A stretch of DNA of 64,000 nucleotides from Bacteroidota bacterium (GTDB lineage Bacteria; Bacteroidota; Rhodothermia; Rhodothermales; UBA10348), in assembly GCA_029262855.1 (NCBI GenBank), contig JAJCYP010000076.1, forward strand, positions 4,784 to 68,783. The letters are read 5' to 3'. A program made the translations under genes and the position numbers. How positions within the stretch are numbered: the stretch's first letter is position 1; every line of letters begins with the position of its first letter. The notes beneath the pieces were generated by a model. It ran no database searches and was not told the origin of the DNA. It saw nothing but the letters and a program-made list of their open reading frames with translations. Of this stretch, positions 1 through 64,000 are shown one piece after another.

Positions 1-2365
1 CCGGCGCCCTGGACAACCAGAGGGCGCTCTCCGTACAGGTCCGTGGTGAATACCACCATGTTGTCCGTCCCCTTAAGCCGGGAAAATGGACTCTCCGGAC
101 CCACCGACCGGACTCCAGTCCTGACGCGTCCGGGCTCGGCCGAGGCGACGTATTGCAGTCCGCTCCTCCCGGTCCAGTTTGAGTCGAACTCCGGGAGCCT
201 CGCCAGAAAGTCATTCACGGAGCAGTCCAGAAGGGCCGGCGGGACAAGCGACTCCACCTCGACGTCGGATCGTTCCAACGACCATCCGGCCTCGCGCGCC
301 AGCGTCAGGATCTTGCGGGCCACGTCTTCACCGCCCAGATCGTCCCGGGGATCCGGTTCCGTGAAGCCCTTCTCGCGCGCATCCAGAACGGCCGAGGAGA
401 ACGGCTGTCCCTCCGATACTCGGCCCAGCACGTAGGCCAGCGTCCCCGACAGGACGCCCTCAATGCGGTGCACTCTGTCCCCGGAAGCGACCAGATCGGC
501 CAGCGTTGAGATCACGGGTAGTCCGGCCCCCACCGTGGTTTCATACAGGAACGGGACGGCCCGCCTGGTCGCCGTGTCTTTCAGACTCTGGTAATACACG
601 AGTTCACCCGTATTCCCCCGCTTGTTTGGTGTCACGACACCGATTCCGCTCTCGAGCAGTTCCTGGTATCGGCTTGCAACATCCCCGGATGCGGTGGCAT
701 CCACCAGGATAAGCCGCTCGAGATGTGACTCCTTCAGGGCTTCGACGATGATGTCCAGAGATGTCGGGTCGCCCGTTTCCAGATCCAAGAGGGCGGTGGC
801 CGGGTCGAGGCCCTCGGAGTCCATCAGGTGACATCTGGAATTTGCCACGCCCACCAGGCGCAGGACCAGGTGGCGATCTTCGGCCAGCGCGGGCGCCTGC
901 CTCGCGAGTGTATCCAGAAAAGCGCCGCCGACAACGCCCGCTCCAATCAGGAACAGGTGGGCGCGTTCAAAGGAGCGGGCGAACGATTCGTGCAGGGCGC
1001 GAATGGCCCGCCGTGCATCGCCATCGGCAACGACCGTCGAAATGTTTGTCTCCGAAGCTCCCTGGGCGATTGCCCGAACGTTGATGTTCGCATAGCCCAG
1101 CGTGGAAAACATGCGCCCTGCGATTCCAGGCTGCATGCGCATTTGGTCTCCAACCACGGAGACCACGGCGCAATCATCCTCCGCATGGACGCGCTGGATG
1201 TCACCCCGGATGAGTTCCAGTTCGAAGGTCTTGGAAAGCGCCGCCACCGCTCGAACGGCATCGGCCTGACGTACCCCAATGCAGATACTCTGCTCGCTTG
1301 AGGCCTGTGAAATGAGGAGAACATTGACACCGGCCGCCGCCAGTGAACCGAAGGTGCGTCCTGAAATACCGGGCACCCCGACCATCCCCGCACCCTCAAC
1401 CATGATCAGGGCAATCCCGCGCACCGCCGTCACGGCTTTTACGGCGCCCTGAGAGGCCACGGACTCGGCGTGTATTCGCGTTCCGGCGGCCGCCGGATTC
1501 AGGGTGTTCTTGATTTCCAACGGGATGGACCGCTCCAGGAGGGGCCTCATCGTCCGGGGGTGCAACACCTTGGCCCCGAAATAGGCCATTTCACCCGCCT
1601 CTCGATAGCTGAGTGCCGGTAGCGTAAACGCAGCCGGGACCAACCCTGGGTCAGCGGAGAGGACCCCATCCACGTCTGTCCAGATGACCACCTTTTCCGC
1701 GGCCAGTACTCCACCCATAATCGTGGCTGTGTAGTCACTGCCGGAACGTCCGAGCGTGGTCTGGACGCCGGATTCCGTCGATGCGATGAACCCGGTGACC
1801 ACGGCCACCTCTCCTTCCGGCACCGCATCGTAGGCCTGCCGCGTCAGGGTCGCGGTGGTCGCGAAATCCACGTTCGCCTCTCCAAAGGCGTCATCGGTAC
1901 GAATCATCGAGCGGGCATCCAGAGCCACAGCCGGTAGCCCGGCCGCGTTCATGGCGGCGGCGACGATAGGAGCAGATGCGCGCTCGCCGACGCCAACGAT
2001 GGCGTCCCGTGTCCGGGGCGTGCACTCACGCAGCAGATAGATGCCGTCCATCAGCTCGCCAAGATCCCGAAAGAGATGTCCGAGTTCAATGCGCAGCGGC
2101 TCCACAGCGTCCCGGGAAACCAGGGCCCGCATGGTTTGATCATGACGCAGCCGAAGCGCCTCAAGCCGATCGGCGTGGGAGCCGGATCTGGAAAGTGCGG
2201 CATCCATGGCGCCAATCAACTCATCCGTGACACCCCCGAAGGCAGAGACCACAACCACTCGACGAATCGAAGCCGGCTCGGCCGCGACCAACCCAATGAC
2301 GGTCCGGATTCGCTCGGCCGTACTGACGGAAGTGCCGCCGAATTTGTAAACGCGCGTGGTCATTG
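1..2365 (-). CDS. bifunctional aspartokinase/homoserine dehydrogenase (ThrA-like). Start at 2365; 3' end runs off the window.
   Basis: Reverse-complement translation from the ATG at 2363-2365 reads MTTRVYKFGGTSVSTAERI..., the aspartokinase N-terminal signature. It continues through ACT-like regions and a homoserine dehydrogenase NAD-binding stretch (FLIGAGVVGGAFLD). The frame has no stop down to position 1. The ORF track omitted it because it is edge-open. Confidence 0.85.
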
Positions 2366-2538
2366 CGGTGAAGAGGGCGAATGAACGGGTATGCAGGGAC
2401 GCTCGGTTGCATCAACGCTTCTCCCCGATCACCGTTCGCCCGCCCGCCGTTCTTTGGAAGCCCCAACCCGAACCTGCCCATTTCTTCACGCCTGGACCGG
2501 TTGACTCCCAGGCCGGCTGCCGTAATTTCTTGGCTGCT

Positions 2539-2611
<73 letters not shown>

Positions 2612-2618
2612 CCCACAG

Positions 2619-2657
2619 ATTCCCGTAACTGATTGCATGGCTTTTGGTTACGGGAAT
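2619..2657. other. 11-bp perfect stem hairpin (ATTCCCGTAAC...GTTACGGGAAT) right after the tRNA
   Basis: Inverted repeat read directly from the sequence, with a 17-nt loop and no clear U-tract. It may be a tRNA terminator or processing structure, or the edge of an island insertion site. Confidence 0.35.
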
Positions 2658-2680
2658 GTTAGTTTGGGGCGCGGGGTTCC

Positions 2681-2830
2681 CTACCGCGTCTTGGCTCCTT
2701 CCCAGACCACGGTGGCGTCGTACCCGATCTGCTGAATCGCTGCAACGAGTTGGTCGTTCGCGGCGGTCTCATGCTGGAGTTCTTCCAAAAGGTCTTTCCA
2801 TTCGTGTAGACGAATACAGGACGATGACAT
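2681..2830 (-). pseudogene. Remnant in-frame fusion mini-ORF (49 aa): ArsR-family regulator N-terminus joined to a MerT-MerP-like C-terminus
   Basis: Translation is MSSSCIRLHEWKDLLEELQHETAANDQLVAAIQQIGYDATVVWEGAKTR*. Positions 2686-2744 match the 3' end of the gene at 18191-18249. Positions 2743-2835 match the 5' end of the regulator gene at 19078-19175, at about 93% identity. The junction lies at the microhomology CAAC-GAG. Confidence 0.6.
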
Positions 2831-2914
2831 GGCGATTAGTTAGGGCGTGGGCTGGCACTTCGCCTTCCGGTGACTCATATTCGGGGAGTCGCGCGATGAG
2901 TCAACCCTGGTGGC

Positions 2915-3838
2915 ATGGAGCAGCGAGTTTGTACTGGAAATGTAGCGCGATTGGCCGTCGGTTTCCTTCTCGCGTCGGTGGGAGCAGGATGTGGTGGGAA
3001 TCAGAGCGTCCCTCAGGTCGACTTCATGAGAGCCGAGGTGGAGCGGCCAGCCTCCGCGCCCGACAAGGAGCGTCCGCTGACTATGGCGGTTTCCGCGATG
3101 ACGTCGCCTCGACAGACTCTTCGCTACTACGACCAGATAGCCCTGGCCATCTCAACCGATCTGGATCGCCCGGTGCAACTGGTCCAGAGGCGCACCTACC
3201 AAGAGGTCAACGACCTCCTCCGGACCGGCCAGGTCGATGTGGCCTTCATCTGCTCTGGCGCCTACGTCGCTGCCCGGGAGGAATTTGACCTTGATCTGCT
3301 GGCCATCCCGCAGATAAATGGGCGCACGACGTACCGGTCCTACATCATCGCGGGGCCTGGCGTCGAGGGCGAGCGCTTTGATGACCTCAAGGGTCGGTCC
3401 TTCGCATTCACGGACCCGTTGTCGAACACCGGGTATCTGTATCCGATGTCGCGACTTGCCGATTCAGGCGAGAGCGCTGAGGTCTTTTTCACCGAGACCC
3501 GATTCACTCACGCGCACGACTACTCGATTCGCGCGGTGCGTCTCGGGACCGTAGATGCAGCGGCGGTGGAGTCACCGGTCTTCGAGTTCATGCGAAAGTC
3601 CGCCCCGGAGGAATTGGCAGGGATCCGTGTGATCGAGATCTCTCCAGAATACGGAATGCCGCCGGTGGTCGCGCCGGCCTCATTGGCGATTGAGGAGCGA
3701 GTGGCCCTGCGGCGTGTCCTGCTGAGAATGCATGGTGACTCACTCGGCCGAGCCGCGCTTTCCGCGTTGCACATCGACCGTTTCCGCGAGGGGGATCCGG
3801 CCGCGTACGACGGGATCCCTGCCCTGCCTGGATCATGA
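2915..3838 (+). CDS. PhnD-like periplasmic substrate-binding protein; lipoprotein-type signal; AioX/ArxX-like sensor partner
   Basis: The 307-aa ORF begins MEQRV...LAVGFLLASVGAGCGG (signal peptide plus Cys). The body resembles phosphonate/phosphite-binding PhnD-family proteins. Its stop overlaps the start of the kinase gene (ATGA). Confidence 0.65.
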   Translation: MEQRVCTGNVARLAVGFLLASVGAGCGGNQSVPQVDFMRAEVERPASAPDKERPLTMAVSAMTSPRQTLRYYDQIALAISTDLDRPVQLVQRRTYQEVNDLLRTGQVDVAFICSGAYVAAREEFDLDLLAIPQINGRTTYRSYIIAGPGVEGERFDDLKGRSFAFTDPLSNTGYLYPMSRLADSGESAEVFFTETRFTHAHDYSIRAVRLGTVDAAAVESPVFEFMRKSAPEELAGIRVIEISPEYGMPPVVAPASLAIEERVALRRVLLRMHGDSLGRAALSALHIDRFREGDPAAYDGIPALPGS

Positions 3839-5352
3839 GCGAAGGACGAAAACGGCTGCACATCCCGATTTTTTGGAAAATTAGCCTGGCGATCGTCTTC
3901 GTGGTCGCGGCTTTCGGATCGGTCAACCTCTACCTGATCCGGCAGAGGGTGACCGACACCGTGATCAAGCAGGCGGTCTACCGGGTCTCCACGCAGGCCG
4001 CTACGTTGGCGGAGTTGCTGCAAAAGGCTCTGTTGTACGATGACCTCATCGAGGTTCGCGAGCAGTTGGTGGACGTCGTTCGGGTTGACTCTACCCTGCA
4101 CTACGCTCTCGTTCTGGGTGCGCACGGTCGAGTGCTCGCGCACACCTTCGAACGGGGAGTACCGTCTGGCCTACCAGAGACCATCCGCGACTCCGATACG
4201 GCCACCGTCTTTCGGCGGACAGACACGGACGAACGGCTGGTCAATGTAAGTGCACTCATTCTGGGCGGACGCCTTGGAGAAGTCCACGTCGGGATGTCTT
4301 TGACATCTATCAACCGGCTTTCGGATGTCGTCCTCCAGACGTTCCTGCTCATGATAGCCGCTTTCCTCGCCACCGGGCTCGGCGGAGCGCTGTTGTTTGC
4401 CCGCTACCTGACGAATCCGGCAAAACGGATCGCGGAAACGGCATCATCGATTCGGCTCGACGAGCTTGGACAGGGCCGCCCTCCAAGTGTTCGGATCCGC
4501 ACGGGGCTTACGAGGGTGCTCCCAGGCGTTCCGCGGGTGGTAGACGAGATGGACATACTCGCTGACCGGTTCAACGAAATGTTGGAGCGACTCGACGGGG
4601 CCTACGCAGAACTCACTGTCGCCCAGGCCATGGCGTTGCGCTCTGAGAAGCTCGCGACAATCGGCACCCTGGCCGCTGGCATCGCCCATGAAGTGAACAA
4701 CCCCGTTGCAGGGATTCGAAACTGCGTTCGACGCATGCGCGAAAACCCCGAGAACGAGGAGCAACGTCAGAGGTACCTGAGTTTGATGGACCGCGCAGCC
4801 GAGCGCATTGGTCGGGTCGTGAGTAGCCTGCTACAGTTTTCCAGAATCCAGGACCAACCATACGCGCCGGTTTCCATCGGGGACGTGGTGGAGCGTGCGA
4901 TGGTTCTCGTGGTCCATCAACTTGAACAGAGCGCCATCTCGGTATCGAAGCGACTGGCCAAGGACGCTCCCATGGTGATGGGTAACGGCGGTGAACTGGA
5001 GCAGGTGGTGGTCAACCTCCTGGTTAACGCGATACATGCAACCGAGGACCGCAGACTGGCAAACGGCACGTTGGACACTCCTTCAAGTAGCATAATTGCT
5101 TCGGTCCGCGAGGCTGGGACAAACGTGCTATTGACCATCGAAGACCAAGGCGTGGGGATATCCGAGGAAGATCTGCAAAGCGCGTTCGATCCGTTCTTCA
5201 CTACGAAAGACTCCGAGAGGGGGACTGGGCTCGGCCTCGCGGTTTGTCGCAAGATTGTGCAGCAGCACGGCGGGAGGATTTCGCTCCGGAATTCTCATCC
5301 GCACGGCGCTGTCGCGGAAGTACTGATTCCGAAGATGAAGGCTAGCGCGTGA
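3835..5352 (+). CDS. sensor histidine kinase with periplasmic loop, HAMP, HisKA, HATPase; AioS/ArxS-like
   Basis: Two predicted TM helices flank a periplasmic domain of about 130 aa. H-box AHEVNNP, G-box DQGVGI and G2-box GTGLGL are present. It overlaps both neighbours, so translational coupling is likely. Confidence 0.8.
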   Translation: MSEGRKRLHIPIFWKISLAIVFVVAAFGSVNLYLIRQRVTDTVIKQAVYRVSTQAATLAELLQKALLYDDLIEVREQLVDVVRVDSTLHYALVLGAHGRVLAHTFERGVPSGLPETIRDSDTATVFRRTDTDERLVNVSALILGGRLGEVHVGMSLTSINRLSDVVLQTFLLMIAAFLATGLGGALLFARYLTNPAKRIAETASSIRLDELGQGRPPSVRIRTGLTRVLPGVPRVVDEMDILADRFNEMLERLDGAYAELTVAQAMALRSEKLATIGTLAAGIAHEVNNPVAGIRNCVRRMRENPENEEQRQRYLSLMDRAAERIGRVVSSLLQFSRIQDQPYAPVSIGDVVERAMVLVVHQLEQSAISVSKRLAKDAPMVMGNGGELEQVVVNLLVNAIHATEDRRLANGTLDTPSSSIIASVREAGTNVLLTIEDQGVGISEEDLQSAFDPFFTTKDSERGTGLGLAVCRKIVQQHGGRISLRNSHPHGAVAEVLIPKMKASA

Positions 5353-6680
5353 TGTCTCAGAAGCTGATCTACGTCGTCGATGACGAGGAAATCATTCGCC
5401 TGACATTGGCGGATGACCTGGCGGACGCGGGTTTCGAGGTTGAGGCGTTTACTGGTGCACGCGACTGCATGGCAGCGGCAACCGCTCGTCGGCCCGACGC
5501 AGTCGTGAGCGACGTCCGTATGCCGGGCATCGACGGCATGGCCCTGCTCAGGCGATTGAAGGAGTTGCATCCGGAGACCTGCGTTATTCTAATGACCGCA
5601 TTCGGTACCGTCGACACTGCCGTTGAGGCGATGAAGGCGGGAGCATTCGATTACGTCACCAAGCCCTTCGACCTCGACGAGCTCCTGATCCTCTTGTCCC
5701 GCGCCTTTGAGTTAGTCGGCAGCCGAAAGGAAATCCGTAGCCTCCGAGACCGATTGGGCGAGAATCATTCGCCAGAGTCCTACCTGGGCTCCAGCAAGAC
5801 GGCGGCGGAGACACGACGTCTTCTGCAGGAAGTGGCGGTCACCGAGGCGACCGTCCTCCTTGTTGGTGAAACCGGAACCGGCAAAGAACTGGCCGCCGGC
5901 GTCATTCATCACAGAAGCGGGCGTGCCTCCTCGCCCTTCATTCGAGTGAGTTGCGCCGTGCTTTCCAGGGAGGTATTCGAAAGCGAGCTGTTCGGCCACG
6001 TCAAGGGGGCATTCACCGGTGCCGAAAGGTCCCGCGGAGGACGATTTCAGGCAGGGAACGGGGGAAGCGTGCTGCTGGATGATATCGATGACATTCCACT
6101 CGACCTTCAGGTCAAACTACTTAGGGTACTTCAGGAACGAGAGGTAGAACCCGTCGGGGCGAGCCATCCTGTGCCGATAGACGTCCGAGTGATTGCCGCT
6201 ACGAAGAAGGACCTCGGCGAACTGGTCCGCCAGGGAAGTTTTCGGGAGGACCTGTACTACCGACTCAACGTGCTCCCGGTGGTTCTGCCTCCCTTGAGGG
6301 AGCGCCCGGAAGACATCCCTGACCTGGTTTTTCACTTCGCACGACAGATGGGTTGCCGGGCGGACGCGTTCTCCGAACAAGCGATCGCACGCCTCTGCTC
6401 GCACGACTGGCCGGGCAACGTGAGGGAACTGCGCAATGCGGTCGAGAGGATGGTGCTACTATCTGGAGGCCGCTGTATAGATATCGACAGGGTCCCCAGC
6501 GAAATCTCCACCTCGACCGGCGCGGAACCCCGATCTCTTGAAGCGCGGGTGGCGGCATTTGAGCGTGGGCTCATCGAGCAGGCGCTCGATCGATCAGGAG
6601 GGAATCGCGCAGAGGCGGCTCGTTTCCTCCAAATTCCTGCTTCCACACTAAGGAGCAAGCTGGGCAAGCACGAGCTGTAG
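5352..6680 (+). CDS. sigma-54-dependent response regulator (NtrC family: REC + AAA+ + Fis-type HTH); AioR/ArxR-like
   Basis: Receiver domain (VVDDEEIIRL...DVRMPGIDG). Walker A GETGTGKE, the GAFTGA sigma-54 contact motif, and a C-terminal HTH. The ATG overlaps the kinase TGA. Confidence 0.85.
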   Translation: MSQKLIYVVDDEEIIRLTLADDLADAGFEVEAFTGARDCMAAATARRPDAVVSDVRMPGIDGMALLRRLKELHPETCVILMTAFGTVDTAVEAMKAGAFDYVTKPFDLDELLILLSRAFELVGSRKEIRSLRDRLGENHSPESYLGSSKTAAETRRLLQEVAVTEATVLLVGETGTGKELAAGVIHHRSGRASSPFIRVSCAVLSREVFESELFGHVKGAFTGAERSRGGRFQAGNGGSVLLDDIDDIPLDLQVKLLRVLQEREVEPVGASHPVPIDVRVIAATKKDLGELVRQGSFREDLYYRLNVLPVVLPPLRERPEDIPDLVFHFARQMGCRADAFSEQAIARLCSHDWPGNVRELRNAVERMVLLSGGRCIDIDRVPSEISTSTGAEPRSLEARVAAFERGLIEQALDRSGGNRAEAARFLQIPASTLRSKLGKHEL

Positions 6681-6860
6681 GATGCGCGAGGATTCGCGGT
6701 TACCCTCCAAATATCGCGCCCTTCCTCTTTGCCGAACCGACCTGCGAGATGGAGCTAAGTCGTGCAAACACATGCCCATGATGAGGTTACGTGAATAGCC
6801 TGGCCCCGATCGGTACGCGATTCGTTTGCGGGGCCAGTCCGAGTCATCTCTGCCGTCCTC

Positions 6861-7853
6861 ATGACACAATCGAAGCCCTCGCTCCAGGACCGTTTCGGAC
6901 GGAGGCACACGTACCTTCGCCTTGCGGTTACCGAGCGTTGCAACCTCCGATGCCAATATTGCATGCCGGAGGAGGGATCCCCCAAGCGCTCCACGAACGC
7001 CTACCTGTCCGATCACGAGATCCTGACGGCGGTCGCGGCACTTGCGAGGACCGGGGTTGACCGCGTACGGCTCACGGGGGGTGAGCCGCTGGTTCGAAAG
7101 AACGTTCTGACCCTCGCCAGGCAACTCCGCGCCTGTGAGGGCATTGAGTCGGTTCGGTTGACGTCGAACGGCCTGCTACTCGGTCGGCACCTGCCGGAAC
7201 TGTTAGAGTCCGGAATCGACACGGTCAACGTCAGTCTCGATACGCTTCGTCCGAAGCGCTTCGAGCATATCACCGGTGGCACGGGTCACTCCACGATCCT
7301 GAGAGCAATCGACGACCTGATCGCAACCGGTGTCGTTCGGACAAAAATCAACGTCGTGTTAATGGCCGGAGTGAATGATGACGAGGTCGAGGACCTCGTC
7401 GCGTTCGTCCAGGATCGTCCGGTCGACATACGGTTCATTGAATTCATGCCCTTCGTTCAGAACGGCTGGAGCAAGGATCGGTACGTAGCTGAGCACATCA
7501 TCGTTGAGCGGCTTCGGCGGCGGTTCTCACTGAAGGTGGCGCCCACCGCAAAGAACGACACAGCCGTGATGTACCGAATTGCCGGCCATAGCGGCCGCAT
7601 CGGGTTCATCTCATCTGTTTCCAGCCCGTTCTGTCGAAACTGCAATCGACTACGGATTTCGGCGACCGGCCAATTCAGATCCTGCCTGTTTGGTGCGCCT
7701 AGCCTGGACCTGCGGAGTTTGCTCCGAGGTGGTGGGGATGAGAACGTGATTACTTCGGCCGTGCGCGGCGCCCTGCTTGGCAAGCACTGGGCTCACGATG
7801 GAAGACGGTCCTCGTCCGAAGCGGGTGCCCCGATGATCGCGATTGGCGGCTAA
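6861..7853 (+). CDS. moaA: GTP 3',8-cyclase MoaA (radical SAM, molybdenum cofactor biosynthesis)
   Basis: N-terminal CNLRCQYC radical-SAM motif and TGGEPL. MoaA family length (330 aa). Confidence 0.85.
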   Translation: MTQSKPSLQDRFGRRHTYLRLAVTERCNLRCQYCMPEEGSPKRSTNAYLSDHEILTAVAALARTGVDRVRLTGGEPLVRKNVLTLARQLRACEGIESVRLTSNGLLLGRHLPELLESGIDTVNVSLDTLRPKRFEHITGGTGHSTILRAIDDLIATGVVRTKINVVLMAGVNDDEVEDLVAFVQDRPVDIRFIEFMPFVQNGWSKDRYVAEHIIVERLRRRFSLKVAPTAKNDTAVMYRIAGHSGRIGFISSVSSPFCRNCNRLRISATGQFRSCLFGAPSLDLRSLLRGGGDENVITSAVRGALLGKHWAHDGRRSSSEAGAPMIAIGG

Positions 7854-8098
7854 GACGGGCCCCCGCGGACAAGCCGCTGTCAGTTGACTCAGACGGGGGG
7901 CGGCCTCGACTGTTCGGGTCGGTGGGCGATCGCAGTGGTCTCTTCTCACAACCCAGCGCCGAGTCGGCAACCGGCGGGGTTTCGCTCGCACGACGCGAAA
8001 TCTCGCGCATGCATTTGGGTCAACCCCGAAAGCGATGACTGGATATGGGGTTGTAAAACATGGACTTGACGGTCCTTTCCGATTCACTCGGGCCCAAA

Positions 8099-8113
8099 CG
8101 GCACGCTGTTGGT
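8099..8113 (+). promoter_or_regulatory. weak candidate sigma-54 (-24/-12) promoter upstream of the porin gene
   Basis: CGGCACG-N4-TGGT, 55-70 nt upstream of the ATG at 8167. The -24 half matches GGCACG well. The -12 half reads GT instead of the near-invariant GC. Confidence 0.2.
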
Positions 8114-8166
8114 GAAGAGGCTGACGAACCCAAACGAGACTCTTCGCCTCACGACCATAGACAGAC

Positions 8167-9177
8167 ATGAAAACCAAATACGTCCTGTTTTCTCTGGCCC
8201 TGCTGATCACCCTGCCGGCAGTGGCGCAGAACACGAAGATCAGCGGTTACATGTTCGGCGACGCGTACTACGTGGCCGCGGCTCCCGACGAAGACCTCGA
8301 AGGTAGAAGCGGCTTCCAATTCCGCCGAATTTACGTGACCCTGGACAGCGGTATCTCTGAGAACTTCGATACGAGGTTCCGCATCGAGGCAGCACACCCG
8401 GGCGACTTCACCACCAAAGCCAAAATGACGCCGATCGTCAAGGACGCCTATCTCCGTTGGAAAAAATCGGGCCACTCGGTCTATTTCGGACTGTCATCCA
8501 CACCAACCTGGTCGCGTCTGGAGTCCTTCTGGGGGTTCCGGTCGGTTGAGAAGACCCCGCTGGACCTGTACAAGTACGGCTCCTCACGCGACTTCGGCAT
8601 CGCGGCCAAGGGTCCTCTCGGATCGAGTGGCCGGCTGTCCTACCACGCGATGGTAGCGAACGGATCGGGTACGTCCTCGGAGACCAATGACGGCAAGAAG
8701 GCGCTGCTCTCGCTGGCTGTCGAAATGGTTGATGGTCTCACCTTTGAGGCCTACGGTGATTTTGAAGGCCTCGAGGGCGACACGGACCGGTCGACGCTCC
8801 AGGGCGCGCTCATGTACGGCGCGGACTGGGGGCGCGTTGGGCTCAGCTTCGCCCGTCACTCCCGCGGAGTTGCGGATGCAGATGCGATGACATTCGATGT
8901 GGCATCGGCCTTCATTGCTGCCGCCGTGTCGGATCGCAGCGATGCCTTCGTCAGGGTCGATCATCAGTTCGATCCCAACCCGTCAGCTGCCGGGATCTCA
9001 TATGTGCCGTTCGCGACGGCCGATGCGACGACTTTCCTGGTTGCCGGACTATCGATCAAGGCCGCAGACAACGTCTTTCTCCAGCCGAACGTGGAGCTGG
9101 TCTCCTACAGCATGGACACGGGAGACGCCCCTGCCGCGACGGTCATCCCTCGAATCACGGTCTACTTCAAACACTAG
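8167..9177 (+). CDS. outer membrane porin (signal peptide, beta-barrel, C-terminal ...YFKH)
   Basis: Signal peptide MKTKYVLFSLALLITLPAVAQ. Amphipathic beta-strand pattern throughout. The C-terminus has an aromatic residue at position -3. Confidence 0.6.
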   Translation: MKTKYVLFSLALLITLPAVAQNTKISGYMFGDAYYVAAAPDEDLEGRSGFQFRRIYVTLDSGISENFDTRFRIEAAHPGDFTTKAKMTPIVKDAYLRWKKSGHSVYFGLSSTPTWSRLESFWGFRSVEKTPLDLYKYGSSRDFGIAAKGPLGSSGRLSYHAMVANGSGTSSETNDGKKALLSLAVEMVDGLTFEAYGDFEGLEGDTDRSTLQGALMYGADWGRVGLSFARHSRGVADADAMTFDVASAFIAAAVSDRSDAFVRVDHQFDPNPSAAGISYVPFATADATTFLVAGLSIKAADNVFLQPNVELVSYSMDTGDAPAATVIPRITVYFKH

Positions 9178-9228
9178 AAGCCTCGCCGTAGGGTCACATT
9201 AATACTTCGCATTGGGAGGTCAATCAGA

Positions 9229-10179
9229 ATGGATCCGGAAATTGTCTATAACGTCCAGCAGGGCTTCTTCTGGGACTGGAAGGTCGCACTAGACCTCTTC
9301 CTCGGAGGAGCCGGAGTCGGTGCCTTCCTCGTTTCCGTGGGCCTGTATGAGTTTTGGGGTCGGAAGTACAAGCGCATCCCGCAGACAGCGGCATTTCTTG
9401 CGCCGGTTCTGGTCGGCGTTGGGGTTCTCATACTGATGCTAAAGCTCGGGCGACCCTTCCACATTTTTGAGACGTTCATCAACTTCGCGCCAACAGCTCC
9501 TCTCTGGTGGGGAGGCGTGTTCCAGACGCTCTTTATCGCGGGAGCGTTGTGGTACGCGCTTCTCTGGAGGGACTTGGAGCCCAATCCCAAGCGTAGGAAG
9601 CTCGGCCTGGCCTTGACGCCCCTAGCGCTGATTGTGGGTGGTTATCACGGGATGCTGCTCGCGGTAATTCCAGCGCGACCGCTGTGGAATACAGGACCGA
9701 CTGTACTCGCCGCCCTCGCCGCGTTTGTGACCACCGGTATCGCGGCCGTCATGCTTGTGCACCTGATCCGGATGAAGCTCGGCGGCCGTCTGGCGGATCC
9801 AGAGCACGTGCAGACCTTCCTGACCGATCTGACTCCGGTCAGACATGTGCTTGTGGGCGGGCTGATTCTCCAGTTAGGGACCTTCTTTCTCTGGTGGCAG
9901 AGCCTTCGCTTCGGAGATCTCGCGGATCGAACGGCGCTCGCCGTCGCCAACGCGGGCTTCGGGCCGATGTACTGGTGGCTGGGGATTGGCGTGGGTCTTG
10001 TGCTCCCGATAATTCTGGGGGTCGCCGCGGTCTGGAAGGACAGCCCCGAATACAATCCGCGGCGCCTGGTCTGGACAGTCGGAGTCGCGAGTTGTTTGAT
10101 ACTCGTGGGGGGGTTCTTCTTCCGCCTTTCTGTCGTCCTTGCAGGGCAACTCAACCCGCTGTACGTCACGCTCCCGTAG
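9229..10179 (+). CDS. NrfD/PsrC-family membrane anchor subunit of a molybdopterin oxidoreductase (ArrC/ArxC-like)
   Basis: 316 aa, polytopic with about 8 TM helices, NrfD-like. SD-like GGGAGG upstream. Lies immediately upstream of the catalytic subunit. Confidence 0.7.
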   Translation: MDPEIVYNVQQGFFWDWKVALDLFLGGAGVGAFLVSVGLYEFWGRKYKRIPQTAAFLAPVLVGVGVLILMLKLGRPFHIFETFINFAPTAPLWWGGVFQTLFIAGALWYALLWRDLEPNPKRRKLGLALTPLALIVGGYHGMLLAVIPARPLWNTGPTVLAALAAFVTTGIAAVMLVHLIRMKLGGRLADPEHVQTFLTDLTPVRHVLVGGLILQLGTFFLWWQSLRFGDLADRTALAVANAGFGPMYWWLGIGVGLVLPIILGVAAVWKDSPEYNPRRLVWTVGVASCLILVGGFFFRLSVVLAGQLNPLYVTLP

Positions 10180-10186
10180 AGAAGCC

Positions 10187-12763
10187 ATGATTAACCAAAA
10201 TGATATCACCATGACCGGGAAGGGTCTCTCCCGCCGCAGCTTTCTTAAGCGGACGAGTTGTGTTGGCGGGCTCGCGATTATCGGCGGTTCCCCGCTTTTG
10301 ACCTTCTTTACCGAGGACACCTCGGCCCAGCCCGCTGCACTCTTGGCTCGATGGGTAGCTTCTACCTGCCAGGGTTGCACAAGCTGGTGCCCAGTGGTGG
10401 TCAAAGTGGTGGACGGCCGCGTCGTCCACCTGGCTGGCAACCCTGAGTCGAAGGCAAACCATGGGAAAATCTGCCCACGGCCGAACCTCGCGCTTCAGCA
10501 GGTCTATGATCCGGACCGGCTGAAGACGCCCATGCGGCGCACGAATCCCAGGAAGGGACGGGACGAGGACCCGCAGTTCGTGCCCATCAGCTGGAATGAG
10601 GCCATGGGTCTTATCGCCGACAAAATGATGGAACTCCGCGAGAACGAGGAGACCCACAAATTCGTTTTCTTCCGGGGGCGCTACAGCTACAACCGCGACA
10701 TCATCTACAGCTCGGTGCCCAAGATATTCGGGTCGCCCAACGGCATTAGCCACTCTGCCATCTGTGCCGAGGCAGAGAAGTTTGGCGCCTACTACACGGA
10801 GGGCTACTGGGACTACCGCGACTACGACCTCGAACACACGCGATACGTGCTGTGCTGGGGTGCCGATCCGCTCTCATCAAACCGTCAAGTCCCGCACGCC
10901 ATCAACATTTGGGGCCATGTTCGCGACCGCGCAGAGATTGCTGTCATTGATCCTCGACTCTCAGCCACGGCTGCGAAAGCAAACGAGTGGCTCCCCGTAC
11001 TTCCCGGGGAAGACGGTGCCTTGGCTGTGGCCATGGCACATGTCATCTTGCGGGAGGGCCTCTGGAGCCGGGAGTTCGTGGGCAACTTTGCGGACGGAAC
11101 CAACCGGTTCCTCCCCGGCCAGACCGTGGACGAGCAGACCTTCGAGGAGATTCACACCAACGGCGTCGTGCGCTGGTGGAACCTGGAACTGAAGGATCGG
11201 ACGCCCGAGTGGGCGGAGACCCAGTGCGGCATTCCGGCAGACCAGATCCACCGTGTGGCAACCGGATTCGCGAAGGCGGCGCCAGCTGCCATCAGTTGGG
11301 TGTCTCCCGGCGCATCCATGCAGGCCAGAGGCGGGTATGCCGCCCTTGCAGCTCACGCCTTGAATGGCCTGGTCGGGTCCGCCGACAGTCAAGGCGGCAC
11401 CGTCCAAAAAACCAAGGTGCCAGCAGATGCCCTGCCCGACTTTTCGGCCTACCAGGACGACTTGGCCAAGAAGCTGTCAAAGAAACCGAAGATGGATCGG
11501 CGGGGCAGCCTTTCATTCCCAGCGCTTAATGCTGGAAAGAGCGGTGGTGGCGTCGTAACAAACAACGCGGCCGACTCCATTCTGAACGAGGATCCCTACG
11601 AGATCAAGGTGGCGATTGCCAACTGGGCCAACTTCGCCTTCTCGTGCTCGGGATCGGACCGCTGGGAACGTGCGCTCTCGAAACTGCCGTTCTTCGTGCA
11701 TATCACGACAAACCCGTCAGAGACCAGTCATTTTGCGGATATCGTACTCCCGGCGGCCCACCAGCTCTTCGAGAAATGGAGCTTCCTCAAATCGAAGCAG
11801 AACCTGCACGGCTACGCTAGCCTCACACAACCCATGATCGAGCCTCTCTGGGACGTCCGTCAGGACGAAACGGAGGTGCCCTGGTTGCTGGCCGAGGCGC
11901 TCGCGGAGCGCGGGTTCGACAACATGCTACGGTATTTCCAGGAGGCTTTTGCCGATCCCGAGACCGGGCAGCATCCAAGGACCAGCGCCGAGTTTGCCCT
12001 GACGTCCACGAAGATGTTCACCAGCCCGTGCTGGCATTCGGCCCACAAGGACTACGGAAAGTATGGGGACGCTCTGAACGGCTGGGACGACTTCGTGAAG
12101 AAGGGTGTGTGGAACTCGCACCGATTTGAAACGGGGAAGACGTGGGGCAAGTTCGGCACCGTCACGGGTCGCTTCGAATTCTACAGCGAAACACTGAAGA
12201 AGGCGCTCCAGGGCCACGCCGACAAGCACGGGGTGGGAATCGATGACGTGCTGGCGGCGACCAACTACACCGCTACCGGCGAGTTGGCCTTCTTGCCGCA
12301 TTTCGAGCCCGCGCTGCGGTGGGGCGATCCGTCGGAATTCCCGCTCATCTTCTTCGAACACCGGAGCCGTCTGAACCGCGAGGGTCGCTCGGCGAACTGC
12401 ACCTGGTACCAAGCCCACAAGGACGCTGACCCGGGCGACGAGAACTGGGACGATGTGCTGAAAATGAACCCGGTCGACGCGGAGCGACTCAATCTCACAG
12501 ACCGCGCAATGGTGCGGGTGGTTTCGACCACGGGTGAGATCACCGTAAGGCTGAAGCTATGGGAGGGCGTCCGCCCGGGCACCGTGGCTAAGTGCTACGG
12601 ACAAGGCCACTGGGCCTATGGACGAGTCGCGGCCACCGATTTTCAGCGGCGCATCCCTCGCGGCGGGAACAACAACGTGATCCTTCCCGCCGAGTACGAG
12701 CGGTTGAGTGGCTCGACCGCCCGCCACGGCGGCGTCGCTCGCGTAAAGGTCATCGCTGCATAA
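10187..12763 (+). CDS. molybdopterin (bis-MGD) oxidoreductase catalytic subunit, TAT-exported; Psr/Phs/Arr/Arx clade (candidate ArrA/ArxA)
   Basis: Twin-arginine leader SRRSFLK. N-terminal [4Fe-4S] motif C-X2-C-X3-C-X27-C (CQGCTSWC...27...C). About 860 aa. Followed by Fe-S and TorD subunits. The ATG at 10187 is preferred over the upstream ATG at 10139. Confidence 0.8.
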   Translation: MINQNDITMTGKGLSRRSFLKRTSCVGGLAIIGGSPLLTFFTEDTSAQPAALLARWVASTCQGCTSWCPVVVKVVDGRVVHLAGNPESKANHGKICPRPNLALQQVYDPDRLKTPMRRTNPRKGRDEDPQFVPISWNEAMGLIADKMMELRENEETHKFVFFRGRYSYNRDIIYSSVPKIFGSPNGISHSAICAEAEKFGAYYTEGYWDYRDYDLEHTRYVLCWGADPLSSNRQVPHAINIWGHVRDRAEIAVIDPRLSATAAKANEWLPVLPGEDGALAVAMAHVILREGLWSREFVGNFADGTNRFLPGQTVDEQTFEEIHTNGVVRWWNLELKDRTPEWAETQCGIPADQIHRVATGFAKAAPAAISWVSPGASMQARGGYAALAAHALNGLVGSADSQGGTVQKTKVPADALPDFSAYQDDLAKKLSKKPKMDRRGSLSFPALNAGKSGGGVVTNNAADSILNEDPYEIKVAIANWANFAFSCSGSDRWERALSKLPFFVHITTNPSETSHFADIVLPAAHQLFEKWSFLKSKQNLHGYASLTQPMIEPLWDVRQDETEVPWLLAEALAERGFDNMLRYFQEAFADPETGQHPRTSAEFALTSTKMFTSPCWHSAHKDYGKYGDALNGWDDFVKKGVWNSHRFETGKTWGKFGTVTGRFEFYSETLKKALQGHADKHGVGIDDVLAATNYTATGELAFLPHFEPALRWGDPSEFPLIFFEHRSRLNREGRSANCTWYQAHKDADPGDENWDDVLKMNPVDAERLNLTDRAMVRVVSTTGEITVRLKLWEGVRPGTVAKCYGQGHWAYGRVAATDFQRRIPRGGNNNVILPAEYERLSGSTARHGGVARVKVIAA

Positions 12764-12784
12764 CGGACCAAGGAGATACAAGAA

Positions 12785-13477
12785 ATGGCAAAGCGATATG
12801 GCATGGTGATCGACCTCCACAAGTGTGTGGGGTGTGCGGGTTGCGACATTGCCTGCAAGTCCGAGAACAACGTTACGGACGGTTTCGCGTGGTCCAACCA
12901 CATTTTGGAAACCCACGGTACCTTTCCCGATGTTCAATTCCGGTACATCCCGACGCTGTGTAATCACTGCGAGGACGCGCCGTGCGTGGCGAACTGTCCA
13001 ACCACGGCGATGCACAAGTCGGAGGACGGGCTGACACTCCACGATGCTTCGAAGTGCATTGGCTGCCGAGCATGCCAGGTAGCATGTCCCTACGGCGTAA
13101 TCTACTTCAATGAGAAAGCGCCTCATCCGCGCTTCATGGAAGACGACGAGGCCCTGATCCCAGGAGTTACGTCAACCGGGCAGGAGACTGCCGAGGCATC
13201 CGGAGCTCCGATTCCATACTACAACCCGGCGCGGGCTGAAACATATCCGGACATCCGACCGAAGGGGATTGTAGAGAAGTGCACGTTCTGCGACCACCGG
13301 CTTGCCAAAGGGGAGTTGCCCGCCTGCGTCGATGCATGCCCGGCCGATGCCCGTCTATTCGGTGATCTGGATGATCCGAATAGCGCTCCGGCCCAAGCGC
13401 TGGCCAAGCACGATTCCGATGTGCTGAAGCCAGAGCAGGGCACGAAGCCTCGCGTTTTCTACATTCGCGACTACTAA
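12785..13477 (+). CDS. 4Fe-4S ferredoxin-type electron-transfer subunit (PsrB/ArrB/NrfC-like)
   Basis: Four Cys clusters: CVGCAGCDIAC, CNHCEDAPCVANCP, CIGCRACQVACP, CTFCDHR..CVDACP. Strong SD AAGGAGA upstream. Confidence 0.85.
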   Translation: MAKRYGMVIDLHKCVGCAGCDIACKSENNVTDGFAWSNHILETHGTFPDVQFRYIPTLCNHCEDAPCVANCPTTAMHKSEDGLTLHDASKCIGCRACQVACPYGVIYFNEKAPHPRFMEDDEALIPGVTSTGQETAEASGAPIPYYNPARAETYPDIRPKGIVEKCTFCDHRLAKGELPACVDACPADARLFGDLDDPNSAPAQALAKHDSDVLKPEQGTKPRVFYIRDY

Positions 13478-13490
13478 CAAAGAGGTTGCC

Positions 13491-14117
13491 ATGGAGGAGT
13501 CCGCTGTCGAAACGGTTGTGCTGGATCAGGCCAGTCTTTTCTTCGCCTTGGCGCGCGCACTCGAAGAACCAAGGAAGTGGGGTGATGATCTCCCCTCAAT
13601 CATTCGCGCAGGGCTGGGTACAGGCCTCCCGCCCCTATCGACGCTCGGAGAGCGGCTGGCCGTCGAAGCCGGTGAGGCGCTTTCCGAGAGGGAGCAGATG
13701 TCGATTGAGCACGCCAGGTTGTTTGTGGGTCCGTTCGAAATAGTCGTCCCTCCCTGGGCGTCGCTTTATCTGGAAAAGGACGCCAGGCTGATGGGCGAGA
13801 TCAGCCAGCAAGCGGCGCGTGCTTACGCCGAGGCTGGGCTCGCGCCGGCGGCCGACCTCAGGGAGGCGCCGGACCATGTAACGCATGAATTGGAGTTCAT
13901 GTACTACCTGGCCTTTCAGGAGGCGACCGACAAGGACGGCGTCTGGCACGCCAGGCGGGCCGCCTTCTGGGTATCCCATTTGGGCCGGTGGCTGCCGCAA
14001 CTCGCCACCAAGCTCGCGGAAGCGAGCACTCACCCGTACTATGAGTCGCTGGCCGCTGCCTTGGCAGTGATCTGCCGTCGCATGGACCTCCTCTTTACCG
14101 ATGCTACAGAGGCGTGA
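13491..14117 (+). CDS. TorD/DmsD-family redox enzyme maturation chaperone (ArrD/ArxD-like)
   Basis: 208 aa, TorD-like length and composition. Sits directly after the Fe-S subunit. Confidence 0.6.
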   Translation: MEESAVETVVLDQASLFFALARALEEPRKWGDDLPSIIRAGLGTGLPPLSTLGERLAVEAGEALSEREQMSIEHARLFVGPFEIVVPPWASLYLEKDARLMGEISQQAARAYAEAGLAPAADLREAPDHVTHELEFMYYLAFQEATDKDGVWHARRAAFWVSHLGRWLPQLATKLAEASTHPYYESLAAALAVICRRMDLLFTDATEA

Positions 14118-14482
14118 AGGGGGGTCAGGCCGAATTTAAAGCGCTTTTAATCTCGCAATGCACTATGTCTCAACTCCCTCCGCCTCCCTCCGCCTACAAC
14201 CAGTTCGTGGACCGCTATCCGGATCTTGAGAGAGCTTGGGAGAGCATGGCCAAGGCTGGCACAGATGGCCCGCTCGACGCCCGGACTCAGCGTCTTATCA
14301 AACTTGCCATTGCTGTTGGTGCCATGAGAGAAGGGGCTGTCCATGCGAGTGCCCGAAAGGGTGTCGCGATGGGCATCGAGGCCAGCGAAATGGAGCAGGT
14401 AGTAGCGCTGGCCGCGAGCACGCTGGGAATGCCCTCTACGGTCGCGGCCTTTAGCTGGGTACAAGACGTCCTGAAACCCTAA
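14114..14482 (+). CDS. carboxymuconolactone decarboxylase / AhpD-like family protein
   Basis: AhpD-like core of about 110 aa. Its start overlaps the TorD stop by 4 nt. An alternative start is MSQLPP at about 14165. Confidence 0.5.
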   Translation: MKGGQAEFKALLISQCTMSQLPPPPSAYNQFVDRYPDLERAWESMAKAGTDGPLDARTQRLIKLAIAVGAMREGAVHASARKGVAMGIEASEMEQVVALAASTLGMPSTVAAFSWVQDVLKP

Positions 14483-14564
14483 GCGGCGTTGGTACTCGGC
14501 GTGGTCATCATGGTCGCGTTGGTCATGGTTCAGATCCCCAACGACATCACGTCTGGGCTTGAGC

Positions 14565-14584
14565 GGGACCTTTTGGTCCTTTTC
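14565..14584 (+). terminator. rho-independent terminator (GGGACC-TTTT-GGTCC + TTTT)
   Basis: GC stem followed by a T-tract, between the convergent AhpD-like and arsA genes. Confidence 0.5.
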
Positions 14585-14600
14585 GCCTGCCTGGTGGTTG

Positions 14601-16445
14601 TTACCCACGGTCCAGGAAGACTGGCGATGGGAGAATAGCTCGCTCGCCTCGTTTGCCAAATGCCTGGGCCTGTGGCCCGAGCGCCACGGAGAGATCACCC
14701 ACATACTCGGTTAGAGCGTCAACGCCGGACAGTTCCTTTGCCATCCAGGGCACCAGAAAGGTCCGTGTCGCATGCGTCTTGGCTACCAACTGAATTTGGC
14801 GTATCTCCGCCGCTGCCCGCGCCACGAGCAGCTTGTCCGTCGGCGACGCCGCAGCGAGGCTCTGGTTTATGACCCAGGCATACGGCGTGATGCTGGCGCG
14901 ACGGAGGTCGGCTTGCAGGCCTGCCGCCTCGAGGACAGGTGTCGTCTCAGGTAGTGTGACGATCAGCAGCTTGGTGTATGCGGGATCCTGCAGGCGCATC
15001 AGTGGGGTGGTGGCCCTTCCAGCCAGGCCGCGGGAGTTGCGCTCGACCTCTCGGTGGTAGGCGCCTGTCTGATCCAGCAGCAGCAGAGTGTGACCTGTTG
15101 GAGCGGTATCCAGCACAACGAATCCGCGCGCCGCTTCTCGCACCAGGTTCGAAAAGGCATGGAACACCGCCACTTCCTCGGTGCACGGGCTTCGGAGGTC
15201 CTCCTCGAGAAGCTTCTTGGCGTCGTCATCCAGATCCTTTCCTTTGGTGGCAAAGACGCGATCCGTGTACCTGCGAACCTCCTCCGCCGGATCAATGCGG
15301 CTCACGGTCAATCCTGGAAGGGAGCCCTTGACTGTCTGGACCAGGTGGGCGGCGGGATCGGTTGTAGAGAGATGCACGGTGTGGCCGTGCCTGGCCAACT
15401 CGACTGCCACCGCAGCGGCTATCGTCGTCTTGCCGACTCCTCCCTTTCCCATCACCACCACAAGTCCTTTTCCGGCGGCCTCGATATCCTGAACAAGGTC
15501 CGCGAGGGACGGGAGCTGCGGTGGCGCGGGAGGTTGGGCGGTGGCGGCTGGGCCGCCTGATACGCCAGACGCCAAGGCCCTCAGATGGGCGAGGCCGACC
15601 AGGTTGTGCGGCTGCAGTGGCACCGTATCGATGGGCAGTGACCGGAGTTCGGAGGGCAAGTTGTCCATCGCCGCCACCTGCCTGCGCTGCATGCCGGCGG
15701 CAAGTGGATCAGTCGACTCCGTGAGTGAAAAGACACCGTTGACCACGAGCCGCTGGCTCAATATGCCGAGATCTGCCAGCTCGTGGGCGGTCCGGGCGGC
15801 CTCGTTGAGAGCAGCCGGTTCGGGTCGGGTGACCAAGACCAGCGTCGTCGTCGCGGGATCGCGCAGCGAGTCGACGGCGGCGGCGTACTGTACGCGCTGA
15901 GACTGGAGTCCAGAGGCGGGGCCAAGGCACGATGCCCCGTCTGGGTTCGTGTCAATGAAATCGCCCCAGGCTGCGGGCAGTTGAAGCAGACGGAGTGTGT
16001 GTCCGGTCGGCGCGGTGTCGAAGACCACGTGGTCGAAGTCCTCCATCAGCGAGGCATCCGTCAGCAGCCGGGTGAAGGCATCGAACGAGGCGATCTCGGT
16101 TGTACAGGCGCCAGACAGACTTTCGGTGATCTGCTCAATAGCCGCAGGTGGGAGGAGCTGTCGAACGGGTTCTATCACGCGGTCACGATAGGCCTGAGCC
16201 GCTGCTTCCGGATCGATATTGACTACGTCAAGAAGCGGCACGCCCGACACACTCCGTACCTCGTGAGTGACCTCCGTCTCAAGCACCTGACCCAGATTGG
16301 ATGCAGGGTCGGTCGAAACCAGCAGCACGCGATGACCCTGGTCTGCCAGGGCAACAGCCGTAGATGTGGCAAGAGTAGTCTTGCCAACGCCGCCCTTGCC
16401 GGTGAAGAAAAGGTATCTCGTGGGCGATGTGATGAGAGTACGCAT
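14601..16445 (-). CDS. arsA: arsenical pump-driving ATPase ArsA (two homologous halves)
   Basis: Two P-loops GKGGVGKTT (the N-half reads MRTLITSPTRYLFFTGKGGVGKTT), DTAPTGH motifs in both halves, about 614 aa. Start taken at the internal ATG at 16445 that precedes the P-loop. Confidence 0.9.
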   Translation of the reverse strand: MRTLITSPTRYLFFTGKGGVGKTTLATSTAVALADQGHRVLLVSTDPASNLGQVLETEVTHEVRSVSGVPLLDVVNIDPEAAAQAYRDRVIEPVRQLLPPAAIEQITESLSGACTTEIASFDAFTRLLTDASLMEDFDHVVFDTAPTGHTLRLLQLPAAWGDFIDTNPDGASCLGPASGLQSQRVQYAAAVDSLRDPATTTLVLVTRPEPAALNEAARTAHELADLGILSQRLVVNGVFSLTESTDPLAAGMQRRQVAAMDNLPSELRSLPIDTVPLQPHNLVGLAHLRALASGVSGGPAATAQPPAPPQLPSLADLVQDIEAAGKGLVVVMGKGGVGKTTIAAAVAVELARHGHTVHLSTTDPAAHLVQTVKGSLPGLTVSRIDPAEEVRRYTDRVFATKGKDLDDDAKKLLEEDLRSPCTEEVAVFHAFSNLVREAARGFVVLDTAPTGHTLLLLDQTGAYHREVERNSRGLAGRATTPLMRLQDPAYTKLLIVTLPETTPVLEAAGLQADLRRASITPYAWVINQSLAAASPTDKLLVARAAAEIRQIQLVAKTHATRTFLVPWMAKELSGVDALTEYVGDLSVALGPQAQAFGKRGERAILPSPVFLDRG

Positions 16446-16482
16446 GGCGGGCACCAAGGGTGTTTCGTCGATCAGTCGTGGA

Positions 16483-16872
16483 TCAGCAGCAATCCGAACC
16501 GCTGTCCCCACAGCACGTCTCGGAGGTGACTTGCGCCGGGGTCTCCCGTCCACTGGCCCTACCGGACGGGCCGAATTGCAGGAGATGCGCCATTTCCACT
16601 AGGGACGGATGGCACCCCCGACTTACGATGAGACCATCCACGAGGAGGAGTGGCAGAACATCCATCCCTTCTGTGGTGATGGTCTGGTAAACCAGCGGAT
16701 GATTGACGAACGCGTCGGGGTTCGTGGCGAGGTTGAATCGTGATACTTCCGTGCCGAGGGCGGCCACCGATTTCAGGTCGGCGGCAAACTGAACCAGAAC
16801 GGGATCCGGATCACTTCCGCAAAGGCCAGTGGAGCAGCACATGGCAGGTTCGAATACCTGGAGATGAGGCAT
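16483..16872 (-). CDS. arsD: arsenic metallochaperone / trans-acting repressor ArsD
   Basis: MPHLQVFEPAMCCSTGLCG is the ArsD Cys12/Cys13/Cys18 motif. 129 aa. Start is the internal Met of the ORF-track ORF. Confidence 0.85.
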   Translation of the reverse strand: MPHLQVFEPAMCCSTGLCGSDPDPVLVQFAADLKSVAALGTEVSRFNLATNPDAFVNHPLVYQTITTEGMDVLPLLLVDGLIVSRGCHPSLVEMAHLLQFGPSGRASGRETPAQVTSETCCGDSGSDCC

Positions 16873-16904
16873 GATGAGTAGCGATTGGTGATACGCAGTT
16901 CCAA

Positions 16905-17276
16905 CTATTGTTGGTCGTGGAGGGAAGCCAAAGCGACCTCGGGCATGCAGCGAGCCTTCTCGCCCCTGTCCAGTACTTGTCCCAAAATGGAATCCAGGCC
17001 TTCTCGGAGGCGGAGTAGTTGCTGGCGGTCCAGGCAGTAGCAAGTTCGCTGCCCGTCCGTGTGGCTCACCACGAGGCCGGCCTGCTTGAGCACCTTGAGG
17101 TGCTGCGAAACAGTTGATTGCGCCAGAGGCAGCGCCTCAACGAGTGCGCCACACACGCATGCGTCTGCTTCCGCCAGCTCACGCAGTATGGCGAGCCGGG
17201 CCGGGTGGGCCAGGGCCTTCGCGCCTTCGGCTATACCACCGAGCAAATCGGGAAAAAGGTCAGCTTTGGACTGCAT
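16905..17276 (-). CDS. arsR: ArsR/SmtB-family metalloregulator
   Basis: HTH with the metal-binding CVC (ADACVCGALVEAL). First gene of the arsR-arsD-arsA operon. Confidence 0.85.
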   Translation of the reverse strand: MQSKADLFPDLLGGIAEGAKALAHPARLAILRELAEADACVCGALVEALPLAQSTVSQHLKVLKQAGLVVSHTDGQRTCYCLDRQQLLRLREGLDSILGQVLDRGEKARCMPEVALASLHDQQ

Positions 17277-17341
17277 CGTTGTGTAGTATTAATCGTTTAT
17301 CTAAGTTATACGATAGAATACGATAGCATCATGCACTCTGG
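17277..17341. promoter_or_regulatory. divergent promoter region between arsRDA and the phosphoesterase gene; direct repeat TACGATAG-AA-TACGATAG
   Basis: 65-nt AT-rich intergenic region containing ATTAATCG and a tandem 8-mer. This is the likely ArsR operator region. Confidence 0.4.
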
Positions 17342-18121
17342 ATGAAAATAGCCTTCTTCAGCGACGTTCACGCCAACCTACCAGCCCTGGAGGCGGTGTT
17401 CGCATCAATCGACGAGCATGCGCCCGACGCGGTCTATTGTCTGGGCGATCTCGTGGGTTACGCCCCCTGGCCCAACGAAGCAGTAGCGGCCGTTCGGGCG
17501 CGCCGAATTCCAACGCTGTCGGGCAACTATGATGAGGGAGTAGGTGTGAACTCTACTGATTGTGGATGTGCCTACAAGACAGAGGAGGACGAATTTCGCG
17601 GCGCTCAGTCGATTGCGTACACAAACCGGGTCGTGACTGCCGAGACTCGCCGGTATTTGCGTGGCCTGGCCAGCCACCAACGTCTGGAGATGCTCGCACC
17701 CCGAACGAGGGGCGCCCAGCCGTTCAGGCTCCTCATGGTTCACGGGAGTCCGGTCAAGATCAATCAATACCTCTTCGAAGACCATCCAGACAAGAGCCTG
17801 CTGCGTATGATGAGAGGAGCGGCCGCCGACCTTATGCTCATGGGACATACGCACAAGCCCTGGTACCGGGCCATCCACGACGAGGCGGAGGGTCGTTTTC
17901 GGCATGCCATCAACATCGGATCGGTGGGGAAGCCAAAAGACGGTGACCCTCGAGCCTGCTGGCTACTGCTGGACTTACCGGCTGAGGCCTCATCGGCCGA
18001 CGAACACGCGTTCGAACCGGAGTTCATTCGGGTCGACTACGACGTTGAGGTAGCCGCCCGCGCCGTAGAGGAAAGTCCGCTGCCAGACGCCTTCGCCGAC
18101 ATGCTTCGAAGAGGGCGCTGA
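17342..18121 (+). CDS. calcineurin-like metallophosphoesterase (MPP superfamily)
   Basis: FSDVHAN and GDLVGYAP motifs (DXH...GDXXD), plus GHTH later. Confidence 0.75.
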   Translation: MKIAFFSDVHANLPALEAVFASIDEHAPDAVYCLGDLVGYAPWPNEAVAAVRARRIPTLSGNYDEGVGVNSTDCGCAYKTEEDEFRGAQSIAYTNRVVTAETRRYLRGLASHQRLEMLAPRTRGAQPFRLLMVHGSPVKINQYLFEDHPDKSLLRMMRGAAADLMLMGHTHKPWYRAIHDEAEGRFRHAINIGSVGKPKDGDPRACWLLLDLPAEASSADEHAFEPEFIRVDYDVEVAARAVEESPLPDAFADMLRRGR

Positions 18122-18190
18122 TTCATCGTGACGAGCAACCCGAATACGGGGAGCGTGTCACGCGCGCCAGAGGTAAGAAACAGTCTTTCG

Positions 18191-18784
18191 TCAGCGCGTC
18201 TTGGCTCCTTCCCAGACCACGGTGGCGTCGTACCCAATCTTTTGAATCGCGGCAACAAGCTCCTCGGAGGTCACGCGGTCCGCATCGATATCAACGGTCG
18301 CATGCGGTGGTTCGTAGGTGACGTCGGCTACCTCGGCGCCTTCCACCTCGTTCAGGATCATCCGAACTGTGGTCGTGCAGGTCTCGCAGGTCATGCCCTC
18401 GACGGCCAGCACCACGCGCTGACCACCGGCTGTCTCATACGCCTGAGGCGCCGAGTCCGCCTTCAGCAGGTCGGGAGACATCGCGAGGCCTGCCGTCACT
18501 ATTACGGCAACCAGGAGCAGGCTGCGACGAGCCCGGGGCGACATCCCCTCTTCGCAGTCGCAATCCGGCCGGCGACTGTCGCGGACTTCCTTCACCACGG
18601 CAAAGGCCAGAAACACGCCGGCGGCGCCGACGAACCACCAGCGAAAGGGCTCAACCCATGCAAACGTGGTTGCCCACGCTCCGCCTACACCGGCGGCAAC
18701 CGCAATCAGGGGCAGCGTGCAGCAGGCGCTGGAAAGGACACCAAGGCCCAGGGCCCCCATCATCGAAGCGTTCGCGTTTTTCAT
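18191..18784 (-). CDS. MerT-like mercuric transporter fused to a MerP-like HMA domain
   Basis: TM1 contains vicinal Cys (SSACCTLPL) as in MerT. The C-terminal domain has GMTCETC (HMA, MerP-like). Confidence 0.75.
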   Translation of the reverse strand: MKNANASMMGALGLGVLSSACCTLPLIAVAAGVGGAWATTFAWVEPFRWWFVGAAGVFLAFAVVKEVRDSRRPDCDCEEGMSPRARRSLLLVAVIVTAGLAMSPDLLKADSAPQAYETAGGQRVVLAVEGMTCETCTTTVRMILNEVEGAEVADVTYEPPHATVDIDADRVTSEELVAAIQKIGYDATVVWEGAKTR

Positions 18785-19164
18785 TTATCGTTGAATGACA
18801 ATTTGATGGTTCGGGTCAGTCCAGTTTCGAACAGTCCGATCAGCCCTGACGAAAAGGCATTGTCCGGACACACCGAGTAGTAGATGGTCTGCCCATCGCG
18901 TTCAGACCGGACGAGGGCGTTCTCACGAAGGATCTTCAGGTGCCGAGAAATGGCCGGCTGAGAGATACCGAATATGTCGGCCAAGTCGCACACGCACAGC
19001 TGGCCCGCTCGCCAGAGGGCGTAGAGAATCCGCATCCGCGTCTGGTTTCCGGCCGCCGCCATGTAGCTGGACAGTGCCACGAGTTGGTCGTTCGCGGCGG
19101 TCTCGTGCTGGAGTTCTTCCAGAAGGTCTTTCCGTTCGTGAAGGCGAATGCAGGACGATGACAT
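18781..19164 (-). CDS. ArsR/SmtB-family regulator, the likely Hg-responsive regulator of the mer cassette
   Basis: MSSSCIRLHE...QLCVCDLADIFGISQPAISRHL has the CVC metal site and HTH. Divergent from merA. Confidence 0.7.
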   Translation of the reverse strand: MSSSCIRLHERKDLLEELQHETAANDQLVALSSYMAAAGNQTRMRILYALWRAGQLCVCDLADIFGISQPAISRHLKILRENALVRSERDGQTIYYSVCPDNAFSSGLIGLFETGLTRTIKLSFNDK

Positions 19165-19285
19165 GGCGACTGGGGCCTGAGTAGTGAGCAATAACTGTTG
19201 GGTTATGTTCGAAACTATCTCTGGTTTCGGCTCGTTGGTATCGAACTATAACGAATTTGTTACATAACCAAATAGCGAATGTTCC
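19165..19285. promoter_or_regulatory. divergent mer promoter/operator region with inverted repeats
   Basis: GGTTATGT (19201-19208) pairs with ACATAACC (19262-19269). There are TTCGAA-containing boxes at about 19208 and 19242. Confidence 0.35.
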
Positions 19286-20722
19286 ATGTCGGATTGCTGC
19301 AGCATTGAAAATGACCCCGCTGAGATGGCAGACCTCTTGATCATTGGTGGCGGCTCGGCGGCGTTCGCCGCCGCGATTGAGACCAGCACACTTGCAGGCA
19401 CGGCCGTGATCTTCAACGAAGGACTACCTGTCGGTGGAACGTGCGTCAATGTCGGCTGCGTCCCCAGTAAGGCCATGATCCGGGCGGCCGAAGCGGTCCA
19501 CCGCGCGAACGTCCAGCGGTTCGAGGGCGTGGCAACGAGCGCCCGGGTGTCCGACTTCTCGGCGGTAACGCGTCATACCACCGCGCTCGTTGAGGAGCTG
19601 CGCGACCAGAAGTACCTGAACATCATCGGGGGCGATGAGAATATCCGGCTGGTCGAGGCGCGCGCTCGTCTCATCGAACCGGGAGTGGTCGAAGCTGACG
19701 GGGCTCGCTACCGGGGGCGAAATGTGCTGATTGCTACCGGGGCGCGGCCGGCACTTCCCGCGATCCCTGGACTGGACACGGTTCCTGTCTTGACCAACGA
19801 AGACCTCTACCAGTTGGAGGTTCTCCCCGAGCACCTCATTGTCATCGGCGGCCGCTACATCGCCCTGGAAAACGCCCAGATGATGGCACGCCTCGGGAGC
19901 CGGGTCACCGTTCTTCAGCGGTCCGCGCGGATCCTCCCCACCGAGGCTCCAGAGATAACGGACGCCCTGACCGACCTTCTACGGGCCGAGGGTATCGAGG
20001 TGCTGACCGGCACCGCCATACAGTCCGTGGCGCCGGGCCCGGCCGGTGTGTCCGTCCAGGTTCTGGTTGATGGTGAGCCAACCCAGATCCAAGGCACACA
20101 CCTGTTCATGGCAACCGGCCGTCACGGCAACACGGAGGATCTCGGACTCGAGACGCTGGGAATCGCCACCGATGGAAGCGGCTACCTGAACACGGGCCCC
20201 GATCTTAGGACCTCGGTTCCGACCGTGCTGGGCGCCGGCGATGTGCTGGGCGACAACCAGTTCGTGTACACGGCGGCCTACGAAGGGAAGCTGGCCGCGC
20301 AGAACGCCTTCCGCGGGGGCAGCGCCCGTGCGGACTATTCCGTGCTTCCTTGGGTGGTGTTCACAGACCCTCAGGTGGCTGGCGTTGGCCTGGACGAGCA
20401 GCAGGCAGCGGCGGCCGGCATCGCGGTCGATGTATCCACGATTGGGCTGGATATGGTGCCTCGGGCCATCGCCGCTCGGGACACCCGTGGGTTCATCACG
20501 CTGATCCGGAATCGTTCGACCGACGTGCTCGTTGGCGCCCGCATTCTCGCGCCCGAGGGCTCGGAGCTGCTCATGGAGGTCGCACTGGCCATTCGGCACC
20601 GCGTCACCGTCGACAGCCTGAAGTCCATGTTCCACCCCTACCTCACCATGTCGGAAGGCATCAAACTGGCGGCGATTTCCTTCGACAAGAGTGTGGGCAA
20701 ACTCAGCTGCTGCGCGGCGTGA
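19286..20722 (+). CDS. merA: mercuric reductase MerA (core only, no N-terminal HMA domain)
   Basis: FAD site GGGSAAF, redox-active GGTCVNVGCVPSK, C-terminal vicinal Cys ...LSCCAA. Confidence 0.9.
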   Translation: MSDCCSIENDPAEMADLLIIGGGSAAFAAAIETSTLAGTAVIFNEGLPVGGTCVNVGCVPSKAMIRAAEAVHRANVQRFEGVATSARVSDFSAVTRHTTALVEELRDQKYLNIIGGDENIRLVEARARLIEPGVVEADGARYRGRNVLIATGARPALPAIPGLDTVPVLTNEDLYQLEVLPEHLIVIGGRYIALENAQMMARLGSRVTVLQRSARILPTEAPEITDALTDLLRAEGIEVLTGTAIQSVAPGPAGVSVQVLVDGEPTQIQGTHLFMATGRHGNTEDLGLETLGIATDGSGYLNTGPDLRTSVPTVLGAGDVLGDNQFVYTAAYEGKLAAQNAFRGGSARADYSVLPWVVFTDPQVAGVGLDEQQAAAAGIAVDVSTIGLDMVPRAIAARDTRGFITLIRNRSTDVLVGARILAPEGSELLMEVALAIRHRVTVDSLKSMFHPYLTMSEGIKLAAISFDKSVGKLSCCAA

Positions 20723-20724
20723 CG

Positions 20725-21081
20725 ATGAGGAAATTGCCGAGCATGCTGTTCTTCCTGGGCCTCGTGCTCTTTGCCAGCTGGTGTTGCAAGGCTCCGGAAC
20801 CTGCCGAGGCGGTTCCGGGCGCCACCGCTCAAAGCTATGAAGGCTCAGGAAGGGTGCTGTCTCTCTCTCCGCGATCCGTCCACCTCCAGCATGGGCCCAT
20901 TGGCGACCTGATGGGCGCGATGGAAATGACCTTTCTCCTCCGCGATACTCTCGACTCGGCTGCGGTCGCCGTTGGGGACTCGGTGAGATTCCGTCTGGTC
21001 CAGACCTCGAGCGGAGGGTTGCAGGTTGTCCGCATGGAGCAGGTTCGACAGGAGCAGTCAGATTTGAGAAAGGTCGTGTAA
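20725..21081 (+). CDS. CusF-like periplasmic metallochaperone (signal peptide; H...M.M site)
   Basis: The internal Met of the ORF-track ORF gives MRKLPSMLFFLGLVLFASWC. HLQHGPIGDLMGAMEMTF resembles the CusF His/Met site. Confidence 0.5.
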   Translation: MRKLPSMLFFLGLVLFASWCCKAPEPAEAVPGATAQSYEGSGRVLSLSPRSVHLQHGPIGDLMGAMEMTFLLRDTLDSAAVAVGDSVRFRLVQTSSGGLQVVRMEQVRQEQSDLRKVV

Positions 21082-21085
21082 CATT

Positions 21086-21101
21086 ATGGTTATATAACCA
21101 T
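21086..21101. promoter_or_regulatory. perfect 16-bp palindrome ATGGTTATATAACCAT upstream of the DUF302 gene
   Basis: Read directly. It shares the GGTTAT/ATAACC half-sites with the mer intergenic repeats. Confidence 0.4.
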
Positions 21102-21144
21102 CGGATCATATGTTACTACTCAACAACCTAATACCTCAATTGCC

Positions 21145-21612
21145 ATGCGTGTACTGTTCGCGTCTCTCTTCGCCCTCCTCCTCATTGGACAGGCTGAGCC
21201 CGCCGCTGCCCAGATGTCGGCACCTGACTACCTCATCACCAGCCCGTCGGGCTATGACTTTGCCGATACGGTCGACATGCTGAAGGGCTCCATTGAGGAG
21301 CACAACCTGATGGTGATCCAGGAGGTCGATGCCCAGCGCATGCTCCGGATGGTCGGCCGCACGGTGGGGGGGATGAAGCAGGTCCTCTTCTTTCACCCGC
21401 GGTACATGGCCCAAATTCTCGACGCGGATCCATCGGGCGCCATCGTTCCCCCGCTCAAGATCGCTGTGATGGAGCGTCCGGATGGCAAAGTGATGGTGCG
21501 CTACCCACGGCCTTCCAGCCTGTTCGCCGCGCACGAAGCACTTGCTGAGCTAGGAGAGGAGCTGGATGCCCTCGTTGCGGAAATCGTCGCGTCTCTGGCA
21601 CCGTCCAATTAG
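21145..21612 (+). CDS. DUF302-domain exported protein
   Basis: Signal peptide plus the conserved DUF302 core. This family is common in mer/ars neighbourhoods. Confidence 0.55.
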   Translation: MRVLFASLFALLLIGQAEPAAAQMSAPDYLITSPSGYDFADTVDMLKGSIEEHNLMVIQEVDAQRMLRMVGRTVGGMKQVLFFHPRYMAQILDADPSGAIVPPLKIAVMERPDGKVMVRYPRPSSLFAAHEALAELGEELDALVAEIVASLAPSN

Positions 21613-21616
21613 AACG

Positions 21617-22330
21617 ATGAAAAACATGCGCCGGCCTGCCGCGGTCCTGGCGGCTCTTTTCCTGGGAGGAGCCGTACCCATCCAACTCGTCACGCTGTCA
21701 TTTACGTACTCTCAGATAGTCAAGGGTGAGTCGTTGGGGCCAAAGGTGATCCGAACGGCCCACGAGTTTGGCCTTCCCTATTTCCTTGTCGCGCTTGTCC
21801 CAGCTCTCATCCTACTCGCCTTCCTTACGGTTTGGGCCAGGCGGGAGTACCCTGACCTCGCGCGACGCATCTTGATTGGCCTCGCGGCCGGCGCGGTGGC
21901 CACGGTGGCCCTTGACTTCTTTCGGCAGGCTGGGGTGTTGCACAGCTGGCTCCCGGGGGACACCCCGGTCATGTTCGGAAAGATGGTCACGGGTTCAAAT
22001 AACTTCTGGACCCTTTACCCGGTCGGCCTGCTGGTCCACTTTCTGAATGGCACCAGCTTTGGGCTGGTATTCGCCTTCGTTTGGGGCCGCCGCAGGACGC
22101 GGCTCAGGACGGTCGGATGGGCGGTGGCCTGGGCCGTGCTCGTCGATATCGGCATGATGACACTGCCGCCGATGGGTCCGATGGTCGGCCCCTTTGGGGT
22201 TCGCTTTGCCTGGCCCGAGTTGTTCTTGCTCACCTTGGCCGCCCACGTCGCCTTTGGAGTAGTACTGGGGCTGCTGGTCTACCAGTGGCTCCCGGAGCAG
22301 GACACAGGCATGATCACAATCACGGAATAG
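21617..22330 (+). CDS. hypothetical polytopic membrane protein
   Basis: MKNMRRPAAVLAALFLGG followed by about 6 hydrophobic helices. No recognisable family. Confidence 0.4.
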   Translation: MKNMRRPAAVLAALFLGGAVPIQLVTLSFTYSQIVKGESLGPKVIRTAHEFGLPYFLVALVPALILLAFLTVWARREYPDLARRILIGLAAGAVATVALDFFRQAGVLHSWLPGDTPVMFGKMVTGSNNFWTLYPVGLLVHFLNGTSFGLVFAFVWGRRRTRLRTVGWAVAWAVLVDIGMMTLPPMGPMVGPFGVRFAWPELFLLTLAAHVAFGVVLGLLVYQWLPEQDTGMITITE

Positions 22331-22437
22331 ACGACCCTCGGGCCGCGTTCCGACTACCGGTTTCGGTTCGTCCCGTCCGGAACTGGCCTGGTCAATTGCG
22401 GTACGGTCCCTGGAAACAGTGAGCTACCCCGCCCTCC

Positions 22438-22902
22438 ATGAGACATCAGCAGGCAGAGCGAGTGATCCGACTGATGTTGGTCGTGCTGCTGGTTTTTACA
22501 GCGGGATGGCCCATTCTCGCGTTTGCTTGCGCCGGCTCGGATTCGCCGATGGAAATGACCCCCACGGGCGAAGTGGCTGATCGCATTCCTGTACCGGTAC
22601 TCCGCCCACCCTGCGTGGACATGGCTTGCTGTGACGGGCACCGCCAGACGAACCAGTCCCCGGGCGTAGCATCTCCCGGCTGTGCGGACTGCCTATCGCA
22701 GCCTGAATTGGGCCCGAGTATGAGTCTGGCGTGCCAGAAGGAGTGCGTGCCCGAGGCTCGAGTTTCCTGGGCACCTCGCCACTCCTTGGTGCCGAGACTG
22801 ACCGAGAGATCGGCAGCAGCCGTTCGCGTTCAGTGGTCTCCGCGTGTGATAGTCGCCGCCCCCCAATCGCGGCAAGTCTTGTACGCCTCGTTCCTTATCT
22901 GA
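22438..22902 (+). CDS. hypothetical Cys-rich exported protein upstream of efflux system 1
   Basis: Signal-like N-terminus followed by 10 Cys. Coding status is uncertain. Confidence 0.3.
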   Translation: MRHQQAERVIRLMLVVLLVFTAGWPILAFACAGSDSPMEMTPTGEVADRIPVPVLRPPCVDMACCDGHRQTNQSPGVASPGCADCLSQPELGPSMSLACQKECVPEARVSWAPRHSLVPRLTERSAAAVRVQWSPRVIVAAPQSRQVLYASFLI

Positions 22903-23087
22903 CATCTCGTGCGGCCGTTCTTCCGCCGCTCAGCACGTTTCGCTGTGCCGCGGTAGATCACATCTGATCGCCGTAGGCGCCCCGCTGTAGACACGCTACC
23001 GGGCCAATCTCCGCCGCGCCCCCGCGCGGATCCCTATCTGCAGGGCTCTCCCAAGCAAAGGGACAGCATCTCCCTTTCCATAGTGGC

Positions 23088-24383
23088 ATGCCATCATTCC
23101 GCCTATTCGTTCTCGCGCTGGCTATTCTTGTCACCGGCCTGTCCAGCAAGGCATTGGCTCAGAATTCCCCGCCTGCCCCGGCGTCAAGGGAGCCGGTCAT
23201 CCACCTTGATGAGCTCATCCTAGAAGCGCTCGAGCGCAATCCGAGACTGCGCGCAACCCGTCTCGACGCAATCGCTCGCAGGGCGAGGGTCCTTGGCGCA
23301 GGAACACTACCTGACCCACTGTTTGAGGTTACCTATCAACCAGCGCCCGTGCTAACCGCGCGCGGAGCACAGCGGAGTCAGTGGCGCATCCAGCAGGTCA
23401 TTCCCTACCCGAAAAAGCGCAGCCTTCGCGCCGATATTGCCGGCGTTGAGGCCGACGTCGGTGAATCCCGGGCCGGGGTTTTGGCGGCAGATGTTGTGCT
23501 TCAAATACATGAGGTCTATTACGAACTCTACCGCAGCCAGCAGCGGGCGGCGCTCCTGAAGGAGTTCCAGACAGATCTCCGGCAGTTCGAGGATGTCACG
23601 GTGACCAGGTACGCGGTTGGGAGGGAGGCCCAGCCGAGTATCCTCAAGGTGCAGCTGGAACGGAACGCCATCAATCTTCGGTTGGAGCTTCTCGGTGAAC
23701 AGCGGCGGTCGACCGTCGCTCGGTTGGCAGCACTTCTCGACAGGCCCGACATGGGTGACCTGGGGGGCCGTATCGAGCTGCCGGAGGCACATCTACTGGA
23801 AGGGACGCTTCAAGCCGCCCTTGACCTGCTTCCGGAGGCGCACGAAGCGCGGCTTGAGACCCGTCTCCAAGACCTCAGGGTCTCTCTGGCCGAGCGCGAC
23901 TTCAGGCCCGACTTCTCGCTTGGCCTTACTTATTACGACATCGGATCGAGAGGCGTGACCGCCACCATGACTGGTCAGGATGCGGTAGCGATTACGGCTG
24001 GTATCCGAATCCCGATGTGGCGAGATCGCTTGAGAAGCAACCTGGATGCGGCTCGGGCTGCCCGCGGCGCGGTCGACGCGCACTACGAGGCGCTGATCCT
24101 GGACGTCCAGACTCAGACAACGAGTCTCAGAGAGAATGGAGCTCGCCAGAGACGGCAGCTTGAACTCATCGATGGCGTGCTCCTCCCCCAAGCCGAGGCA
24201 GCGGTCGAATCGTCCCTAACCCTCTACGCGACCGGCGAGGTAGGCTTTCTGGACGTGATCGATTCACAAAGAACACTCCTCGAACTGCGCCTCAGCCGCA
24301 TCGAGACCTTGGTCCGCTGTCTCAACACCGCGGCAGCCTTCGAACGAGCCATGGGCCGCTTTCCAACCCATGAAACCAATTAG
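23088..24383 (+). CDS. outer membrane efflux factor (TolC/CzcC family), heavy-metal RND system 1
   Basis: Signal peptide, LEEALERNPRL start, two OEP repeats. Confidence 0.8.
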   Translation: MPSFRLFVLALAILVTGLSSKALAQNSPPAPASREPVIHLDELILEALERNPRLRATRLDAIARRARVLGAGTLPDPLFEVTYQPAPVLTARGAQRSQWRIQQVIPYPKKRSLRADIAGVEADVGESRAGVLAADVVLQIHEVYYELYRSQQRAALLKEFQTDLRQFEDVTVTRYAVGREAQPSILKVQLERNAINLRLELLGEQRRSTVARLAALLDRPDMGDLGGRIELPEAHLLEGTLQAALDLLPEAHEARLETRLQDLRVSLAERDFRPDFSLGLTYYDIGSRGVTATMTGQDAVAITAGIRIPMWRDRLRSNLDAARAARGAVDAHYEALILDVQTQTTSLRENGARQRRQLELIDGVLLPQAEAAVESSLTLYATGEVGFLDVIDSQRTLLELRLSRIETLVRCLNTAAAFERAMGRFPTHETN

Positions 24384-25794
24384 CAAGCCAGCACCCGTCA
24401 ACGCCATGCTACACCAAGACCCCAAGCGGCGGCCCGTCAGGTCTCGCCGCTGGCCCGCTCTCGCGCTGCTCGCCACCGGGCTAATCATTGCCTTCTATTT
24501 GGGGCGATCAACTGCTCCGGCCCCCGAGCTCGGGGATGATCTCTCCGCCTCGGACGAGCTCGCCACTGGCGATGTGCTGTACTGGAGGGCGCCCATGGAC
24601 GCCAATGAAATTTATGACAGCCCTGGCAAGTCAAAGATGGGAATGGATCTCATTCCCGTATACGGTGAAGAGGCCCAGGAGGCCGCATCCGGGACAGTAA
24701 GGATCGACCCCGTGGCGCTGCAAAATATCGGCGTCCGCACGGTCCCCGTTGTGGTCGAGTCACTACCACGTGAGATTCGCACCACCGGCCGCTTCGTCAT
24801 GGACGAGCAGGGTGAGCGCATCGTCACGATGAAGGTGGGCGGATGGATCGAAAAGCTATACGCTGACTTCGATGGGATGCGCATCGGTGCGGGAGATCCG
24901 CTTCTGGAGCTCTTTAGTCCCGAACTCGTCTCGACGCAGGAGGAATACCTTCTTGCCTTTCGCAACATGGTGCGACTCGAAGGAACGGAGGCTGCCGAAG
25001 ATGGGCAGCGTTTGCTGGATGCTGCTCGCCGTCGTCTGGCCTACTGGGATATCTCCGAAGGCCAGATAAGCAAGCTCCAGGAGACGGGAGAGCCGCAACG
25101 CACCGTCCTTTTTCGTTCGCCGTGGTCGGGGGAGATCATGCGCAAGCAGGTCGCCGAGGGTGAGCATGTCGAGGCCGGCCAGACACTCATGGATATCGTG
25201 GATATTTCCAGGAACTGGCTCATTGTGGATGTCTACGAACGCGACCTCCCGTGGGTACGAACAGGCATGCCCGCGCGGATCGAGCTTCCGTACGATCCGG
25301 GCACGATCTACGGCGGCCGCGTCGAGTATCTCTATCACATGTTGGACGCGACGACACGGTCAGCGAAGGCGCGGATCCTGATGCCCGGCGGCCACCTGGC
25401 GCCGATAAAGCCTGGGATGTATGCCACGGTGTACCTGACGAGCTCCGCTGCGGCCCCGGCGCCCATTGTCCCCGAGGAGGCGTTGATCAGAACCGGAGAG
25501 GAGGAGTGGGTGATTCTGGCCCTCGGAGGCGGCAGGTTTCGGCCGGTTAGGGTCCAGGCCGGCCTGGCATCCAATGACCGTGTTCAGATCCTCGATGGTC
25601 TGCAAGGAGGCGAGCAGGTTGTAGCGGGTGCCCAATTCCTTATCGATTCGGAGGCCCGCCTCCGTGGCGCACTCGGATCGATGGTGGCCACCGACACCCC
25701 GCAGCAAACCGACTCCGGGGAGGCCATGAATATGGAGATGGGCACTGACCCGACTTCCCAAACGGGCGCGGATTCGATGAGGTCGCAGCGATGA
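24370..25794 (+). CDS. RND periplasmic adaptor (CusB/CzcB family), system 1
   Basis: CusB-like N-terminal YWRAPMD....MGMDLIPVY Met motif. Beta-barrel and lipoyl-like domains. Confidence 0.8.
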   Translation: MKPISKPAPVNAMLHQDPKRRPVRSRRWPALALLATGLIIAFYLGRSTAPAPELGDDLSASDELATGDVLYWRAPMDANEIYDSPGKSKMGMDLIPVYGEEAQEAASGTVRIDPVALQNIGVRTVPVVVESLPREIRTTGRFVMDEQGERIVTMKVGGWIEKLYADFDGMRIGAGDPLLELFSPELVSTQEEYLLAFRNMVRLEGTEAAEDGQRLLDAARRRLAYWDISEGQISKLQETGEPQRTVLFRSPWSGEIMRKQVAEGEHVEAGQTLMDIVDISRNWLIVDVYERDLPWVRTGMPARIELPYDPGTIYGGRVEYLYHMLDATTRSAKARILMPGGHLAPIKPGMYATVYLTSSAAAPAPIVPEEALIRTGEEEWVILALGGGRFRPVRVQAGLASNDRVQILDGLQGGEQVVAGAQFLIDSEARLRGALGSMVATDTPQQTDSGEAMNMEMGTDPTSQTGADSMRSQR

Positions 25795-28700
25795 GCCTAC
25801 TTGAGACCATTATCGAAAAGAGCGCCACCAATCGAGTGCTCGTCCTGCTCGTGACCACGCTCATCGCGGGAGCCGGTGTCTGGGCCCTGGTCAATACGCC
25901 GGTAGACGCGATCCCCGATCTCTCGGACGTGCAGGTAATAATTAAGACGGAGTTCGCTGGCCAAGGGCCGCAAATCGTAGAAGAGCAGGTCACCTATCCC
26001 ATCGCGACGGCCATGATGGCCGTTCCCAGGGCGAAGACGGTTCGCGGATATTCGATGTTCGGCACCTCCTTTCTCTATGTGATCTTCGAGGACGGCACCG
26101 ACATGTATTGGGCTCGAAGCCGGGTGCTTGAGTACCTCAACCAGGTAGCCGGGAGTCTGCCCCCAGGAGCCGAACCCGCAATCGGGCCCGATGCAACGGG
26201 CGTCGGATGGGTATTTCAGTATAGCCTTGTCGATACGACGGGCGCGCACGACCTGGCGCAGCTTCGGGCCATCCAGGATTTCTTCCTGAAGTATGAGTTG
26301 CAGGCCATCGATGGCGTCGCCGAGATCGCCACCGTGGGCGGATTCCAGAAGGAGTACCAGGTCGTCGTCGATCCGCAGAAACTCGACGCGTACAGCATCC
26401 CCATTTCCGCTGTCCGCGACCAGCTGGCCCAAAGCAACCGGGACATAGGCGGGCGAATCCTGGAACTCGGGGAGAGGGAGTTCATCGTGCGTGGAAAGGG
26501 ATATCTGCGCACTCTTGATGACATCCGAAGCGTGCCCCTCACATCGGTAAACGGCACCACCGTCACAGTGGGGGACGTAGCGCGGGTTCAGCTCGGACCG
26601 CAAATCAGACGCGGCATCGCGGAGAAGAACGGTGAGGGCGAAGTCGTTGGTGGAATCGTGGTGATGCGTTTCGGCGAGAACGCCCTGGAGGTCATCGAAA
26701 ACGTCAAGGCCCGGCTCGATGAATTGGCCCCAGGCCTTCCCGCTGGAGTTCATGTGGTGACCGAGTACGACAGGTCCCGCTTGATCCTGCGGGCCGTGGA
26801 TACGCTTCGCCGCAGCATCCTCGAAGAGATGATAGTTGTGGCCATCGTGGTCCTGCTATTTCTGCTCCACTTCCGAAGTGCGCTCGTCGCCATCGTCTCC
26901 GTCCCAATCGGCATCCTGATCTCGCTCCTCGTGATGCATTTGCTTGGAGTCAACGCCAACATCATGTCTCTGGGTGGGATCGCCATCGCGATAGGGGTCA
27001 TGGTCGACGCATCGCTTGTCATGGTCGAGAACGCCCACAAGCACATCGAGCGAAAGCGTGCTTTTCTCGGTCGCGATTTGGAGGGGATTGAGCGCATGCG
27101 GGCCGTCACTGATGCCGCCAAAGAGGTCGGCCCCAGCCTCTTCTTTTCGCTTCTGGTGGTAACCATCTCCTTTCTCCCGGTCTTTGCGCTTGAGCAGGTC
27201 GAAGGGCGCCTATTTCGCCCCCTCGCGCTCACCAAGACGTTCTCCATGGCGGCGGCGGCCCTGCTTGCGATAACCCTGGTACCAGCCCTCATGGTGATTC
27301 TGGTAAAGGGAAGGATCCGCCCGGAGGCAGCAAACCCCCTTTCCCGATTCTTCATTCGAAGCTATCGGCCGGTGATCCAGTGGACGCTACGGCATCCCGT
27401 GGCCGTCCTTGCGACTTCCGCGGTGCTGCTCATGGTCTCGCTGCTTCCCGTTCAGCAAATGCTGTTCGGCGGAACCCGCGTGCCCTTCACGCAGATGGGG
27501 TCTGAGTTCATGCCGCCCCTCGATGAGGGCGACCTGCTGTACATGCCATCGACGCTGCCTGGCGTCAGTCCGCAAAAGGCCAAGGAGATCCTCCAGCAGA
27601 CAGATCGCATCCTCGCGTCGTTCCCTGAAGTGGAAAGCGTGTTCGGAAAGATCGGTCGAGCTGACACCGCGACGGACCCGGCACCGCTGTCCATGGTGGA
27701 GACTACCGTGATCCTGAAACCCCGGTCCGCCTGGCGCACAGGGATGACCCGGGAGAACCTGGTCGCAGAGATGGACGCCTCTCTGCAGATACCCGGTCTG
27801 TCGAACGTCTGGACCATGCCAATCAAGAATAGAATTGACATGCTCGCCACGGGTATCAAGACTCCCGTCGGGATCAAGATTGCGGGACCGGACCTGAGCA
27901 TCCTCCAGGACCTGGGACACAGCATCGAGTCTGCTCTCGCCGGAGTCGAAGGGACGCGCTCGGTATTCTCGGAGCGGGTCATGGGAGGATCCTTTCTCGA
28001 TTTCGAGATCGACCGTGCAGAGGCAGCCCGCCACGGCCTCACCACGGGAGAAGTCCAGGCGGTCATCGAGAGTGCCGTTGGCGGAGTAACCGTGACAAAG
28101 ACGGTCGAGGGACTCGAACGCTACCCAGTCACAATTCGCTATCCGCGGGCGCTGCGAGACGACTTAGAGAGCCTGCGGAACGTCCTGATCCCCACGCCTT
28201 CGGGCGCTCAGGTGCCCCTCGGTCAGTTGGCGCGGCTGCAAATGTCAGACGGCCCTCCGATGATCAAGAGCGAGAATGCCCGCCCCAACGCGTGGGTCTA
28301 CATCGACCTACGAGACGGTTACGACGTCGGGACGTACGTGCCGCGAGCGAAGGAGGCTCTGGCGGGACTGGACCTTCCTCCCGGCTACTCACTTACATGG
28401 AGCGGGCAGTTTGAGTATCTGGAGCGAGCAAGCCAACGCCTCCGAACCCTCATCCCGCTCACGATAGCGATTATTTTCTTGCTGCTCTTCCTTCACTTCC
28501 AGGCGATTCCCGAGACACTCATCCTGATGGTTAGCCTGCCCCTCGCGATTGTGGGCGCCATCTGGCTGATGGTCGGACTCGGATATAATATGTCAATCGC
28601 CGCAGCCGTTGGATTCATTGCGGTGGCGGGTCTGGCAGTCGAGACTGGCGTGGTCATGCAGGTCTACCTCGACGAGGCGGTCGGCCGCTATCGGCGGGAA

Positions 28701-28988
28701 GGCCGCCTGACTTCCCCCACCGCGCTTCGGGATGCCCTGGAGGAGGGCGCGGTGGACCGGGTGAGGCCCAAGCTGATGACCGTCTTCACGACGCTAATCG
28801 CGCTCCTGCCAATCATGTTCGGGACGGGGACTGGTAGCGAGGTCATGAAGCGAATTGCGACCCCGATGGTGGGTGGCCTGGTATCCTCGACCCTCCTTAC
28901 CCTTTTGGTGATTCCCGCGGCATATGGCATCCTTCACGCCCGCCGCTTGAAATCGAACCCAGGCATCGGGCGGGACGGCACGCCGTAA
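25791..28988 (+). CDS. heavy-metal efflux RND transporter (CusA/CzcA family), system 1
   Basis: 1065 aa, 12 TM helices with two large periplasmic loops, HME-RND signature regions. Confidence 0.9.
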   Translation: MSLLETIIEKSATNRVLVLLVTTLIAGAGVWALVNTPVDAIPDLSDVQVIIKTEFAGQGPQIVEEQVTYPIATAMMAVPRAKTVRGYSMFGTSFLYVIFEDGTDMYWARSRVLEYLNQVAGSLPPGAEPAIGPDATGVGWVFQYSLVDTTGAHDLAQLRAIQDFFLKYELQAIDGVAEIATVGGFQKEYQVVVDPQKLDAYSIPISAVRDQLAQSNRDIGGRILELGEREFIVRGKGYLRTLDDIRSVPLTSVNGTTVTVGDVARVQLGPQIRRGIAEKNGEGEVVGGIVVMRFGENALEVIENVKARLDELAPGLPAGVHVVTEYDRSRLILRAVDTLRRSILEEMIVVAIVVLLFLLHFRSALVAIVSVPIGILISLLVMHLLGVNANIMSLGGIAIAIGVMVDASLVMVENAHKHIERKRAFLGRDLEGIERMRAVTDAAKEVGPSLFFSLLVVTISFLPVFALEQVEGRLFRPLALTKTFSMAAAALLAITLVPALMVILVKGRIRPEAANPLSRFFIRSYRPVIQWTLRHPVAVLATSAVLLMVSLLPVQQMLFGGTRVPFTQMGSEFMPPLDEGDLLYMPSTLPGVSPQKAKEILQQTDRILASFPEVESVFGKIGRADTATDPAPLSMVETTVILKPRSAWRTGMTRENLVAEMDASLQIPGLSNVWTMPIKNRIDMLATGIKTPVGIKIAGPDLSILQDLGHSIESALAGVEGTRSVFSERVMGGSFLDFEIDRAEAARHGLTTGEVQAVIESAVGGVTVTKTVEGLERYPVTIRYPRALRDDLESLRNVLIPTPSGAQVPLGQLARLQMSDGPPMIKSENARPNAWVYIDLRDGYDVGTYVPRAKEALAGLDLPPGYSLTWSGQFEYLERASQRLRTLIPLTIAIIFLLLFLHFQAIPETLILMVSLPLAIVGAIWLMVGLGYNMSIAAAVGFIAVAGLAVETGVVMQVYLDEAVGRYRREGRLTSPTALRDALEEGAVDRVRPKLMTVFTTLIALLPIMFGTGTGSEVMKRIATPMVGGLVSSTLLTLLVIPAAYGILHARRLKSNPGIGRDGTP

Positions 28989-29110
28989 TCGCGTCGTCGA
29001 CTCAAGGGCGGTAGCCGTTGGAAGCTTAGTACTATACGTCAAGTGGCCGGTCGAATACGCCAGGTCAGCCGGCCCGAAACCGAACCACCACGGTGTCGTA
29101 GGCCTTCGCG

Positions 29111-29563
29111 ATGGTGAAGCACTCTCGACTCCGACATTCCGCCCTCACGAGCCTGGCGCTGGCTGTGCTCATGCTCGTGGCGCCGATTGGCCCGCATGCG
29201 AGCGGACTGGTCCTCTGTCTGGAGAGTGACGGGTCGATCGCCCTGGAATTCCTGGCGGGCCTGGACTGCGCCGGCGAAGAGGATCACGATCCCCACGAGA
29301 GTCCGACCGTCCATGCATCGTCGGAGAGTGACTCGCATTGCCAGTCCTGCGTGGACGTGGCAATCGGTCTTTCGGCTGATCTGGACTGCTCCTCCTACAC
29401 CCTGACGGTCGCTCTGGATGGCCCACAGGTTGCCGTAGTAGAGACCCCGGCCTCGGAGTCGCGCCCCGCACCTCCGGGTGTTCTGAGTTCTAAAGACCGC
29501 GCACAGGATGTGTCCGTCGTCAATGCCGGACTGGCACCGGCCAGCTTGATTCTCAGGGTCTAG
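29111..29563 (+). CDS. hypothetical His/Cys/Asp-rich exported protein upstream of efflux system 2
   Basis: Signal-like N-terminus, then HDPHES...HCQSC. Confidence 0.3.
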   Translation: MVKHSRLRHSALTSLALAVLMLVAPIGPHASGLVLCLESDGSIALEFLAGLDCAGEEDHDPHESPTVHASSESDSHCQSCVDVAIGLSADLDCSSYTLTVALDGPQVAVVETPASESRPAPPGVLSSKDRAQDVSVVNAGLAPASLILRV

Positions 29564-29792
29564 TCGACCCGGCAGACTGACCTCTGGCGAGGCGTTCTTC
29601 GCCCGACCATGGAGGTCCCCCCAAGCCGGCAATCAAGTCCCGGGCCTGAGGTCTGCCCAAGCGGGAATCTCCTGAGTACGCCCACGGCCCCGAGGTCCGT
29701 TGTGCGCGGCCAGCGCCGCTTGGTACGGCGCCGGCCCTATTCCAATACGTGGCACCGAACCAGTCTGGCGGCGTCACCGAACTCCCTACACC

Positions 29793-32700
29793 ATGTTCGA
29801 ACGAATCATAGCGTTCTCACTGCGACAACGGCTCCTGGTTCTTATGGGGACCTTTGGCCTTGTAGTGGGCGGCGTGCTCGCCTTCTGGCAGTTGCCTATT
29901 GACGCCGTCCCTGACGTCACAAATAATCAGGTCCAAGTGCTGACGCAGGCGCCCGCCCTGTCGCCTCTGGAGGTAGAGCAGTTGGTTACTCGGCCTATCG
30001 AGCTCGCCCTGAAGTCACTGCCCGACGTCGTCGAGCTGCGCTCACTGTCCAGGTCCGGGATTTCCGTGATAACGGTGGTCTTTGAGGAAAGCGTCGAGAC
30101 CTACTTCGGAAGACAGCTCATCCTGGAACGCCTGCGTGAGGTCGACAGCGACCTGCCCGGCGGAGTCGAGACGCCTCAACTGGGACCGGTATCCACCGGC
30201 CTCGGGGAAATTTTCCGATATGTCGTGCGGGATGAATCCGGAGTCTACTCCGCGATGGAGCTCCGCACGATTCAGGACTGGATCATTCGGCGCAATCTCC
30301 TGGGTGTCCCCGGTCTCGCAGAGGTCAACTCGATTGGGGGATACCTCAAACAGTACCAGATCCTCGTAGATCCGGCGAAGCTCGTTGAGTACGGCCTGAC
30401 GCTCCGCGAGGTATTCCAGGCCGCCTCTGAAGCGAGCGGGACCGGTGGCGGTGGCTACATAGAACGGGGTCCGGAGCAGCTGACCGTCCGGTCTGTGGGG
30501 CTTGTCCAAAGCATAGACCAACTGGGGCGAACGGTAATCCGGTCCGTCGATGGGACGCCTGTAGTCCTGGCTGATGTGGCCGAAGTGGCGATTGGTCCGG
30601 CGCTGCGTTTTGGTGCGGCCACCGAGGACGGACAGGGAGAAGTGGTCACCGGAATCGCGATGCAGCTGAAGGGTGCAAACGCACGTGTGGTCGTGTCAGC
30701 CGTGAAGGATCGCGTCGCCGAGATCCAGGAAATGCTCCCCGAGGGTGTGTACATCGAACCCTATTACGACCGGACGGAACTGGTGGGGCGGACCATATTC
30801 ACCGTCGGCAAGAATCTCGGGGAAGGTGCCATTCTGGTCATTCTGGTCCTCCTGCTTCTACTGGCGCATCTCCGGTCCGGCCTCATTCTGGCCAGTGTGA
30901 TTCCACTGGCCATGCTCTTTGCGGTCATCATGATGGTCCTGACCGGCCAGACCGGCAACCTGATGAGCCTGGGGGCAATCGATTTTGGATTGGTGGTCGA
31001 TGGCTCGCTCATCATCGTCGAAAGTGTGCTGAGGCTCCTGTCGAGCCGCCAGAAGGAAGGCACGTCGTTGATGGATGACCGGGGAATGAAGCAGCTGGTC
31101 TACTCAGGCGCCGTGGAAATGGTGAGCGCGGCCAAGTTCGGCGTGTTCATCATCATCATTGTCTATCTCCCCATCATCTCGCTCGAGGGAATTGAGGGCA
31201 AGCTGTTCAGGCCCATGGCGCTGACGGTGAGCTTTGCGCTCATCGGCGCATTGCTCCTCTCGGTGACGTACGTCCCGGCGATGTGCTCGCTGTTTCTACA
31301 GGGCCGCAAGCCGGTTCGTCACTCCCCCATCATCGAGTGGATCGGCAGGGTGTATCGGCCGCTGTTGAGCCGGGCCCTCCAGCACGGGAAGCCGCTGGTG
31401 GGAGCGACGTTGGCAGTCTTGGCGCTCTCGATATTTGGATTTACACGGCTCGGGGGCGAGTTCATTCCGAAGCTGGACGAGGGGGACCTGTCCATCCAGA
31501 TCATCCGTCTTCCCTCGGTTTCGCTGACCGAATCCCTCAAGATCACCGGCGAAGTGGAACGGCGAATCGCAGCGTTTGCTGAGGTCAAGACCATGGTATC
31601 GAACACGGGCCGGGCCGAAGTGTCCACGGACCCGATGGGTGTCGAGGTGTCGGATGCCTACGTGATTCTCAACCCGATGGATGAGTGGCCCCTGATCGAT
31701 GGGCGCCGTCGATCCAAGGCCGAGCTGGTTGAGGCCATGAGCCACGCGGCCGAGGAGGTAGCGGGCGCGGGATTCCAGTTCCTCCAGCCCATCGAAATGC
31801 GCACGAATGAGCTGATAGCCGGAGTCCGCGGAGACCTGGCTCTGAAGATATATGGGGAATCCTACGACGTCATGAATCCCCTGGCCGAACAGATCGCGGG
31901 AATCCTGCGCCAGACCCGCGGCGCGGCCGACGTGACGGTGGAACAAACGAGCGGCTTCCCCCAGCTCGTAATAATCCCGGATCGCGAGGCCATGGCCCGC
32001 TATGGACTCAGGTCGGCAGACATTAACACGCTGATCGAGACTGCGGTGGGGGGGAAGAAAGCTGGAGAAATCTACGAGGGCGAGCGGCGGTTTGATCTGG
32101 TAGTCCGCTTTGGAGACCAGGTGCGGGAGGACGTGAGCGCGCTCCGTAAGACTCTGGTGCCGGTCTCCAGCGGGGCCCGGGTACCCCTGGAAACCTTGGC
32201 CGCCATTCGGGTGGAAGAGGGGCCGGCTCAGATATCTCGAGACGAGGGCTCGAGGTACGTCACCGTTCAGGCAAACATCCGGGGACGGGATGTGGCCTCC
32301 TTCGTGGCGGATGTCCAGGAGACGGTCGGGACCGACCTGAGTTTCCCGCCCGGCTACAGGCTGGAGTACGGCGGTCAGTTCGAGAACCTCAGGGCCGCCA
32401 CGCGGCGTCTGTCTGTGGTCGTGCCGCTCGCCTTGCTCCTGATATTCCTGCTGCTGTTCCAGACGTTCGGATCCGTGAGAATCGGTGTCTTGATCTTCCT
32501 GGCCGTTCCCATGGCGGTGATTGGCGGAGTTGCCGGGCTGTTCCTGACCGGCCTTCCGTTCTCCATCTCCGCTGGAGTTGGATTCATCGCCCTCTTCGGA
32601 ATTGCGGTCCTGAACGGGATCGTGATGGTGGCAGCCTTCCGGAAGTTTGAGCGAGAGGGTATGGACCGGCTATCCGCGGTCGTCGCCGGTTCGGACGAAC

Positions 32701-34214
32701 GACTTCGTCCCGTCATTACGACGGCAACCCTGGCCGCGTTGGGCTTTGTCCCGATGCTTCTGGCGCAGAGTGCCGGTGCGGAAGTGCAGCGCCCCCTGGC
32801 CACCGTGGTCATCGGCGGCATCGTAACCTCGACCTTGCTGACCCTCTTCATCCTCCCCATTGTCTATGCCTGGTTTGGTGGTCCCGCACTGTCCGGACCG
32901 GGGTCCACCGAGCCCGAGCAGTTCACACCGGTCTCGAGCGGAAGGACATCCGCCGGTCCGGTGGCCTTGGGTGCCCTTCTGTTCCTGGGACTGTGCGTCC
33001 CCTCCGGCTCCGCCTTGGCCCAACAGGGGGCTGATGACGCCATTTCCCTTGAGGAGGCTCGAACGAGAGCCGTGGAGGTCTCTCCACCGCTGTCCATCGG
33101 TACGGCGAGGCTCGACAGGGCGCGTGCGCAAACCCGGTCGGCGGGAATGCTACCGGATACGGAGGCGTTCTACGTGGTTGACGGGGAACGGCTGGATGGA
33201 GTCAGCACCGCGCGCGAGACCGCGATTGGGGCGGGGCAGGAATTCCCCCTCTTCAGCATGGCCGCCGGCAAGCGGGCTGCCTCTCGCCGGGCATCTCTTG
33301 CCGAGATCGAACTCCTTGGCCTACGCCGGGCGGTCCTGCTGGAGGTCGAACTCGCGTACGTCCGCCTCCAAGCCGCACAGTCACAGCTTGCTCTGGCGGA
33401 TTCTGCGGTTTCCATCGCCCAGACGTTCTGGGAGTCAGCCGCGCGCCGCCGAGAACTCGGCGATACGGGTCCGCTGGAGGCGCTTCAAGCGCGCGTGGCG
33501 TATTCGGAATCCGTTCGGGCGAGAGCTGCAGCCGCGGGAGATCACCTTGCCGCTCGTTCCGGGCTCGCCTTGTTGTTGCAGATGGACCCCGGCCGCGGTC
33601 TCGTGGCTGAGGACCCGCTGGGACATTTGGGTCCCCTCCAACCACGGGAGGGGCGTTTGGACCTGGCAGCGCGAGCCAGCCCGGAGGTGGCCGCACGCCA
33701 GGCCGCGGTCGCGGTAGCCGAGGCCCAGTCGAGGATTGTCCGGACCGGGCGCCTTCCCAGCCCGCGACTCGAGCTATCCAGCCAGACCCGAGACGGCGGC
33801 TCGGGATACTTCGGTGCCGGGATCGGACTGACCCTGCCCCTGGGTCGCTGGTTCAACCGTGGTCCCGAACGCGCCGCGGCAGCCGGAATCGCCCTCGCCC
33901 AGGCCGAGCTGGGACAGGCCCGGCTGGAGGTCCAAACCCGGCTGGCCGCTCTACTGGCCCGCTACGAGGCCAGCCGGCGCGAGGGACGGGAGTACGACGA
34001 GACCATCCTGCCCCAGGCCCGGGAGGCCTACCGGATTGCGCTCCGCCTTCGGGCGCTGGGAGATGCCTCCTACCTGGAAGTCCTGAGTGCGCAGACCGTC
34101 CTGATAGCCTCGGAGCGCGCCGCCACAGAATCCCATCTACTGACGGCCACCCTCCGTGCCCAAATCACTGCACTCGAAGGCCTGGAGGCCGATGAGTGGC
34201 ACACCACTCGCTAA
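29793..34214 (+). CDS. CusA/CzcA-type RND pump fused in frame to a complete TolC/CzcC-type outer membrane factor (single 1474-codon CDS; stop codon lost or genuine fusion)
   Basis: The RND part starts at MFERIIAFSL and ends ...LPIVYAWFGG. The frame then continues with no stop through a signal-peptide-like segment PVALGALLFLGLCVPSGSALAQQ and a full OMF domain (ISLEEARTRAVEVSPPL... to the end). The ORF-track frame 29700..34214 is one ORF. Confidence 0.75.
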   Translation: MFERIIAFSLRQRLLVLMGTFGLVVGGVLAFWQLPIDAVPDVTNNQVQVLTQAPALSPLEVEQLVTRPIELALKSLPDVVELRSLSRSGISVITVVFEESVETYFGRQLILERLREVDSDLPGGVETPQLGPVSTGLGEIFRYVVRDESGVYSAMELRTIQDWIIRRNLLGVPGLAEVNSIGGYLKQYQILVDPAKLVEYGLTLREVFQAASEASGTGGGGYIERGPEQLTVRSVGLVQSIDQLGRTVIRSVDGTPVVLADVAEVAIGPALRFGAATEDGQGEVVTGIAMQLKGANARVVVSAVKDRVAEIQEMLPEGVYIEPYYDRTELVGRTIFTVGKNLGEGAILVILVLLLLLAHLRSGLILASVIPLAMLFAVIMMVLTGQTGNLMSLGAIDFGLVVDGSLIIVESVLRLLSSRQKEGTSLMDDRGMKQLVYSGAVEMVSAAKFGVFIIIIVYLPIISLEGIEGKLFRPMALTVSFALIGALLLSVTYVPAMCSLFLQGRKPVRHSPIIEWIGRVYRPLLSRALQHGKPLVGATLAVLALSIFGFTRLGGEFIPKLDEGDLSIQIIRLPSVSLTESLKITGEVERRIAAFAEVKTMVSNTGRAEVSTDPMGVEVSDAYVILNPMDEWPLIDGRRRSKAELVEAMSHAAEEVAGAGFQFLQPIEMRTNELIAGVRGDLALKIYGESYDVMNPLAEQIAGILRQTRGAADVTVEQTSGFPQLVIIPDREAMARYGLRSADINTLIETAVGGKKAGEIYEGERRFDLVVRFGDQVREDVSALRKTLVPVSSGARVPLETLAAIRVEEGPAQISRDEGSRYVTVQANIRGRDVASFVADVQETVGTDLSFPPGYRLEYGGQFENLRAATRRLSVVVPLALLLIFLLLFQTFGSVRIGVLIFLAVPMAVIGGVAGLFLTGLPFSISAGVGFIALFGIAVLNGIVMVAAFRKFEREGMDRLSAVVAGSDERLRPVITTATLAALGFVPMLLAQSAGAEVQRPLATVVIGGIVTSTLLTLFILPIVYAWFGGPALSGPGSTEPEQFTPVSSGRTSAGPVALGALLFLGLCVPSGSALAQQGADDAISLEEARTRAVEVSPPLSIGTARLDRARAQTRSAGMLPDTEAFYVVDGERLDGVSTARETAIGAGQEFPLFSMAAGKRAASRRASLAEIELLGLRRAVLLEVELAYVRLQAAQSQLALADSAVSIAQTFWESAARRRELGDTGPLEALQARVAYSESVRARAAAAGDHLAARSGLALLLQMDPGRGLVAEDPLGHLGPLQPREGRLDLAARASPEVAARQAAVAVAEAQSRIVRTGRLPSPRLELSSQTRDGGSGYFGAGIGLTLPLGRWFNRGPERAAAAGIALAQAELGQARLEVQTRLAALLARYEASRREGREYDETILPQAREAYRIALRLRALGDASYLEVLSAQTVLIASERAATESHLLTATLRAQITALEGLEADEWHTTR

Positions 34215-34269
34215 GATGACATCACGATCAAACGCAGACCGCCTCCTCCCACTGAGACCCCTGAATCCG

Positions 34270-35445
34270 ATGAACCGTTCAACATTCGTCCTGGCCTCAA
34301 TGCTTGCCCTGGGGGCCCTGCTTTGGACTGGCTGTGGCTCCAACGCCGGCATGAGTCCCCAAGCGTCCGAGGCGCAGACGGAAGCGGAGGCGGAGACTCA
34401 CGATTCCGAGGAGATAGTTCTAACCGCCGAACATATGGAGCAGGCGCAACTTGAGACCGCTACGGTCAGCCCGACCGTCTTGCGAAGTTCATTCACCGTT
34501 CCGGGTCGCGTTGTATCCTCGCTTCAGGGGTCGGCCCACGTGGGGGTCTTGGTTTCGGGCCGCGTGGTTTCCCTCATGGTAGACGAAGGTGCCACGGTTC
34601 GACGGGGTCAGGCCCTGGCCGGGGTGGAGAGCTTCGAAGTCGTCCGGCTCAAGGCGGAGTACCACGAGGCCCATGCCAGGCTGGAGCAGGCCGCCTCCGC
34701 CCTTGATCGAGAGACGCAGCTTGTCGCCGAAAAGCTTGCCCCGGAGAGGGAACTGGAGGAAGCAGCCAGCGCCCAGCATACCGCGGAAGCGGTGGTACAC
34801 GCTGCCGCTTCGAAACTGTCCGCTCTGGGAGTCCTACCCGAGTCCATTGCCGAGAACACCGAACTGGAGGGCGGGAGGATGACCGTACGTGCCCCCATCT
34901 CCGGAACGGTTACTGCGCGGCTGGTGAAGCTTGGCGAGTTCGTCGAGCCGAGCGATGACCTTTTCCAGATCGCTGCCGAGGCATCAACCCTGATCGAGGC
35001 TCAGGTACCTGCCGCCAGCGTCGACCTCCTCCGCATCGGATCGGTGGGCACGGTCGTGACCGCTAATCAAACCATCTTACAAGCGCGCGTAGTCTCGGTG
35101 GCCCCCATCGTTTCCAGCGAGAGCCGGACCGTCGAGGTCCGATTGGAACTCTCTCAGGGGAGCCTGCGCCCGGAGACATTCGTCGAAGTGCGATTTGAGA
35201 CCGTGGGTGAGCGGGAGGCCCTTGTCCTCCCGGCCTCCGCCGTGGACAGGGAGGGCTCATCGGCGTACGTGTACGTTCAGGAGTCGCCGGGGCGATTTCG
35301 ACTGGCAGAAATCCGCATCGCTGCCGAGACGGATGGATTCGTCGAGGTTTCGGCCGGCCTCGAGGCCGGGCAGGCGGTGGCGGTGTCGGGGGTGTTCTAT
35401 CTCCGCTCAGCCCGACAGAAGGGGGAACTGGCTGACCATGATTAA
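34270..35445 (+). CDS. RND periplasmic adaptor (CzcB/CusB family) lipoprotein, system 2
   Basis: MNRSTFVLASMLALGALLWTGCGS lipoprotein signal. MFP domains. Confidence 0.75.
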   Translation: MNRSTFVLASMLALGALLWTGCGSNAGMSPQASEAQTEAEAETHDSEEIVLTAEHMEQAQLETATVSPTVLRSSFTVPGRVVSSLQGSAHVGVLVSGRVVSLMVDEGATVRRGQALAGVESFEVVRLKAEYHEAHARLEQAASALDRETQLVAEKLAPERELEEAASAQHTAEAVVHAAASKLSALGVLPESIAENTELEGGRMTVRAPISGTVTARLVKLGEFVEPSDDLFQIAAEASTLIEAQVPAASVDLLRIGSVGTVVTANQTILQARVVSVAPIVSSESRTVEVRLELSQGSLRPETFVEVRFETVGEREALVLPASAVDREGSSAYVYVQESPGRFRLAEIRIAAETDGFVEVSAGLEAGQAVAVSGVFYLRSARQKGELADHD

Positions 35446-35668
35446 TCCACCGCCCGGTGGCCCACCCCAATCACGAAGGCCACCCCTATGGTGCCGAACG
35501 CGATCCGATTCGAAGGCGAAATGGCGCGCCGTGCACTTCTGAGTCCCAAGGCGAGACCCGCCGTGGCCCGTATGCCCCGATTTGGCTCGAAAAGCCCTTC
35601 ATTTCTCGTTGGCACGCAAGTGGTGTAGGGTGTTCGAAACGTCTGACCGACCACAACCTACTAGCACA

Positions 35669-35995
35669 ATGCGAGCAATTCTCCTCCTCTTGTTCCTCGG
35701 CACATCACTGACGGCCTGCGATTCTGGGGCACTGACCGATAGCCTCGACACCGAAACGGCAGCTCTCCGTTCCAGCGAAACCAGCGTTCTCGTTCAATCG
35801 GGCGACGTTGCGTCCAAGGGTGGCGAGAAGTTTACCATCTGCCACGTTCCTCCCGGCAATCCCCCCAACGCCCATTTCATCTCTGTCGGTAGCCGCAACG
35901 CCGTAGACATGCACGTCGAAAACCACGCCGGAGATTTTGAGTTAACACCCGGAATGATGATGACCTGTCCAATGATGCCGGGCGGTGGCGACTGA
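35669..35995 (+). CDS. small Met/His-rich lipoprotein (putative Cu(I)-binding)
   Basis: MRAILLLLFLGTSLTAC lipobox. C-terminal MMMTCPMMPGGG, HVENHAGD. Confidence 0.45.
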   Translation: MRAILLLLFLGTSLTACDSGALTDSLDTETAALRSSETSVLVQSGDVASKGGEKFTICHVPPGNPPNAHFISVGSRNAVDMHVENHAGDFELTPGMMMTCPMMPGGGD

Positions 35996-36018
35996 TTCTC
36001 GCCCTAAACGGATGGAGA

Positions 36019-36055
36019 AGAGAGGACGTCCGAATGTGGCGTCCTCTCTTTTTTG
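36019..36055 (+). terminator. rho-independent terminator (10-bp stem AGAGAGGACG/CGTCCTCTCT + T6)
   Basis: Read directly. Lies between convergent genes. Confidence 0.65.
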
Positions 36056-36163
36056 CCAGGCGGCATCCAACGGCCACGGCGATGGAGCCACATGATCCCT
36101 TCCAGCGGGCGCGGGCCTTGGATATGGCGGCAGAGTCCCTGAGGGCTGCCGACCTCGACGTGA

Positions 36164-39100
36164 CTACGAAGCGCTCCCCGCCAACTCCCCGACGCGAGGT
36201 CCGAATCGCAGATAGAGCGCAGGTACGACGACCATGTTCAGGAAAGTGGACGTGAGGAGGCCACAGAGAATGACAATGGCCATGGGTGTCTGGAGCTCCT
36301 TGCCGGGTTCGCCCCCACCCAACGCCAGCGGGATCAGCGCGAGCCCCGCGGTCAGGGCAGTCATGAGAATAGGGTTGAGGCGTTCCATGGAGCCGTGAAA
36401 GACGGCATCGGCCAGCGTGTGGCCCGCCTTCACCAGGTAGGTATAGTGGCTGACCAACAAGATCCCGTTCCGGACGGCCACGCCAAACAGGGTGATGAAT
36501 CCCACGAGGGCGGCCACGTTCAGTTCGCCATTCAGGAACAGGAAGACACCGATCAAACCGCCCGTCAGGGCCAACGGCAGGTTGACCATGATGAGGAGGG
36601 CCGACCTGGCGCTGCCGAACTCCTTGAAGAGGACCAGGAATATCAGGAAAATGGACAGGATCGAAAGAAGGGCGATGGTCCGGGTGGCTGCCCTGGCACT
36701 TTCGAATTGCCCGCCGTATTCGATGCTGTACCCCTGCGGGACGCTCACGCCGGCCTCTATGGCCGTCTTCATGTCCGCCACCACGCTCCCGACGTCCCGA
36801 CCCGCCACGTTTGATGAGATGACGATCTTCCGCTGGACCTTCTCCCGGCTGATTGTATTCGGGCCGCGTTCTTCCCGAACGAGGGCGAGGGATGACAGGG
36901 GGACCATCGGTCCGAGCGGCGTGGATATCAGGGCGCTCTGAACCCGCTCTTTGCTCCCTCGGTCGCCCACGGCAAACCGAACTACCAGGTCATACTTGGC
37001 CTGTCCCTCCCGGATTTCCGATACCGTCTCGCCAGCGAAGGCAATATCGATGGACTCCGCGAGATGTCCGGGAGTCACTCCATACGCGGACATCGCCCGT
37101 CGGTCAGGGTAGACGCGCAGTTGGGGCACGTCTGCCTGCTGCTCAACGGACAGATCCACGACCCCGGGCACTCCCTCGATGGACCCTCGAATACTCTCAG
37201 CGACGCGCCGGAGTTCATAGAGGTCAGGTCCAAACAGCTTTATGGCAATCGAGGCCCGCGTGCCCGAGAGCATGTGATCGATTCGGTGCCCGATGGGCTG
37301 GCCGATGGTAATGTTGGTGCCGGGCACGAGGGTCAGCCTGGCGCGCAGTGATTCGAGCACCTCATCCAGCTCGTGCCCGGCAAGGTCCAATCGCACGTCA
37401 ATTTCCGCAGCATTGGCTCCCTGGGCATGCTCGTCCAGTTCGGCTCGTCCCGTCCGACGCGACGTTCCAACTACAGCCGGGTGGGCGAGCACGATGCGCT
37501 CGACCTGCCGGCCCATTTCGTCGGAAACATCCAGTGCTGTCCCGGGCACGGTTACGGCTGAGATGACGAGCGTCCCTTCCTGAAACTCGGGCAGGAACCC
37601 GCGGCCGAGAAATGGAAACGCCAGGGTGGTCAACACCAGGAGCAGCGCTGCCGAGACGACAACGGCTCCTGTATGGCGCAGGACGAACGCGAGCGTGCCC
37701 CCGTACCCACGCTTGAGGCGCGTAACCAGCCAGCTGTCGCGCTCGTCGGTCATGAAGCGAGCCTTGGGGAGCAGATAGTAGCAGAGGACCGGCGTAACCG
37801 TGACGGCAACGACCAGGGAGGCGACAATCGAAACGATGTAGGCAAAGCCGAGCGGCCTCAGCATTCGGCCCTCCACTCCCGAGAGAAAGAAGAGGGGCAG
37901 AAATACAATGGTGATAATGATCGTCGCATTCAGGATTGGCCCACGAACCTCCTTTGACGCCTCGTAGACCACCGTCAATCCAGGCAGCCGATCCCGTTCT
38001 GGTCGCATCCGGTTTTCCTTCAGTCGCCGGAAGACGTTCTCTACATCGATGATGGCATCATCCACCAGCGCGCCGATGGCAATCGCCATGCCCCCGAGCG
38101 TCATCGTGTTGATCGTGACCCCAAGGGCCTTCATCGCGAGCACCGCAACGGCCAGGGACAGGGGAATCGCAATCACCGAGATTCCCGTGGTCCGGAAATT
38201 CCACAGGAACAGAAAGAGAATCAGCACTACGAGGATCGCCCCATCGCGCAGGGCCTCCACCACGTTTGATACGGCCAGCGTGATGAAGCTCGATTGGCGA
38301 AAGATTCCCCGATCAATCACCATCCCCTCGGGCAGTTGTGCTCCAATCGCGTCGAGTTCCGCGTCGATTCGCTCCGTGAGTTCCAGTGTGTTCGCACCGG
38401 GCTGTTTCTGGATAGACAGGACCACCGCAGGCTCACCGTTGAGGGATGCGGTGCCAAATCGGGGGGCCGGGCCAATGGCGACATCGGCAACGTCCCTCAG
38501 GAGTATGGGCACACCGCTCCTGGTGGCGACGACCGTTTGGGCCACATCCTCGACCGACCGCGCTCGGCCCAGGCCTCTGATGAGTATCTCCTTGCCGCTC
38601 TCGTGGTAAATCCCGCCTGAAGCGTTCGCGTTCGATGCCGCGGAAGCTTCCACAACCTCAATAAGGCTCACACCGTACGTCCGCAGCTTCGACGGATGTA
38701 CGCTGACCTGGTACTGCTTGACCTGCCCGCCAATCGGGACGACCTGGGAGACACCCTCAACCGAAAGCAGCCGTTTGCGAACGAGCCAATCGGCCTCGGA
38801 GCGAACCTCCATCAGGGAGTGCTCGCTGCTGGTCATGCCGATCAGAATGATCTCGCCCATGATGGACGTTATCGGAGCCATGACGGGGGGGTCGAGATCG
38901 TCCGGAAGCTGGGTCGTGACCAATTGGAGCTTCTCGGACACGATCTGGCGTGCCCGGAAGATGTCTGTCCCCCAATCGAATTCGACCCAGACAATGGAAA
39001 TCCCCTGAGCAGTGGATGAGCGAACCCTGCGAACCCCGGAGGCTCCGTTGACGGCCGTCTCGATGGGGTAGGTGACGAGAGACTCCACCTCCTCAGGGGC

Positions 39101-39268
39101 CATGCCGTGGGCTTCGGTAAGCACCGTGACCGTCGGTGCCGTCAGGTCGGGAAAGACGTCCACCGGGAGCGTGGCGGCCGCCCAGACACCGGCCGCCATG
39201 AGAACGGCAGCAGCGGCAAGCGCCACGACCCTGTTGGACAGGGACCATTGTATGATTCGATCGAGCAT
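36164..39268 (-). CDS. heavy-metal efflux RND transporter (CusA/CzcA family), system 3
   Basis: 1034 aa, HME-RND topology. N-terminus MLDRIIQWSLSNRVVALAA. Confidence 0.9.
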   Translation of the reverse strand: MLDRIIQWSLSNRVVALAAAAVLMAAGVWAAATLPVDVFPDLTAPTVTVLTEAHGMAPEEVESLVTYPIETAVNGASGVRRVRSSTAQGISIVWVEFDWGTDIFRARQIVSEKLQLVTTQLPDDLDPPVMAPITSIMGEIILIGMTSSEHSLMEVRSEADWLVRKRLLSVEGVSQVVPIGGQVKQYQVSVHPSKLRTYGVSLIEVVEASAASNANASGGIYHESGKEILIRGLGRARSVEDVAQTVVATRSGVPILLRDVADVAIGPAPRFGTASLNGEPAVVLSIQKQPGANTLELTERIDAELDAIGAQLPEGMVIDRGIFRQSSFITLAVSNVVEALRDGAILVVLILFLFLWNFRTTGISVIAIPLSLAVAVLAMKALGVTINTMTLGGMAIAIGALVDDAIIDVENVFRRLKENRMRPERDRLPGLTVVYEASKEVRGPILNATIIITIVFLPLFFLSGVEGRMLRPLGFAYIVSIVASLVVAVTVTPVLCYYLLPKARFMTDERDSWLVTRLKRGYGGTLAFVLRHTGAVVVSAALLLVLTTLAFPFLGRGFLPEFQEGTLVISAVTVPGTALDVSDEMGRQVERIVLAHPAVVGTSRRTGRAELDEHAQGANAAEIDVRLDLAGHELDEVLESLRARLTLVPGTNITIGQPIGHRIDHMLSGTRASIAIKLFGPDLYELRRVAESIRGSIEGVPGVVDLSVEQQADVPQLRVYPDRRAMSAYGVTPGHLAESIDIAFAGETVSEIREGQAKYDLVVRFAVGDRGSKERVQSALISTPLGPMVPLSSLALVREERGPNTISREKVQRKIVISSNVAGRDVGSVVADMKTAIEAGVSVPQGYSIEYGGQFESARAATRTIALLSILSIFLIFLVLFKEFGSARSALLIMVNLPLALTGGLIGVFLFLNGELNVAALVGFITLFGVAVRNGILLVSHYTYLVKAGHTLADAVFHGSMERLNPILMTALTAGLALIPLALGGGEPGKELQTPMAIVILCGLLTSTFLNMVVVPALYLRFGPRVGELAGSAS

Positions 39269-39284
39269 TTTCGGGGGTCCGGAT

Positions 39285-40799
39285 TCAGTGGGCGTGGCCT
39301 TCGGCCGCGATTTCAGACGTGCTCAACGAGCCCAAATACACTTGGTAGGCGCCAACGGTCACAACGTGTTCGCCCGCCGACAGCCCGCTCTCGACCAGCG
39401 TCTGGAGACCATCGGTTTCCCCGAGACTCAACCGCCTCCTGGCGAAAGACTCGCCTCCGATCTGCACATACGCGACGGGCTGGCCATCCTCGCGGAGAAT
39501 GGCCTCATTCGGAATCGTTATCCCGGACCTCGCGCCACCCACTTCCAGCAATGCCACCGCAAATTGGCCAATCTTCAGAGAGCGATCCGAGTTCGTCACC
39601 GTCGAGATGACCGGCAGCGTTCGCGTTTCCGGATCTATGACCGCTCCGATGGAGACGATCCGGCGGGACCAGTACCGACGGCTGGTCCCCTCCACCGTGA
39701 AACTCGCCCCGGCGGCGTCATTGACCAAGGCCGTCTGACTGGCGGGGATGTTCAGCCGGAGCCAGACCTCATCGGGATCTACAACAACGAACAGGCTCTG
39801 GCCGGACTCCACTCGCTGGCCGGGAACGAACGTTCGGGATTGCACGATACCAGAGATTGGGGACCGGGCGACGTACTCGTATCCCTTGCTTGCCCCGCCC
39901 ATGGCCCCCAGCGCGGCCTGAGACAGTTCGAGATCGTGGCGTGCCTCGATGAGCCGTCGCTCTGGGATGGCCTCGGCGGCGAAGAGTCTTTCGAGCCGTT
40001 CCACTTCCCGGTTGAGTCGCTGTCCGTCTGCCACGGCCCGGGCGAACGAATTGTCCTGACTCGTCGGGGACAGGACGACCATCGTCTGGCCAGCCCGGAC
40101 GCGGCTACCGACCGCTGGCGCATTCAGATTGGTTTGCGCGCGCGCCAGGCCGCTCACGGGAGACGCCACCTCCGCCACCCGGCCCGCTGCCGGCTCGATG
40201 ACACCAGTCACCTCAATCGTAGTCGGAAGCGACTCGACTCCGACCGCCACCACCTGGAAGTCGATGGGCCACTGTTGTTCTTTCAGGAACGAAATGCCGG
40301 CTGCCTCAGCCTCCTCTTCGTGCGGGATCGCACCGGGCGTTGCGTAGACCTCCACACGCCCCACGGCAATCGTGTCTGACAATTGCGGTCCACGCGCAAT
40401 CATGGCGAGTTGATAGGTACCGGCGGTGGAGATCAGTGGTCTCGGCGTGTAGATGCCCGGCCTGGCAGGCGAGGCGGAGACTGTGGACTGAACCGTACCG
40501 TCTGCGGCCCTGAACACCAGTTCCAGTCCCCCTTCGGTCACCGGACTGAAGTCTGACAGCCGTGTGAGGTGGACCGCCCAGGGCTCACTTTCCACGCCGG
40601 CAACCATCGGCGGATACTCGAAAAACAACTCGCTCGCTTCGGTCCAGACAGTGACGGCGATGCCAGCGTGCTCCTGCTCACCAGAGGTGGTCCCAGCGGG
40701 CAGGCCATCGCTGGAGCAGGCCGCGAGTCCAAGAACCAACGTTGCCGGCAGGAATACCGTACTACGAATGCGTCGTAATAGCCGTGTGGATGTGCGCAT
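39285..40799 (-). CDS. RND periplasmic adaptor (CzcB/CusB family) lipoprotein, system 3
   Basis: Lipoprotein signal ...LGLAACSS. MFP domains. Confidence 0.8.
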   Translation of the reverse strand: MRTSTRLLRRIRSTVFLPATLVLGLAACSSDGLPAGTTSGEQEHAGIAVTVWTEASELFFEYPPMVAGVESEPWAVHLTRLSDFSPVTEGGLELVFRAADGTVQSTVSASPARPGIYTPRPLISTAGTYQLAMIARGPQLSDTIAVGRVEVYATPGAIPHEEEAEAAGISFLKEQQWPIDFQVVAVGVESLPTTIEVTGVIEPAAGRVAEVASPVSGLARAQTNLNAPAVGSRVRAGQTMVVLSPTSQDNSFARAVADGQRLNREVERLERLFAAEAIPERRLIEARHDLELSQAALGAMGGASKGYEYVARSPISGIVQSRTFVPGQRVESGQSLFVVVDPDEVWLRLNIPASQTALVNDAAGASFTVEGTSRRYWSRRIVSIGAVIDPETRTLPVISTVTNSDRSLKIGQFAVALLEVGGARSGITIPNEAILREDGQPVAYVQIGGESFARRRLSLGETDGLQTLVESGLSAGEHVVTVGAYQVYLGSLSTSEIAAEGHAH

Positions 40800-40802
40800 G
40801 GA

Positions 40803-42053
40803 TCAGGGGATATCGTGACCAACGGCCAACGTCAAATTGAAGTAGGCCATCCGTAGATCGGCCTCAAGGTCAATGAGCATCCGACGCGCGTCCCGGAAGG
40901 CGTCCGCCGCGTCAAGTAATTCAAGCACCGACATTTCGCCTTCCACGTAGCCTGTCTCAGCCGACTCAATCATGGAGTCCATGTCAACAAGAAGTTGGTC
41001 GGACAAGAGGTCTCGCTGATCCCACAGGGCGGCATAGGAGGCGTAGGCGAGGCGCACCTCGCCCTCCACCAGACTCTGGGCTTGGGCAATTCTCGCCCCC
41101 GACGCTGCAAAGCGGGCCTCATTGGCCTGGATGAGTCCGCGGTTCCGATTCCGAATCGGCAGGTCAAATGAAAGTCCGATCAGCAGGCCGCGGAATCCGT
41201 CGGACTGGCGTTTGAATCCACCCAGAACTGTCGGCGAAGGTGTTCGTGACCTCGTGACGAAGTCGAGGTCGGCCTGCGCCGCCTCAGCCGACGCGCGAGC
41301 ACTCACCAGTTCGGACCTGCTCGTCCGGGCCAGCTCCAATGCGCGCTGCAGCGTTATCTCACGAGACGGCGGCGCCGTCTCAAGGCGGGGTGCAAGGCTG
41401 GTCGCGGGGCTTTCCGGCAAGATTAACTGGGAAAGCAGGCGCCGTGCATCCCGCACTCCTGACATCGCCCTTCCAAGCTGGAGTTCGTACCGCGCCCGCT
41501 CAAGCCTGAGCCGGCGGAGGCTGTACCCGGATATCTCTCCAGAGTCTTTCTGGACCACACCGTCCTGCTCCGCCTTGCGAAACAGTTCGACCAACTCCTC
41601 CAGGACGAGGACGTGTTCCTCCTCGCGGACCGCGGTGACGAAGGCTTCCTTGACCCGCAACGCCGTTCGAGCACTGTCGACGCTGAAGTTGGCTCGTGCC
41701 GCCGCAGCCAGTCGATCCGCCGCGAGTGTCCGCGCAGACCGGATGCCCGGCCATTCAATGCGCTGACTCAGGTTGACGTACGTCTCCGAATCGGTCTGCC
41801 CGTCCCGCCACTTCGGCTCGTGGGAAACGGACAATCCGGGATTGGGGTATGCAGCCGCCTGGCGGGCGAGTGAGGCCATTTCGGCCGCCCTCGACCTCGA
41901 TATGGTCAGACTCAGGTTGTTCTCGGCGAATAGCGCCAACGCCTCGTCGAGATTGACGCGCCGAGGTTCGACCTGCGCTGTGGCTGGGCTCGACGAAAGC
42001 AGTAAGGCTGCCAGCAGGCTCAGAAGAAGAGGCGTACGGCCCTTGTGTGGCAC
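40803..42053 (-). CDS. outer membrane efflux factor (CzcC/TolC family), system 3
   Basis: Signal peptide. OEP repeats. Confidence 0.8.
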   Translation of the reverse strand: MPHKGRTPLLLSLLAALLLSSSPATAQVEPRRVNLDEALALFAENNLSLTISRSRAAEMASLARQAAAYPNPGLSVSHEPKWRDGQTDSETYVNLSQRIEWPGIRSARTLAADRLAAAARANFSVDSARTALRVKEAFVTAVREEEHVLVLEELVELFRKAEQDGVVQKDSGEISGYSLRRLRLERARYELQLGRAMSGVRDARRLLSQLILPESPATSLAPRLETAPPSREITLQRALELARTSRSELVSARASAEAAQADLDFVTRSRTPSPTVLGGFKRQSDGFRGLLIGLSFDLPIRNRNRGLIQANEARFAASGARIAQAQSLVEGEVRLAYASYAALWDQRDLLSDQLLVDMDSMIESAETGYVEGEMSVLELLDAADAFRDARRMLIDLEADLRMAYFNLTLAVGHDIP

Positions 42054-42153
42054 GGTGAGAGCGGGATGATGATGAATGAGCGACCCGCAGGTCGCGACGT
42101 TGAAACAGCACGGGGGCTGTGACGCAGATAGTAGGCCGCCGCTCCTGTAGTGC

Positions 42154-42184
42154 TCCTTTCGCGTACCTTTCGTTTTTCAAAGGT
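42154..42184. promoter_or_regulatory. candidate OmpR-family regulator box: direct repeat CCTTTCG at 11-bp phasing plus overlapping imperfect inverted repeat
   Basis: CCTTTCG at 42154-42160 and 42165-42171. Inverted repeat TACCTTTC/CAAAGGTA. Lies in the divergent region between system 3 and the regulator gene. Confidence 0.3.
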
Positions 42185-42190
42185 ATCCAG

Positions 42191-42926
42191 CGTGCCCTCT
42201 CCGCCCCTGGCAGTTCTGATCGTGGAAGACGAGGCAAGTCTCGCGGCCCCGCTTCGTCGTGGCCTGTTGGAGGAAGGGTATGCCGTGCGAGTCGTGGCAT
42301 CAGCGGAGAGCGGCCTGGACGAACTCGCCACCGGTGAGTACGATCTGGCCATTGTCGACTGGAGGTTGCAGGGGATGGACGGCCGCGACTTGATCCTGGA
42401 GGTCAGGCGGCGCGACTCGAACATCCCCATTCTCATGCTCACCGCCATGCGCGATCTGGACCACCGGGTTGCCGGTCTTGACGCCGGGGCCGACGACTAC
42501 CTGACCAAGCCGTTTGCGTTCGAAGAACTTCTGGCCAGGCTCCGAGCACTCTCGCGTCGAATCCAGGACACGATGTCAAAGCCGGCCAGTCACGAGATCC
42601 ACCTCAAGTTTGGATCAATCGAGATGGACACAGCACGTCGTACAACGACGGTAGCTGGGATGGCTGTTGACCTACGCGCCAAGGAGTACCATCTCCTGGA
42701 GCAACTCCTGCGCAGCGACGGGCACGTGGTGACTCGGACGATGATCGCAGCGCGTGTCTGGGACTCACCCTTCGGCGTTACCGACAACGCGATTGATGTC
42801 ACGGTCTCCAACCTGCGTCAAAGACTCGCGCGGCTCGAGCGCGCCGACCAGGCGGTACTGGTCGAGACGGTCCGCGGTGTGGGATATCGACTTCGACTTG
42901 CAACTGCGCCCGGTACGCAATCGTGA
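42191..42926 (+). CDS. OmpR-family response regulator (CusR/CopR/CzcR-like)
   Basis: Receiver domain (LIVEDEASL...DLAIVDWRLQGMDG) plus winged helix. Start taken at the GTG at 42191. The ORF-track ATG at 42150 would add 13 atypical residues. Confidence 0.75.
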
Positions 42927-44350
42927 CGAAGCGCGGCATCTATGTATTCTCACGCCTCTCGATATCCACCCGACTGACGGTTTGGTATGGCCTCGCTCTG
43001 GTCACTCTGCTGTTTCTCATGGGGGTCGGTGTCTACACGGGCATACACCTTAGCCTGCACGCCGATTTCGAGGCCCAGCTGGAGGCCGATGAGGCGTTGA
43101 TCCTCTCGCGGGTCCAGGTTGTCGATGGCCTGCCGGAACTGGAATGGGAGTCCCTGCCACGATCACTCCCAATCAGAATCGATGGTCCACTCGGGACCTA
43201 CGTCAGAGTGTTGGGTACCTCCGCCGAGCCCCTTGGAACGAGTCCGAATTTTGAGGAACATCCTGACTGGATCCCAACACTCCCCCTGCAAGCGCAGGCC
43301 GGGGCTCCGGCCACAGATTGGGTCGGACTGCCGGCCCGGACGAGATACGCGCCCATTGAGGATGGCGAGGGCGCGGTAGTCGGAACTCTGGAGGTGACGA
43401 GGCTGGAGTCTGAGCTTCATCGCGAACTGCATCGACTCCGCTGGATTCTGGCGATCGGTGGATTGATCGGGGCTGCGCTGGCCATTGCCAGCGGTTACGC
43501 CCTCGCGAAACAAGCCCTGCTCCCAGTGTCCCTGATCGCCGCCGCAGCGCGCCACATCGACCCTGGTCTTTCGGGGCAGAGGATACCGACGGAGTTTGGG
43601 GCTCACGACGAGCTTTCAGACCTGGCCAGTACCCTGAATGAGTTATTGGAGCGCCTGGATGCGTCCTTTGAGCGCGAGCGGCGCTTCAGGGCTGATGCGG
43701 CCCACGAGATGTTCACCCCCATTTCCGCCATGCGCAGCGAGATCGATGTCACCCTGCGACATCCGCGCGACGGATCAGGCTACGTCGGGACGTTGCGCAC
43801 CCTCGACGAACATCTTATGCGGCTGTCGCGGATTGTGGATGACCTGCTACACTTGGCGCGCGCGGAATCTGACACCACCCCGGCCCGGGTCCCGGCGGAC
43901 CTCCGGGAGGTAACCCGGGAAGTTCTCGACCGCCTCCGAGGTCCCGCCGAGGCAGGCGGAGTCATATTGTCCCTGCAGAGCTGCGAGCCAGGATGTCAGG
44001 TGCCCATTGACGCCGTCCATCTGGCGGTTGTGGTGGAAAACCTTGTCGACAACGCCCTGAAGTACACCCCTTCCGGTGGGACGGCGTCTGTGGGCATCGG
44101 GGCGGAGCGCGACCAGGTTATTCTGAGGGTTCGCGACACCGGCGTTGGCTTTTCACCGGAGGAGGCTGAGCGCGTATTCGATCGCTTCTACCGATCGGGT
44201 CGTGGAACGGCGCGGGGGAATGGCCTCGGGCTCTCGATCGCGAAGGCCATTGTCACCGCCCACGGAGGCAGCATTGAGGCCTTCAGTTCCGGCGCCAACA
44301 TGGGGGCCGAGTTTCTTGTGCGCCTGCCCGCCGTGCTGGACTCTGATTGA
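42923..44350 (+). CDS. sensor histidine kinase (CusS/CopS-like)
   Basis: Two TM helices with a periplasmic loop, HAMP, HisKA (AHEMFTPIS), HATPase. Confidence 0.8.
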   Translation: MTKRGIYVFSRLSISTRLTVWYGLALVTLLFLMGVGVYTGIHLSLHADFEAQLEADEALILSRVQVVDGLPELEWESLPRSLPIRIDGPLGTYVRVLGTSAEPLGTSPNFEEHPDWIPTLPLQAQAGAPATDWVGLPARTRYAPIEDGEGAVVGTLEVTRLESELHRELHRLRWILAIGGLIGAALAIASGYALAKQALLPVSLIAAAARHIDPGLSGQRIPTEFGAHDELSDLASTLNELLERLDASFERERRFRADAAHEMFTPISAMRSEIDVTLRHPRDGSGYVGTLRTLDEHLMRLSRIVDDLLHLARAESDTTPARVPADLREVTREVLDRLRGPAEAGGVILSLQSCEPGCQVPIDAVHLAVVVENLVDNALKYTPSGGTASVGIGAERDQVILRVRDTGVGFSPEEAERVFDRFYRSGRGTARGNGLGLSIAKAIVTAHGGSIEAFSSGANMGAEFLVRLPAVLDSD

Positions 44351-44400
44351 GGAGCGCGTAGCGCCCGGTCTCTCACGACGAAATTGATGCCCGTCCACGA

Positions 44401-47400
44401 TCAGTCCCGATGCACCCTGTCCGGTGGGACCTTTTGTTGCCCGCGGTCACGAGGCCGGGGTTCCCGGTCACTTGCTGGACGCCGTACCTCGACCACTTCG
44501 GCGAGTGCCGCGGTCAGGTCGTCGATTTTGAGCGGTTTCTTGAGTATCGCGTCCATCCCTGCGATCCAGCATGCCTGCTGATCCTCTTCGAGGACGGCGC
44601 CTGTCAGCGCGATGATTCTCGGCATGTCTTCAGGTGCCAACACCCCCTTCATTTCCTGGGTCGCTTCGAGACCGTCCATCACGGGCATCTGGACATCCAT
44701 GAGTACGGCATCGTAGCGGGCTGACTGCGCCGCTGCGAGCGCCTCCTGTCCGTTTGTCACAACATCCGCGTCGTGTCCGAGACGAAAGAGCATCCGGGAG
44801 ATGAGCATTCGGTTGGTCGGATGATCGTCGGCCACCAGGATGCGGAGTCGAGGCTGGCGTGTTTCGGCCGCCCCCCCCTCTATGGCTGTGACCACGCCCT
44901 CGATGGCGTCCGGAAAGGCTTCATCGAGTACCCCAAACAGTGAAGAGCGCTTTATTGGTTTGCTGATAGCCTGAACGCTGTCGCCGTGATCCGCTCGATG
45001 CCCCACTGCGTGCAACACCACACGGGCCACCGTCAGGTCCCCGTTTTCGCGGCAGCGGAATGCATCGTCCAGGAGCTCGGAGCCGGGCGTGTCGGCGTCT
45101 ACCAGGACAATGTCGAACTCGGCCTGCGAATCAAGTATCGCGACGGTCTCGCGAGCTCCCTGGGCGTGATCTACAGCTACCCCCCAAAACGCCAGTTGCC
45201 GCTGGACTGCGGAGGCTGTCTCCTGAACGTGAGTAACGAGGAGCGCCCGTTTACCAGCAAACTGATCCGGCCGCGACGGTTGGGTCTGGATGGACGACTC
45301 GTCAACGGAAAGTGAAATGCTGAAGTGAAACGTAGACCCGCTGCCTTCCAGACTCTCAACGTGCAGCGAGCCGCCCATGAGCGTGCACAAACGATCGCTG
45401 ATGGCAAGACCCAGGCCTGTCCCTCCAAATTTTCTGGTCGTGGACGTGTCCGCCTGAGTGAAAGGCGCGAACAGCGTGTTCAACCGGTCTTTGGGAATTC
45501 CGATGCCCGTATCGATGACCGCGAATCGAATCGACGCTGTCTCCCCGGTGACTCTTTCGACCTCAACCCGGACTGTCACAGAGCCTGATTGCGTGAACTT
45601 CACGGCATTCGCCACCAGGTTGACCAGCACCTGTTGCAGCCGTGTCTCGTCGCCCATGAATCCGTCCGGCAACTCGGGCGAAACGTCCCCCACCAGCTCA
45701 ATTTTCTTGGCGGCTGCCTGCGCGGACAGCAGTTCAAGCACCCGCTCGACCACTTTCCGTACCGAGAACGGACTTGTATCGATCCGCGTCTTTCCCGCTT
45801 CGATCTTGGAATAGTCCAGAATATCGTTGATGATGCCCAGGAGCGAATCGCCTGAAGTCTGGATCACGCCAACGTACTCCTCCTGTTCTTTGTCGAGCTC
45901 TGTCTCGGCCAGAAGGCTGGCAAATCCAAGAACGCCGTTCATGGGCGTCCGGATCTCGTGGCTCATGTTGGCGAGAAACTGGGCCTTGACCCGCAGTGCT
46001 TTCAGAGCCTCTTCTCGCGCCTCAATCAGGGCAGCTGTCCGCTCCGACACGGTGGTTTCCAGAAGACGCTGGCGCTTTCTCAGAGACCGCGTCCGGACTT
46101 CGAATACCAGGGCGAGTCCACCCAGAATGGCCACCACCAGAACCAGCACAAACCACCAGCGCTGCCAGATGGGCGGCCGTATGGTCATCTCGTAGCCTTC
46201 GGTGGCAGCGCTCCAGTTTGTCCCGTCTACGGAGGCCTGTACCCGAAACGCGTAGGATCCGGGTTTCAGGTTTGAATAGGTTGCGAGTCGCTCGGAATGC
46301 GGAGGTGACCAGTCGGCATCGAAACCGTCCAGCATGTGCCGATACCGCATCCTCTCCGCCGCCCGGTAGCTCAGGGCGACAAAGTCGAATGTAATGTGGT
46401 TTCGGCCTGCCGGTAGCTCCAGGTTTTTCGGCAGACCGGTCCTCTCGTCGATATCGACCCCTCCGCGGGCCCAGTCTGGCCGCTCCATGAACAGTCGAAT
46501 GTCCGTGAGAATGGCCTTGGGCGCAGGGGCGCGGGTCTCGATTGCATTTGGAGCCAACCGTGACACGCCTGCCGCGTGGCCAAACCACATCGCGTCCTGA
46601 TCGTCGGCGAAGACGGCATGCAGATTCCCTTCGATGCCGATGAAGCCTTCGTGTTGGCCGTAGCGCTGCACCACAAATCTGCCGGAATGATCGAGCGTGG
46701 TCACGCCTACTCGATTCAGGCCATTATTCGTGCCCACCCAGAGATCCTCTGTCGGTCCAATCGCCATGAAGAGGACGGCATTGTCAGTCAGCCCATCGCC
46801 GGTATCAACGATGTCGATGGACACCTTATCGCCCGGCGTGGCTGGTCCATGGATGACGCTCAGTCCTCCGCCGTATGTACCGACCCAGATCCGCCCAAAT
46901 CGGTCCTCCACCAGGGTGATGGCCTCGTCGTGCGACAGGCCATCCTCCTTCGTGATGGTCCGGACCCCCCGCCCGGTGAGCACGGAGAGTCCATGCCCTC
47001 CAGCAAACCAGACGCTGCCATCCGAAGCCTGGAGGACGTCATAGATTTCCCGCTCGGCCAGTCCTTCAACCGTCCGTAGCACTGAGCCATCGGCAAGGTA
47101 CGCCCCCTCCCCCAGCGTGCCGATCCAAATTTTCCCGTTTAGACCACGTCGAATAGCGCGAACGTCATTGACGGACTCACCGGAGTCATTGAGGATCTCG
47201 GTGATCCGGTCAGACGCCAGTTGGAATACGCCCCGGGAGGTCCCCACCCAGAGCACTCCATTTTCGTCGAGGGTGACCGCGCGGACACTGCGTCCTCTGA
47301 ACGGGGTGTCGTCAAAAGGAACCGGATCCATGGACCCGGCTGCGAATCGCTTGAGCCCGCCCTCGAGACCGAACCAGTAGTCTCCATCCCGATCCTGGGC

Positions 47401-48390
47401 GATGTTCCAGACGGTCCTCCCGTCGAATCGCTCCAGGTCGTTCATGTGGGTGAACGGACTGTGGGTATAAAAGAATACGCCTTTGCCGCTCGTGCCGATG
47501 TAGACGTTGGACTCATGATCTGTCGCCAGACTCCAGACGGGCACCGCTTGAAGTGCGCGCGATCGAATGGGGGAAACCACTCCGTTCTCGAAGATGGAAA
47601 CCCCGACCTCGGTGCCTATCCAGATTGCGCCCAGACGGTCTTCCAGGAGCGCGCGCACGCGATTGTTACCCAACCCATCAGAGACATCAACCGTTTCGAA
47701 AGCGTGCCCGTCCCATCGCGCAGCCCCGTGATCGGTCCCAACCCAGACTTCGCCGTTTTGTGTTTCCATCAGGGCGGTCACACTGTTGTCCGGAAGTCCG
47801 TCCCGGGTGCTTACGTGCATCCAGGTACCCCGCTGCATGCGATACATGCCCGAGCCGGAGGTGCCCACCCATAATTCGCCGTTTCGGGCGGAGAGGAGAG
47901 ACAGCACCGGCACATCGCGGGCCGGGCCCTGTGGGCGAAAGGCGCCTCCACGCATCACAAACGTACCGGCCTCGGTAGCGGCCCAGAGGCGGCCCGAGTG
48001 GTCCTGCGCCAGGTCGTAGACCTTGTGCTTCGGATCCAGGCCTGGGACCGCCGTGATCTTCCCGCCGACCATTCGGTTAACGCCGGTTCGGGTTGCGAAC
48101 CAAAGTGTGCCGTCGGTGGATTCGCGGATCTTGAAGACGGAATTCGAGAGCAGCCCGTCTTCCGTTGTAAAGACTTCGAACCCGACCCCGTCGAATCTGG
48201 CGACGCCACCGCCGAACGTGGCAAACCAGACGAAACCGCGACTGTCCTGGTGAATGTCCCATACCTGGGACTGCGGCAGGCCGTCAGCCAACGAGAGATT
48301 GCCCAACAGGTGCTGCGCCTGTGTCGAGACCGGGGCGGCCAACGAAACCACAAGAGCGATCCAGAGGGGGAAGATCGCGTTACATTTCAT
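44401..48390 (-). CDS. hybrid sensor histidine kinase with N-terminal beta-propeller/Y_Y_Y sensor, TM, HisKA-HATPase and two receiver domains
   Basis: 1329 aa. Signal peptide, then repeated WF/WV..T..G propeller motifs, TM WWFVLVLVVAILGGLALVF, H-box SHEIRTPMNGV, and a C-terminal receiver (RILVADDHPTNR...DVQMPVMDG). Confidence 0.85.
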   Translation of the reverse strand: MKCNAIFPLWIALVVSLAAPVSTQAQHLLGNLSLADGLPQSQVWDIHQDSRGFVWFATFGGGVARFDGVGFEVFTTEDGLLSNSVFKIRESTDGTLWFATRTGVNRMVGGKITAVPGLDPKHKVYDLAQDHSGRLWAATEAGTFVMRGGAFRPQGPARDVPVLSLLSARNGELWVGTSGSGMYRMQRGTWMHVSTRDGLPDNSVTALMETQNGEVWVGTDHGAARWDGHAFETVDVSDGLGNNRVRALLEDRLGAIWIGTEVGVSIFENGVVSPIRSRALQAVPVWSLATDHESNVYIGTSGKGVFFYTHSPFTHMNDLERFDGRTVWNIAQDRDGDYWFGLEGGLKRFAAGSMDPVPFDDTPFRGRSVRAVTLDENGVLWVGTSRGVFQLASDRITEILNDSGESVNDVRAIRRGLNGKIWIGTLGEGAYLADGSVLRTVEGLAEREIYDVLQASDGSVWFAGGHGLSVLTGRGVRTITKEDGLSHDEAITLVEDRFGRIWVGTYGGGLSVIHGPATPGDKVSIDIVDTGDGLTDNAVLFMAIGPTEDLWVGTNNGLNRVGVTTLDHSGRFVVQRYGQHEGFIGIEGNLHAVFADDQDAMWFGHAAGVSRLAPNAIETRAPAPKAILTDIRLFMERPDWARGGVDIDERTGLPKNLELPAGRNHITFDFVALSYRAAERMRYRHMLDGFDADWSPPHSERLATYSNLKPGSYAFRVQASVDGTNWSAATEGYEMTIRPPIWQRWWFVLVLVVAILGGLALVFEVRTRSLRKRQRLLETTVSERTAALIEAREEALKALRVKAQFLANMSHEIRTPMNGVLGFASLLAETELDKEQEEYVGVIQTSGDSLLGIINDILDYSKIEAGKTRIDTSPFSVRKVVERVLELLSAQAAAKKIELVGDVSPELPDGFMGDETRLQQVLVNLVANAVKFTQSGSVTVRVEVERVTGETASIRFAVIDTGIGIPKDRLNTLFAPFTQADTSTTRKFGGTGLGLAISDRLCTLMGGSLHVESLEGSGSTFHFSISLSVDESSIQTQPSRPDQFAGKRALLVTHVQETASAVQRQLAFWGVAVDHAQGARETVAILDSQAEFDIVLVDADTPGSELLDDAFRCRENGDLTVARVVLHAVGHRADHGDSVQAISKPIKRSSLFGVLDEAFPDAIEGVVTAIEGGAAETRQPRLRILVADDHPTNRMLISRMLFRLGHDADVVTNGQEALAAAQSARYDAVLMDVQMPVMDGLEATQEMKGVLAPEDMPRIIALTGAVLEEDQQACWIAGMDAILKKPLKIDDLTAALAEVVEVRRPASDREPRPRDRGQQKVPPDRVHRD

Positions 48391-48394
48391 GTGG

Positions 48395-49120
48395 TTAGCC
48401 CGTGCTTCCGATTGTTGCCCGATGTGCTTCTGCCTCCTTCAACTCGTGACGGAGAAGATTCGAGTCAACCGGTTTGGTCAGGTAGGCCACCATGCCGACC
48501 CGCTGACACTCGGTTCTGGCCTGCTGGGTAACATCAGCGGTGACGGCCACGACTCGGGGCGGGGGTACCAGCCGGGCCACAATGGCTTCGGTAGCTTCGA
48601 TGCCTCCCATGCGCGGCATGTGCAGATCCATCAGGATGGCATCGTAAGGTTTCGCAATGGCCATCTCTACCGCTTGCTCGCCGTCCATGGCGATGTCGGC
48701 TTCGTAGCCCATCCGTCGCAGCAATAGCTGCATGACCTTCCGATTGATTGGATTGTCCTCGGCCACGAGGATCTGGAGACCGAGATCTTCCGCCGAGGCG
48801 TCGTCCGCAGCAACCCGATCCGTGCCCGAGTCGGAGGTAGTCAATGGGGGCTCGGTCTGGACCCGGGAGGACGCTGCGGCCTCGGCTTCTTTGGGCGCTG
48901 CGTTGGAGTTTGCCTCGCGGGCGCCGGGCGGAACCGGTGAGCGATCCGCGGAAGCTCCAGCAACTTCCTGTTCTGGAGGCTTGGCGGACACGTCGTCCTC
49001 GGTTTGTGTACGATCAGAACGACTCGCCCCGAAGGCCTTGAGTGCTGAAAACACTCCGCCGATGAGCCAAATGGACTCTAGGAGCCCTAACGATGTAAGG
49101 GGGACGACGGTGTACATCAT
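48395..49120 (-). CDS. receiver-domain (REC-only) protein with N-terminal TM segment
   Basis: LQILVAEDNPINRKVMQ...DLHMPRMGG receiver domain. N-terminus MMYTVVPLTSLGLL... An upstream ATG at 49159 is also possible. Confidence 0.65.
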   Translation of the reverse strand: MMYTVVPLTSLGLLESIWLIGGVFSALKAFGASRSDRTQTEDDVSAKPPEQEVAGASADRSPVPPGAREANSNAAPKEAEAAASSRVQTEPPLTTSDSGTDRVAADDASAEDLGLQILVAEDNPINRKVMQLLLRRMGYEADIAMDGEQAVEMAIAKPYDAILMDLHMPRMGGIEATEAIVARLVPPPRVVAVTADVTQQARTECQRVGMVAYLTKPVDSNLLRHELKEAEAHRATIGSTG

Positions 49121-49189
49121 CTTCCTGGTGTGGTGAATACTCCTTATATCGGCCGCCACGCGAAGTAATCAAGGGAGCTGGTCTGATTT

Positions 49190-49762
49190 ATGCACGGCCC
49201 AGAGTCCAGCCGCAGCCTTTCAACCTTCCGTTCTATAGCCTTCGCCCTCATGGACTTACTCGCACTGCTCCAGAACCGCCCGGCAGAATTCAACGCGTGG
49301 CGGAAAAGAAATCCGGAGGCCGAAGTCGATCTGTCTGGTTCTGACCTTTCGGGGCGTCACCTGGAGAAGGCAGACTTCAGCAATGCCAATCTGGCAGGCA
49401 CGACGTTCGCTGTCGGTGACTTTGCCGGTGCCGACTTCTCGGGCGCAGATCTGTCGGGTGCTTCGTTCACGGGTGCAGATCTGAGCAACTGCCGATTTGA
49501 GACCGCCCATATGGCTGGTTGCGACCTGAGCTACGCCACCCTGACACTCGCCAATTTGAAGGGAGCCGACCTGGCCGGCGCCCGGCTCACGGAAGCCCTT
49601 CTGCACGGCTGCAACCTGTCTGGCGCGCACATGGATGGCGCGGTGCTGCGTCGAGCCATCCTCACCGGTGCCAACCTCTCCGGTGCCGACCTCTCTGGCG
49701 CAGACCTGACGGGCGCTTCGCTCGACGGAGCCGTCATGCCGATTTCCCTTGCCGCAGGTTGA
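49190..49762 (+). CDS. pentapeptide-repeat protein
   Basis: Tandem A(D/N)LSG pentapeptides over about 150 aa. Confidence 0.8.
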   Translation: MHGPESSRSLSTFRSIAFALMDLLALLQNRPAEFNAWRKRNPEAEVDLSGSDLSGRHLEKADFSNANLAGTTFAVGDFAGADFSGADLSGASFTGADLSNCRFETAHMAGCDLSYATLTLANLKGADLAGARLTEALLHGCNLSGAHMDGAVLRRAILTGANLSGADLSGADLTGASLDGAVMPISLAAG

Positions 49763-49771
49763 GGCCGCCCT

Positions 49772-51985
49772 CTAGCGAATGAACGTGTAGGTGTACTTGA
49801 GCAGGAGCATCCTCCCTCCGGTCACCGGCAGGAACGGATTCTCCCGCTCCCGGTCCAGATTCAAACCGGCATTGTATACCAGCCAGAGGTCGTTTCCTTC
49901 TCGGAAGTTGTACCTGAAACGTGCGTTCGTGGACACCACATCGGCCGCCGAGTTTATCTGAACAAAGCCGTTGATCGAGACCCGGGTATTGAATCCTATC
50001 TGAACTCGAACGCGGGCCAGATGGACATCGAACGATTGATCGCGGTCCGCGAAATCCACTCGATTGTACTGATAGCTGGTCTCGAGCTCCAGGAACGGGG
50101 CCGGGCTGAAGGACGGCGAAATTTGTATCTCCGCCCGTGTCCCGTCATAGAAGGTCCCGTACGACACCCCAGATTGCCCCCTGATTATGCCGCCGGACGG
50201 CATCCTCAGCCTGGCCGAACCGGTCACGAACTCGTACTGCCCTGCCGGAACGGTGGTGTCCTCCGGAAACCCCACTTCGCTCGTGAGGTCGTCCAACTGG
50301 TATTCGGCCTCGAGTGTCAGGTTGTGGCCCGTCTTGAACTCCAACGTCAGGTTGGTGAGCCAGAAGGCCGACTCCAGGGAGTTGTCTTCCCTTCTGAAAT
50401 AGGCGCGCCACAGCGACATGGGAGCAACGCGTCGAAAGACGGACTTCTCGCCCGGAAACCAACCATATCCGACGCCAAGACGCGGTGACACATAATCGAC
50501 ACGAGTGCTGAAACCCACCCCCGGGTCGTAGGCATTGCCACTGTAGGTGGCCCCGCCGCGATAACTCAGCCCTGCCTGAGTGCGCCGCTCCCACCAGAGG
50601 CGTGCGAGCGCGGCATCGTCATAATCGGCATCGGAAACGTCGTCGAACGTCTGGGCAAACTGCAGTGTGACGTAGTCGTCGCCAAAAAGCCTGAACGTTC
50701 CATCAAGACCATAGGCCACGTTGTACGCGCCGTCCTCGGCGATTCTACTCGTGACAATGCCTCCTGCCGACGAGTAGTCATTGAGCACCCGACGCCGCAG
50801 CCGAAGCACGCCGAAGTTTTCGGTCGGAACCGTTTCGCGACCGTCATCGACATCAAACGTGGCGCGCGCCGTCTGCATCTCTATGAGACCGACATCCCAC
50901 TTCCCTATCCGGCCAACAACACGGCCCCCGCCCAGAATGGGGACCGGACCGTACTCGGACAGTCCGATCGTTCTGGAGTGAAACAGCCGATCGGTTCTTC
51001 CGGTCGAGAAATCGAAAATCCCTGCCCGCTCCTGGAAGAACTGCCGCTTCTCCGGGAAGAACAGCGAGAACCGGGTGAGATTCACTTGCTGATCATCGGC
51101 CTCCACCTGCGCAAAGTCGGTGTTGACCGTGAGGTCCAGCGTCAGGTTCGAGCCCAGCGTCTGTTTGAGATCTATGCCAACGTCCGACGTGTAGGTGCCG
51201 TCGATCTCGTACGCGGTTCCGGCCTGGTTGAGCGCGTTTACTCCAGTTGCCCCGGCGGCCGCATAGGGCGTGATGTAGAGCGGTTTCCTGCTCTTTACGC
51301 CTTCCAGTACGACGGTCTGGGCCTGGCTCGGCTTGGCGAAACCCATTCGGAATGCCGGGTCGATGGCGGGAAAAATGTGGCGTTCGTTCTTTCGGGAAAT
51401 GAAGCGGTAGGAGATCAGTCCCATCCGAACCAGGCCTGACTCATCAATGAAGCCAAGGCTCGTGTTGGGAATCCTCATTTCGGCATACCAGCCGTGCTCA
51501 TCCCGGCTCGTGCTTACGTCCCAGTAGGTATTCCAGCTGGAATTCACGCTCTCGAATCCCCCCTCGCCGTCGCCCGAAATAGCCATGTCAACCCGCACGC
51601 CGTTCGGGGTGGTGAAAAACCAGAGCGCGTTCTCGTTGTCGTTGAAGGTGTCGAGCACGAGACCAAACGTGTCATCGCCCGAGTACTTGTCGCGATACAG
51701 CGTATTCGCCCTGATCCCGGAGGCCTCCGAGTCCAGCATCCGGGCTCCGACATACAGGAATGAATCGTCGTAGCCGATCAGGATCTCCGTCTGCTCGGAC
51801 GGCGGCATGCCGAATTCGGGCTGGTACTGAATCATCGGCAGAGACCGGACCCCTCGCCACTCGTCCTCATCGATCTGCCCGTCCAGCCGGATCGGCACTT
51901 CCAGCCTGGTCAATCGCATTTCATCCTGTCCCGAAGCGGGCAGAGCGGCTAGCGAGACGAGAAGAAGAAAAAGGAAGGCGCGCAT
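49772..51985 (-). CDS. DUF5916 / CBM9-like outer membrane-associated protein
   Basis: Signal peptide MRAFLFLLLVSLAALPASGQ. The N-terminal domain (RLDGQIDEDEW) is CBM9-like. Large beta-rich C-terminal region. Confidence 0.6.
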   Translation of the reverse strand: MRAFLFLLLVSLAALPASGQDEMRLTRLEVPIRLDGQIDEDEWRGVRSLPMIQYQPEFGMPPSEQTEILIGYDDSFLYVGARMLDSEASGIRANTLYRDKYSGDDTFGLVLDTFNDNENALWFFTTPNGVRVDMAISGDGEGGFESVNSSWNTYWDVSTSRDEHGWYAEMRIPNTSLGFIDESGLVRMGLISYRFISRKNERHIFPAIDPAFRMGFAKPSQAQTVVLEGVKSRKPLYITPYAAAGATGVNALNQAGTAYEIDGTYTSDVGIDLKQTLGSNLTLDLTVNTDFAQVEADDQQVNLTRFSLFFPEKRQFFQERAGIFDFSTGRTDRLFHSRTIGLSEYGPVPILGGGRVVGRIGKWDVGLIEMQTARATFDVDDGRETVPTENFGVLRLRRRVLNDYSSAGGIVTSRIAEDGAYNVAYGLDGTFRLFGDDYVTLQFAQTFDDVSDADYDDAALARLWWERRTQAGLSYRGGATYSGNAYDPGVGFSTRVDYVSPRLGVGYGWFPGEKSVFRRVAPMSLWRAYFRREDNSLESAFWLTNLTLEFKTGHNLTLEAEYQLDDLTSEVGFPEDTTVPAGQYEFVTGSARLRMPSGGIIRGQSGVSYGTFYDGTRAEIQISPSFSPAPFLELETSYQYNRVDFADRDQSFDVHLARVRVQIGFNTRVSINGFVQINSAADVVSTNARFRYNFREGNDLWLVYNAGLNLDRERENPFLPVTGGRMLLLKYTYTFIR

Positions 51986-52066
51986 GCTGTCGTGATCTGG
52001 TTGCCGGCTGAACGTAGGGGTCTGGACAGTTGAAACCTGGACGAATGCGCTTTCGGGGTGTGATTC

Positions 52067-52918
52067 TCAGAGACCAAAGAAATCGAACAGGAACGTTCGA
52101 TTGTCCGGTGACTCGGTGTACCAAGCATGAACCCCATCGGTCATCTGATAGAGATGCACGCGTGTGCCCGAGTCGCACTGATTCCATTCGATGGCCGCGA
52201 GCGTCGCTTTGCCGGACCGGTAGGTAGTCTGCACCGCGGGTTCGCAGGAACGCTTGTCGGCCCAGAATTCGGCGGTGTCTTCGGCCGACAGCAGGCTGAA
52301 CGCCCCGTTGTTCGTCCCGGCCCACGGAAGAATGGCGTCCCGCCTGCCGTGCAGCGTCAATACGGAGACCGGGTTGGCGGCCCCGCACATCTGCGAAAGA
52401 GGTACCGACATGGGCGCCGAGACAGCCGCAACCCGGCTGATCCGATCACCCATGGCGCAGGCAAGCCGATACGCGAATAGTCCGCCCTGCGAGTAACCGA
52501 GTGCAAAGGTGCGTTCCGGTGACACGCTATAGCGGGCGGACACCGAGTCGATGAGCGCCTCTACGAATCCGAGGTCATTGATCTGGAGGCGGTCGGCGAT
52601 GTTGCAGTTGCATCCCTCGGCCCAATTGCCCTTTGCCGCCGTCGGATAGGCGATGATCAGGTCATCCGTAGCCCGTTCGTCGAGCCCCGCACCTGCCTGA
52701 AAGCTCCGCCCGGAATCGCCCGAACCGTGGAGCGCGATGAGCAAATGGACCGCATCGCCTTCCGCAATGCCGTCCGGGATGTAGAGGCGGACATCCCTGA
52801 GTGTGTCATCTACCGCGATGAAGATGTCCTCGGTTGAGCCTGCGTCACCTGAAACGAGATCACAGGCCGCTGTGGCGAGCATGCAGGTCAACAAGAGTGG
52901 GATGGATAGCACCTTCAT
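52067..52918 (-). CDS. PHB-depolymerase-family esterase (alpha/beta hydrolase) lipoprotein
   Basis: Lipobox LATAAC. Nucleophile elbow GYSQGG. HG oxyanion hole LIALHGSG. Confidence 0.7.
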   Translation of the reverse strand: MKVLSIPLLLTCMLATAACDLVSGDAGSTEDIFIAVDDTLRDVRLYIPDGIAEGDAVHLLIALHGSGDSGRSFQAGAGLDERATDDLIIAYPTAAKGNWAEGCNCNIADRLQINDLGFVEALIDSVSARYSVSPERTFALGYSQGGLFAYRLACAMGDRISRVAAVSAPMSVPLSQMCGAANPVSVLTLHGRRDAILPWAGTNNGAFSLLSAEDTAEFWADKRSCEPAVQTTYRSGKATLAAIEWNQCDSGTRVHLYQMTDGVHAWYTESPDNRTFLFDFFGL

Positions 52919-53002
52919 GGGCGCAAGTTATGGGGCGTGGGCGTGATCGAGACGCCGCCCGGAGAGCCTCCCGGACCGTTCGCCAAATCAGCAGGCCGGC
53001 AC

Positions 53003-53494
53003 TTACGCAGCCTCTTTGGTTCGACCTCCGTCCAGCTTACGCACAGGTCTGGGTACAAACTCTGCCGGAATGCGAGGGCGTTCGCACAGCTTGCCTTCCT
53101 TGTCGACTGCCGCCCAGATGGTGGGAAGCGCGTAGATGTAGCGCCCAATGCCCCACTGGACCGCGGCTCTTCGCATGGCCGCACTCAGCCCTCCTTTCAC
53201 AGGCTGAATGTCCGTGTTCTCGGCTCCGTCCCACTTGGTTATCCATTCCGCGGGCGCTCCGTCCCGCAGAACGCGAACCGACAGGCCACACACCACGCCG
53301 CCGGCGGGTCCGGGCGCGTACTCATTTCGCCAGTTTTCTGGTCCGCATACCTGATCCAGTCGGTCCATGATAGCTCGATTGGACAGGAACGGAGCCGCCC
53401 TGGCCTTGCTCCGATCGGCGGAGAGCCCGATCGGCTTCCATTTCAGGTCGGCTTCTTCGAAGAAATCGGCGAGTCGGCGCAAATCGTAGGACAT
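53003..53494 (-). CDS. Rad52/Rad22-family single-strand annealing protein (phage Sak-like)
   Basis: Conserved stretch AIMDRLDQVCGPENW...AMRRAAVQWGIGRYIY characteristic of bacterial Rad52-family proteins. Confidence 0.55.
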   Translation of the reverse strand: MSYDLRRLADFFEEADLKWKPIGLSADRSKARAAPFLSNRAIMDRLDQVCGPENWRNEYAPGPAGGVVCGLSVRVLRDGAPAEWITKWDGAENTDIQPVKGGLSAAMRRAAVQWGIGRYIYALPTIWAAVDKEGKLCERPRIPAEFVPRPVRKLDGGRTKEAA

Positions 53495-53535
53495 GGTCTT
53501 CTCTGTTGCTGGGTTTCCCCAAGGATACAGAGGGG

Positions 53536-53557
53536 GTGTGACAGCAAATTGTCACAC
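53536..53557. promoter_or_regulatory. perfect inverted repeat GTGTGACA-N6-TGTCACAC upstream of the Rad52-like gene
   Basis: Read directly, 42 nt upstream of the ATG at 53494. Confidence 0.45.
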
Positions 53558-53658
53558 GCGGTACCACCGATGCCGAAACGCGTGAAGTAACGACGCGAAT
53601 TGCCTGATGACGTAACTGCGGATATAATGGGACGTAAAGTTGGGTAACCTCCTCTGTT

Positions 53659-54279
53659 ATGGACTCCGTCTATTTCATCAGCCTGATCGTAGGTGGATTC
53701 TTCGTCCTCCTGTCAATCTTCGGCGGCGCAGATCACGAAGGTGACTTTGACGCGGATGTGGATGTGGATGTGGACGTCGATTTCGATGCAGACCACGATT
53801 TTTCCGTCGAAGGCGATCTGGGTGTGGGCGCCCATGCCGGATTCGATTCGGACGTAGGGGCGGGCGTCGGGTTTGTGGACCTGCTTTCGGTCCGCGCCCT
53901 GTTTCTTTTCGCCGCGTTCTTCGGACTGACAGGCACACTCCTTGAACTGAACGGCACCGCCGAGCCCTTTGTCGCGATTCAAGCCGTGCTGATGGGGCTG
54001 TTTGCCGGGCTCGGGGGTAACTATGTGATCAAGCGGTTTGCCTACAAGGAGGTCTCCTCCTCGATCGGTGAGCGGGATTACAAGGGTCGGACCGCCAAGG
54101 TTGTGCTCCCGTTTGAAGGAGACGACCGCGGCACCATTACCCTGAATGTCAAAGGACAGCGGCTGCAGCTGACGGCCCGGTCGCTGGATCTGGAAAGCCT
54201 GGAAGCCTTCGCCCCAGGAGACGAAGTCGTCGTTATCCGCATGGACGGACGCGTCGCAGAAGTGGTCAAGCCCAATTAG
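53659..54279 (+). CDS. YqiJ/NfeD-like membrane protein with an acidic (D-V/D-F)n repeat and a C-terminal OB-fold
   Basis: TM, then DFDADVDVDVDVDFDADHDF (encoded by a GATGTG-type tandem repeat), a second TM, and an NfeD-like C-terminal beta domain. TATAAT lies about 36 nt upstream. Confidence 0.55.
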   Translation: MDSVYFISLIVGGFFVLLSIFGGADHEGDFDADVDVDVDVDFDADHDFSVEGDLGVGAHAGFDSDVGAGVGFVDLLSVRALFLFAAFFGLTGTLLELNGTAEPFVAIQAVLMGLFAGLGGNYVIKRFAYKEVSSSIGERDYKGRTAKVVLPFEGDDRGTITLNVKGQRLQLTARSLDLESLEAFAPGDEVVVIRMDGRVAEVVKPN

Positions 54280-54344
54280 TAGTCTGGCATCGTGCCGGAA
54301 TCCTTCCACGTCAGGTGATTTCTGCGCCCCTCCCGTTCACCGAT

Positions 54345-54986
54345 TCAATGTCCGGCGTGCGGATTGACACGCTTGGCCAAGACGCCATTGTTCCAATGCG
54401 TCTCCATGGACATAGAACCTTCCGCGCCGTACTGCAACCACGTTCCGGTCCGTTTGCCCTCATCAAAGTGGGTCTCCCACTTGACCGACCCGTCCGGATA
54501 GTACCACGTGGTCGGACCGTGTCGGGTGCCTTGTTTGTAGGAAGTCACGAGATGCACGTTGCCGTGGTGGTCGTAGACTTTCTCCTCCCCGTGTAGCTGA
54601 TTTGCCTTCCACGGTCGCTCCGCACGCAGGGTACCCTTGGCATCCCACATTCGAGCTGGCCCCTCCCGTATGCCTTCGGCGTAGAACGTCTCACTCTCTT
54701 TGCGGCCGTTCACGTGCCAGCCTACCATGTGCAGCGGTGCGCCATCGACGTACAATACTTCCCGCTGTTTGGCGCCGGACGCGGAGTAGAACGCCCATTT
54801 TCCTGAGCGCCTTCCGTCCTCCAGTTCACCCTCCAGGCCATCTCCGACGACGAGGCCGGAGTAGGGTTGCTGTGCCGATGCGGCGTAATACACGCCGTCG
54901 CGTTGCTCCAGATCATCCAGACTGACCTGCGCCAGCGCCGGGGTGGCACAGATGAGTGCCACCCACACCAAGCTTGCGTACTTCAT
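54345..54986 (-). CDS. MORN-repeat (YwqK-like) exported protein
   Basis: Signal peptide MKYASLVWVALICATPALAQ. Repeated G..W..Y..G motifs. Confidence 0.6.
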   Translation of the reverse strand: MKYASLVWVALICATPALAQVSLDDLEQRDGVYYAASAQQPYSGLVVGDGLEGELEDGRRSGKWAFYSASGAKQREVLYVDGAPLHMVGWHVNGRKESETFYAEGIREGPARMWDAKGTLRAERPWKANQLHGEEKVYDHHGNVHLVTSYKQGTRHGPTTWYYPDGSVKWETHFDEGKRTGTWLQYGAEGSMSMETHWNNGVLAKRVNPHAGH

Positions 54987-55546
54987 GATCGGTCGGTCTT
55001 GGTTTCTGAACTCGCGCGCTCGATAAGACTGGCCCACTGCGCCAACTCCATGGGATCCCAAACCGGAGACATGGACTCCTTGGCCACGGCTGGGTCCACG
55101 CCCTCGACCATGGTCCGGTACAGGTAGGTGAAGGCGGAAGCGCGCATGTTTGCGAAGCAGTGGACAAACACCTTTCGGTCCTTGTTCATCTCCATGACCT
55201 CGTAGAACATCTTGAGATCCCGCATCGAAGGCTCAGACCAGGAAACAGGAATGTGCACGTACGTCAGGCCGGCCTGCGTAACCAGAAAACCCTCCAATGA
55301 ATTGGCGGTCTCCGAAGCGGTGGCCAGATTCACGACGACGTCGTACCCCGCCGTGGCAAGCGATTCGATCTGGTCGTACGAAATCTGACCCGCGGTAGCG
55401 AGTTGATTCGAGATCTTGACGTAGTTGTGGATGGTTGCCAGGTCTTCGTCGGCCGCCTGACCTCGGACGGGCGCCACCAGAATGGCCGCAAACAGGGATA
55501 GCGTTAGGATGCGTGACATGGATTTAATCAGGTGTTGGAAGTCCAT
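54983..55546 (-). CDS. DUF442/TIGR01244-type CX5R phosphatase-fold protein (exported)
   Basis: VHCFANMRAS matches the HCX5R(S/T) PTP-loop signature. Signal-like N-terminus. Confidence 0.55.
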   Translation of the reverse strand: MDFQHLIKSMSRILTLSLFAAILVAPVRGQAADEDLATIHNYVKISNQLATAGQISYDQIESLATAGYDVVVNLATASETANSLEGFLVTQAGLTYVHIPVSWSEPSMRDLKMFYEVMEMNKDRKVFVHCFANMRASAFTYLYRTMVEGVDPAVAKESMSPVWDPMELAQWASLIERASSETKTDRS

Positions 55547-56777
55547 CCGCCAGAATCGACTTCATCACGGTGACGAAGCGATCCAGCTCAGGAAGGGTGG
55601 TATAAATACCGGGCGATACGCGAATGCCAGACACGTTGACCTGGCGAATCGGTCTGACCCGTATGCGATAGCGATCCCAAAGGTGGTTTCTCAGGGCCAG
55701 GGGATCCATTTCTGCGACCTCAACAGTGGCCAGCGCGCCCGCACTACCGGTCTCAGTCAAGAGGAGCACCCTGGCCTCCCCGGACAGCCCGTCCAGCCAG
55801 TAGTCTCTCAGATAGCACAGCCTGTCGAACTTCTCCTGGCTCCCGATGCCCTCATGAAACCTGAGGGCCTCGGCCAGAGCCAGGAACGGCGCAGACGCCC
55901 TCGTGCCGGCGTCCTCAAACTTTCGAATGTCGCTCTCCATTCCCGCGCGGGCCGGCATCAGGGGCCAGACTTTAGGGATGTGCTCGCGTTTCACGTAGAG
56001 AAGGCCGGTCCCTTCCGGGCCCATGATCCACTTGTGCAAACTCGTTGCGTAGAAGTCACACTTCAGATCCCCGACGCTGAAGGGCAAGTGACCGAACGTC
56101 TGCGCCCCGTCCACCAGGACCGGGACTCCATGAGTGTGGGCTATCCGCACGATTTCGCGAATCGGAAGGACCTGACCGGTCAGATCGACCATGTGACAGC
56201 ACATCACCAGCCGCGTGCGGGGCGTTATCGCCTGTTCGATAGACCGAACCAAATCCTCGGGATCCATCAGCGGGACGCCCACTGGTACCGAGCGAATGAC
56301 GATCCCGTCACGGGCGCTGCGTTGTGTCCAGGTCTGCATCATCCGGGGATAGTCATGATCGGTTGTTACGATCTCGTCGCCGGCCTCCATGGGAATCCCG
56401 AGTTGGCAGATTTCCATGCCCTCGGACGTATTTCGAGTCAGGGCCAGTTCCTCCGACTCACACCCGAGCAGATTGGCCAGACCGCTTCGCACCGACTCGA
56501 TTTGCGCTGCCACCTCCCCTTGATGCGCATAGAACGGGCGTCGATTCGACGCCGCCTGATGGGCGCTCAGCGCGTCCATGACACTCTTGGGCGCTGGGCA
56601 AACTCCGCCATTGTTCAAGTGGGTCAAGCTTCGGTCCACCGCGAACGCCTGCTGGACCGCGTACCACTCGTCAGTCTGATGGGCCAGCAGGGGCGCGGCC
56701 ATCGCGAGTCGCGCGGCCGGCAACGTGGCCAGCGAAGCGCCACCGGCGGTTCTGAGAAATCGTCTTCGCGTGATCAT
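55524..56777 (-). CDS. class V aminotransferase-fold PLP enzyme with twin-arginine signal peptide
   Basis: MITRRRFLRTAGGASLATLPAARLAMA TAT leader. PLP-lysine context SLHKW. Cysteine desulfurase / isopenicillin-N epimerase-like fold. Confidence 0.7.
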   Translation of the reverse strand: MITRRRFLRTAGGASLATLPAARLAMAAPLLAHQTDEWYAVQQAFAVDRSLTHLNNGGVCPAPKSVMDALSAHQAASNRRPFYAHQGEVAAQIESVRSGLANLLGCESEELALTRNTSEGMEICQLGIPMEAGDEIVTTDHDYPRMMQTWTQRSARDGIVIRSVPVGVPLMDPEDLVRSIEQAITPRTRLVMCCHMVDLTGQVLPIREIVRIAHTHGVPVLVDGAQTFGHLPFSVGDLKCDFYATSLHKWIMGPEGTGLLYVKREHIPKVWPLMPARAGMESDIRKFEDAGTRASAPFLALAEALRFHEGIGSQEKFDRLCYLRDYWLDGLSGEARVLLLTETGSAGALATVEVAEMDPLALRNHLWDRYRIRVRPIRQVNVSGIRVSPGIYTTLPELDRFVTVMKSILADGLPTPD

Positions 56778-56841
56778 GAGTCCCTCCTCGTTGAGAGAGC
56801 CTACGGGACCTGCTGGCGAGCGGCCATCCCGTTGGGACGGA

Positions 56842-57981
56842 CTACTCGGAGCGGGGACGAGTGGGCTCTATCAGGGGCGAAGTGCGGAGCGGCAAGTCCA
56901 GATGCACGGCGAGTCCCCCGGAATCGGACGATCGAAGGTCGAGCCGATAGTCGGTCCCATAGAGCCGGTCGAGCCGATCAACCAGGTTGGACAGGCCGAC
57001 GCCGGCGGTAAGTGGATCCGAATCGTTCGACAAGCCGGGTCCGTCATCGGAAACCTCGAGGCGCAGCCTGTCCACAGCGCGCGCGCGAATCCCGATGCGA
57101 CCCTTGCTGCCCTGCGGCACGACGGCGTGCTTGATGGAATTCTCGACCAGGGGCTGGAAAACGAAGGTTGGGACCAGGAGCTCTCCGAGTTCGGGTGGCA
57201 CATCGATGGAGAGTTCGAGCGCCTCGTCGAATCGCATGCGCTCGATCTCCAGGTACTCGGCCAGGAATTCCATTTCCTCGCGCAGGGTCACCTCGTGATC
57301 GTTGCTCTTGTCGAGCGCCCGTCTGAGCAGCCTGCTCAGACGATTGATCATGTCGTCGGCCTTTTTGGGCTCTCGGTACATGAGCGCTGAAATTCCGTTC
57401 AGCGTGTTGAACAGGAAGTGGGGATGCAACTGCATGCGCAGGACATCGAGTCGGGCCGTCGCCAACTCGGTCTCAAGCCGGGCGGCACCGAGCGCCTTCT
57501 CGTGGTCACGGAGGTAGGCCTTGACCGCGTGAGCCGCCCCGACAATCGCCCAGTAGATGAAAAAATTCAGGTACAGACTGCTCAGGACATGGAATTCCAG
57601 GGCGTCGTAGAAACCATTGTGGGGACTGTTGTATCCGGGGAGAAACATGATTCCCACCTGATAGAGATCATGAATGGCCATCACCAGGAACGCCCCAAGC
57701 ACGTACCCGAGCGTCCTGACCGCGCGATGCTGGGCCACGATCGGCTTTTGCCAGGCAAACTCGAACACCACGGGCGTCAGAAGCACCCAACCAGACCACC
57801 ATAAAGCGGGCCATTCCATGACGGCCCAGAAATTTGCCTCCTCGTTGAGCCGCATGGAATAGCGCGCGTAATTCTGGGTAGCCGTACCCAGCACGATGAG
57901 CAGACAGAGGCCAGCCGCCGTCCCCGTGACAATCAGCAGGCGTCTCCGGGTTTCCCGATCCAGTTCGAACGCTCCTTCCAT
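56842..57981 (-). CDS. LytS/YehU-family sensor histidine kinase (5TM + His_kinase + HATPase)
   Basis: LHPHFLFNTLNGISALM H-box of the LytS family. Start set at the ATG at 57981 (MEGAFELDRE), which is the first ATG downstream of the regulator gene stop at 58056 (no overlap). Confidence 0.7.
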   Translation of the reverse strand: MEGAFELDRETRRRLLIVTGTAAGLCLLIVLGTATQNYARYSMRLNEEANFWAVMEWPALWWSGWVLLTPVVFEFAWQKPIVAQHRAVRTLGYVLGAFLVMAIHDLYQVGIMFLPGYNSPHNGFYDALEFHVLSSLYLNFFIYWAIVGAAHAVKAYLRDHEKALGAARLETELATARLDVLRMQLHPHFLFNTLNGISALMYREPKKADDMINRLSRLLRRALDKSNDHEVTLREEMEFLAEYLEIERMRFDEALELSIDVPPELGELLVPTFVFQPLVENSIKHAVVPQGSKGRIGIRARAVDRLRLEVSDDGPGLSNDSDPLTAGVGLSNLVDRLDRLYGTDYRLDLRSSDSGGLAVHLDLPLRTSPLIEPTRPRSE

Positions 57982-58055
57982 GATTGGCAGTATACCGCGC
58001 GCTCCCTGCGGCCGGGGGGATTGTGTGACGGATGGCAAATGGGTGGGACGAGTGT

Positions 58056-58808
58056 CTACTCCTCGAATCGTTTCAATGCGCTCCGGTACCCGCGGCTGAG
58101 CCTGAGCTCCGTGCCGTCCAGCAGACGAACCTGGTAGTCTCCCTTGAAGGTGGCTCTTAGATCTCTGATCCGCTCGATGTTGACGATGGTTGATCGATGG
58201 ATCCGCAGGAACTGCTCCGGATTCAGTCTCTCCTCGAGCCCGGACATCGTCTGCCGGGTGAGGTGCTCCTTCTTGCCCGCGTGCAGCGTCAGGTAGTTGC
58301 CGGAGGCCTCGATCCAGTCGATGTCCTCCACCCGCACGAACTCCATGCTCTGGTGCCCCTTGACCATCAGTCTTGAGGGGTACTCCTTGGCGGCAGTCAT
58401 TTGTGCCAGGGCAGCTTCCATTCGGCGAGTCAGGTCTCCACGGTCCCCAGCCAGCGCAATCACCCGATCCAAACACCGATTGAACCGCTGCTCATCGAAC
58501 GGCTTCAGCAGGTAATCCAGCGCGTTTACCTCGAAGGCACGCAGCGCGTACTCATCGTACGCCGTGACGAAGACTACCGGAGGCATCGCCTCCGCCCCAA
58601 TCGCCTCGACCACCTGAAAGCCGGTCTTGAAGGGCATCTGGATATCCAGAAATACAAGGTCGAACGTCTGCGCCGAGAGCAGCCGCACGGCCTCGCCTCC
58701 ATCGGACGCCTCCGCCTTCAGGGTGACATCCGTCCGGCCCTCAAGCGCATTGCGGAGACGCTCGCGGCCCAGGGGTTCGTCATCGGCGATCAGTACGTTG
58801 AGGCCCAT
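58056..58808 (-). CDS. LytR/AlgR-family response regulator (REC + LytTR DNA-binding domain)
   Basis: MGLNVLIADDEP...DIQMP receiver domain. C-terminal LytTR (IEASGNYLTLH...RIHRSTIVN). Confidence 0.8.
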   Translation of the reverse strand: MGLNVLIADDEPLGRERLRNALEGRTDVTLKAEASDGGEAVRLLSAQTFDLVFLDIQMPFKTGFQVVEAIGAEAMPPVVFVTAYDEYALRAFEVNALDYLLKPFDEQRFNRCLDRVIALAGDRGDLTRRMEAALAQMTAAKEYPSRLMVKGHQSMEFVRVEDIDWIEASGNYLTLHAGKKEHLTRQTMSGLEERLNPEQFLRIHRSTIVNIERIRDLRATFKGDYQVRLLDGTELRLSRGYRSALKRFEE

Positions 58809-59119
58809 GTGGAATTCGCGACAGGCTGTGTAAGAATCAGAGTGGCAAGGTGCACCTTTTTCGGGAGAATCCCGTCTTCGTTGCGAGACCATACCTCAGG
58901 CCTCCTATGCGCCTGGCTTCCCCACTGAACTTCGGCCTAGTGGTCTCGTTCACCTGACCCCCGGAAGACCATGCGAGCCCTCCCTGCTCTTCTTCTCCTC
59001 GTTATCCCTCAAAGCAGCGGGCGCTCCGTGGAGGCCTGGCCGCTCCCTCAAGTAGGTGAACTCCATGATGTCCTAGATTAAATTAACAGCGGCCCGGTCG
59101 CACAGCAGTAGACACAGCC

Positions 59120-60385
59120 ATGGATCCGATCATCATCCCCCTCGTGGCCATTCTGGCCATCCTCGCTGTCCTCGGTATTATCAGGACCAATCTGAAGATC
59201 TGTCAACCCAATGAGGTGCTGATCTTCTCGGGGCGGACACGCCACTTGAGCGACGGCGGAAAGGTGGGGTACCGCGTAATCCGCGGAGGTCGCGGTTTTC
59301 GGGTGCCCATCATCGAAAAGGTGGATCGCCTGTTCCTCAACACGATCCCCCTCGACCTGACCGTCAGCAACGCCTACTCCAAGGGCGGCATCCCCTTGAA
59401 GGTACAGGCCATCGCTAATATCAAGATCTCGTCCCGCGAGCCCGAGTTGGGCAACGCGGTAGAGCGTCTGCTGGGTAAGCCGTTGGACGAGATTCAGCTC
59501 ATTGCCAAAGAAACCCTGGAAGGAAATCTCCGCGGCGTCCTGGCCTCATTGACTCCTGAAGAGGTAAACGAGGATCGACTCAAGTTTGCCAAGGAGCTTC
59601 TGGAAGAGGCCGACAATGATCTTGGCGCCCTGGGTTTGCAGCTGGATACCCTGAAGATCCAGAATGTTGACGATGATCGCGGATACCTGGACGCCATTGG
59701 CCGGCAGAGCACCGCACACATCATTGCCGCAGCCGAGGTGGTGGAAGCCGACCAGCGCGAGCAGGCGAAGTTGGCGGAGGCGAAGGCTGACGAAGCGATT
59801 GTCCAGGCCCAGAACCGGGTGCGCATCATCAGAGCACAGTTGGGTGCCCAGGCCGAGGCTGAAGAGGCCAAGATCAGTGTGGCAGGTGACGTGGCCCGGG
59901 CTCGTGCCGAGCAGGAACTGGCCGAACAGGAGATCCTGCTTGCCCAGAAACGGCAACAGGCTGAGATCGTGGTCAAGTCAGAAGCGGAGCGGGAGGCCAA
60001 GGAGAATGCGGCCAAGGGTAACGCCGCCCGGATCTTCGAGGACGGACAGGCGGAGGTCCGGATTCTCCAGGAGAAGCTGGAGCTCTGGAAGAGCGCCGGC
60101 GCCGATGCGGAACGTCTCTTCCTGATTCAGATGCTCCCCGACATCTTGAAGGAGGTCATCAAGACCGTCGACAATCTCACCATCGATAACCTCACGGTTG
60201 TGGACTCCGGCGGAGCCGGCGCGGGTGTACCTGCGGTGTTCAATCAGATCGCCGGCGCGACCCCCGCTCTGCTCGAGAGCCTGAAGGCGACCACGGGAAT
60301 CGACGTGGCGGGGATGCTTCGCCAGGCATCCGCAAGGCCTGCTGCCGAAATCGAGGTGACGACCGGGGGCGACTCGGCTGGATGA
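59120..60385 (+). CDS. flotillin / SPFH (band 7) family protein (YqiK-like)
   Basis: N-terminal TM, SPFH domain, then a long Ala/Glu-rich coiled-coil (EAKADEAIVQAQ...). Confidence 0.8.
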   Translation: MDPIIIPLVAILAILAVLGIIRTNLKICQPNEVLIFSGRTRHLSDGGKVGYRVIRGGRGFRVPIIEKVDRLFLNTIPLDLTVSNAYSKGGIPLKVQAIANIKISSREPELGNAVERLLGKPLDEIQLIAKETLEGNLRGVLASLTPEEVNEDRLKFAKELLEEADNDLGALGLQLDTLKIQNVDDDRGYLDAIGRQSTAHIIAAAEVVEADQREQAKLAEAKADEAIVQAQNRVRIIRAQLGAQAEAEEAKISVAGDVARARAEQELAEQEILLAQKRQQAEIVVKSEAEREAKENAAKGNAARIFEDGQAEVRILQEKLELWKSAGADAERLFLIQMLPDILKEVIKTVDNLTIDNLTVVDSGGAGAGVPAVFNQIAGATPALLESLKATTGIDVAGMLRQASARPAAEIEVTTGGDSAG

Positions 60386-60416
60386 CCAACCAGCCCACTC
60401 CTGACAGGAGGCCGTA

Positions 60417-61028
60417 TCAGGAAGCCTGACGCCGGTCAGCTGGCCGACTGACGGCCTCCTCAAACTCGCGCGTCCACTCAGCGGGGCGATTGATCCGGCG
60501 TCGGCGTACCGTCGCTGCCAACCTACCATCCCACCCTTCTGCGGACAGCGTACTCCGACCGGAGTGAACCCGCCGGACCGTCGAAAGCGCTGCCAGTCGA
60601 GCCGACTTGCCGGCCTTGAACAGGGACGGCTCGGCGGCCTCCAAGAGGCTGACAACGGCCAGGGCATTCTTCTGTGCGTCCAGTCGTGATACGCAGAATA
60701 CGACGTCATACGCTCCGTAGACCAGCAAGACCGCCTCGCGCTCCTTGGCCGACTCGCCAACCAGCACGGCGGCCCTTCTCCCGCCCTTTTCCAGGACGAT
60801 GTCCGCCGATACCGAGCCGATGGGCGTGGCAACGCTCTGCCCAACTCGCATGGCGCAGGACTCGTTCAGCGCCCGGCGAAGCGTATGCACAAGCATTCTC
60901 GGCGAGTCACTCCGAGTGGCTTTGCCCGGAAGCGGCGCCCGCGGCGACTGCGGATCCCTTTCGCTCTCGGATGAGCGCCGGCTCCGGCTCAGTTGGTCTA
61001 CGCTTGGATTCACTGTGATTGCCTGCAT
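60417..61028 (-). CDS. hypothetical protein, possible PD-(D/E)xK-like nuclease fold
   Basis: ADIVLEKGG...VLVGESAKE resembles a D...E.K nuclease core. This call is weak. Confidence 0.3.
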   Translation of the reverse strand: MQAITVNPSVDQLSRSRRSSESERDPQSPRAPLPGKATRSDSPRMLVHTLRRALNESCAMRVGQSVATPIGSVSADIVLEKGGRRAAVLVGESAKEREAVLLVYGAYDVVFCVSRLDAQKNALAVVSLLEAAEPSLFKAGKSARLAALSTVRRVHSGRSTLSAEGWDGRLAATVRRRRINRPAEWTREFEEAVSRPADRRQAS

Positions 61029-61068
61029 GGCCTTCTCCCTTGGTTACGATACAAGGGTACAAAGGGTT

Positions 61069-61088
61069 ATATGACATCGATATGTCAT
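61069..61088. promoter_or_regulatory. inverted repeat TATGACAT-CGAT-ATGTCATA upstream of the 60417..61028 gene
   Basis: Read directly. It has the same TGACA-N6-TGTCA core as the 53536 palindrome. Confidence 0.4.
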
Positions 61089-61164
61089 ACCCCACACACA
61101 TTAGTCACATGTTTTTTTGTTTTCCGCTCGCGATCCTGGATCGCTACGGACTCCATCGCGCCGA

Positions 61165-61689
61165 TCAGACTCGGTAGCGATAGCTCAGCTTGAGGAAGAA
61201 GCCGTCGTTGAGCCGGGTGAAGTCGTTGAACCGATAGGTCTGCGGCTCCGAGAGATTCGCGGCGTACCCAAGAAAAAGCACCGTCCCGGGAGTCGGTCGA
61301 TAAGAAAACAGCCAGTCGAATTGGAACGAGTTTGTTCGCCGCTCCCCGACCGGACTGTACGTCCCGCTCGACTCGTCCAGCACCACGATGGGGCGATTGG
61401 TTCTTGAATCGTCCCGGAGGGCGTCCCGAAAATTGGAATCATACTGCCCAACCACTCGGACAAAGAGTGACGGTGTCATCTGGTATTCCACCTTCAGCCG
61501 TGGAACGCGATGGATACCAACATTGGACTGGTCCGTCACCCGGACGTCATCACGGCCTCCCACCAGAAAGAGGCTTCCCGAGAACTGTCGCCACCGTGGC
61601 GTGGCGAGCCCGGACCAGAAACCGAGATTGGTCAGTCGGTCGACCCCCACGTAGGGCGTCGGCACGCCCCCCGGGCTCTCGGGCGCCAC
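61165..61689 (-). pseudogene. C-terminal remnant of a second DUF5916-family gene copy (the N-terminal ~560 aa are missing)
   Basis: The C-terminus ...FQFDWLFSYRPTPGTVLFLGYAANL...NDGFFLKLSYRYRV aligns with the C-terminus of the 49772..51985 protein (...RFRYNFREGNDLWLVYNAGLNL...GGRMLLLKYTYTFIR). There is no signal peptide or N-terminal domain, and the gene abuts the upstream gene. Confidence 0.4.
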
Positions 61690-61705
61690 GTAGTAGTCGG
61701 TTTGA

Positions 61706-63442
61706 TCAGAATCGTTGGATAAAGAGTGGATAAGCGTGCCCCGACGGAGTCACCAAAAAAACCGGGCCGGCCGGCAGGTCCGAGATGTCCAGCACGCCAG
61801 ACTTCGGAGATCGGGACGTCAGGCGCCGCCCCAGAAGATCAAAAATCATGATGGTCTCCGCGCCTTGGACGTTTACCTGGTCAGAGGCCGGGTTGGGAAA
61901 CGGCGGCGCCATCTCACGGCCAGGGAGCGGCGAGTCGGGCTCGACAAACGTCACCCCTCGCGACCCACCGTACCGAAGCGTGTGGTATTGACCCGGATCG
62001 ACCCCGAACCAGTGGTCCTGGGTGCCGTCGGGCCAGCTGACCGATACCTGGTCCACCTCAGTTTCGCCCGCCAGACCAAAGTGCGCGGGTAGAATGCTCT
62101 GGCCCAGGAAGTCTATCCCGTCCATGTAGCGCCGCTGTACGCTTCCTCCGGCCGACACAGTGACCTCGGCGCCGACTCCCCAGCGATTCAAGGGCGGACC
62201 GTCCAGCCAGAAGCCGATCCAGTTGCCCGGACTGGTGGTTCGTTTCATCAGCACGGATTGGCTGCGGAAATTCCCGATCAACAGATCAAGGGCGCCGTCG
62301 CTGTCAGGATCAAAAACCGTGAGCCCCCGTGCCTCGGCCCAGGAATCCGTACCGGTGGCCTCCGACCGATCCACGTACAGGACACCGCCTGCCGGCGGTT
62401 GACGCGCCTCCAGGAACCGGTTGCCGGAGGGGTCCGTGGGAAAGCCCGTGACCGTGTAGAGGTCCTGGTCTGCATCGTTGTCGGCGTCAAAAAACTCGAC
62501 GCCCCAGGCCCAACCCGTCTGCGCGATTCCAAAGCTCTCCGCACTCTCCACGAAGCGGGCCGACTCGCGCAGAAACAGCGGATTGGGATACCGGTCGGCA
62601 ATGTTGGTGACGAAGATGTCTGCCTTGCCGTCCCGATTGACATCGGCCAGCGCCACACCCATCCCGTTTCCTTCGTCCTCCAGGCCCCACGCAGCCGTGT
62701 CCTCGAGGTACGTCCCATCGCCCTGCTGCAAATAGAGTCGGTTGGGGCCGAAGTCGTTGATCACATAGAGGTCATTCAGACCGTCCTCATCGACGTCCAT
62801 GGGGAGGGCTCCCCACGAAAACCCGCCATCCACAAGACCGCGCGCGGCCGCCTCTTCGGTAAACGTGCCGTCACCCTGGTTCATGTAAAGGCGATTGGGA
62901 CCGACCCAGGCGGAAACGTACAAATCCAGATCACCGTCGCCATCGAGGTCCGCCCAACTCCCCGCCACATCGTTTGCGGTGTCGTCAGTCCCGAAGACCC
63001 CTGCACGTACGGTGACGTCCTCGAAGGTGCCGTCGCCGCGATTCCGGTAGAGGCGGTCCGGTCCGATGCGGGCCAGGAAGAGATCGGGCAGGCGGTCTCC
63101 GTCAAAGTCTCCCCACGAGGCCCCGAACCGGTTGCCCTGCTGGCCCCGGCGGTACCCGCCATCGAAGGGCTCGATGCCCGATCCGGCGGTGATTTCCTCG
63201 AAGGTCCCGTCGCCCCGGTTCCGGAACAGATGATTCCACGTGGTCGGGTCGGATTCATCCCGCTCTTCCGGTGAGACCACGTACAGGTCTACGTCGCCGT
63301 CCAGATCGATGTCTGCGGCCGCCATTCCACTCGCCCGAAGAATGGACTCCAACCCGGCCTGCGCAGTGACGTCCGAGTAGGGCTGGGCCGACACCGACAA
63401 CGGGACGAAGAGCAGAATGGCGATGAGGAGAGATCTGGGCAT
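61706..63442 (-). CDS. FG-GAP/ASPIC-UnbV (CRTAC1-like) repeat protein with T9SS C-terminal sorting domain
   Basis: Signal peptide. Repeated DxDGDGxxDL calcium-binding FG-GAP motifs. C-terminal about 80 aa (...VNVQGAETIMIFDLLGRRL...GVLDISDLPAGPVFLV...) resembles a Por secretion tail. Confidence 0.7.
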   Translation of the reverse strand: MPRSLLIAILLFVPLSVSAQPYSDVTAQAGLESILRASGMAAADIDLDGDVDLYVVSPEERDESDPTTWNHLFRNRGDGTFEEITAGSGIEPFDGGYRRGQQGNRFGASWGDFDGDRLPDLFLARIGPDRLYRNRGDGTFEDVTVRAGVFGTDDTANDVAGSWADLDGDGDLDLYVSAWVGPNRLYMNQGDGTFTEEAAARGLVDGGFSWGALPMDVDEDGLNDLYVINDFGPNRLYLQQGDGTYLEDTAAWGLEDEGNGMGVALADVNRDGKADIFVTNIADRYPNPLFLRESARFVESAESFGIAQTGWAWGVEFFDADNDADQDLYTVTGFPTDPSGNRFLEARQPPAGGVLYVDRSEATGTDSWAEARGLTVFDPDSDGALDLLIGNFRSQSVLMKRTTSPGNWIGFWLDGPPLNRWGVGAEVTVSAGGSVQRRYMDGIDFLGQSILPAHFGLAGETEVDQVSVSWPDGTQDHWFGVDPGQYHTLRYGGSRGVTFVEPDSPLPGREMAPPFPNPASDQVNVQGAETIMIFDLLGRRLTSRSPKSGVLDISDLPAGPVFLVTPSGHAYPLFIQRF

Positions 63443-64000
63443 GAGTCCCTCAGAATACGGACGATCCGCTCGTGAGGAAATGACTCCGGGAATACCCTGC
63501 CGCTAGTCCAGGCCCTTAAGGCGGATCCACACTGGGGGTCTATGATAAATATGCTGTTCCAGGAGACCGGATAGTCCGAGTACAGCACCCCAGGCAGCCC
63601 CTCGACCTCCGGCCTTTCTGCCCACGACGGCTTCGCCCACCGCGGCGCCGAGCGCAATTTGAGTCATTGACACTCCCCGCGCTGAAGCGCGAGGATTCTT
63701 CCTTCATCTCAAGCCGCCTTGCCAACCGTGGTTGACATCGGTCTTCCGCTCGATCCAGAAGCATGGGGCGATGGACATCGCCCATACGGCGTGTCCCGCC
63801 GCAAGACATTGATGGCCGCATTCACATCACGATCATGCTCGCTGCCGCAGGCAGGGCACGCCCATCTTCGGATGTGGAGGGGCAGTGATCCCGTCCGGTG
63901 GCCACAGTCGGAGCAATCCCGACTCGTGTACTGCGGAGCGACAAGGACCACCTCCTTGCCGTACCACGCGGCCTTGTACTGGAGCATGCGCACGAACTGC
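63443..64000 (-). mobile_element. right end of an IS200/IS605-family element (tnpB 3' end plus about 260 nt expected to carry omega-RNA/RE)
   Basis: TnpB elements carry their guide RNA and subterminal hairpin downstream of or overlapping the tnpB 3' end. Here that is the non-coding stretch 63443-63708. Confidence 0.4.
63709..64000 (-). CDS. tnpB: IS200/IS605-family TnpB (RNA-guided nuclease, OrfB), C-terminal part; N-terminus beyond window edge
   Basis: ...VVLVAPQYTSRDCSDCGH...RRWACPACGSEHDRDVNAAINVLRR is the zinc-finger/RuvC-III end of TnpB. The ORF is open to the window edge. Confidence 0.75.
   Translation of the reverse strand, partial: QFVRMLQYKAAWYGKEVVLVAPQYTSRDCSDCGHRTGSLPLHIRRWACPACGSEHDRDVNAAINVLRRDTPYGRCPSPHASGSSGRPMSTTVGKAA

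Follow-up and report, generated by a model that had tools for sequence, protein, structure and literature searches.

A 49-codon chimeric reading frame beside tRNA-Ala in a Rhodothermales genome, a probable remnant of a second regulator and mercury-transporter gene pair

Genes and features at the locus

The window, by which we mean the whole 64-kb stretch of DNA that was analysed, belongs to a metagenome-assembled NCBI contig of 68,783 nt. A tRNA-Ala gene is followed by a hairpin and is adjoined by an open reading frame (ORF) of 150 nt on the minus strand; an intact mer module lies further into the window, and a hybrid histidine kinase gene beyond it (Table 1). The original prediction described the ORF as an in-frame fusion of a regulator N-terminus to a transporter C-terminus, with start, stop and frame kept, and the ORF translates exactly as given there. 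It had also placed the ORF next to tRNA-Ala and an 11-bp-stem hairpin, in agreement with the tRNA called by ARAGORN and the hairpin behind it.

Table 1. Positions of the features discussed, numbered from the first nucleotide of the window.
Feature	Position	Strand	Evidence or remark
tRNA-Ala, anticodon GGC	2538..2615	plus	ARAGORN; Rfam RF00005, 70 bits, at 2539-2611
Hairpin, 11-bp perfect stem (14 pairs including wobble), then UGUUAGUUU	2619..2657	plus	Probable tRNA-Ala terminator
Insertion of ~42 kb relative to related Rhodothermales	2658..44400, boundaries approximate		Synteny with L054, L055, L057
Chimeric 49-aa ORF	2681..2830	minus	Sequence MSSSCIRLHEWKDLLEELQHETAANDQLVAAIQQIGYDATVVWEGAKTR; probable relic of a second regulator-MerTP module
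MerT-HMA-derived part of the ORF	2681..2740	minus	MerT-HMA residues 179-197 and stop; end of HMA helix 2 and last strand
Junction zone of the ORF	2741..2749	minus	Leu-Val-Ala codons common to both parents; core GTTGC on the coding strand
Regulator-derived part	2741..2835	minus	Codons 1-30 and 5 nt (TCGCC) before the ATG
Flank beyond the ATG of the ORF	2836..2914		No homology to mer promoter/operator; now lies upstream of the arxX-like gene
Intact MerT-HMA (MerTP-type) fusion gene, 197 aa	18191..18784	minus	Pfam MerT 2-93, HMA 125-186
Intact ArsR/SmtB-type regulator gene, 127 aa	18781..19164	minus	Pfam HTH_5 40-86; NF033788; family alignment
Divergent merA/regulator intergenic region (promoter/operator)	19165..19285		Conserved in the L036 cassette, absent from the chimeric ORF
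merA, mercuric reductase core, 478 aa	19286..20722	plus	TIGR02053 MerA 489.8 bits, cutoff 454
Reg_prop/Y_Y_Y hybrid histidine kinase gene	44401..48390	minus	54-56% identical to the kinase beside tRNA-Ala in L054, L057

The tRNA-Ala(GGC) gene is a core gene. Three contigs from two related Rhodothermales lineages served for synteny (L054 and L055, both from JGI metagenomes, represent one lineage, and L057, from GCA_017643395.1, the other); in all three the tRNA gene lies next to thrA, in the same position and orientation. A search of Rfam over positions 2300-3000 returned the tRNA only. The hairpin folds with -25.9 kcal/mol (z -4.7 versus shuffled sequences), and no other copy of it was found in the window or in any fetched locus. 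L054 and L057 carry strong hairpins of different sequence 4-7 nt past their tRNA-Ala genes, followed by U-runs. The hairpin in the window is most likely the terminator of tRNA-Ala.

The intact mer module (18191-20722) has the layout of known ArsR-regulated mer operons: merA is divergent from an ArsR/SmtB-type regulator gene, which is followed by a MerT-HMA transporter gene that overlaps it by 4 nt. ArsR-like regulators occur in mer operons of Bacteroidetes, and ArsR-regulated mer operons are also found in Actinobacteria and Archaea (Boyd and Barkay 2012, PMC3466566). The product of the MerT-HMA gene scored 112 bits against the MerTP_fusion model NF033556, under its cutoff of 180. A CusF-like gene accompanying the module was annotated as such only on the near-identical Logan contig L051. 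In an AlphaFold model of the intact regulator (pLDDT 79), residues 1-11 form an N-terminal arm, residues 12-23 a helix, and residues 26-34 the next helix. The regulator has an N-terminal cysteine (Cys5) and a CVC motif in helix 3, a pattern resembling that of CadC-type (alpha3N-site) ArsR/SmtB sensors; CadC uses this arrangement for a thiolate metal site. Unlike the CadC-type sensors, the regulator family to which this protein belongs sits in mer clusters.

A related cassette from a JGI metagenome (L036), comprising a regulator of 135 aa, a MerTP of 197 aa and a divergent merA, was used as control and outgroup. It is 86.5-88% identical to the intact module from within merA across the promoter/operator region and both genes, and this identity ends exactly at the MerTP stop codon. 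In the intact regulator gene of the window, a clustered three-base difference between assemblies was observed at 19075-19079. In a tblastn search of MerA against the window, no MerA fragment was detected near the chimeric ORF, the only match being the intact gene at 19286-20719; no further mer fragments were found in the 64-kb window.

Homology, edges and divergence of the chimeric ORF

In a BLASTN search of positions 2600-2900 against the whole window, 2685-2749 matched 18195-18259 in the MerT-HMA gene (60 of 65 positions identical, E 4e-22), and 2741-2835 matched 19075-19169 at the 5' end of the regulator gene (88 of 95, E 1e-35). The same two pairs were recovered by a repeat search of the window; all other BLASTN matches were at chance level (E above 0.6). 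These two significant matches to functional genes confirm the composite of a MerT-MerP-like 3' end and an ArsR-type regulator 5' end that had been proposed. Identity between the ORF and the ends of the intact module, 15.5 kb away, is 92-93%, as the original estimate of ~93% had it, whereas the coordinates given with that estimate were off by 1-6 bases.

Positions 2684-2740 correspond to the 19 C-terminal codons of the intact MerT-HMA gene; the stop codon is TAG in the chimeric ORF and TGA in the intact gene. Within this part, a tract of 41 nt (2685-2725) is identical to 18195-18235. The regulator part keeps the N-terminal arm with the family-conserved Cys5, the helix at 12-23, and the start of the helix at 26-34 (from the regulator model and the family alignment), or about one and a half helices. 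With only residues 1-30 of the regulator left, the winged-helix DNA-binding domain (HTH_5, residues 40-86), the CVC motif (57-59), and Cys99 are absent, and the arm cannot form a metal-sensing site of the CadC type alone. Likewise, MerTP residues 179-197 include neither the MerT helices (residues 2-93) with the Cys pair nor the GMTCETC loop (~129-135) of the HMA domain, the GMTCxxC element of an Hg(II) transporter. In contrast to ArsR-regulated mer operons, the ORF has no merA, operator, helix-turn-helix domain or transporter helices.

The two parts meet in a Leu-Val-Ala tripeptide, which corresponds to residues 28-30 of the regulator (DQLVA|LSS) and residues 176-178 of MerTP (EELVA|AIQ), and its codons are in the same phase in both parents. 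Since the microhomology is a shared in-phase tripeptide, an in-frame fusion product results automatically. On the coding strand, the junction codons are CTC GTT GCA in the chimeric ORF, CTC GTG GCA in the regulator of the window, CTC GTT GCG in the L036 regulator, and CTT GTT GCC in MerTP. A deletion at a microhomology, as originally predicted, is borne out by the shared LVA/GTTGC; the perfect CAACGAG named in that connection is not matched by the present intact copy. The offsets of the two blocks to the intact module (15510 and 16334) show that 824 bp (18251-19074) are absent between them, and not the 830 bp previously estimated.

Homology to the intact module extends 0 nt past the stop codon and 5 nt past the ATG of the ORF; local alignments of the flanks with those of the intact module were no better than with shuffled sequence. 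The stop-side edge coincides with the edge at which L036 also loses homology to the intact copy (one comparison). The ATG-side edge is not shared with L036; it is a real second breakpoint. It lies at 2835/2836, 5 nt upstream of the ATG (TCGCC ATG), and had been overlooked in the original prediction. Across the intergenic region, the intact copy and L036 are 86.5% identical, whereas the homology of the chimeric ORF ends 5 nt before its ATG. A single 824-bp deletion is insufficient to explain the whole structure, and promoter, operator and merA appear to have been removed at the second breakpoint, separately from that deletion. The start of the arxX-like gene is now 84 nt from the ATG of the chimeric ORF. 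No sigma-70-like promoter was found in 2300-3100, the consensus used being of the sigma-70 type, and promoters in this lineage may follow another consensus. By eye, the 12 bases before the ATG (CTAACTAATCGCC) contain no Shine-Dalgarno-like purine run.

The chimeric ORF is nearer to the intact copy of the window than to L036 (90% and 83% identity), and it differs from the intact copy at 12 positions. We polarised these differences with L036 as outgroup. Six synonymous changes (codons 5, 7, 8, 15, 35, and 49), two non-synonymous changes (R11W and K34Q), and the two-base change of the stop codon from TGA to TAG fall on the branch of the ORF; three synonymous changes fall on that of the intact copy. 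With the codon composition of the reconstructed ancestor, a random substitution that creates no stop is expected to be synonymous in 24-29% of cases, and at least six synonymous changes among eight have a probability of 0.004-0.01 under neutrality. Recent duplication of the intact module was considered as a source of the ORF and rejected on the 12 differences together with the polarised branch pattern, in keeping with the older or differently sourced second cassette that had been suggested. The synonymous excess also argues against long neutral decay. Given six of eight synonymous changes, we infer that, for the greater part of the period after the two copies diverged, the source of the ORF was a working gene pair under purifying selection, which would make the deletion late. 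All five of the closest regulators (P0004-P0008) retain R11, and K34 is retained in L036 and P0002, two related MerTP proteins that share this C-terminus; the changes at these conserved residues would fit relaxed constraint after the deletion, two sites being too few for proof. An ORF of 150 nt stays open after eight random substitutions about 70% of the time, so the openness of this one carries no weight.

The 49-aa product had no match in Pfam or NCBIfam. A phmmer search of 1.84 billion representatives returned no small homologue; apart from one spurious repeat protein, the only match was a 197-aa MerTP, in which residues 167-197 aligned to residues 19-49 of the query. When JGI metagenomes were scanned by back-translation, no other copy of the fusion turned up, only MerTP-like C-termini at 40-44% identity, and the exact 49-aa sequence is not a called gene product in the gene-position collection. 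The intact regulator, intact MerTP, full-length ThrA and the hybrid kinase likewise had no record in exact look-ups. Membership in a widespread family of small proteins had been offered as a ground for refutation; these searches do not bear it out, and the product appears not to be a member of any independent small-protein family. Folded alone from its single sequence, it is predicted as a single helix over residues 8-47 (pLDDT 84).

Assembly support and the surrounding island

Two independent Logan assemblies, L001 (SRR15505518) and L002 (SRR15505514), reproduced the junction and the regulator part at 99.95-100% identity, together with 2.1 to 4.7 kb of the right flank. Both runs also yielded the intact copy on contigs of its own, L051 and L052, which match the window at 99.8-99.9% identity. 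As both copies assemble separately in the same runs, the chimeric ORF and the intact copy coexist in the samples, and the fusion is very probably no assembly chimera. The Logan contigs end inside the 41-nt identical stretch, two of them overlapping by 30 nt, as a k=31 graph would produce; short direct repeats account for these breaks in the short-read assemblies. The join from tRNA and hairpin to the stop codon of the ORF is present in the window contig only.

In L054, L055, and L057, the order of features is thrA, about 250 nt with tRNA-Ala(GGC), the Reg_prop/Y_Y_Y kinase, a response regulator, a small gene, and DUF5916. Orthologues of the response regulator (48395..49159, 52-58% identical), the DUF5916 protein (49772..51985, 69-71% identical), and an esterase (52067..52918) follow the kinase gene in the window. 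ThrA, encoded to the left of the tRNA gene, served as the synteny anchor and places the organism in the Rhodothermales; its identity is 73-76% to the nearest named matches and 89% to a single Logan relative. A scan of GTDB genomes with the arxX-like protein gave no syntenic genome, the nearest relatives being 43-46% identical (NC10 and Desulfobulbaceae). The comparison supports a metal-resistance island of about 42 kb, with arsenic, mercury, and efflux genes, inserted at the 3' end of tRNA-Ala and absent from all three contigs. An island at this tRNA had been predicted and is upheld by synteny; the hairpin, read as a further sign of integration, did not hold up in that role, because island-free relatives have equivalent hairpins after the tRNA. 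With the hairpin as the probable terminator, the left edge of the island would lie between ~2658 and 2680.

Besides the chimeric ORF, the island contains an arxXSR-like sensor set with moaA, an ArrA/ArxA-type molybdoenzyme cluster, arsA, arsD, arsR, a metallophosphoesterase gene, the intact mer module, a DUF302 gene, three RND efflux systems, and a two-component system. The two diverged regulator-MerTP copies bracket a 15.4-kb arx/ars segment (2836-18190). As in other tRNA-associated islands, accessory metal-resistance genes directly follow the 3' end of a tRNA gene, and the three contigs of the two related lineages have nothing inserted there. Unlike such islands, the window shows no integrase, tRNA 3'-end repeat, or compositional shift. 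No integrase or transposase was identified by Pfam among ORFs over 2.9-63 kb (the ORFs of at least 200 aa judged to be real genes, and part of the shorter ones). A direct repeat of the tRNA 3' end had been put forward as the mark of the island boundary; neither the 26-mer (3 mismatches allowed) nor the 16-mer (2 allowed) matched a second time in the window. GC content stays between 0.59 and 0.69 along the whole window and does not shift at 2.6 kb or 44.4 kb. An intact mer cassette at the tRNA-Ala site of relatives, a comparison that had also been proposed, was found in none of the loci examined.

Origin of the chimeric ORF and its meaning

We consider the 150-nt ORF likely to be what is left, without function, of a second pair of ArsR-type regulator and MerT-HMA genes at the tRNA-proximal edge of the ~42-kb island. 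A full second module, diverged by ~7% and probably from another source (an earlier or an incoming island), would have stood beside the tRNA, with purifying selection acting on it over most of the interval after the copies diverged. A late microhomology-mediated deletion at GTTGC/LVA, by replication slippage or illegitimate recombination, would then have removed 824 bp, and everything upstream of position -5 would have been replaced in a separate rearrangement, perhaps when the arx/ars segment came in. We infer this order, a full cassette and then a deletion. Another possible origin of the layout is a Campbell-type integration of a circle carrying the arx/ars genes and a mer unit into a resident mer unit. 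The 41-nt identical tract, in a repeat otherwise diverged by ~11%, could be a crossover or conversion tract. In principle, the two short direct repeats could also support rare loss of the 15-kb arx/ars segment by homologous recombination.

Several points count against a relic. The ORF is intact, with a synonymous excess that would fit selection on the small protein itself as well, and the homology is trimmed to the ORF more tightly than random breakpoints usually give. In addition, no genome carrying the intact second module at this site was found, the left flank occurs in the window contig alone, and the promoter scan covered sigma-70-type promoters. Two alternative origins were considered. 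In one, the ORF is templated filler: when a rearrangement brought the tRNA side and the arx segment together, repair by template switching of the MMBIR/FoSTeS type would have copied one short stretch from the end of MerTP and another from the start of the regulator, stitching the two together at microhomologies, and a second cassette would never have been complete here. The homology is indeed confined to a 60-nt and a 95-nt block, which end abruptly and meet at a microhomology, and the three-base cluster at 19075-19079 suggests a local template-switching hotspot. However, the blocks are 7-8% diverged with a synonymous excess, which excludes a recent copy of the resident cassette as the template and requires a diverged, functional foreign one; furthermore, they end at the stop codon and 5 nt before the start codon, neither of which is predicted by random switches. 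We regard this alternative as unlikely. In the other, which is decidedly unlikely, the deletion gave birth to a translated chimeric micro-protein that was kept by selection, perhaps an amphipathic helix with the Cys-bearing arm of an Hg/Cd-type ArsR regulator that binds metal or interferes with, or assists, the intact regulator. Its ATG is intact and the two-base stop codon change still yields a stop; the excess of synonymous changes (six of eight), the retention of Cys5 and of the helix up to the conserved LVA, the confident single-helix prediction, and the cutting of homology almost exactly to the ORF all agree with such a protein. Against it stand the lack of small homologues in the phmmer and JGI searches and of a gene-position record for the exact sequence, the lack of a recognisable promoter or Shine-Dalgarno-like run, and R11W, a radical replacement where the closest regulators retain arginine. 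Its openness is uninformative at ~70% survival by chance, the period before the deletion explains the synonymous excess equally well, and a helix prediction from a single sequence is no proof of function. A specific version, in which a new 49-aa helical protein is translated and kept because it modulates the intact regulator 16 kb away, competing for the docking or metal site of the arm, or because it buffers Hg(II), is very improbable; if true, the protein would be a datable gene birth by fusion of two gene ends.

It is extremely improbable that the ORF is an artefact of assembly, that is, a chimeric join of reads from the ends of the mer module or a misjoin via the 41-nt repeat. The metagenomic origin of the window, the breaks of Logan contigs from two runs inside this exact repeat, and a left flank seen in the window contig alone would be compatible with an artefact. 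Against this, L001 and L002 contain the junction with its right flank, L051 and L052 contain the intact copy assembled separately from the same runs, reads of the intact copy cannot build a sequence with 12 differences, and the breaks are the behaviour of a k=31 de Bruijn graph at a 41-nt repeat.

The preferred reading, a relic of a second gene pair, likens the ORF to gene remnants left by microhomology deletions in bacterial islands: it is truncated, has functional homologues in the same genome, is joined at a short shared sequence, has neither catalytic or binding domains nor a promoter, and lies at the edge of an acquired region. It differs from typical remnants in that the deletion spans two adjacent overlapping genes and restores the frame, and in that its divergence is mostly synonymous. 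Without a DNA-binding domain, metal-binding motifs, or a recognisable promoter, its product most likely does nothing, as judged from sequence features. The intact mer module is of a known type, and the chimeric ORF is an ordinary gene remnant at an island edge, representing no new system.

The remnant itself is of little weight, and its value is that of a marker of history. Annotators should mark the ORF as a remnant and call it neither a regulator nor a metal-binding protein. The most useful by-products of the analysis are the delimitation of a ~42-kb island at tRNA-Ala and an explanation of the assembly breaks. For the organism, the remnant would mean that two mercury modules of different origin once existed in this Rhodothermales lineage, that one of them was destroyed by a short-homology deletion and a second rearrangement, and that the metal-resistance region beside tRNA-Ala was probably built in more than one step.

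An allele difference at the microhomology of the proposed deletion

We compared the window with two Logan assemblies that carry the intact copy (L051 and L052) over 3.3 kb. Only three differences were found, all of them clustered in codons 29-30 of the intact regulator, which is exactly the position of the microhomology of the deletion. These codons read GTGGCA in the window, GCAGCG in the Logan contigs (V29A), and GTTGCG in the related metagenomic cassette L036. The Logan allele makes a perfect palindrome, CAGCGCTG, out of TTGCGCTG, the outcome expected of a template switch at a quasi-palindrome; the site may be a local hotspot of replication template switching.

The relic and the intact copy also share a 41-nt tract of perfect identity, while the rest of the repeats differs at about 11% of positions. 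Given this divergence, the chance of an identical tract of this length is about 0.01. The tract could reflect a crossover or gene conversion between the two copies. Short-read assemblies (k=31) break within it.

Coordinates and content of the features
Feature	Window	Other contigs	Content
Extra region	~2658-44400		arsenic, mercury, and RND efflux genes
Identical tract	2685-2725 = 18195-18235		41 nt
Arx/Arr-type arsenic redox cluster	2915-14117		arxXSR-like set (PhnD-type binding protein, histidine kinase, sigma54 response regulator); 874-aa ArrA/ArxA-type molybdoenzyme, ArrB-type FeS subunit, TorD-like chaperone; moaA; NrfD-like membrane subunit; 336-aa protein
mer-linked ArsR regulator	18781-19164		
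Three-difference site	19075-19079	L051 2465-2469; L052 674-678	regulator codons 29-30
RND efflux systems	23088-42053		outer-membrane factor, HlyD-type adaptor, AcrB-type pump
Apparent fusion ORF	29700..34214		1504 aa
L036 extension		JGI 3300082555, Ga0675947_000963, 1923-6017	thioredoxin-like protein, two HMA-domain proteins, second pyridine-nucleotide-disulphide oxidoreductase (454 aa)

The metal-resistance insertion

The region beside tRNA-Ala holds about 42 kb that is extra relative to related Rhodothermales. No integrase or transposase was detected among the ORFs scanned, and neither a tRNA-end repeat nor a GC shift was detected within the window.

This Rhodothermales MAG carries an arsenic redox cluster, whose molybdoenzyme scored 1125 bits against NF041714, below the model cutoff of 1600. 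The nearest GTDB relatives of its PhnD-type binding protein (NC10, Desulfobulbaceae) are just 43-46% identical, and the 336-aa protein had no family match. Three separate RND efflux systems lie in a row, and one ORF appears to be a fusion of the pump with an outer-membrane factor domain.

The mer cassette and its regulator

In L036, the cassette is extended downstream of MerTP; the intact cassette of the window has no such extension.

The mer-linked ArsR family is common to Salinibacter and Rhodothermales. In the family alignment (A2), the N-terminal Cys and Cys99 are conserved and the CVC motif is invariant; the first 30 N-terminal residues are weakly conserved beyond the close family. The family appears to be a thiolate sensor of the CadC-like kind, co-opted for mercury clusters.

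Follow-up and report, generated by a model that had tools for sequence, protein, structure and literature searches.

The described system closest to the locus reported here is ArrXSR (Badilla et al. 2018, PMC5908839), which also goes by the name ArrTSR (Saltikov 2011, known here through its citation in PMC5492636). The binding protein of this system, ArrX, binds arsenate (PMC5908839), and in Melioribacter roseus an ArrTSR module lies upstream of an arsenate-induced enzyme (PMC5492636). The ArrR of Chrysiogenes arsenatis is CitB/FixJ-like and lacks an AAA+ domain, and is thus independent of sigma-54; an AtoC-type variant of ArrR occurs in Epsilonproteobacteria (PMC5908839). AioXSR (Rhizobium sp. 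NT-26, Agrobacterium) and ArxXSR (Alkalilimnicola ehrlichii, Ectothiorhodospira, Azoarcus) follow the same three-protein logic; they sense arsenite and control arsenite oxidases.

The 64-kb stretch of DNA analyzed here (the window) carries an X-S-R gene set that, in our judgment, is likely to be an ArrXSR (ArrTSR) three-component arsenate-sensing system that switches on an arr operon. Systems of this type were already described in 2011 and 2018, and the present locus is an ordinary further example. With the AtoC-type ArrXSR it shares the X-S-R order, an AioX-subfamily binding protein, a membrane kinase, an AAA+ regulator of the sigma-54 type, and adjacency to arrCAB(D); it differs in its lineage, in a predicted regulon that includes moaA and a porin gene, and in an atypical promoter -12 element. 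The C. arsenatis genes adjoin arrAB, as those of the window adjoin arr, but the window R is NtrC/AtoC-type. Common ground with AioXSR and ArxXSR extends to the R family, with its RpoN-dependent target promoter, and to a pocket that includes Cys106, whereas the enzyme in the window is Arr, and arxXSR and its operon are usually transcribed divergently (PMC6549141) while the window genes are all co-directional. The M. roseus locus has the same X-S-R module, a sigma-54-type R, and ars genes nearby (PMC5492636), but its enzyme belongs to the Ttr clade and has a B-C-A order, whereas that of the window falls in the canonical Arr clade. At L076, a related Melioribacter locus, a tandem activator site and the porin gene are likewise present.

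The arrXSR genes and their products

The sequence-only reading had described three overlapping genes for a periplasmic PhnD-family binding protein, a kinase with a periplasmic loop, and an NtrC-type regulator carrying GAFTGA, and every part of this description held. The plus-strand genes arrX (2915-3838), arrS (3835-5352), and arrR (5349/5352-6680) are real open reading frames, with domain matches far above chance level in Pfam. The arrX stop and arrS start overlap by 4 bp (ATGA, 3835-3838), and the arrS stop and arrR start overlap in GTGATG (5349-5354); the arrR start is probably the ATG at 5352, in agreement with the public gene call on an identical contig. ArrS (505 aa) is a sensor histidine kinase with HAMP, HisKA (2e-14), and HATPase_c (8.6e-23) domains, an H-box HEVNNP containing His285, and hydrophobic segments at 7-36 and 161-190 that enclose a periplasmic loop of ∼125 aa. 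ArrR is an NtrC/AtoC-type sigma-54-dependent response regulator with Response_reg (4.9e-29), Sigma54_activat (5.2e-63), AAA_lid_14, and HTH_8 domains, D55, a Walker A motif at 173, and GAFTGA at 220-225; AtoC and NtrC are its nearest NCBIfam families, at scores under the equivalog cutoffs. A point against the proposed system is that no rpoN gene is present within the 64-kb window. As that reading had also noted, arsR, arsD, and arsA lie beside the locus, on the minus strand (14601-17276).

ArrX (307 aa) is a periplasmic PhnD-fold oxyanion-binding sensor protein (PF12974 Phosphonate-bd, E 7.9e-56). Its hydrophobic N-terminus with Cys26 fits the L-x-x-x-G-C consensus of its homologues, and the protein is probably lipid-anchored. 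The best matches among solved structures are C. arsenatis ArrX (6x6b, E 1.7e-50) and AioX (1.3e-42), far ahead of the transport proteins PtxB (5.9e-18) and PhnD-type proteins (4.5e-11 or worse), which places X in the AioX/ArxX/ArrX subfamily by sequence. That X is instead an ordinary phosphonate/phosphite ABC transporter binding protein (PhnD/PtxB), unrelated to the kinase, is suggested by the Phosphonate-bd match, a TIGR01098 subfamily score (115.9 bits) just over the 112-bit cutoff, and the names of public homologues. We give this reading almost no credence and consider it effectively refuted: the score against the PhnD equivalog TIGR03431 is 95.8 bits (cutoff 261.1), ArrX and AioX rank at least 30 orders of magnitude above PtxB and PhnD in the PDB, and a kinase gene is adjacent in 72 of 80 homologues in genomes. 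Nor do permease or ATPase genes adjoin arrX, its neighbors being a tRNA gene upstream and the overlapping kinase gene downstream, and not phnCE; a grouping with phosphonate transporters, which would have told against the sequence-only reading, is not borne out.

Alignment to AioX and ArxX had been proposed beforehand as a check. X is just 37.5% identical to the characterized ArrX and 38.2% identical to AioX, and it is equidistant from the two, so the Arr label rests on genomic context and not on X. The AioX pocket residues Y88, C106, Y131, S161, S163, H192, and D210 align with Y95, C113, Y140, S170, T172, H201, and E219; Cys106 and four further residues are kept and two changes are conservative, of which the replacement of Asp210 by Glu, a further difference from the described ArrXSR, is rare in the family (2/80).

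The downstream operon and homologous loci

Downstream on the plus strand, moaA (6861-7853) encodes a GTP 3',8-cyclase of molybdenum cofactor synthesis (TIGR02666, 337 bits, cutoff 284). A porin gene (8167-9177), the first of the predicted regulated operon, encodes a 336-aa outer-membrane protein with a signal peptide; the AF2 model (pLDDT 92.2) has ∼16 β-strands and among PDB folds comes closest to the anion-selective porin Omp32 (2fgq, TM 0.69). The match to Porin_O_P is weak (E 0.011), and homologues bear the name porin or phosphate-selective porin O and P. In 15 of 80 genome loci a homologue lies downstream of X-S-R. Next comes arrC (9229-10179), for an NrfD/PsrC-type membrane quinol-oxidizing anchor (PF03916 NrfD, 7.1e-28) whose seven listed hydrophobic segments, two of which overlap, amount to at least six distinct ones. 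It is followed by arrA (10187-12763), for the molybdopterin catalytic subunit of respiratory arsenate reductase with the Tat signal SRRSFLK, and arrB (12785-13477), for a four-cluster iron-sulfur subunit with 16 Cys (NF041715, 337 bits, E 4.4e-101, under the 450-bit cutoff). The operon ends with arrD (13491-14117), for a TorD/NarJ-type maturation chaperone (PF02613, 1.8e-25), and a gene for a small CMD/AhpD-like protein (14114-14482; PF02627, 9.8e-11).

The enzyme is a respiratory arsenate reductase, Arr, and not Arx or Aio, because ArrA is 52.6-52.8% identical to Shewanella ArrA (6cz7, 979 bits; 52.8% over 796 positions), has the RGRY motif, and is encoded in the C-A-B order typical of the Arr clade (PMC2500031). 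The ArrA start, which gives 858 aa and agrees with the public gene call, yields a protein that scores 1124.6 bits against NF041714, under the strict 1600-bit cutoff. In contrast to Aio and Arx, GRGWG, a Rieske/AioB subunit, and arxB2 are lacking, and identity to an ArxA-type GRGWG representative (P0274) is only 31.8%. The sequence-only reading had the gene order right in placing the module upstream of moaA and an NrfD-A-B-TorD operon, but it passed over the porin gene and did not recognize the enzyme as ArrA. Its likening of the module to AioXSR/ArxXSR likewise stands as to type (AioX/ArxX/ArrX); because it is an arsenate reductase that is regulated, the nearest named system is instead ArrXSR/ArrTSR.

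Among loci with at least 8 kb of downstream sequence, 29 of 42 carry a complex iron-sulfur molybdoenzyme; Arr accounts for 10 of these 29, and RGRY is present in every one of the 10. Among named relatives the best are Rhodothermales MAGs, and one of these (L006) has the full X-S-R-porin-C-A-B-D-cmd-moaA arrangement, including a CMD homologue at the same position (46%); a further CMD homologue is present in L033 (47%). The R-moaA-porin order is common to L022 and L083. The closest relative, L083, has a 90% identical ArrA and the order S-R-moaA-porin-arrCABD; arrX was not found next to S at this locus, so X may be dispensable or encoded elsewhere. Public annotation uses the name "phosphonate-binding" for homologues of X.

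Candidate ArrR sites and sigma-54 promoters

The tandem 12-mer RCGRAAWTYCGY in a ∼20-bp register is conserved and forms just two pairs in the 64 kb. Candidate site 1 (6686-6717, GCGAGGATTCGC-N8-TCCAAATATCGC) starts 6 bp past the arrR stop, upstream of moaA, and candidate site 2 (7974-8006, GCGGGGTTTCGC-N9-GCGAAATCTCGC) lies upstream of the porin gene that heads porin-arrCABD. With an activator-site PWM built from 12 loci, all other than that of the window, 16 of 20 independent loci showed a tandem pair in the first 700 bp past R, a density of 1.25 pairs per kb there versus 0.034 per kb elsewhere. Both window pairs fall in the two gaps between genes that follow R, whose 493 bp would hold ∼0.03 pairs at random (3.4 per 64 kb). 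As in those 16 loci, site 1 follows directly on the R stop, and both of its half-sites are kept in L083. Site 2 holds the top-scoring single site of the window (7995) and the top-scoring pair, and is kept in L083 and L082 amid otherwise diverged intergenic DNA. We regard these pairs as candidate ArrR binding sites. Between site 2 and the promoter, the plus-strand block TTGTAAAACATGGACTT (8051-8067) is kept as TTG.AAAACA..GACTT in L083 and L082 and is possibly a DNA-bending site.

Sigma-54-type promoter candidates follow each site on the plus strand. That of moaA (6811-6826, CGGTACGCGATTCGTT, GG-N10-GT) lies ∼111 bp downstream of the site 1 center and is aligned with, and partly kept in, L083 (CGGCATACGATTGGTT); its consensus score alone is weak (14.5 of 21). 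That of porin-arrCABD (8099-8114, CGGCACGCTGTTGGTG), with a good -24 and an atypical -12 element, follows site 2 after ∼110 bp and precedes the ATG by 68 bp. The window, L083, and L082 share the 15-mer CGGCACGCTGTTGGT without change, while the DNA on either side of it has diverged. Points against are that both candidates read GT rather than GC at -13/-12 and score at background level (14.5-15 of 21), and that the canonical TGGCAC-N5-TTGC at up to two mismatches is found in neither intergenic region. Relatives have a canonical TGGCAT-N5-TTGC where the window has its porin-arr candidate; between R and the first target gene, scores of at least 18 occur on the sense strand in 9 of 32 loci and on the antisense strand in none of 32.

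Ligand and proposed signaling route

We propose that periplasmic ArrX binds arsenate and, by analogy with the described systems, docks in its ligand-bound form on the ∼125-aa loop of ArrS. The domain content suggests that ArrS would then autophosphorylate on His285 and pass the phosphate to Asp55 of ArrR, which may bind the predicted tandem sites at 6686-6717 and 7974-8006. Its AAA+/GAFTGA domain would activate sigma-54 RNA polymerase ∼110 bp downstream of each site, with moaA for molybdenum cofactor supply and the operon porin-arrC-arrA-arrB-arrD-cmd as predicted targets. The operon would provide arsenate entry to the periplasm and a quinol:arsenate reductase.

An arsenic oxyanion had been named earlier as the likely signal; this probably holds and can be refined to arsenate, although the pocket sequence does not fix the ligand. 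The same cascade could respond to arsenite, the product of Arr and the substrate of AioX/ArxX, which we consider unlikely. The arsenite-bonding Cys106 of AioX is kept as C113 in an otherwise AioX-like pocket, selectivity is not set by the pocket (PMC5908839), and the identity to AioX is no lower than that to ArrX. However, the enzyme under regulation reduces arsenate, which makes arsenate the likelier ligand, and three of three tested X proteins bind the substrate of their cognate enzyme (PMC5908839). Weak evidence in the same direction is that the phmmer alignment with ArrX (query 47-306) spans the region of the AioX 53-61 signaling loop, whereas those with NT-26 AioX begin only past it, at query 69.

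More doubtful still is a response to another tetrahedral oxyanion (phosphate, thiosulfate, tetrathionate, or selenate), or a main regulon elsewhere, with the adjacency of arr incidental. X-S-R modules at like identity (37-49%) adjoin Ttr-like and Psr/Phs-like enzymes, as well as operons without a molybdoenzyme (EB_dh/DUF5777/YceI), and X has the same pocket as homologues that neighbor Ttr-like and Psr-like enzymes, which means that sequence does not fix the ligand. X also matches the putative selenate-binding family TIGR04553 weakly (64 bits, cutoff 250), and C. arsenatis ArrX binds phosphate weakly too (PMC5908839). Arsenate as the probable signal is favored over these oxyanions by the two predicted sites, which lie directly upstream of moaA and porin-arr and nowhere else in the 64 kb, and by the recurrence of X-S-R plus arr in 10 independent genomes. 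Moreover, the Ttr-like enzyme of M. roseus that accompanies ArrTSR is itself arsenate-induced (PMC5492636).

A three-gene sensor, kinase, and regulator unit

The sequence-only reading had proposed an overlapping three-gene unit of binding protein, kinase, and GAFTGA regulator, and the domain searches bear this out. On the + strand, X (2915-3838) is a 307-aa ORF that matches Phosphonate-bd (PF12974, E 7.9e-56), S (3835-5352) carries HAMP, HisKA, and HATPase_c domains, and R (5349-6680) carries Response_reg, Sigma54_activat, AAA_lid_14, and HTH_8 domains. Read from the sequence, the X/S junction is ATGA, a 4-bp overlap, and the S/R junction is GTGATG. In S, hydrophobic segments at residues 7-36 and 161-190 flank a loop of ∼125 residues, and the H-box lies at His285. 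R contains the phospho-acceptor Asp55, a Walker A motif (GETGTGK) at 173, GAFTGA at 220-225, and a C-terminal Fis-type HTH; judged by its domains together with the receiver Asp, Walker A, and GAFTGA, it is an NtrC/AtoC-type enhancer-binding response regulator. Translation of R probably starts at ATG 5352, since the same start is called on the identical public contig and the 443-aa version is absent from the protein collection. The public call for X is 270 aa long, starts at Met38, and lacks any signal peptide. We consider the start at 2915 preferable to this call because it would restore a signal/lipoprotein peptide, with a hydrophobic segment and Cys26 at the place where homologues have an L-x-x-x-G-C consensus. 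The 307-aa version is also present in another assembly (protein P0121).

X is encoded as a sensor, with a kinase and a regulator rather than transporter genes: the kinase gene overlaps it, a tRNA gene lies upstream, and no ABC permease or ATPase genes adjoin it. Against all solved structures, its best match is Chrysiogenes arsenatis ArrX (6x6b, E 1.7e-50), followed by AioX (1.3e-42), and transport proteins are far weaker (PtxB, 5.9e-18; HtxB and PhnD, 4.5e-11 to 5e-4), which agrees with the AioX/ArxX-like architecture claimed earlier. A PhnD phosphonate-transporter protein can be eliminated as the identity of X. The TIGR03431 equivalog scores 95.8 bits against a cutoff of 261.1 bits, PhnD itself matches at 4.5e-11 or worse, and no transporter genes flank X; grouping with phosphonate transporters, the outcome that would have counted against the sensor reading, is not what we find.

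AioX, ArxX, and ArrX have been defined as a sensing subfamily with a pocket of Y88, C106, Y131, S161, S163, H192, and D210 (Badilla et al., PMC5908839). Cys106 is missing from PhnD. The alignment of X to AioX suggested by the sequence-only reading gives 38.2% identity and keeps Cys106 as C113. The full set of equivalents is Y95, C113, Y140, S170, T172, H201, and E219, with five of seven identical and two conservative changes; Thr172 (Ser163 in AioX) is the majority state among homologues and Glu219 (Asp210 in AioX) is rare (2/80). X is thus placed by its sequence in the AioX/ArxX/ArrX sensing subfamily, and because it is 37.5% identical to ArrX versus 38.2% to AioX, the Arr, Arx, or Aio branch is not assignable by sequence alone. 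Arsenite is bound by AioX and ArxX and arsenate by ArrX despite the conserved pocket, whose residues do not set selectivity (PMC5908839). Among the 80 homologues, we found no pocket positions that separate arsenate-type from other X proteins, and the same pocket occurs beside Arr, Ttr-like, and Psr-like enzymes. Since the pocket does not differ between enzyme classes, the assignment of arsenate to this unit rests on context. As the pocket does not reveal the ligand, metagenomic calls of "arsenic sensing" made from X alone are unsafe. The AioX 53-61 loop was dropped as an arsenite/arsenate discriminator, as the numbering of chain 8ed5 mismatched the residues named in the paper; what remains is a weak observation, that the local alignment to ArrX begins at query residue 47 and those to NT-26 AioX begin only at residue 69.

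The molybdoenzyme operon downstream

R is followed by moaA (6861-7853; TIGR02666, 337 bits, above cutoff) and then, also on the + strand, by genes for a 336-aa ORF without a Pfam match (8167-9177), an NrfD-type membrane protein (arrC, 9229-10179), a molybdopterin subunit (arrA, 10187-12763), a four-cluster ferredoxin (arrB, 12785-13477), a TorD-type chaperone (arrD, 13491-14117), and a CMD-family protein (14114-14482). The A subunit aligns with ArrA of Shewanella sp. ANA-3 (6cz7) over ∼800 residues at 979 bits and 52.8% identity, and it contains the Tat motif SRRSFLK and the motif FFRGRYSY. (R/K)GRY is the ArrA motif, and XGRGWG is that of ArxA (PMC6549141). Among 1.84 billion representative proteins searched, [RK]GR[YS] is present in all full-length relatives that are at least 44% identical, and the sole GRGWG representative (protein P0274) is only 31.8% identical to the A subunit studied here. 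Gene orders of C-A-B, B-C-A, and A-B-C have been described for the Arr clade, Ttr-type, and Psr-type enzymes, respectively (PMC2500031); the order C-A-B-D found here is of the Arr-clade type. The A and B subunits score best against ArrA (1124.6 bits) and ArrB (337 bits), both below the strict NCBIfam cutoffs of 1600 and 450.

Two arsenite oxidases were weighed as alternatives. An Arx enzyme disagrees with the motif, which is RGRY and not XGRGWG, with the absence of a B2 gene, and with the position of the anchor gene, which precedes A, versus the order arxB2-A-B-C-D. For an Aio enzyme, the arsenite_ox_L model TIGR02693 reaches 21 bits where 359 are needed, and the second subunit is ArrB, of the four-cluster ferredoxin type, instead of the Rieske protein AioB. 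On the identity to ArrA, the RGRY motif, the C-A-B order, and the low AioA score, we assign the enzyme as a respiratory arsenate reductase with a quinol-oxidising anchor. The arsenic oxidoreductase operon of the sequence-only reading therefore stands as an arsenic molybdoenzyme, and RGRY and the 52.8% identity to ArrA sharpen it to the arsenate reductase Arr.

Because the enzyme is assigned as Arr, ArrXSR is the most fitting name for the three-gene unit; it would control the arsenate reductase, and its more likely ligand is arsenate. Systems of this type have been described before (PMC5908839, PMC5492636), also under the name ArrTSR (Saltikov 2011, cited in PMC5492636). ArrR of Epsilonproteobacteria is AtoC-type, like AioR and ArxR, whereas ArrR of Chrysiogenes and Firmicutes is CitB-like (Badilla et al., PMC5908839). 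The unit described here shares both the AtoC-type ArrR and the architecture of the Epsilonproteobacterial ArrXSR and is therefore a described variant; it differs from the Chrysiogenes ArrXSR, with its CitB-like ArrR, in having an NtrC/AtoC-type R. The CMD/AhpD-family protein that ends the arr operon (14114-14482) is without a CxxC motif, and CMD/AhpD-type genes recur in two related XSR-controlled operons (L006:12621-12932 and L033:20139-20453).

Predicted activator sites, promoters, and the operon porin

Upstream of the promoters of relatives, the 12-mer RCGRAAWTYCGY occurs as a pair of copies 8 nt apart. A weight matrix was derived from 20 sites of this type from 12 loci, with no window sequence included, and was tested on 20 other loci. 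A tandem pair lies within 700 bp after the R stop in 16 of these 20 independent loci, mostly in the first 90 bp, and the density of pairs is 1.25 per kb after R versus 0.034 per kb elsewhere. The result is a testable DNA-site model for the XSR family regulator, a tandem 12-mer in a ∼20-bp register, that holds in 16 of the 20 independent loci. In the window, the matrix finds one pair at 6686-6717, ahead of moaA and beginning 6 bp past the R stop codon, and a second at 7974-8006, upstream of the 336-aa porin ORF; the best single match in the whole 64 kb is at 7995. These are the only two tandem pairs in the 64-kb window, where randomised sequence gives 3.4 per 64 kb, with ∼0.03 expected in the 493 bp of the two intergenic regions after R. 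In a Markov-shuffle control of single-site scores, the random tops exceed the real top, so the case for significance uses the number of pairs, the specificity of their positions, and their recurrence in independent loci.

Relatives have sigma-54 promoters of canonical type (e.g., TGGCAT-N5-TTGC) between R and the first downstream gene, and scores of at least 18/21 occur in 9 of 32 relative loci on the sense strand versus 0 of 32 antisense. In the window, a search for TGGCACN5TTGCW with at most two mismatches found none in the relevant intergenic regions and 17 in total versus 24 expected; this strict consensus search was replaced by weighted scoring and comparison with relatives. Sigma-54-like elements lie at 6811 (CGGTACGCGATTCGTT) and 8099 (CGGCACGCTGTTGGTG), each ∼110 bp downstream of its tandem pair. 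The -24 element is good in each, but GT replaces GC at -13/-12 (GG-N10-GT), and their consensus scores are at background level. The moaA-porin spacer is otherwise diverged, yet the 15-mer CGGCACGCTGTTGGT is invariant among the window and two related contigs, L083 and L082, which also keep both activator half-sites, the block TTG.AAAACA..GACTT, and the 15 nt that immediately precede the ATG. The R-moaA spacer has the same conservation pattern, with CGGCATACGATTGGTT in L083. Given the positions of the tandem pairs and this conservation in L083 and L082, the two pairs are probably ArrR binding sites and the elements at 6811 and 8099 probably atypical sigma-54 promoters. The predicted regulon would take in molybdenum cofactor synthesis (moaA) and a dedicated porin. 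Scans for sigma-70 promoters and terminators were both at chance level, Rfam searches returned tRNA only, neither moaA nor the porin gene being preceded by a riboswitch match of the Moco or any other class, and the 64-kb window contains no rpoN gene. A G+C-rich stretch of ∼90 bp directly after the moaA stop (7859-7960) is an alignment gap in L083 and L082.

The porin gene (8167-9177, 336 aa) is the first of the predicted ArrR-dependent operon, and its product has a signal peptide. The predicted fold is a beta-barrel of ∼16 strands (AF2 pLDDT 92.2) whose best solved match in Foldseek is the anion-selective porin Omp32 (TM 0.69). By sequence, a search against the PDB gave no meaningful match and Porin_O_P is sub-threshold (E 0.011); homologues are named porin or phosphate-selective porin. 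Such homologues follow X-S-R in 15 of 80 loci, ahead of Arr, Ttr-like, and Psr-like enzymes alike. It is reasonable to suppose that the porin would let the anionic substrate into the periplasm, the compartment of ArrX and ArrAB. A literature search found no dedicated arsenate porin.

Related loci and genomic surroundings

Scanning one genome per species gave 342 relatives of X, and 80 loci were examined. A kinase gene adjoins the X homologue in 72 of them. Of 42 loci with 8 kb or more of downstream sequence, 29 have a complex iron-sulfur molybdoenzyme: 10 Arr (all RGRY), 10 Ttr-like (∼1050 aa, B-C-A order), and 9 Psr/Phs-like. The best named relatives are Rhodothermales MAGs. A Rhodothermales MAG (L006) has the full X-S-R-porin-C-A(75%)-B-D-cmd-moaA arrangement with arsA just upstream. 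L083 and L082 have ArrA 90% identical to that of the window, with nucleotide identity of ∼80% from 8091 through the porin-arr genes and ∼72% across arrS-moaA. The closest relative is L083 (JGI 3300085088), with the order S-R-moaA-porin-arrCABD and identities of 90% for ArrA, 81% for R, and 71% for S. No arrX was found beside its S gene by tblastn (L083:1-1500 versus window 2600-3865), and an unrelated small lipoprotein-like gene lies upstream; arrX may thus lie at another place in that genome, or it may be dispensable. After arrD, L083 is without CMD and ars genes and has an alanine racemase gene instead.

X-S-R units of the same clade head Psr/Phs-like operons (L007, L022, L026, L042) and Ttr-like operons of B-C-A order (L018, L033, L035, L037, L076). 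These non-Arr operons share the tandem activator sites and, in many cases, the porin, and their enzymes score below the named NCBIfam equivalog cutoffs. In Melioribacter roseus, a Ttr-like enzyme behind an X-S-R module is induced by arsenate (PMC5492636), which suggests that non-Arr enzymes behind X-S-R may be arsenic-related too. A bolder and rather doubtful reading is that X-S-R, tandem RCGRAAWTYCGY sites, and an anion-type porin form a portable cassette for arsenate sensing and periplasm entry across many phyla. Were it true, the Ttr-like and Psr/Phs-like enzymes that it heads (∼19 of the 42 informative loci) would be unrecognised respiratory arsenate reductases, and the single transcript-level hint from M. 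roseus would be extended. The family-wide activator-site motif, the predicted regulon with moaA and a porin, and the occurrence of the module ahead of non-Arr molybdoenzymes deserve follow-up. Another cassette, of an EB_dh-like haem protein, a DUF5777 beta-barrel, and YceI, follows X-S-R in Bacteroidales/Lentimicrobiaceae MAGs with no molybdoenzyme within reach, and it lies upstream of arrA in L032, a Hyphomicrobiales MAG (L011:6256-9397, L065:7303-10533, L025:13965-16562, L032:13939-17127).

With this locus, a Rhodothermales-like lineage joins the carriers of a complete, self-regulated arsenate-respiration island beside arsRDA and heavy-metal efflux genes, which bears on predicting arsenic mobilisation from metagenomes. 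A tRNA-Ala(GGC) gene (2538-2615) lies immediately upstream of arrX, arsR, arsD, and arsA follow the arr operon on the opposite strand, and elsewhere the window has three RND efflux systems of metal type, together with several two-component systems. The tRNA gene beside arr, ars, and metal-efflux genes suggests an arsenic/metal island inserted at tRNA-Ala, although base composition is uniform across the window. The three heavy-metal-type RND systems (OEP, HlyD_D23, ACR_tran) span 23088-42053 and are adjoined by an OmpR-type two-component pair (42150-44350). Within them, a mechanical ORF of 1504 aa (29700-34214) joins a full ACR_tran pump to a C-terminal OEP domain and could reflect a true fusion, read-through, or a frameshift introduced by sequencing.

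Follow-up and report, generated by a model that had tools for sequence, protein, structure and literature searches.

A probable respiratory arsenate reductase operon, arrCABD, with a co-encoded outer-membrane porin in a probable Rhodothermales genome

The window analysed here is a stretch of 64,000 nucleotides of bacterial DNA. Between positions 8167 and 14482, the ORF listing and a domain search gave six genes, all on the + strand, whose domains bear out the set that a sequence-only reading had proposed there (porin, NrfD protein, molybdopterin oxidoreductase, 4Fe-4S protein and TorD-like protein). The first gene (8167..9177) encodes a 16-strand outer-membrane porin of a phosphate-porin-like family. 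It is followed by the genes for ArrC (9229..10179; PF03916, 98.6 bits), an NrfD/PsrC-type integral-membrane anchor of the quinol-oxidising kind; ArrA (10187..12763; NF041714, 1124.6 bits), the Tat-exported Mo-bisPGD catalytic subunit of a respiratory arsenate reductase; ArrB (12785..13477; NF041715, 337 bits), the electron-transfer subunit with four [4Fe-4S] clusters; ArrD (13491..14117; PF02613, Nitrate_red_del/TorD, 90 bits), a TorD/NarJ-type chaperone for Tat proofreading and cofactor insertion; and a small CMD-family protein (14165..14482; PF02627, 41.9 bits). The gaps along this row are only 51, 7, 21, 13 and -4 nt, and the genes thus form an operon-like block. The claimed C-A-B-D gene logic was indeed present, without arxB2, and the same order without B2 is common to more than 60 related loci; in a Rhodothermales metagenome-assembled genome (MAG; L028/L093), the matching order is X-S-R-porin-C-A-B-D-CMD-moaA. 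Arsenic resistance genes adjoin the block downstream on the minus strand, as had been stated: ArsA, the arsenite-pump ATPase (14601..16511; TIGR04291, 794 bits, cutoff 650; 636 aa in the gene call on an identical Logan contig), the arsenic metallochaperone ArsD (16483..16872; PF06953, 121 bits) and an ArsR-family repressor (16905..17276; HTH_5 and HTH_20 domains). The queries used gave no match for arsB, acr3 or arsC anywhere in the 64 kb. A flotillin gene at 59120-60385 belongs to a cluster at ≥90% identity that is shared with a Rhodothermales MAG protein; this and the matching gene order in L028/L093 point to a probable Rhodothermales host.

The product of 10187-12763 contains the domains Molybdop_Fe4S4, Molybdopterin and Molydop_binding. 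The listed ORF opens at TTG 10139; ATG 10187 is the start in the Logan-contig gene call and in the NCBI-sourced protein P0001. The twin-arginine leader (SRRSFLK) and the C-X2-C-X3-C-X27-C spacing (CQGCTSWC-27-C), both read earlier from the sequence, were verified directly. The protein aligned end to end with the crystallised ArrA of Shewanella ANA-3 (6cz7, of the series 6CZ7-6CZA); the match scored 979 bits, with 796 aa aligned at 52.5% identity, and ANA-3 ArrA likewise has a Tat leader, the C-X2-C-X3-C-X27-C spacing with a CPR context and the RGRY motif. The surroundings of the fourth cysteine (KICPRP) had been called unusual, but the crystallised protein has SSCPRQ at the same position, which refutes this. 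Moreover, all seven ANA-3 active-site positions (R/Y/H/S/C/K/Y) are identical in the window protein. Identity is about 61% to the ArrA of Mesobacillus selenatarsenatis SF-1 and to ArrAs from Desulfitobacterium and Desulfosporosinus MAGs, and ranges from 57 to 65% for ArrA-type proteins of Firmicutes and Sulfurospirillum. On the ArrA model, these ArrA-type proteins scored 1110 to 1141 bits (1115 to 1141 for SF-1 and the Desulfitobacterium and Sulfurospirillum MAGs), a range that includes the window protein; with such scores and identities, the idea of a divergent clade found no support. The NCBIfam equivalog cutoff of 1600 was missed, but among the sequences tested only the Shewanella-type one passed it.

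The nearest relatives of the ArrA lineage in the DMSO reductase family are the PsrA/PhsA/SrrA and TtrA/SrdA lineages (PMC7331816), and the wider group includes a subclade with a KGRS/D variant (P0123, P0126), so active sites can drift. The main substrate might, on these grounds, be another chalcogen or pnictogen compound, such as polysulfide, thiosulfate, tetrathionate, selenite, selenate or antimonate. We consider this highly improbable, since the arsenate-site residues are all those of ANA-3 and the neighbours are arsenic genes (an ArrX-like sensor and arsRDA). The model scores point the same way, with 1124.6 bits for ArrA against 255 for PhsA as the next best, 188 for DmsA/YnfE and 73 for TtrA, and the structure of a Thermus polysulfide/thiosulfate reductase matched with 158 bits as opposed to 979 for ArrA. 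By these scores for PhsA, TtrA and the Thermus structure, a Psr, Phs or Ttr identity was ruled out.

ArrB aligned end to end with ANA-3 ArrB (6cz7_B, 310.9 bits), with four clusters in both; its 16 cysteines lie in four cluster motifs, and no signal peptide was apparent from the sequence itself. ArrC has at least six strong transmembrane segments, and almost all close relatives encode it directly ahead of arrA; arrD follows arrB in most related loci.

Domain searches at 2915-7853 confirmed the regulators of the XSR type and the moaA gene that had been noted upstream, all on the + strand. The first gene (2915..3838; PF12974, 189.6 bits) encodes an ArrX-like periplasmic oxyanion sensor of the PhnD/Phosphonate-bd fold with one N-terminal hydrophobic segment. 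Next come an ArrS-like sensor histidine kinase (3835..5352; HisKA, HATPase_c and a weak HAMP) with two transmembrane segments (residues 16-34 and 170-188) and an ArrR-like sigma-54-dependent response regulator (5349..6680; Response_reg, Sigma54_activat, AAA_lid_14 and HTH_8); the kinase gene overlaps both neighbours by 4 nt. These regulators had been called AioXSR-like. An XSR module is indeed there, but ArrXSR-like is the better description, since the best PDB match of the X protein was ArrX of Chrysiogenes arsenatis (6x6b) with 175.7 bits, compared with 149.9 bits for AioX. The arrXSR module as such has been described before (PMC5908839). MoaA, the GTP 3',8-cyclase of molybdopterin synthesis, is encoded at 6861..7853 (TIGR02666, 337 bits, cutoff 284), and moaA also adjoins arr in L013, L025-L028 and L093. 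A possible weak sigma-54 -24/-12 element, CGGCACgctgtTGGTG, lies at 8098..8113 (+), some 55 nt upstream of the ATG of the porin gene; it matches 7 of 11 consensus positions, with a poor -12 part, and no site with at least 8 of 11 matches was found in 6600-9300. The relatives L028, L013, L023 and L036 have a canonical TGGCAC-N5-TTGC at the equivalent place. Therefore, the link from XSR to the operon is weaker here than in the relatives.

The sequence-only reading had left open whether the arsenic molybdoenzyme was of the Arr or the Arx type. RGRY is diagnostic of ArrA and xGRGWG of ArxA (PMC6549141); RGRY is present in the window protein and throughout the ArrA clade, and GRGWG is found in P0150. 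The ArxA side of our comparison was one full-length metagenomic sequence, recognised by motif and gene context and not a named reference. To this representative the window protein is only 35% identical. It scored 425 bits on the ArrA model, keeps 5 of the 7 ANA-3 active-site positions, with G and M where ArrA has Y166 and K198, and lies in a locus of the order X<-|B2-A-B-C-D with divergent regulators. A phylogeny had been proposed as a check. In a neighbor-joining tree (corrected p-distances, 200 bootstraps; not maximum likelihood), the protein fell inside the ArrA clade: it paired with a Gemmatimonadota sequence (100% bootstrap) within a 100% clade of Gram-negative sequences. Around this clade stood ArrAs of Firmicutes, Sulfurospirillum and Shewanella, and the split towards the ArxA side had 100% support. 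Judged by its sequence, the catalytic subunit is ArrA and not ArxA; RGRY, the active site (7/7), the order C-A-B-D without arxB2 and the tree exclude the latter, and the earlier Arr/Arx label, correct in tying the operon to arsenic, resolves to Arr.

A different question is the direction of catalysis. Arr enzymes are reportedly reversible in vitro, as Richey et al. are said to have found in 2009, and the direction in vivo is thus not fixed by sequence alone. The complex could be a physiological anaerobic arsenite oxidase, either of an Arx-like kind or as an Arr that operates in the opposite direction, and would then pass electrons from arsenite to the quinone pool. Sensors of the XSR family control the arsenite oxidases Aio and Arx as well, the margin of ArrX over AioX is small, and the X protein is about 40% identical to X proteins from arr, arx and aio loci alike. 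Furthermore, arrCABD adjoins aioBA in the relative L005, and Halomonas and Azohydromonas are examples of aerobic and facultative members of the clade. Nevertheless, arsenite oxidation seems quite unlikely to us in view of the motif, the retained Y166 and K198, the gene order, the low identity to the ArxA representative and the bootstrap split. Rhodothermales use menaquinone, which also favours arsenate reduction.

On gene content, the cluster is of the standard arsenate-respiration (Arr) type, and the porin and the CMD gene are its only unusual features. The ORF of the latter opens with GTG at 14114, and its likely start is ATG 14165 (Met18). The protein has E-x3-H and no cysteine past Met18, the sole cysteine (residue 16) being upstream of the likely start; thus, the label AhpD-like did not hold, and the protein belongs to the CMD family without the CxxC of AhpD. 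Homologues are encoded after arrD or the porin in L011, L012, L015, L017, L022, L028 and L093, and the recurrence of this protein with arr is a mildly new feature.

The porin (336 aa) stays below the Pfam Porin_O_P threshold and is about 10 to 12% identical to OprP/OprO (Porin_O_P) and to Omp32/PorB; OprP is longer (411 aa). No porin linked to a respiratory reductase operon was found described in the literature searched, and the porin-first arrangement is unusual in that respect, but it recurs in many MAGs. The family adjoins arrCABD in genomes of at least four groups at phylum level (Rhodothermales, Gemmatimonadota, Acidobacteriota and unclassified), at offsets that vary (-2.0 kb or +4.0 kb, up- or downstream). 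Of 52 informative metagenome loci, 18 had pstSCAB-like neighbours, and this alternation between arr and phosphate transporters suggests an arsenate/phosphate channel. However, 26 of the 52 loci had unrelated contexts, arr-linked and pst-linked porins are interleaved in the porin tree, and such a porin is missing from the majority of the clade's arrCABD loci, those of Planctomycetota, Verrucomicrobia and Halomonas among them. These findings and the missed Pfam threshold would fit a porin of general or phosphate function that came to lie here by chance, with the CMD gene as a second neighbour that likewise plays no specific part in arsenate respiration, a plausible alternative that we nevertheless regard as somewhat unlikely. 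Against chance stand the tight spacing of the operon, in which 51 nt separate the porin gene from arrC, and its recurrence directly up- or downstream of arrCABD across those groups; linkage that is kept while position varies argues for selection. Arsenate, moreover, is an analogue of phosphate. The data thus suggest that arr loci of several phyla have recruited a putative arsenate/phosphate channel, and such an arr-linked porin family is a mildly new feature of Arr loci.

Taken together, the window very probably encodes a membrane-anchored respiratory arsenate reductase, arrCABD, of a probable Rhodothermales host that appears to be uncultured, under ArrXSR-type control and with its own outer-membrane channel. 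Arsenate would enter through the porin, as the alternating arr and pst neighbourhoods suggest. The domain architecture of the sensor system is seen in the sequence: ArrX may bind arsenate in the periplasm, and ArrS would relay the signal to ArrR. As a sigma-54 activator, ArrR would switch on a porin-arrCABD-CMD transcript from a putative promoter that matches weakly here and is canonical in relatives. As in the family generally, ArrA would receive Mo-bisPGD, with the precursor from the adjacent MoaA and ArrD as the chaperone, and would be exported via Tat in folded form, presumably together with ArrB. Menaquinol would be oxidised by ArrC in the membrane. From there, the four [4Fe-4S] clusters of ArrB and then the single cluster of ArrA would relay the electrons to the Mo site with its Cys ligand. 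There, with the cluster and active-site residues in place, arsenate would be reduced to arsenite, which may then be handled by the products of arsR, arsD and arsA.

No description of arr in Rhodothermota was found in the literature searched, and the suggestion that the system is undescribed in this taxon is therefore plausible; a Rhodothermales host would be mildly new. The operon of Shewanella ANA-3, which we take to lack ArrC, ArrD and an XSR module, differs from the window, which has an NrfD-type ArrC, ArrD, XSR, the porin and the CMD gene. The quinol oxidase of ANA-3 is the cytochrome CymA (PMC2762525). The arr(XSR)CABD loci of Firmicutes and Chrysiogenes (Desulfitobacterium, Desulfosporosinus, M. 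selenatarsenatis SF-1 and, for ArrX, C. arsenatis) share with the window an ArrA at 60-65% identity, the order C-A-B-D or A-B-D and a PhnD-like ArrX. However, the one Gram-positive-type locus inspected (L006) combines an X/S pair with a LuxR/GerE-type regulator, whereas the window encodes a sigma-54 enhancer-binding protein, and Gram-positives lack both an outer membrane and a porin. The features that set Arx apart here (xGRGWG, arxB2, the order B2-A-B-C-D and divergent regulators) are absent from the window, but arxB2ABCD/arxXSR of the Alkalilimnicola ehrlichii type belongs to the same lineage and shares A, B, an NrfD-type C, a TorD-type D and XSR regulators with it.

The operon consists of six ORFs on the forward strand, which had been delimited correctly by the sequence-only reading and have the domains claimed for them. 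The first ORF encodes a porin of 336 aa (8167-9177) with a Sec-type signal peptide and zero above-threshold Pfam matches; it is followed by the genes for ArrC (9229-10179; NrfD domain), ArrA (10187-12763; Molybdop_Fe4S4, Molybdopterin and Molydop_binding domains), ArrB (12785-13477; 4Fe-4S dicluster domains), ArrD (13491-14117; Nitrate_red_del/TorD) and a CMD-family protein (14114-14482; CMD domain). From the porin gene to arrD, the intergenic gaps measure 51, 7, 21 and 13 nt; the ORFs of ArrD and the CMD protein overlap by 4 nt. The exact ArrA sequence is present in a 68.8-kb NCBI contig and in the Logan assembly of SRR15505515, and the genome, seen in NCBI and Logan assemblies alone, appears to be that of an uncultured organism. 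ArrA starts with the ATG at 10187, as in the gene call on the identical Logan contig and in the NCBI-sourced copy of the protein (P0001), and its N terminus reads MINQNDITMTGKGLSRRSFLK. The proposed neighbors were all recovered by domain searches. Upstream, on the forward strand, are genes for a Phosphonate-bd periplasmic protein (X; PF12974; 2915-3838), a histidine kinase with two transmembrane segments (S; HisKA and HATPase_c; 3835-5352), a sigma-54-dependent response regulator (R; receiver, sigma-54 AAA+ and HTH_8 domains; 5349-6680) and MoaA (6861-7853). Downstream, on the reverse strand, are the adjacent arsR-arsD-arsA genes (14601-17276), coding for ArsR, ArsD and ArsA. When the 64-kb window was searched by tblastn with acr3, LMWP-type arsC and tatA queries from the 236-kb metagenome contig L091, no match was found, and thus, the membrane partner of ArsA is either not encoded nearby or of another type.

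ArrA has the Tat motif SRRSFLK and, at residues 61 to 96, the [4Fe-4S] motif CQGCTSWC-X27-C, as expected from the twin-arginine leader and the C-X2-C-X3-C-X27-C pattern read before; the spacing is that of the crystallized ArrA of Shewanella sp. ANA-3 (PDB 6cz7). The context of the fourth Cys had been regarded as unusual, but ICPRP of the window protein has its counterpart in SCPRQ at that site in the ANA-3 enzyme. ArrA matched ANA-3 ArrA over the whole mature length with 979 bits and 52.5% identity over 796 residues, whereas the next structure, the polysulfide/thiosulfate reductase of Thermus (2vpw), scored 158 bits. Likewise, the NCBIfam model for ArrA gave 1124.6 bits versus 255 bits for PhsA and 73 bits for TtrA, and neither best match nor tree placement puts the protein among PsrA, PhsA or TtrA. 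ArrB matched ANA-3 ArrB (6cz7_B) with 310.9 bits and has 16 Cys residues forming four cluster motifs, corresponding to four [4Fe-4S] clusters. In the alignment, R165, Y166, H189, S190, C193, K198 and Y210 (ANA-3 numbering, checked against the structure chain) are, seven out of seven, the same in the window ArrA and throughout the sampled part of its clade. C193 is reported to be the Mo ligand and the other six to be arsenate-site residues (Glasser et al. 2018); the presumed Mo ligand is thus conserved in the window protein. With these family scores and an active site identical to that of ANA-3, another chalcogen or pnictogen is very unlikely to be the main substrate.

The direction of the reaction had been left open between Arr and Arx; the enzyme lineage was recognized correctly, but the Arx half does not hold. 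ArxA is distinguished by xGRGWG where ArrA has (R/K)GRY, near the substrate pocket, as stated in the part of PMC6549141 that cites Glasser 2018. The window protein has FRGRYS, with RGRY at the place of xGRGWG, and the same motif is present in ANA-3 and all sampled clade members. The 150 representatives of clusters at 50% identity contained GRGWG at the motif position in just two cases, P0150 and the fragment P0226. P0150 is encoded in a textbook arx gene context (a divergent PhnD-like X gene, followed by B2, which codes for a ferredoxin of 392 aa, by A and B and by genes for an NrfD-type C and a TorD-type D) and, with this context and GRGWG, was assigned to ArxA; its identity to the window ArrA is 35%, and it has G at 166 and M at 198 (ANA-3 numbering). 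Neither the order arxB2ABCD nor a second Fe-S gene was found at the window operon, whose order is porin-C-A-B-D. When plasmids were searched by tblastn for named ArrA or ArxA, the single match (36%, in Cereibacter) was irrelevant.

The phylogeny was analyzed in a neighbor-joining, not maximum-likelihood, tree (Kimura-corrected distances, 776 columns, 200 bootstraps), with clades labeled by gene context and by the published ArrA/ArxA motif. A split with 100% support separated all ArrA-type sequences from the side with ArxA and the Psr-like outgroups, in agreement with the description of ArxA as a distinct, basal, monophyletic clade (PMC7331816). The window ArrA paired with a Gemmatimonadota MAG sequence (100%), and the pair is part of a 100% clade with sequences of Rhodothermales, Planctomycetota, Thermoanaerobaculia, Thalassobacterium, Halomonas and Azohydromonas. 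This Gram-negative clade is nested among the ArrA-type sequences of Desulfitobacterium, Desulfosporosinus, Tepidibacillus, Mesobacillus SF-1, Sulfurospirillum and Shewanella ANA-3. The window protein therefore stands among ArrA, apart from ArxA and Psr-like sequences. A physiological function of the complex in arsenite oxidation is improbable, with evidence against it from the motif and two active-site residues, from the gene order and the missing arxB2, and from the phylogeny. The window protein is, by prediction, an ordinary ArrA-type arsenate reductase and not Arx.

The 1124.6 bits of the window ArrA are below the equivalog cutoff of 1600 bits of the NCBIfam model, NF041714. ANA-3 ArrA was the sole sequence tested that passed, with 1695.7 bits; the ArrA proteins of Mesobacillus selenatarsenatis SF-1, a Desulfitobacterium MAG, a Sulfurospirillum MAG and Halomonas llamarensis scored 1110 to 1141 bits, all below the cutoff, and the ArxA representative scored 425 bits. 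Since ArrA proteins from outside Shewanella fail alike, the cutoff delimits a Shewanella-type subgroup and not the family. A divergent clade, as suggested by the sequence-only reading, was not found: the protein is nested in the ArrA tree and scores like the ArrA proteins of Firmicutes, Sulfurospirillum and Halomonas. Score, motif, active site and tree thus identify it as ArrA and not as a divergent lineage. Its identity to the sampled ArrA-type sequences of Firmicutes (60 to 65%) is even higher than that to ANA-3 (52.5%).

With each GTDB species represented by one genome, a scan gave 557 relatives of the window ArrA, and the loci of the best 80, which are 57 to 85% identical, were searched by tblastn with all window proteins. 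The closest relatives among these 80 are Gemmatimonadota sequences with 83 to 85% identity, pointing to lateral exchange between phyla that live in sediments. The order C-A-B-D is near-universal in the clade, as judged from the same best 80 of 557 loci. The locus belongs to a large, almost wholly uncultured Gram-negative ArrA clade that takes in Gemmatimonadota, Planctomycetota, Rhodothermales, Acidobacteriota, Verrucomicrobia and Halomonas, with more than 120 protein clusters at least 69% identical. Because the NCBI equivalog model leaves the proteins of this clade unnamed, arsenate respirers in these phyla are probably undercounted by annotation-based surveys.

Two variations were seen among the relatives. 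In a gammaproteobacterial MAG (GCA_034522055.1; locus L005, 8873-22425), arrCABD with an ArrA 75% identical to that of the window lies 2.3 kb from aioBA-like arsenite oxidase genes (Rieske and Rieske_3/Molybdopterin), a Porin_4 gene and an AioX/AioS pair, so that one locus encodes both directions of the arsenic redox cycle. P0123 and P0126, representatives of 50%-identity clusters that are 47 to 49% identical to the window ArrA, form a subclade with 100% support inside the wider ArrA group; they have KGRS for (R/K)GRY and D for S190, which suggests an altered substrate pocket and possibly a different substrate.

A PhnD-like binding protein, a membrane kinase and a regulator are encoded beside the oxidoreductase, the arrangement of a three-component sensor. 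The designation AioXSR-like was right with respect to architecture, but among solved structures, the window X scores highest with ArrX of Chrysiogenes arsenatis, which binds arsenate (175.7 bits versus 149.9 bits for AioX). Since arrXSR has already been described as a module (PMC5908839), ArrXSR is the better name. The pocket residues of X are common to ArrX, AioX and ArxX and do not decide ligand specificity (PMC5908839). In the best 80 of 557 loci, XSR-type regulators with a sigma-54 activator are present in a subset (L013, L023, L028, L033, L036, L080, L084 and L085), and ArrX is found near arr in Gram-positive relatives; in L006, a more distant arr locus of the Gram-positive type, a GerE-type regulator comes after the X/S pair. 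Canonical sigma-54 promoters (TGGCAC/T-N5-TTGC) are located 60 to 130 nt before the first operon gene in L028, L013, L023 and L036. In the window, no sigma-54 promoter with at least 8 of the 11 consensus positions was found between 6600 and 9300; CGGCACgctgtTGGTG at 8098-8113 matches 7 of 11, below the threshold, with a good -24 and a poor -12 element. With an element this weak, regulation of the operon by ArrR is inferred. A scan of 6600-14800 for sigma-70 promoters and terminators was no better than with shuffled sequence. A small TatA/B/E gene between arrR and the porin gene in L091 (7816-8004) and L033 (~7780-7920) is apparently part of the arr operon there.

The porin belongs to a family for which 497 matches were found. 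Pfam Porin_O_P was detected at an E value of ≤0.01 in 32 of 56 close relatives tested; the window porin itself reached 15.4 bits versus the gathering threshold of 20.9 bits for PF07396 (Porin_O_P). It has the features of a 16-strand trimeric-porin barrel, and R53, R54, R72, K92, R125, K177, R263 and R329 are invariant basic residues. Porin homologues recur directly before arrC or after arrD, in Rhodothermales (L022, L028, L093), Gemmatimonadota (L011, L012, L013, L015, L071), Acidobacteriota and Thermoanaerobaculia (L017, L020) and unclassified MAGs (L033). The metagenome contig L091, whose ArrA is 65% identical to that of the window and has RGRY, shows the order X-S-R-TatA-porin-C-A-B-D. A search with a porin profile gave 80 metagenome loci, 52 of them with at least 2.5 kb of flank; in these 52, the porin gene had pstC/A/B-like neighbors in 18, ArrA (at least 50% identity) or ArrC in 8 and neither in 26. 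In a KSB1 genome, a family member with 48% identity adjoins a pstSCAB-like phosphate transporter, and in a neighbor-joining tree, arr-linked and pst-linked porins are interleaved. The simplest reading would be a family of phosphate/arsenate-type oxyanion channels that was recruited several times into arr loci, which fits with arsenate being a phosphate analogue. Our literature search found no report of a porin linked to an arr operon.

The CMD protein probably starts with the ATG at 14165 (Met18 of the ORF), giving 105 aa. It matched PF02627 with 41.9 bits and has E-x3-H, and thus, the CMD domain behind the designation AhpD-like was confirmed, but the catalytic CxxC is absent: there is no Cys downstream of Met18, which makes the CxxC of AhpD impossible. 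Homologues with 44 to 58% identity follow arrD or the porin gene in L011, L012, L015, L017, L022, L028 and L071 (among the best 80 of 557 loci). The porin may be a dedicated outer membrane channel for arsenate, derived from pst-linked phosphate porins and recruited repeatedly into the arr operons of sediment phyla such as Rhodothermales, Gemmatimonadota and Acidobacteriota, with the Cys-free CMD protein as a putative second accessory factor. Somewhat less probably, the linkage of porin and CMD genes has no arsenate-specific meaning. If the porin is indeed a dedicated arsenate channel, it would be the first outer membrane component of dissimilatory arsenate reduction. Given the porin linkage, the passage of arsenate through the outer membrane could be under selection and regulated, with a phosphate-type channel as the route. 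In the KSB1 genome GCA_011774205.1 (L092), a CMD-family gene (2370-2648) lies ~5 kb from a pst-linked porin homologue (8001-9035), and thus, CMD and porin families may co-occur outside arr loci as well.

Judged from its sequence features, the operon very probably encodes a quinol:arsenate oxidoreductase system. Menaquinol would be oxidized by ArrC, and the electrons would travel through ArrB, with its four clusters, and then through the single ArrA cluster before reaching the Cys-ligated Mo-bisPGD site. ArrD and MoaA would aid maturation, and the complex would be exported by Tat. Expression would be induced through ArrXSR, the substrate would be supplied via the porin, and the resulting arsenite would be handled by the products of arsRDA. 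Current understanding of the enzyme itself is not challenged. Novelty is confined to the probable host order, the membership of a large uncultured Gram-negative ArrA clade unnamed by the NCBI equivalog model and two recurrent accessory genes, those for the phosphate-porin-like protein and the CMD protein. Dissimilatory arsenate reduction mobilizes arsenic in sediments and aquifers, and mechanistic knowledge of arsenate respiration comes mostly from Shewanella, Chrysiogenes and Firmicutes.

As to the host, the most syntenic arr locus is that of a Rhodothermales MAG (L028/L093), and the flotillin gene at 59120-60385 falls in a cluster of at least 90% identity whose representative is a Rhodothermales MAG protein. 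A text search of the literature, limited by the fact that "arrA" also matches ordinary words, found no description of arr in Rhodothermota. The organism had been referred to as a halophile, but D+E and K+R are nearly balanced in the window proteins; they are not acid shifted, and there is thus no sign of a salt-in halophile. MerA (19286-20722, forward strand), 2 kb beyond arsR, scored 489.8 bits with TIGR02053 (cutoff, 454.45 bits), and three RND-type efflux systems with OEP, HlyD and ACR_tran follow in a row at 23088-42053. Together with ars and arr, MerA and these pumps mark the window as a metal(loid) resistance island. In the ORF at 29700-34214 (1,504 aa, TTG start), a complete ACR_tran domain is joined to an OEP outer membrane factor domain; this is either a read-through artifact or a pump-channel fusion of an unusual kind. 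Finally, a 1,329-aa hybrid sensor kinase with Reg_prop beta-propellers, Y_Y_Y, HisKA/HATPase_c and a receiver is encoded at 44401-48390 on the reverse strand; this architecture is typical of hybrid two-component systems of the Bacteroidota type and thus fits the inferred host lineage.
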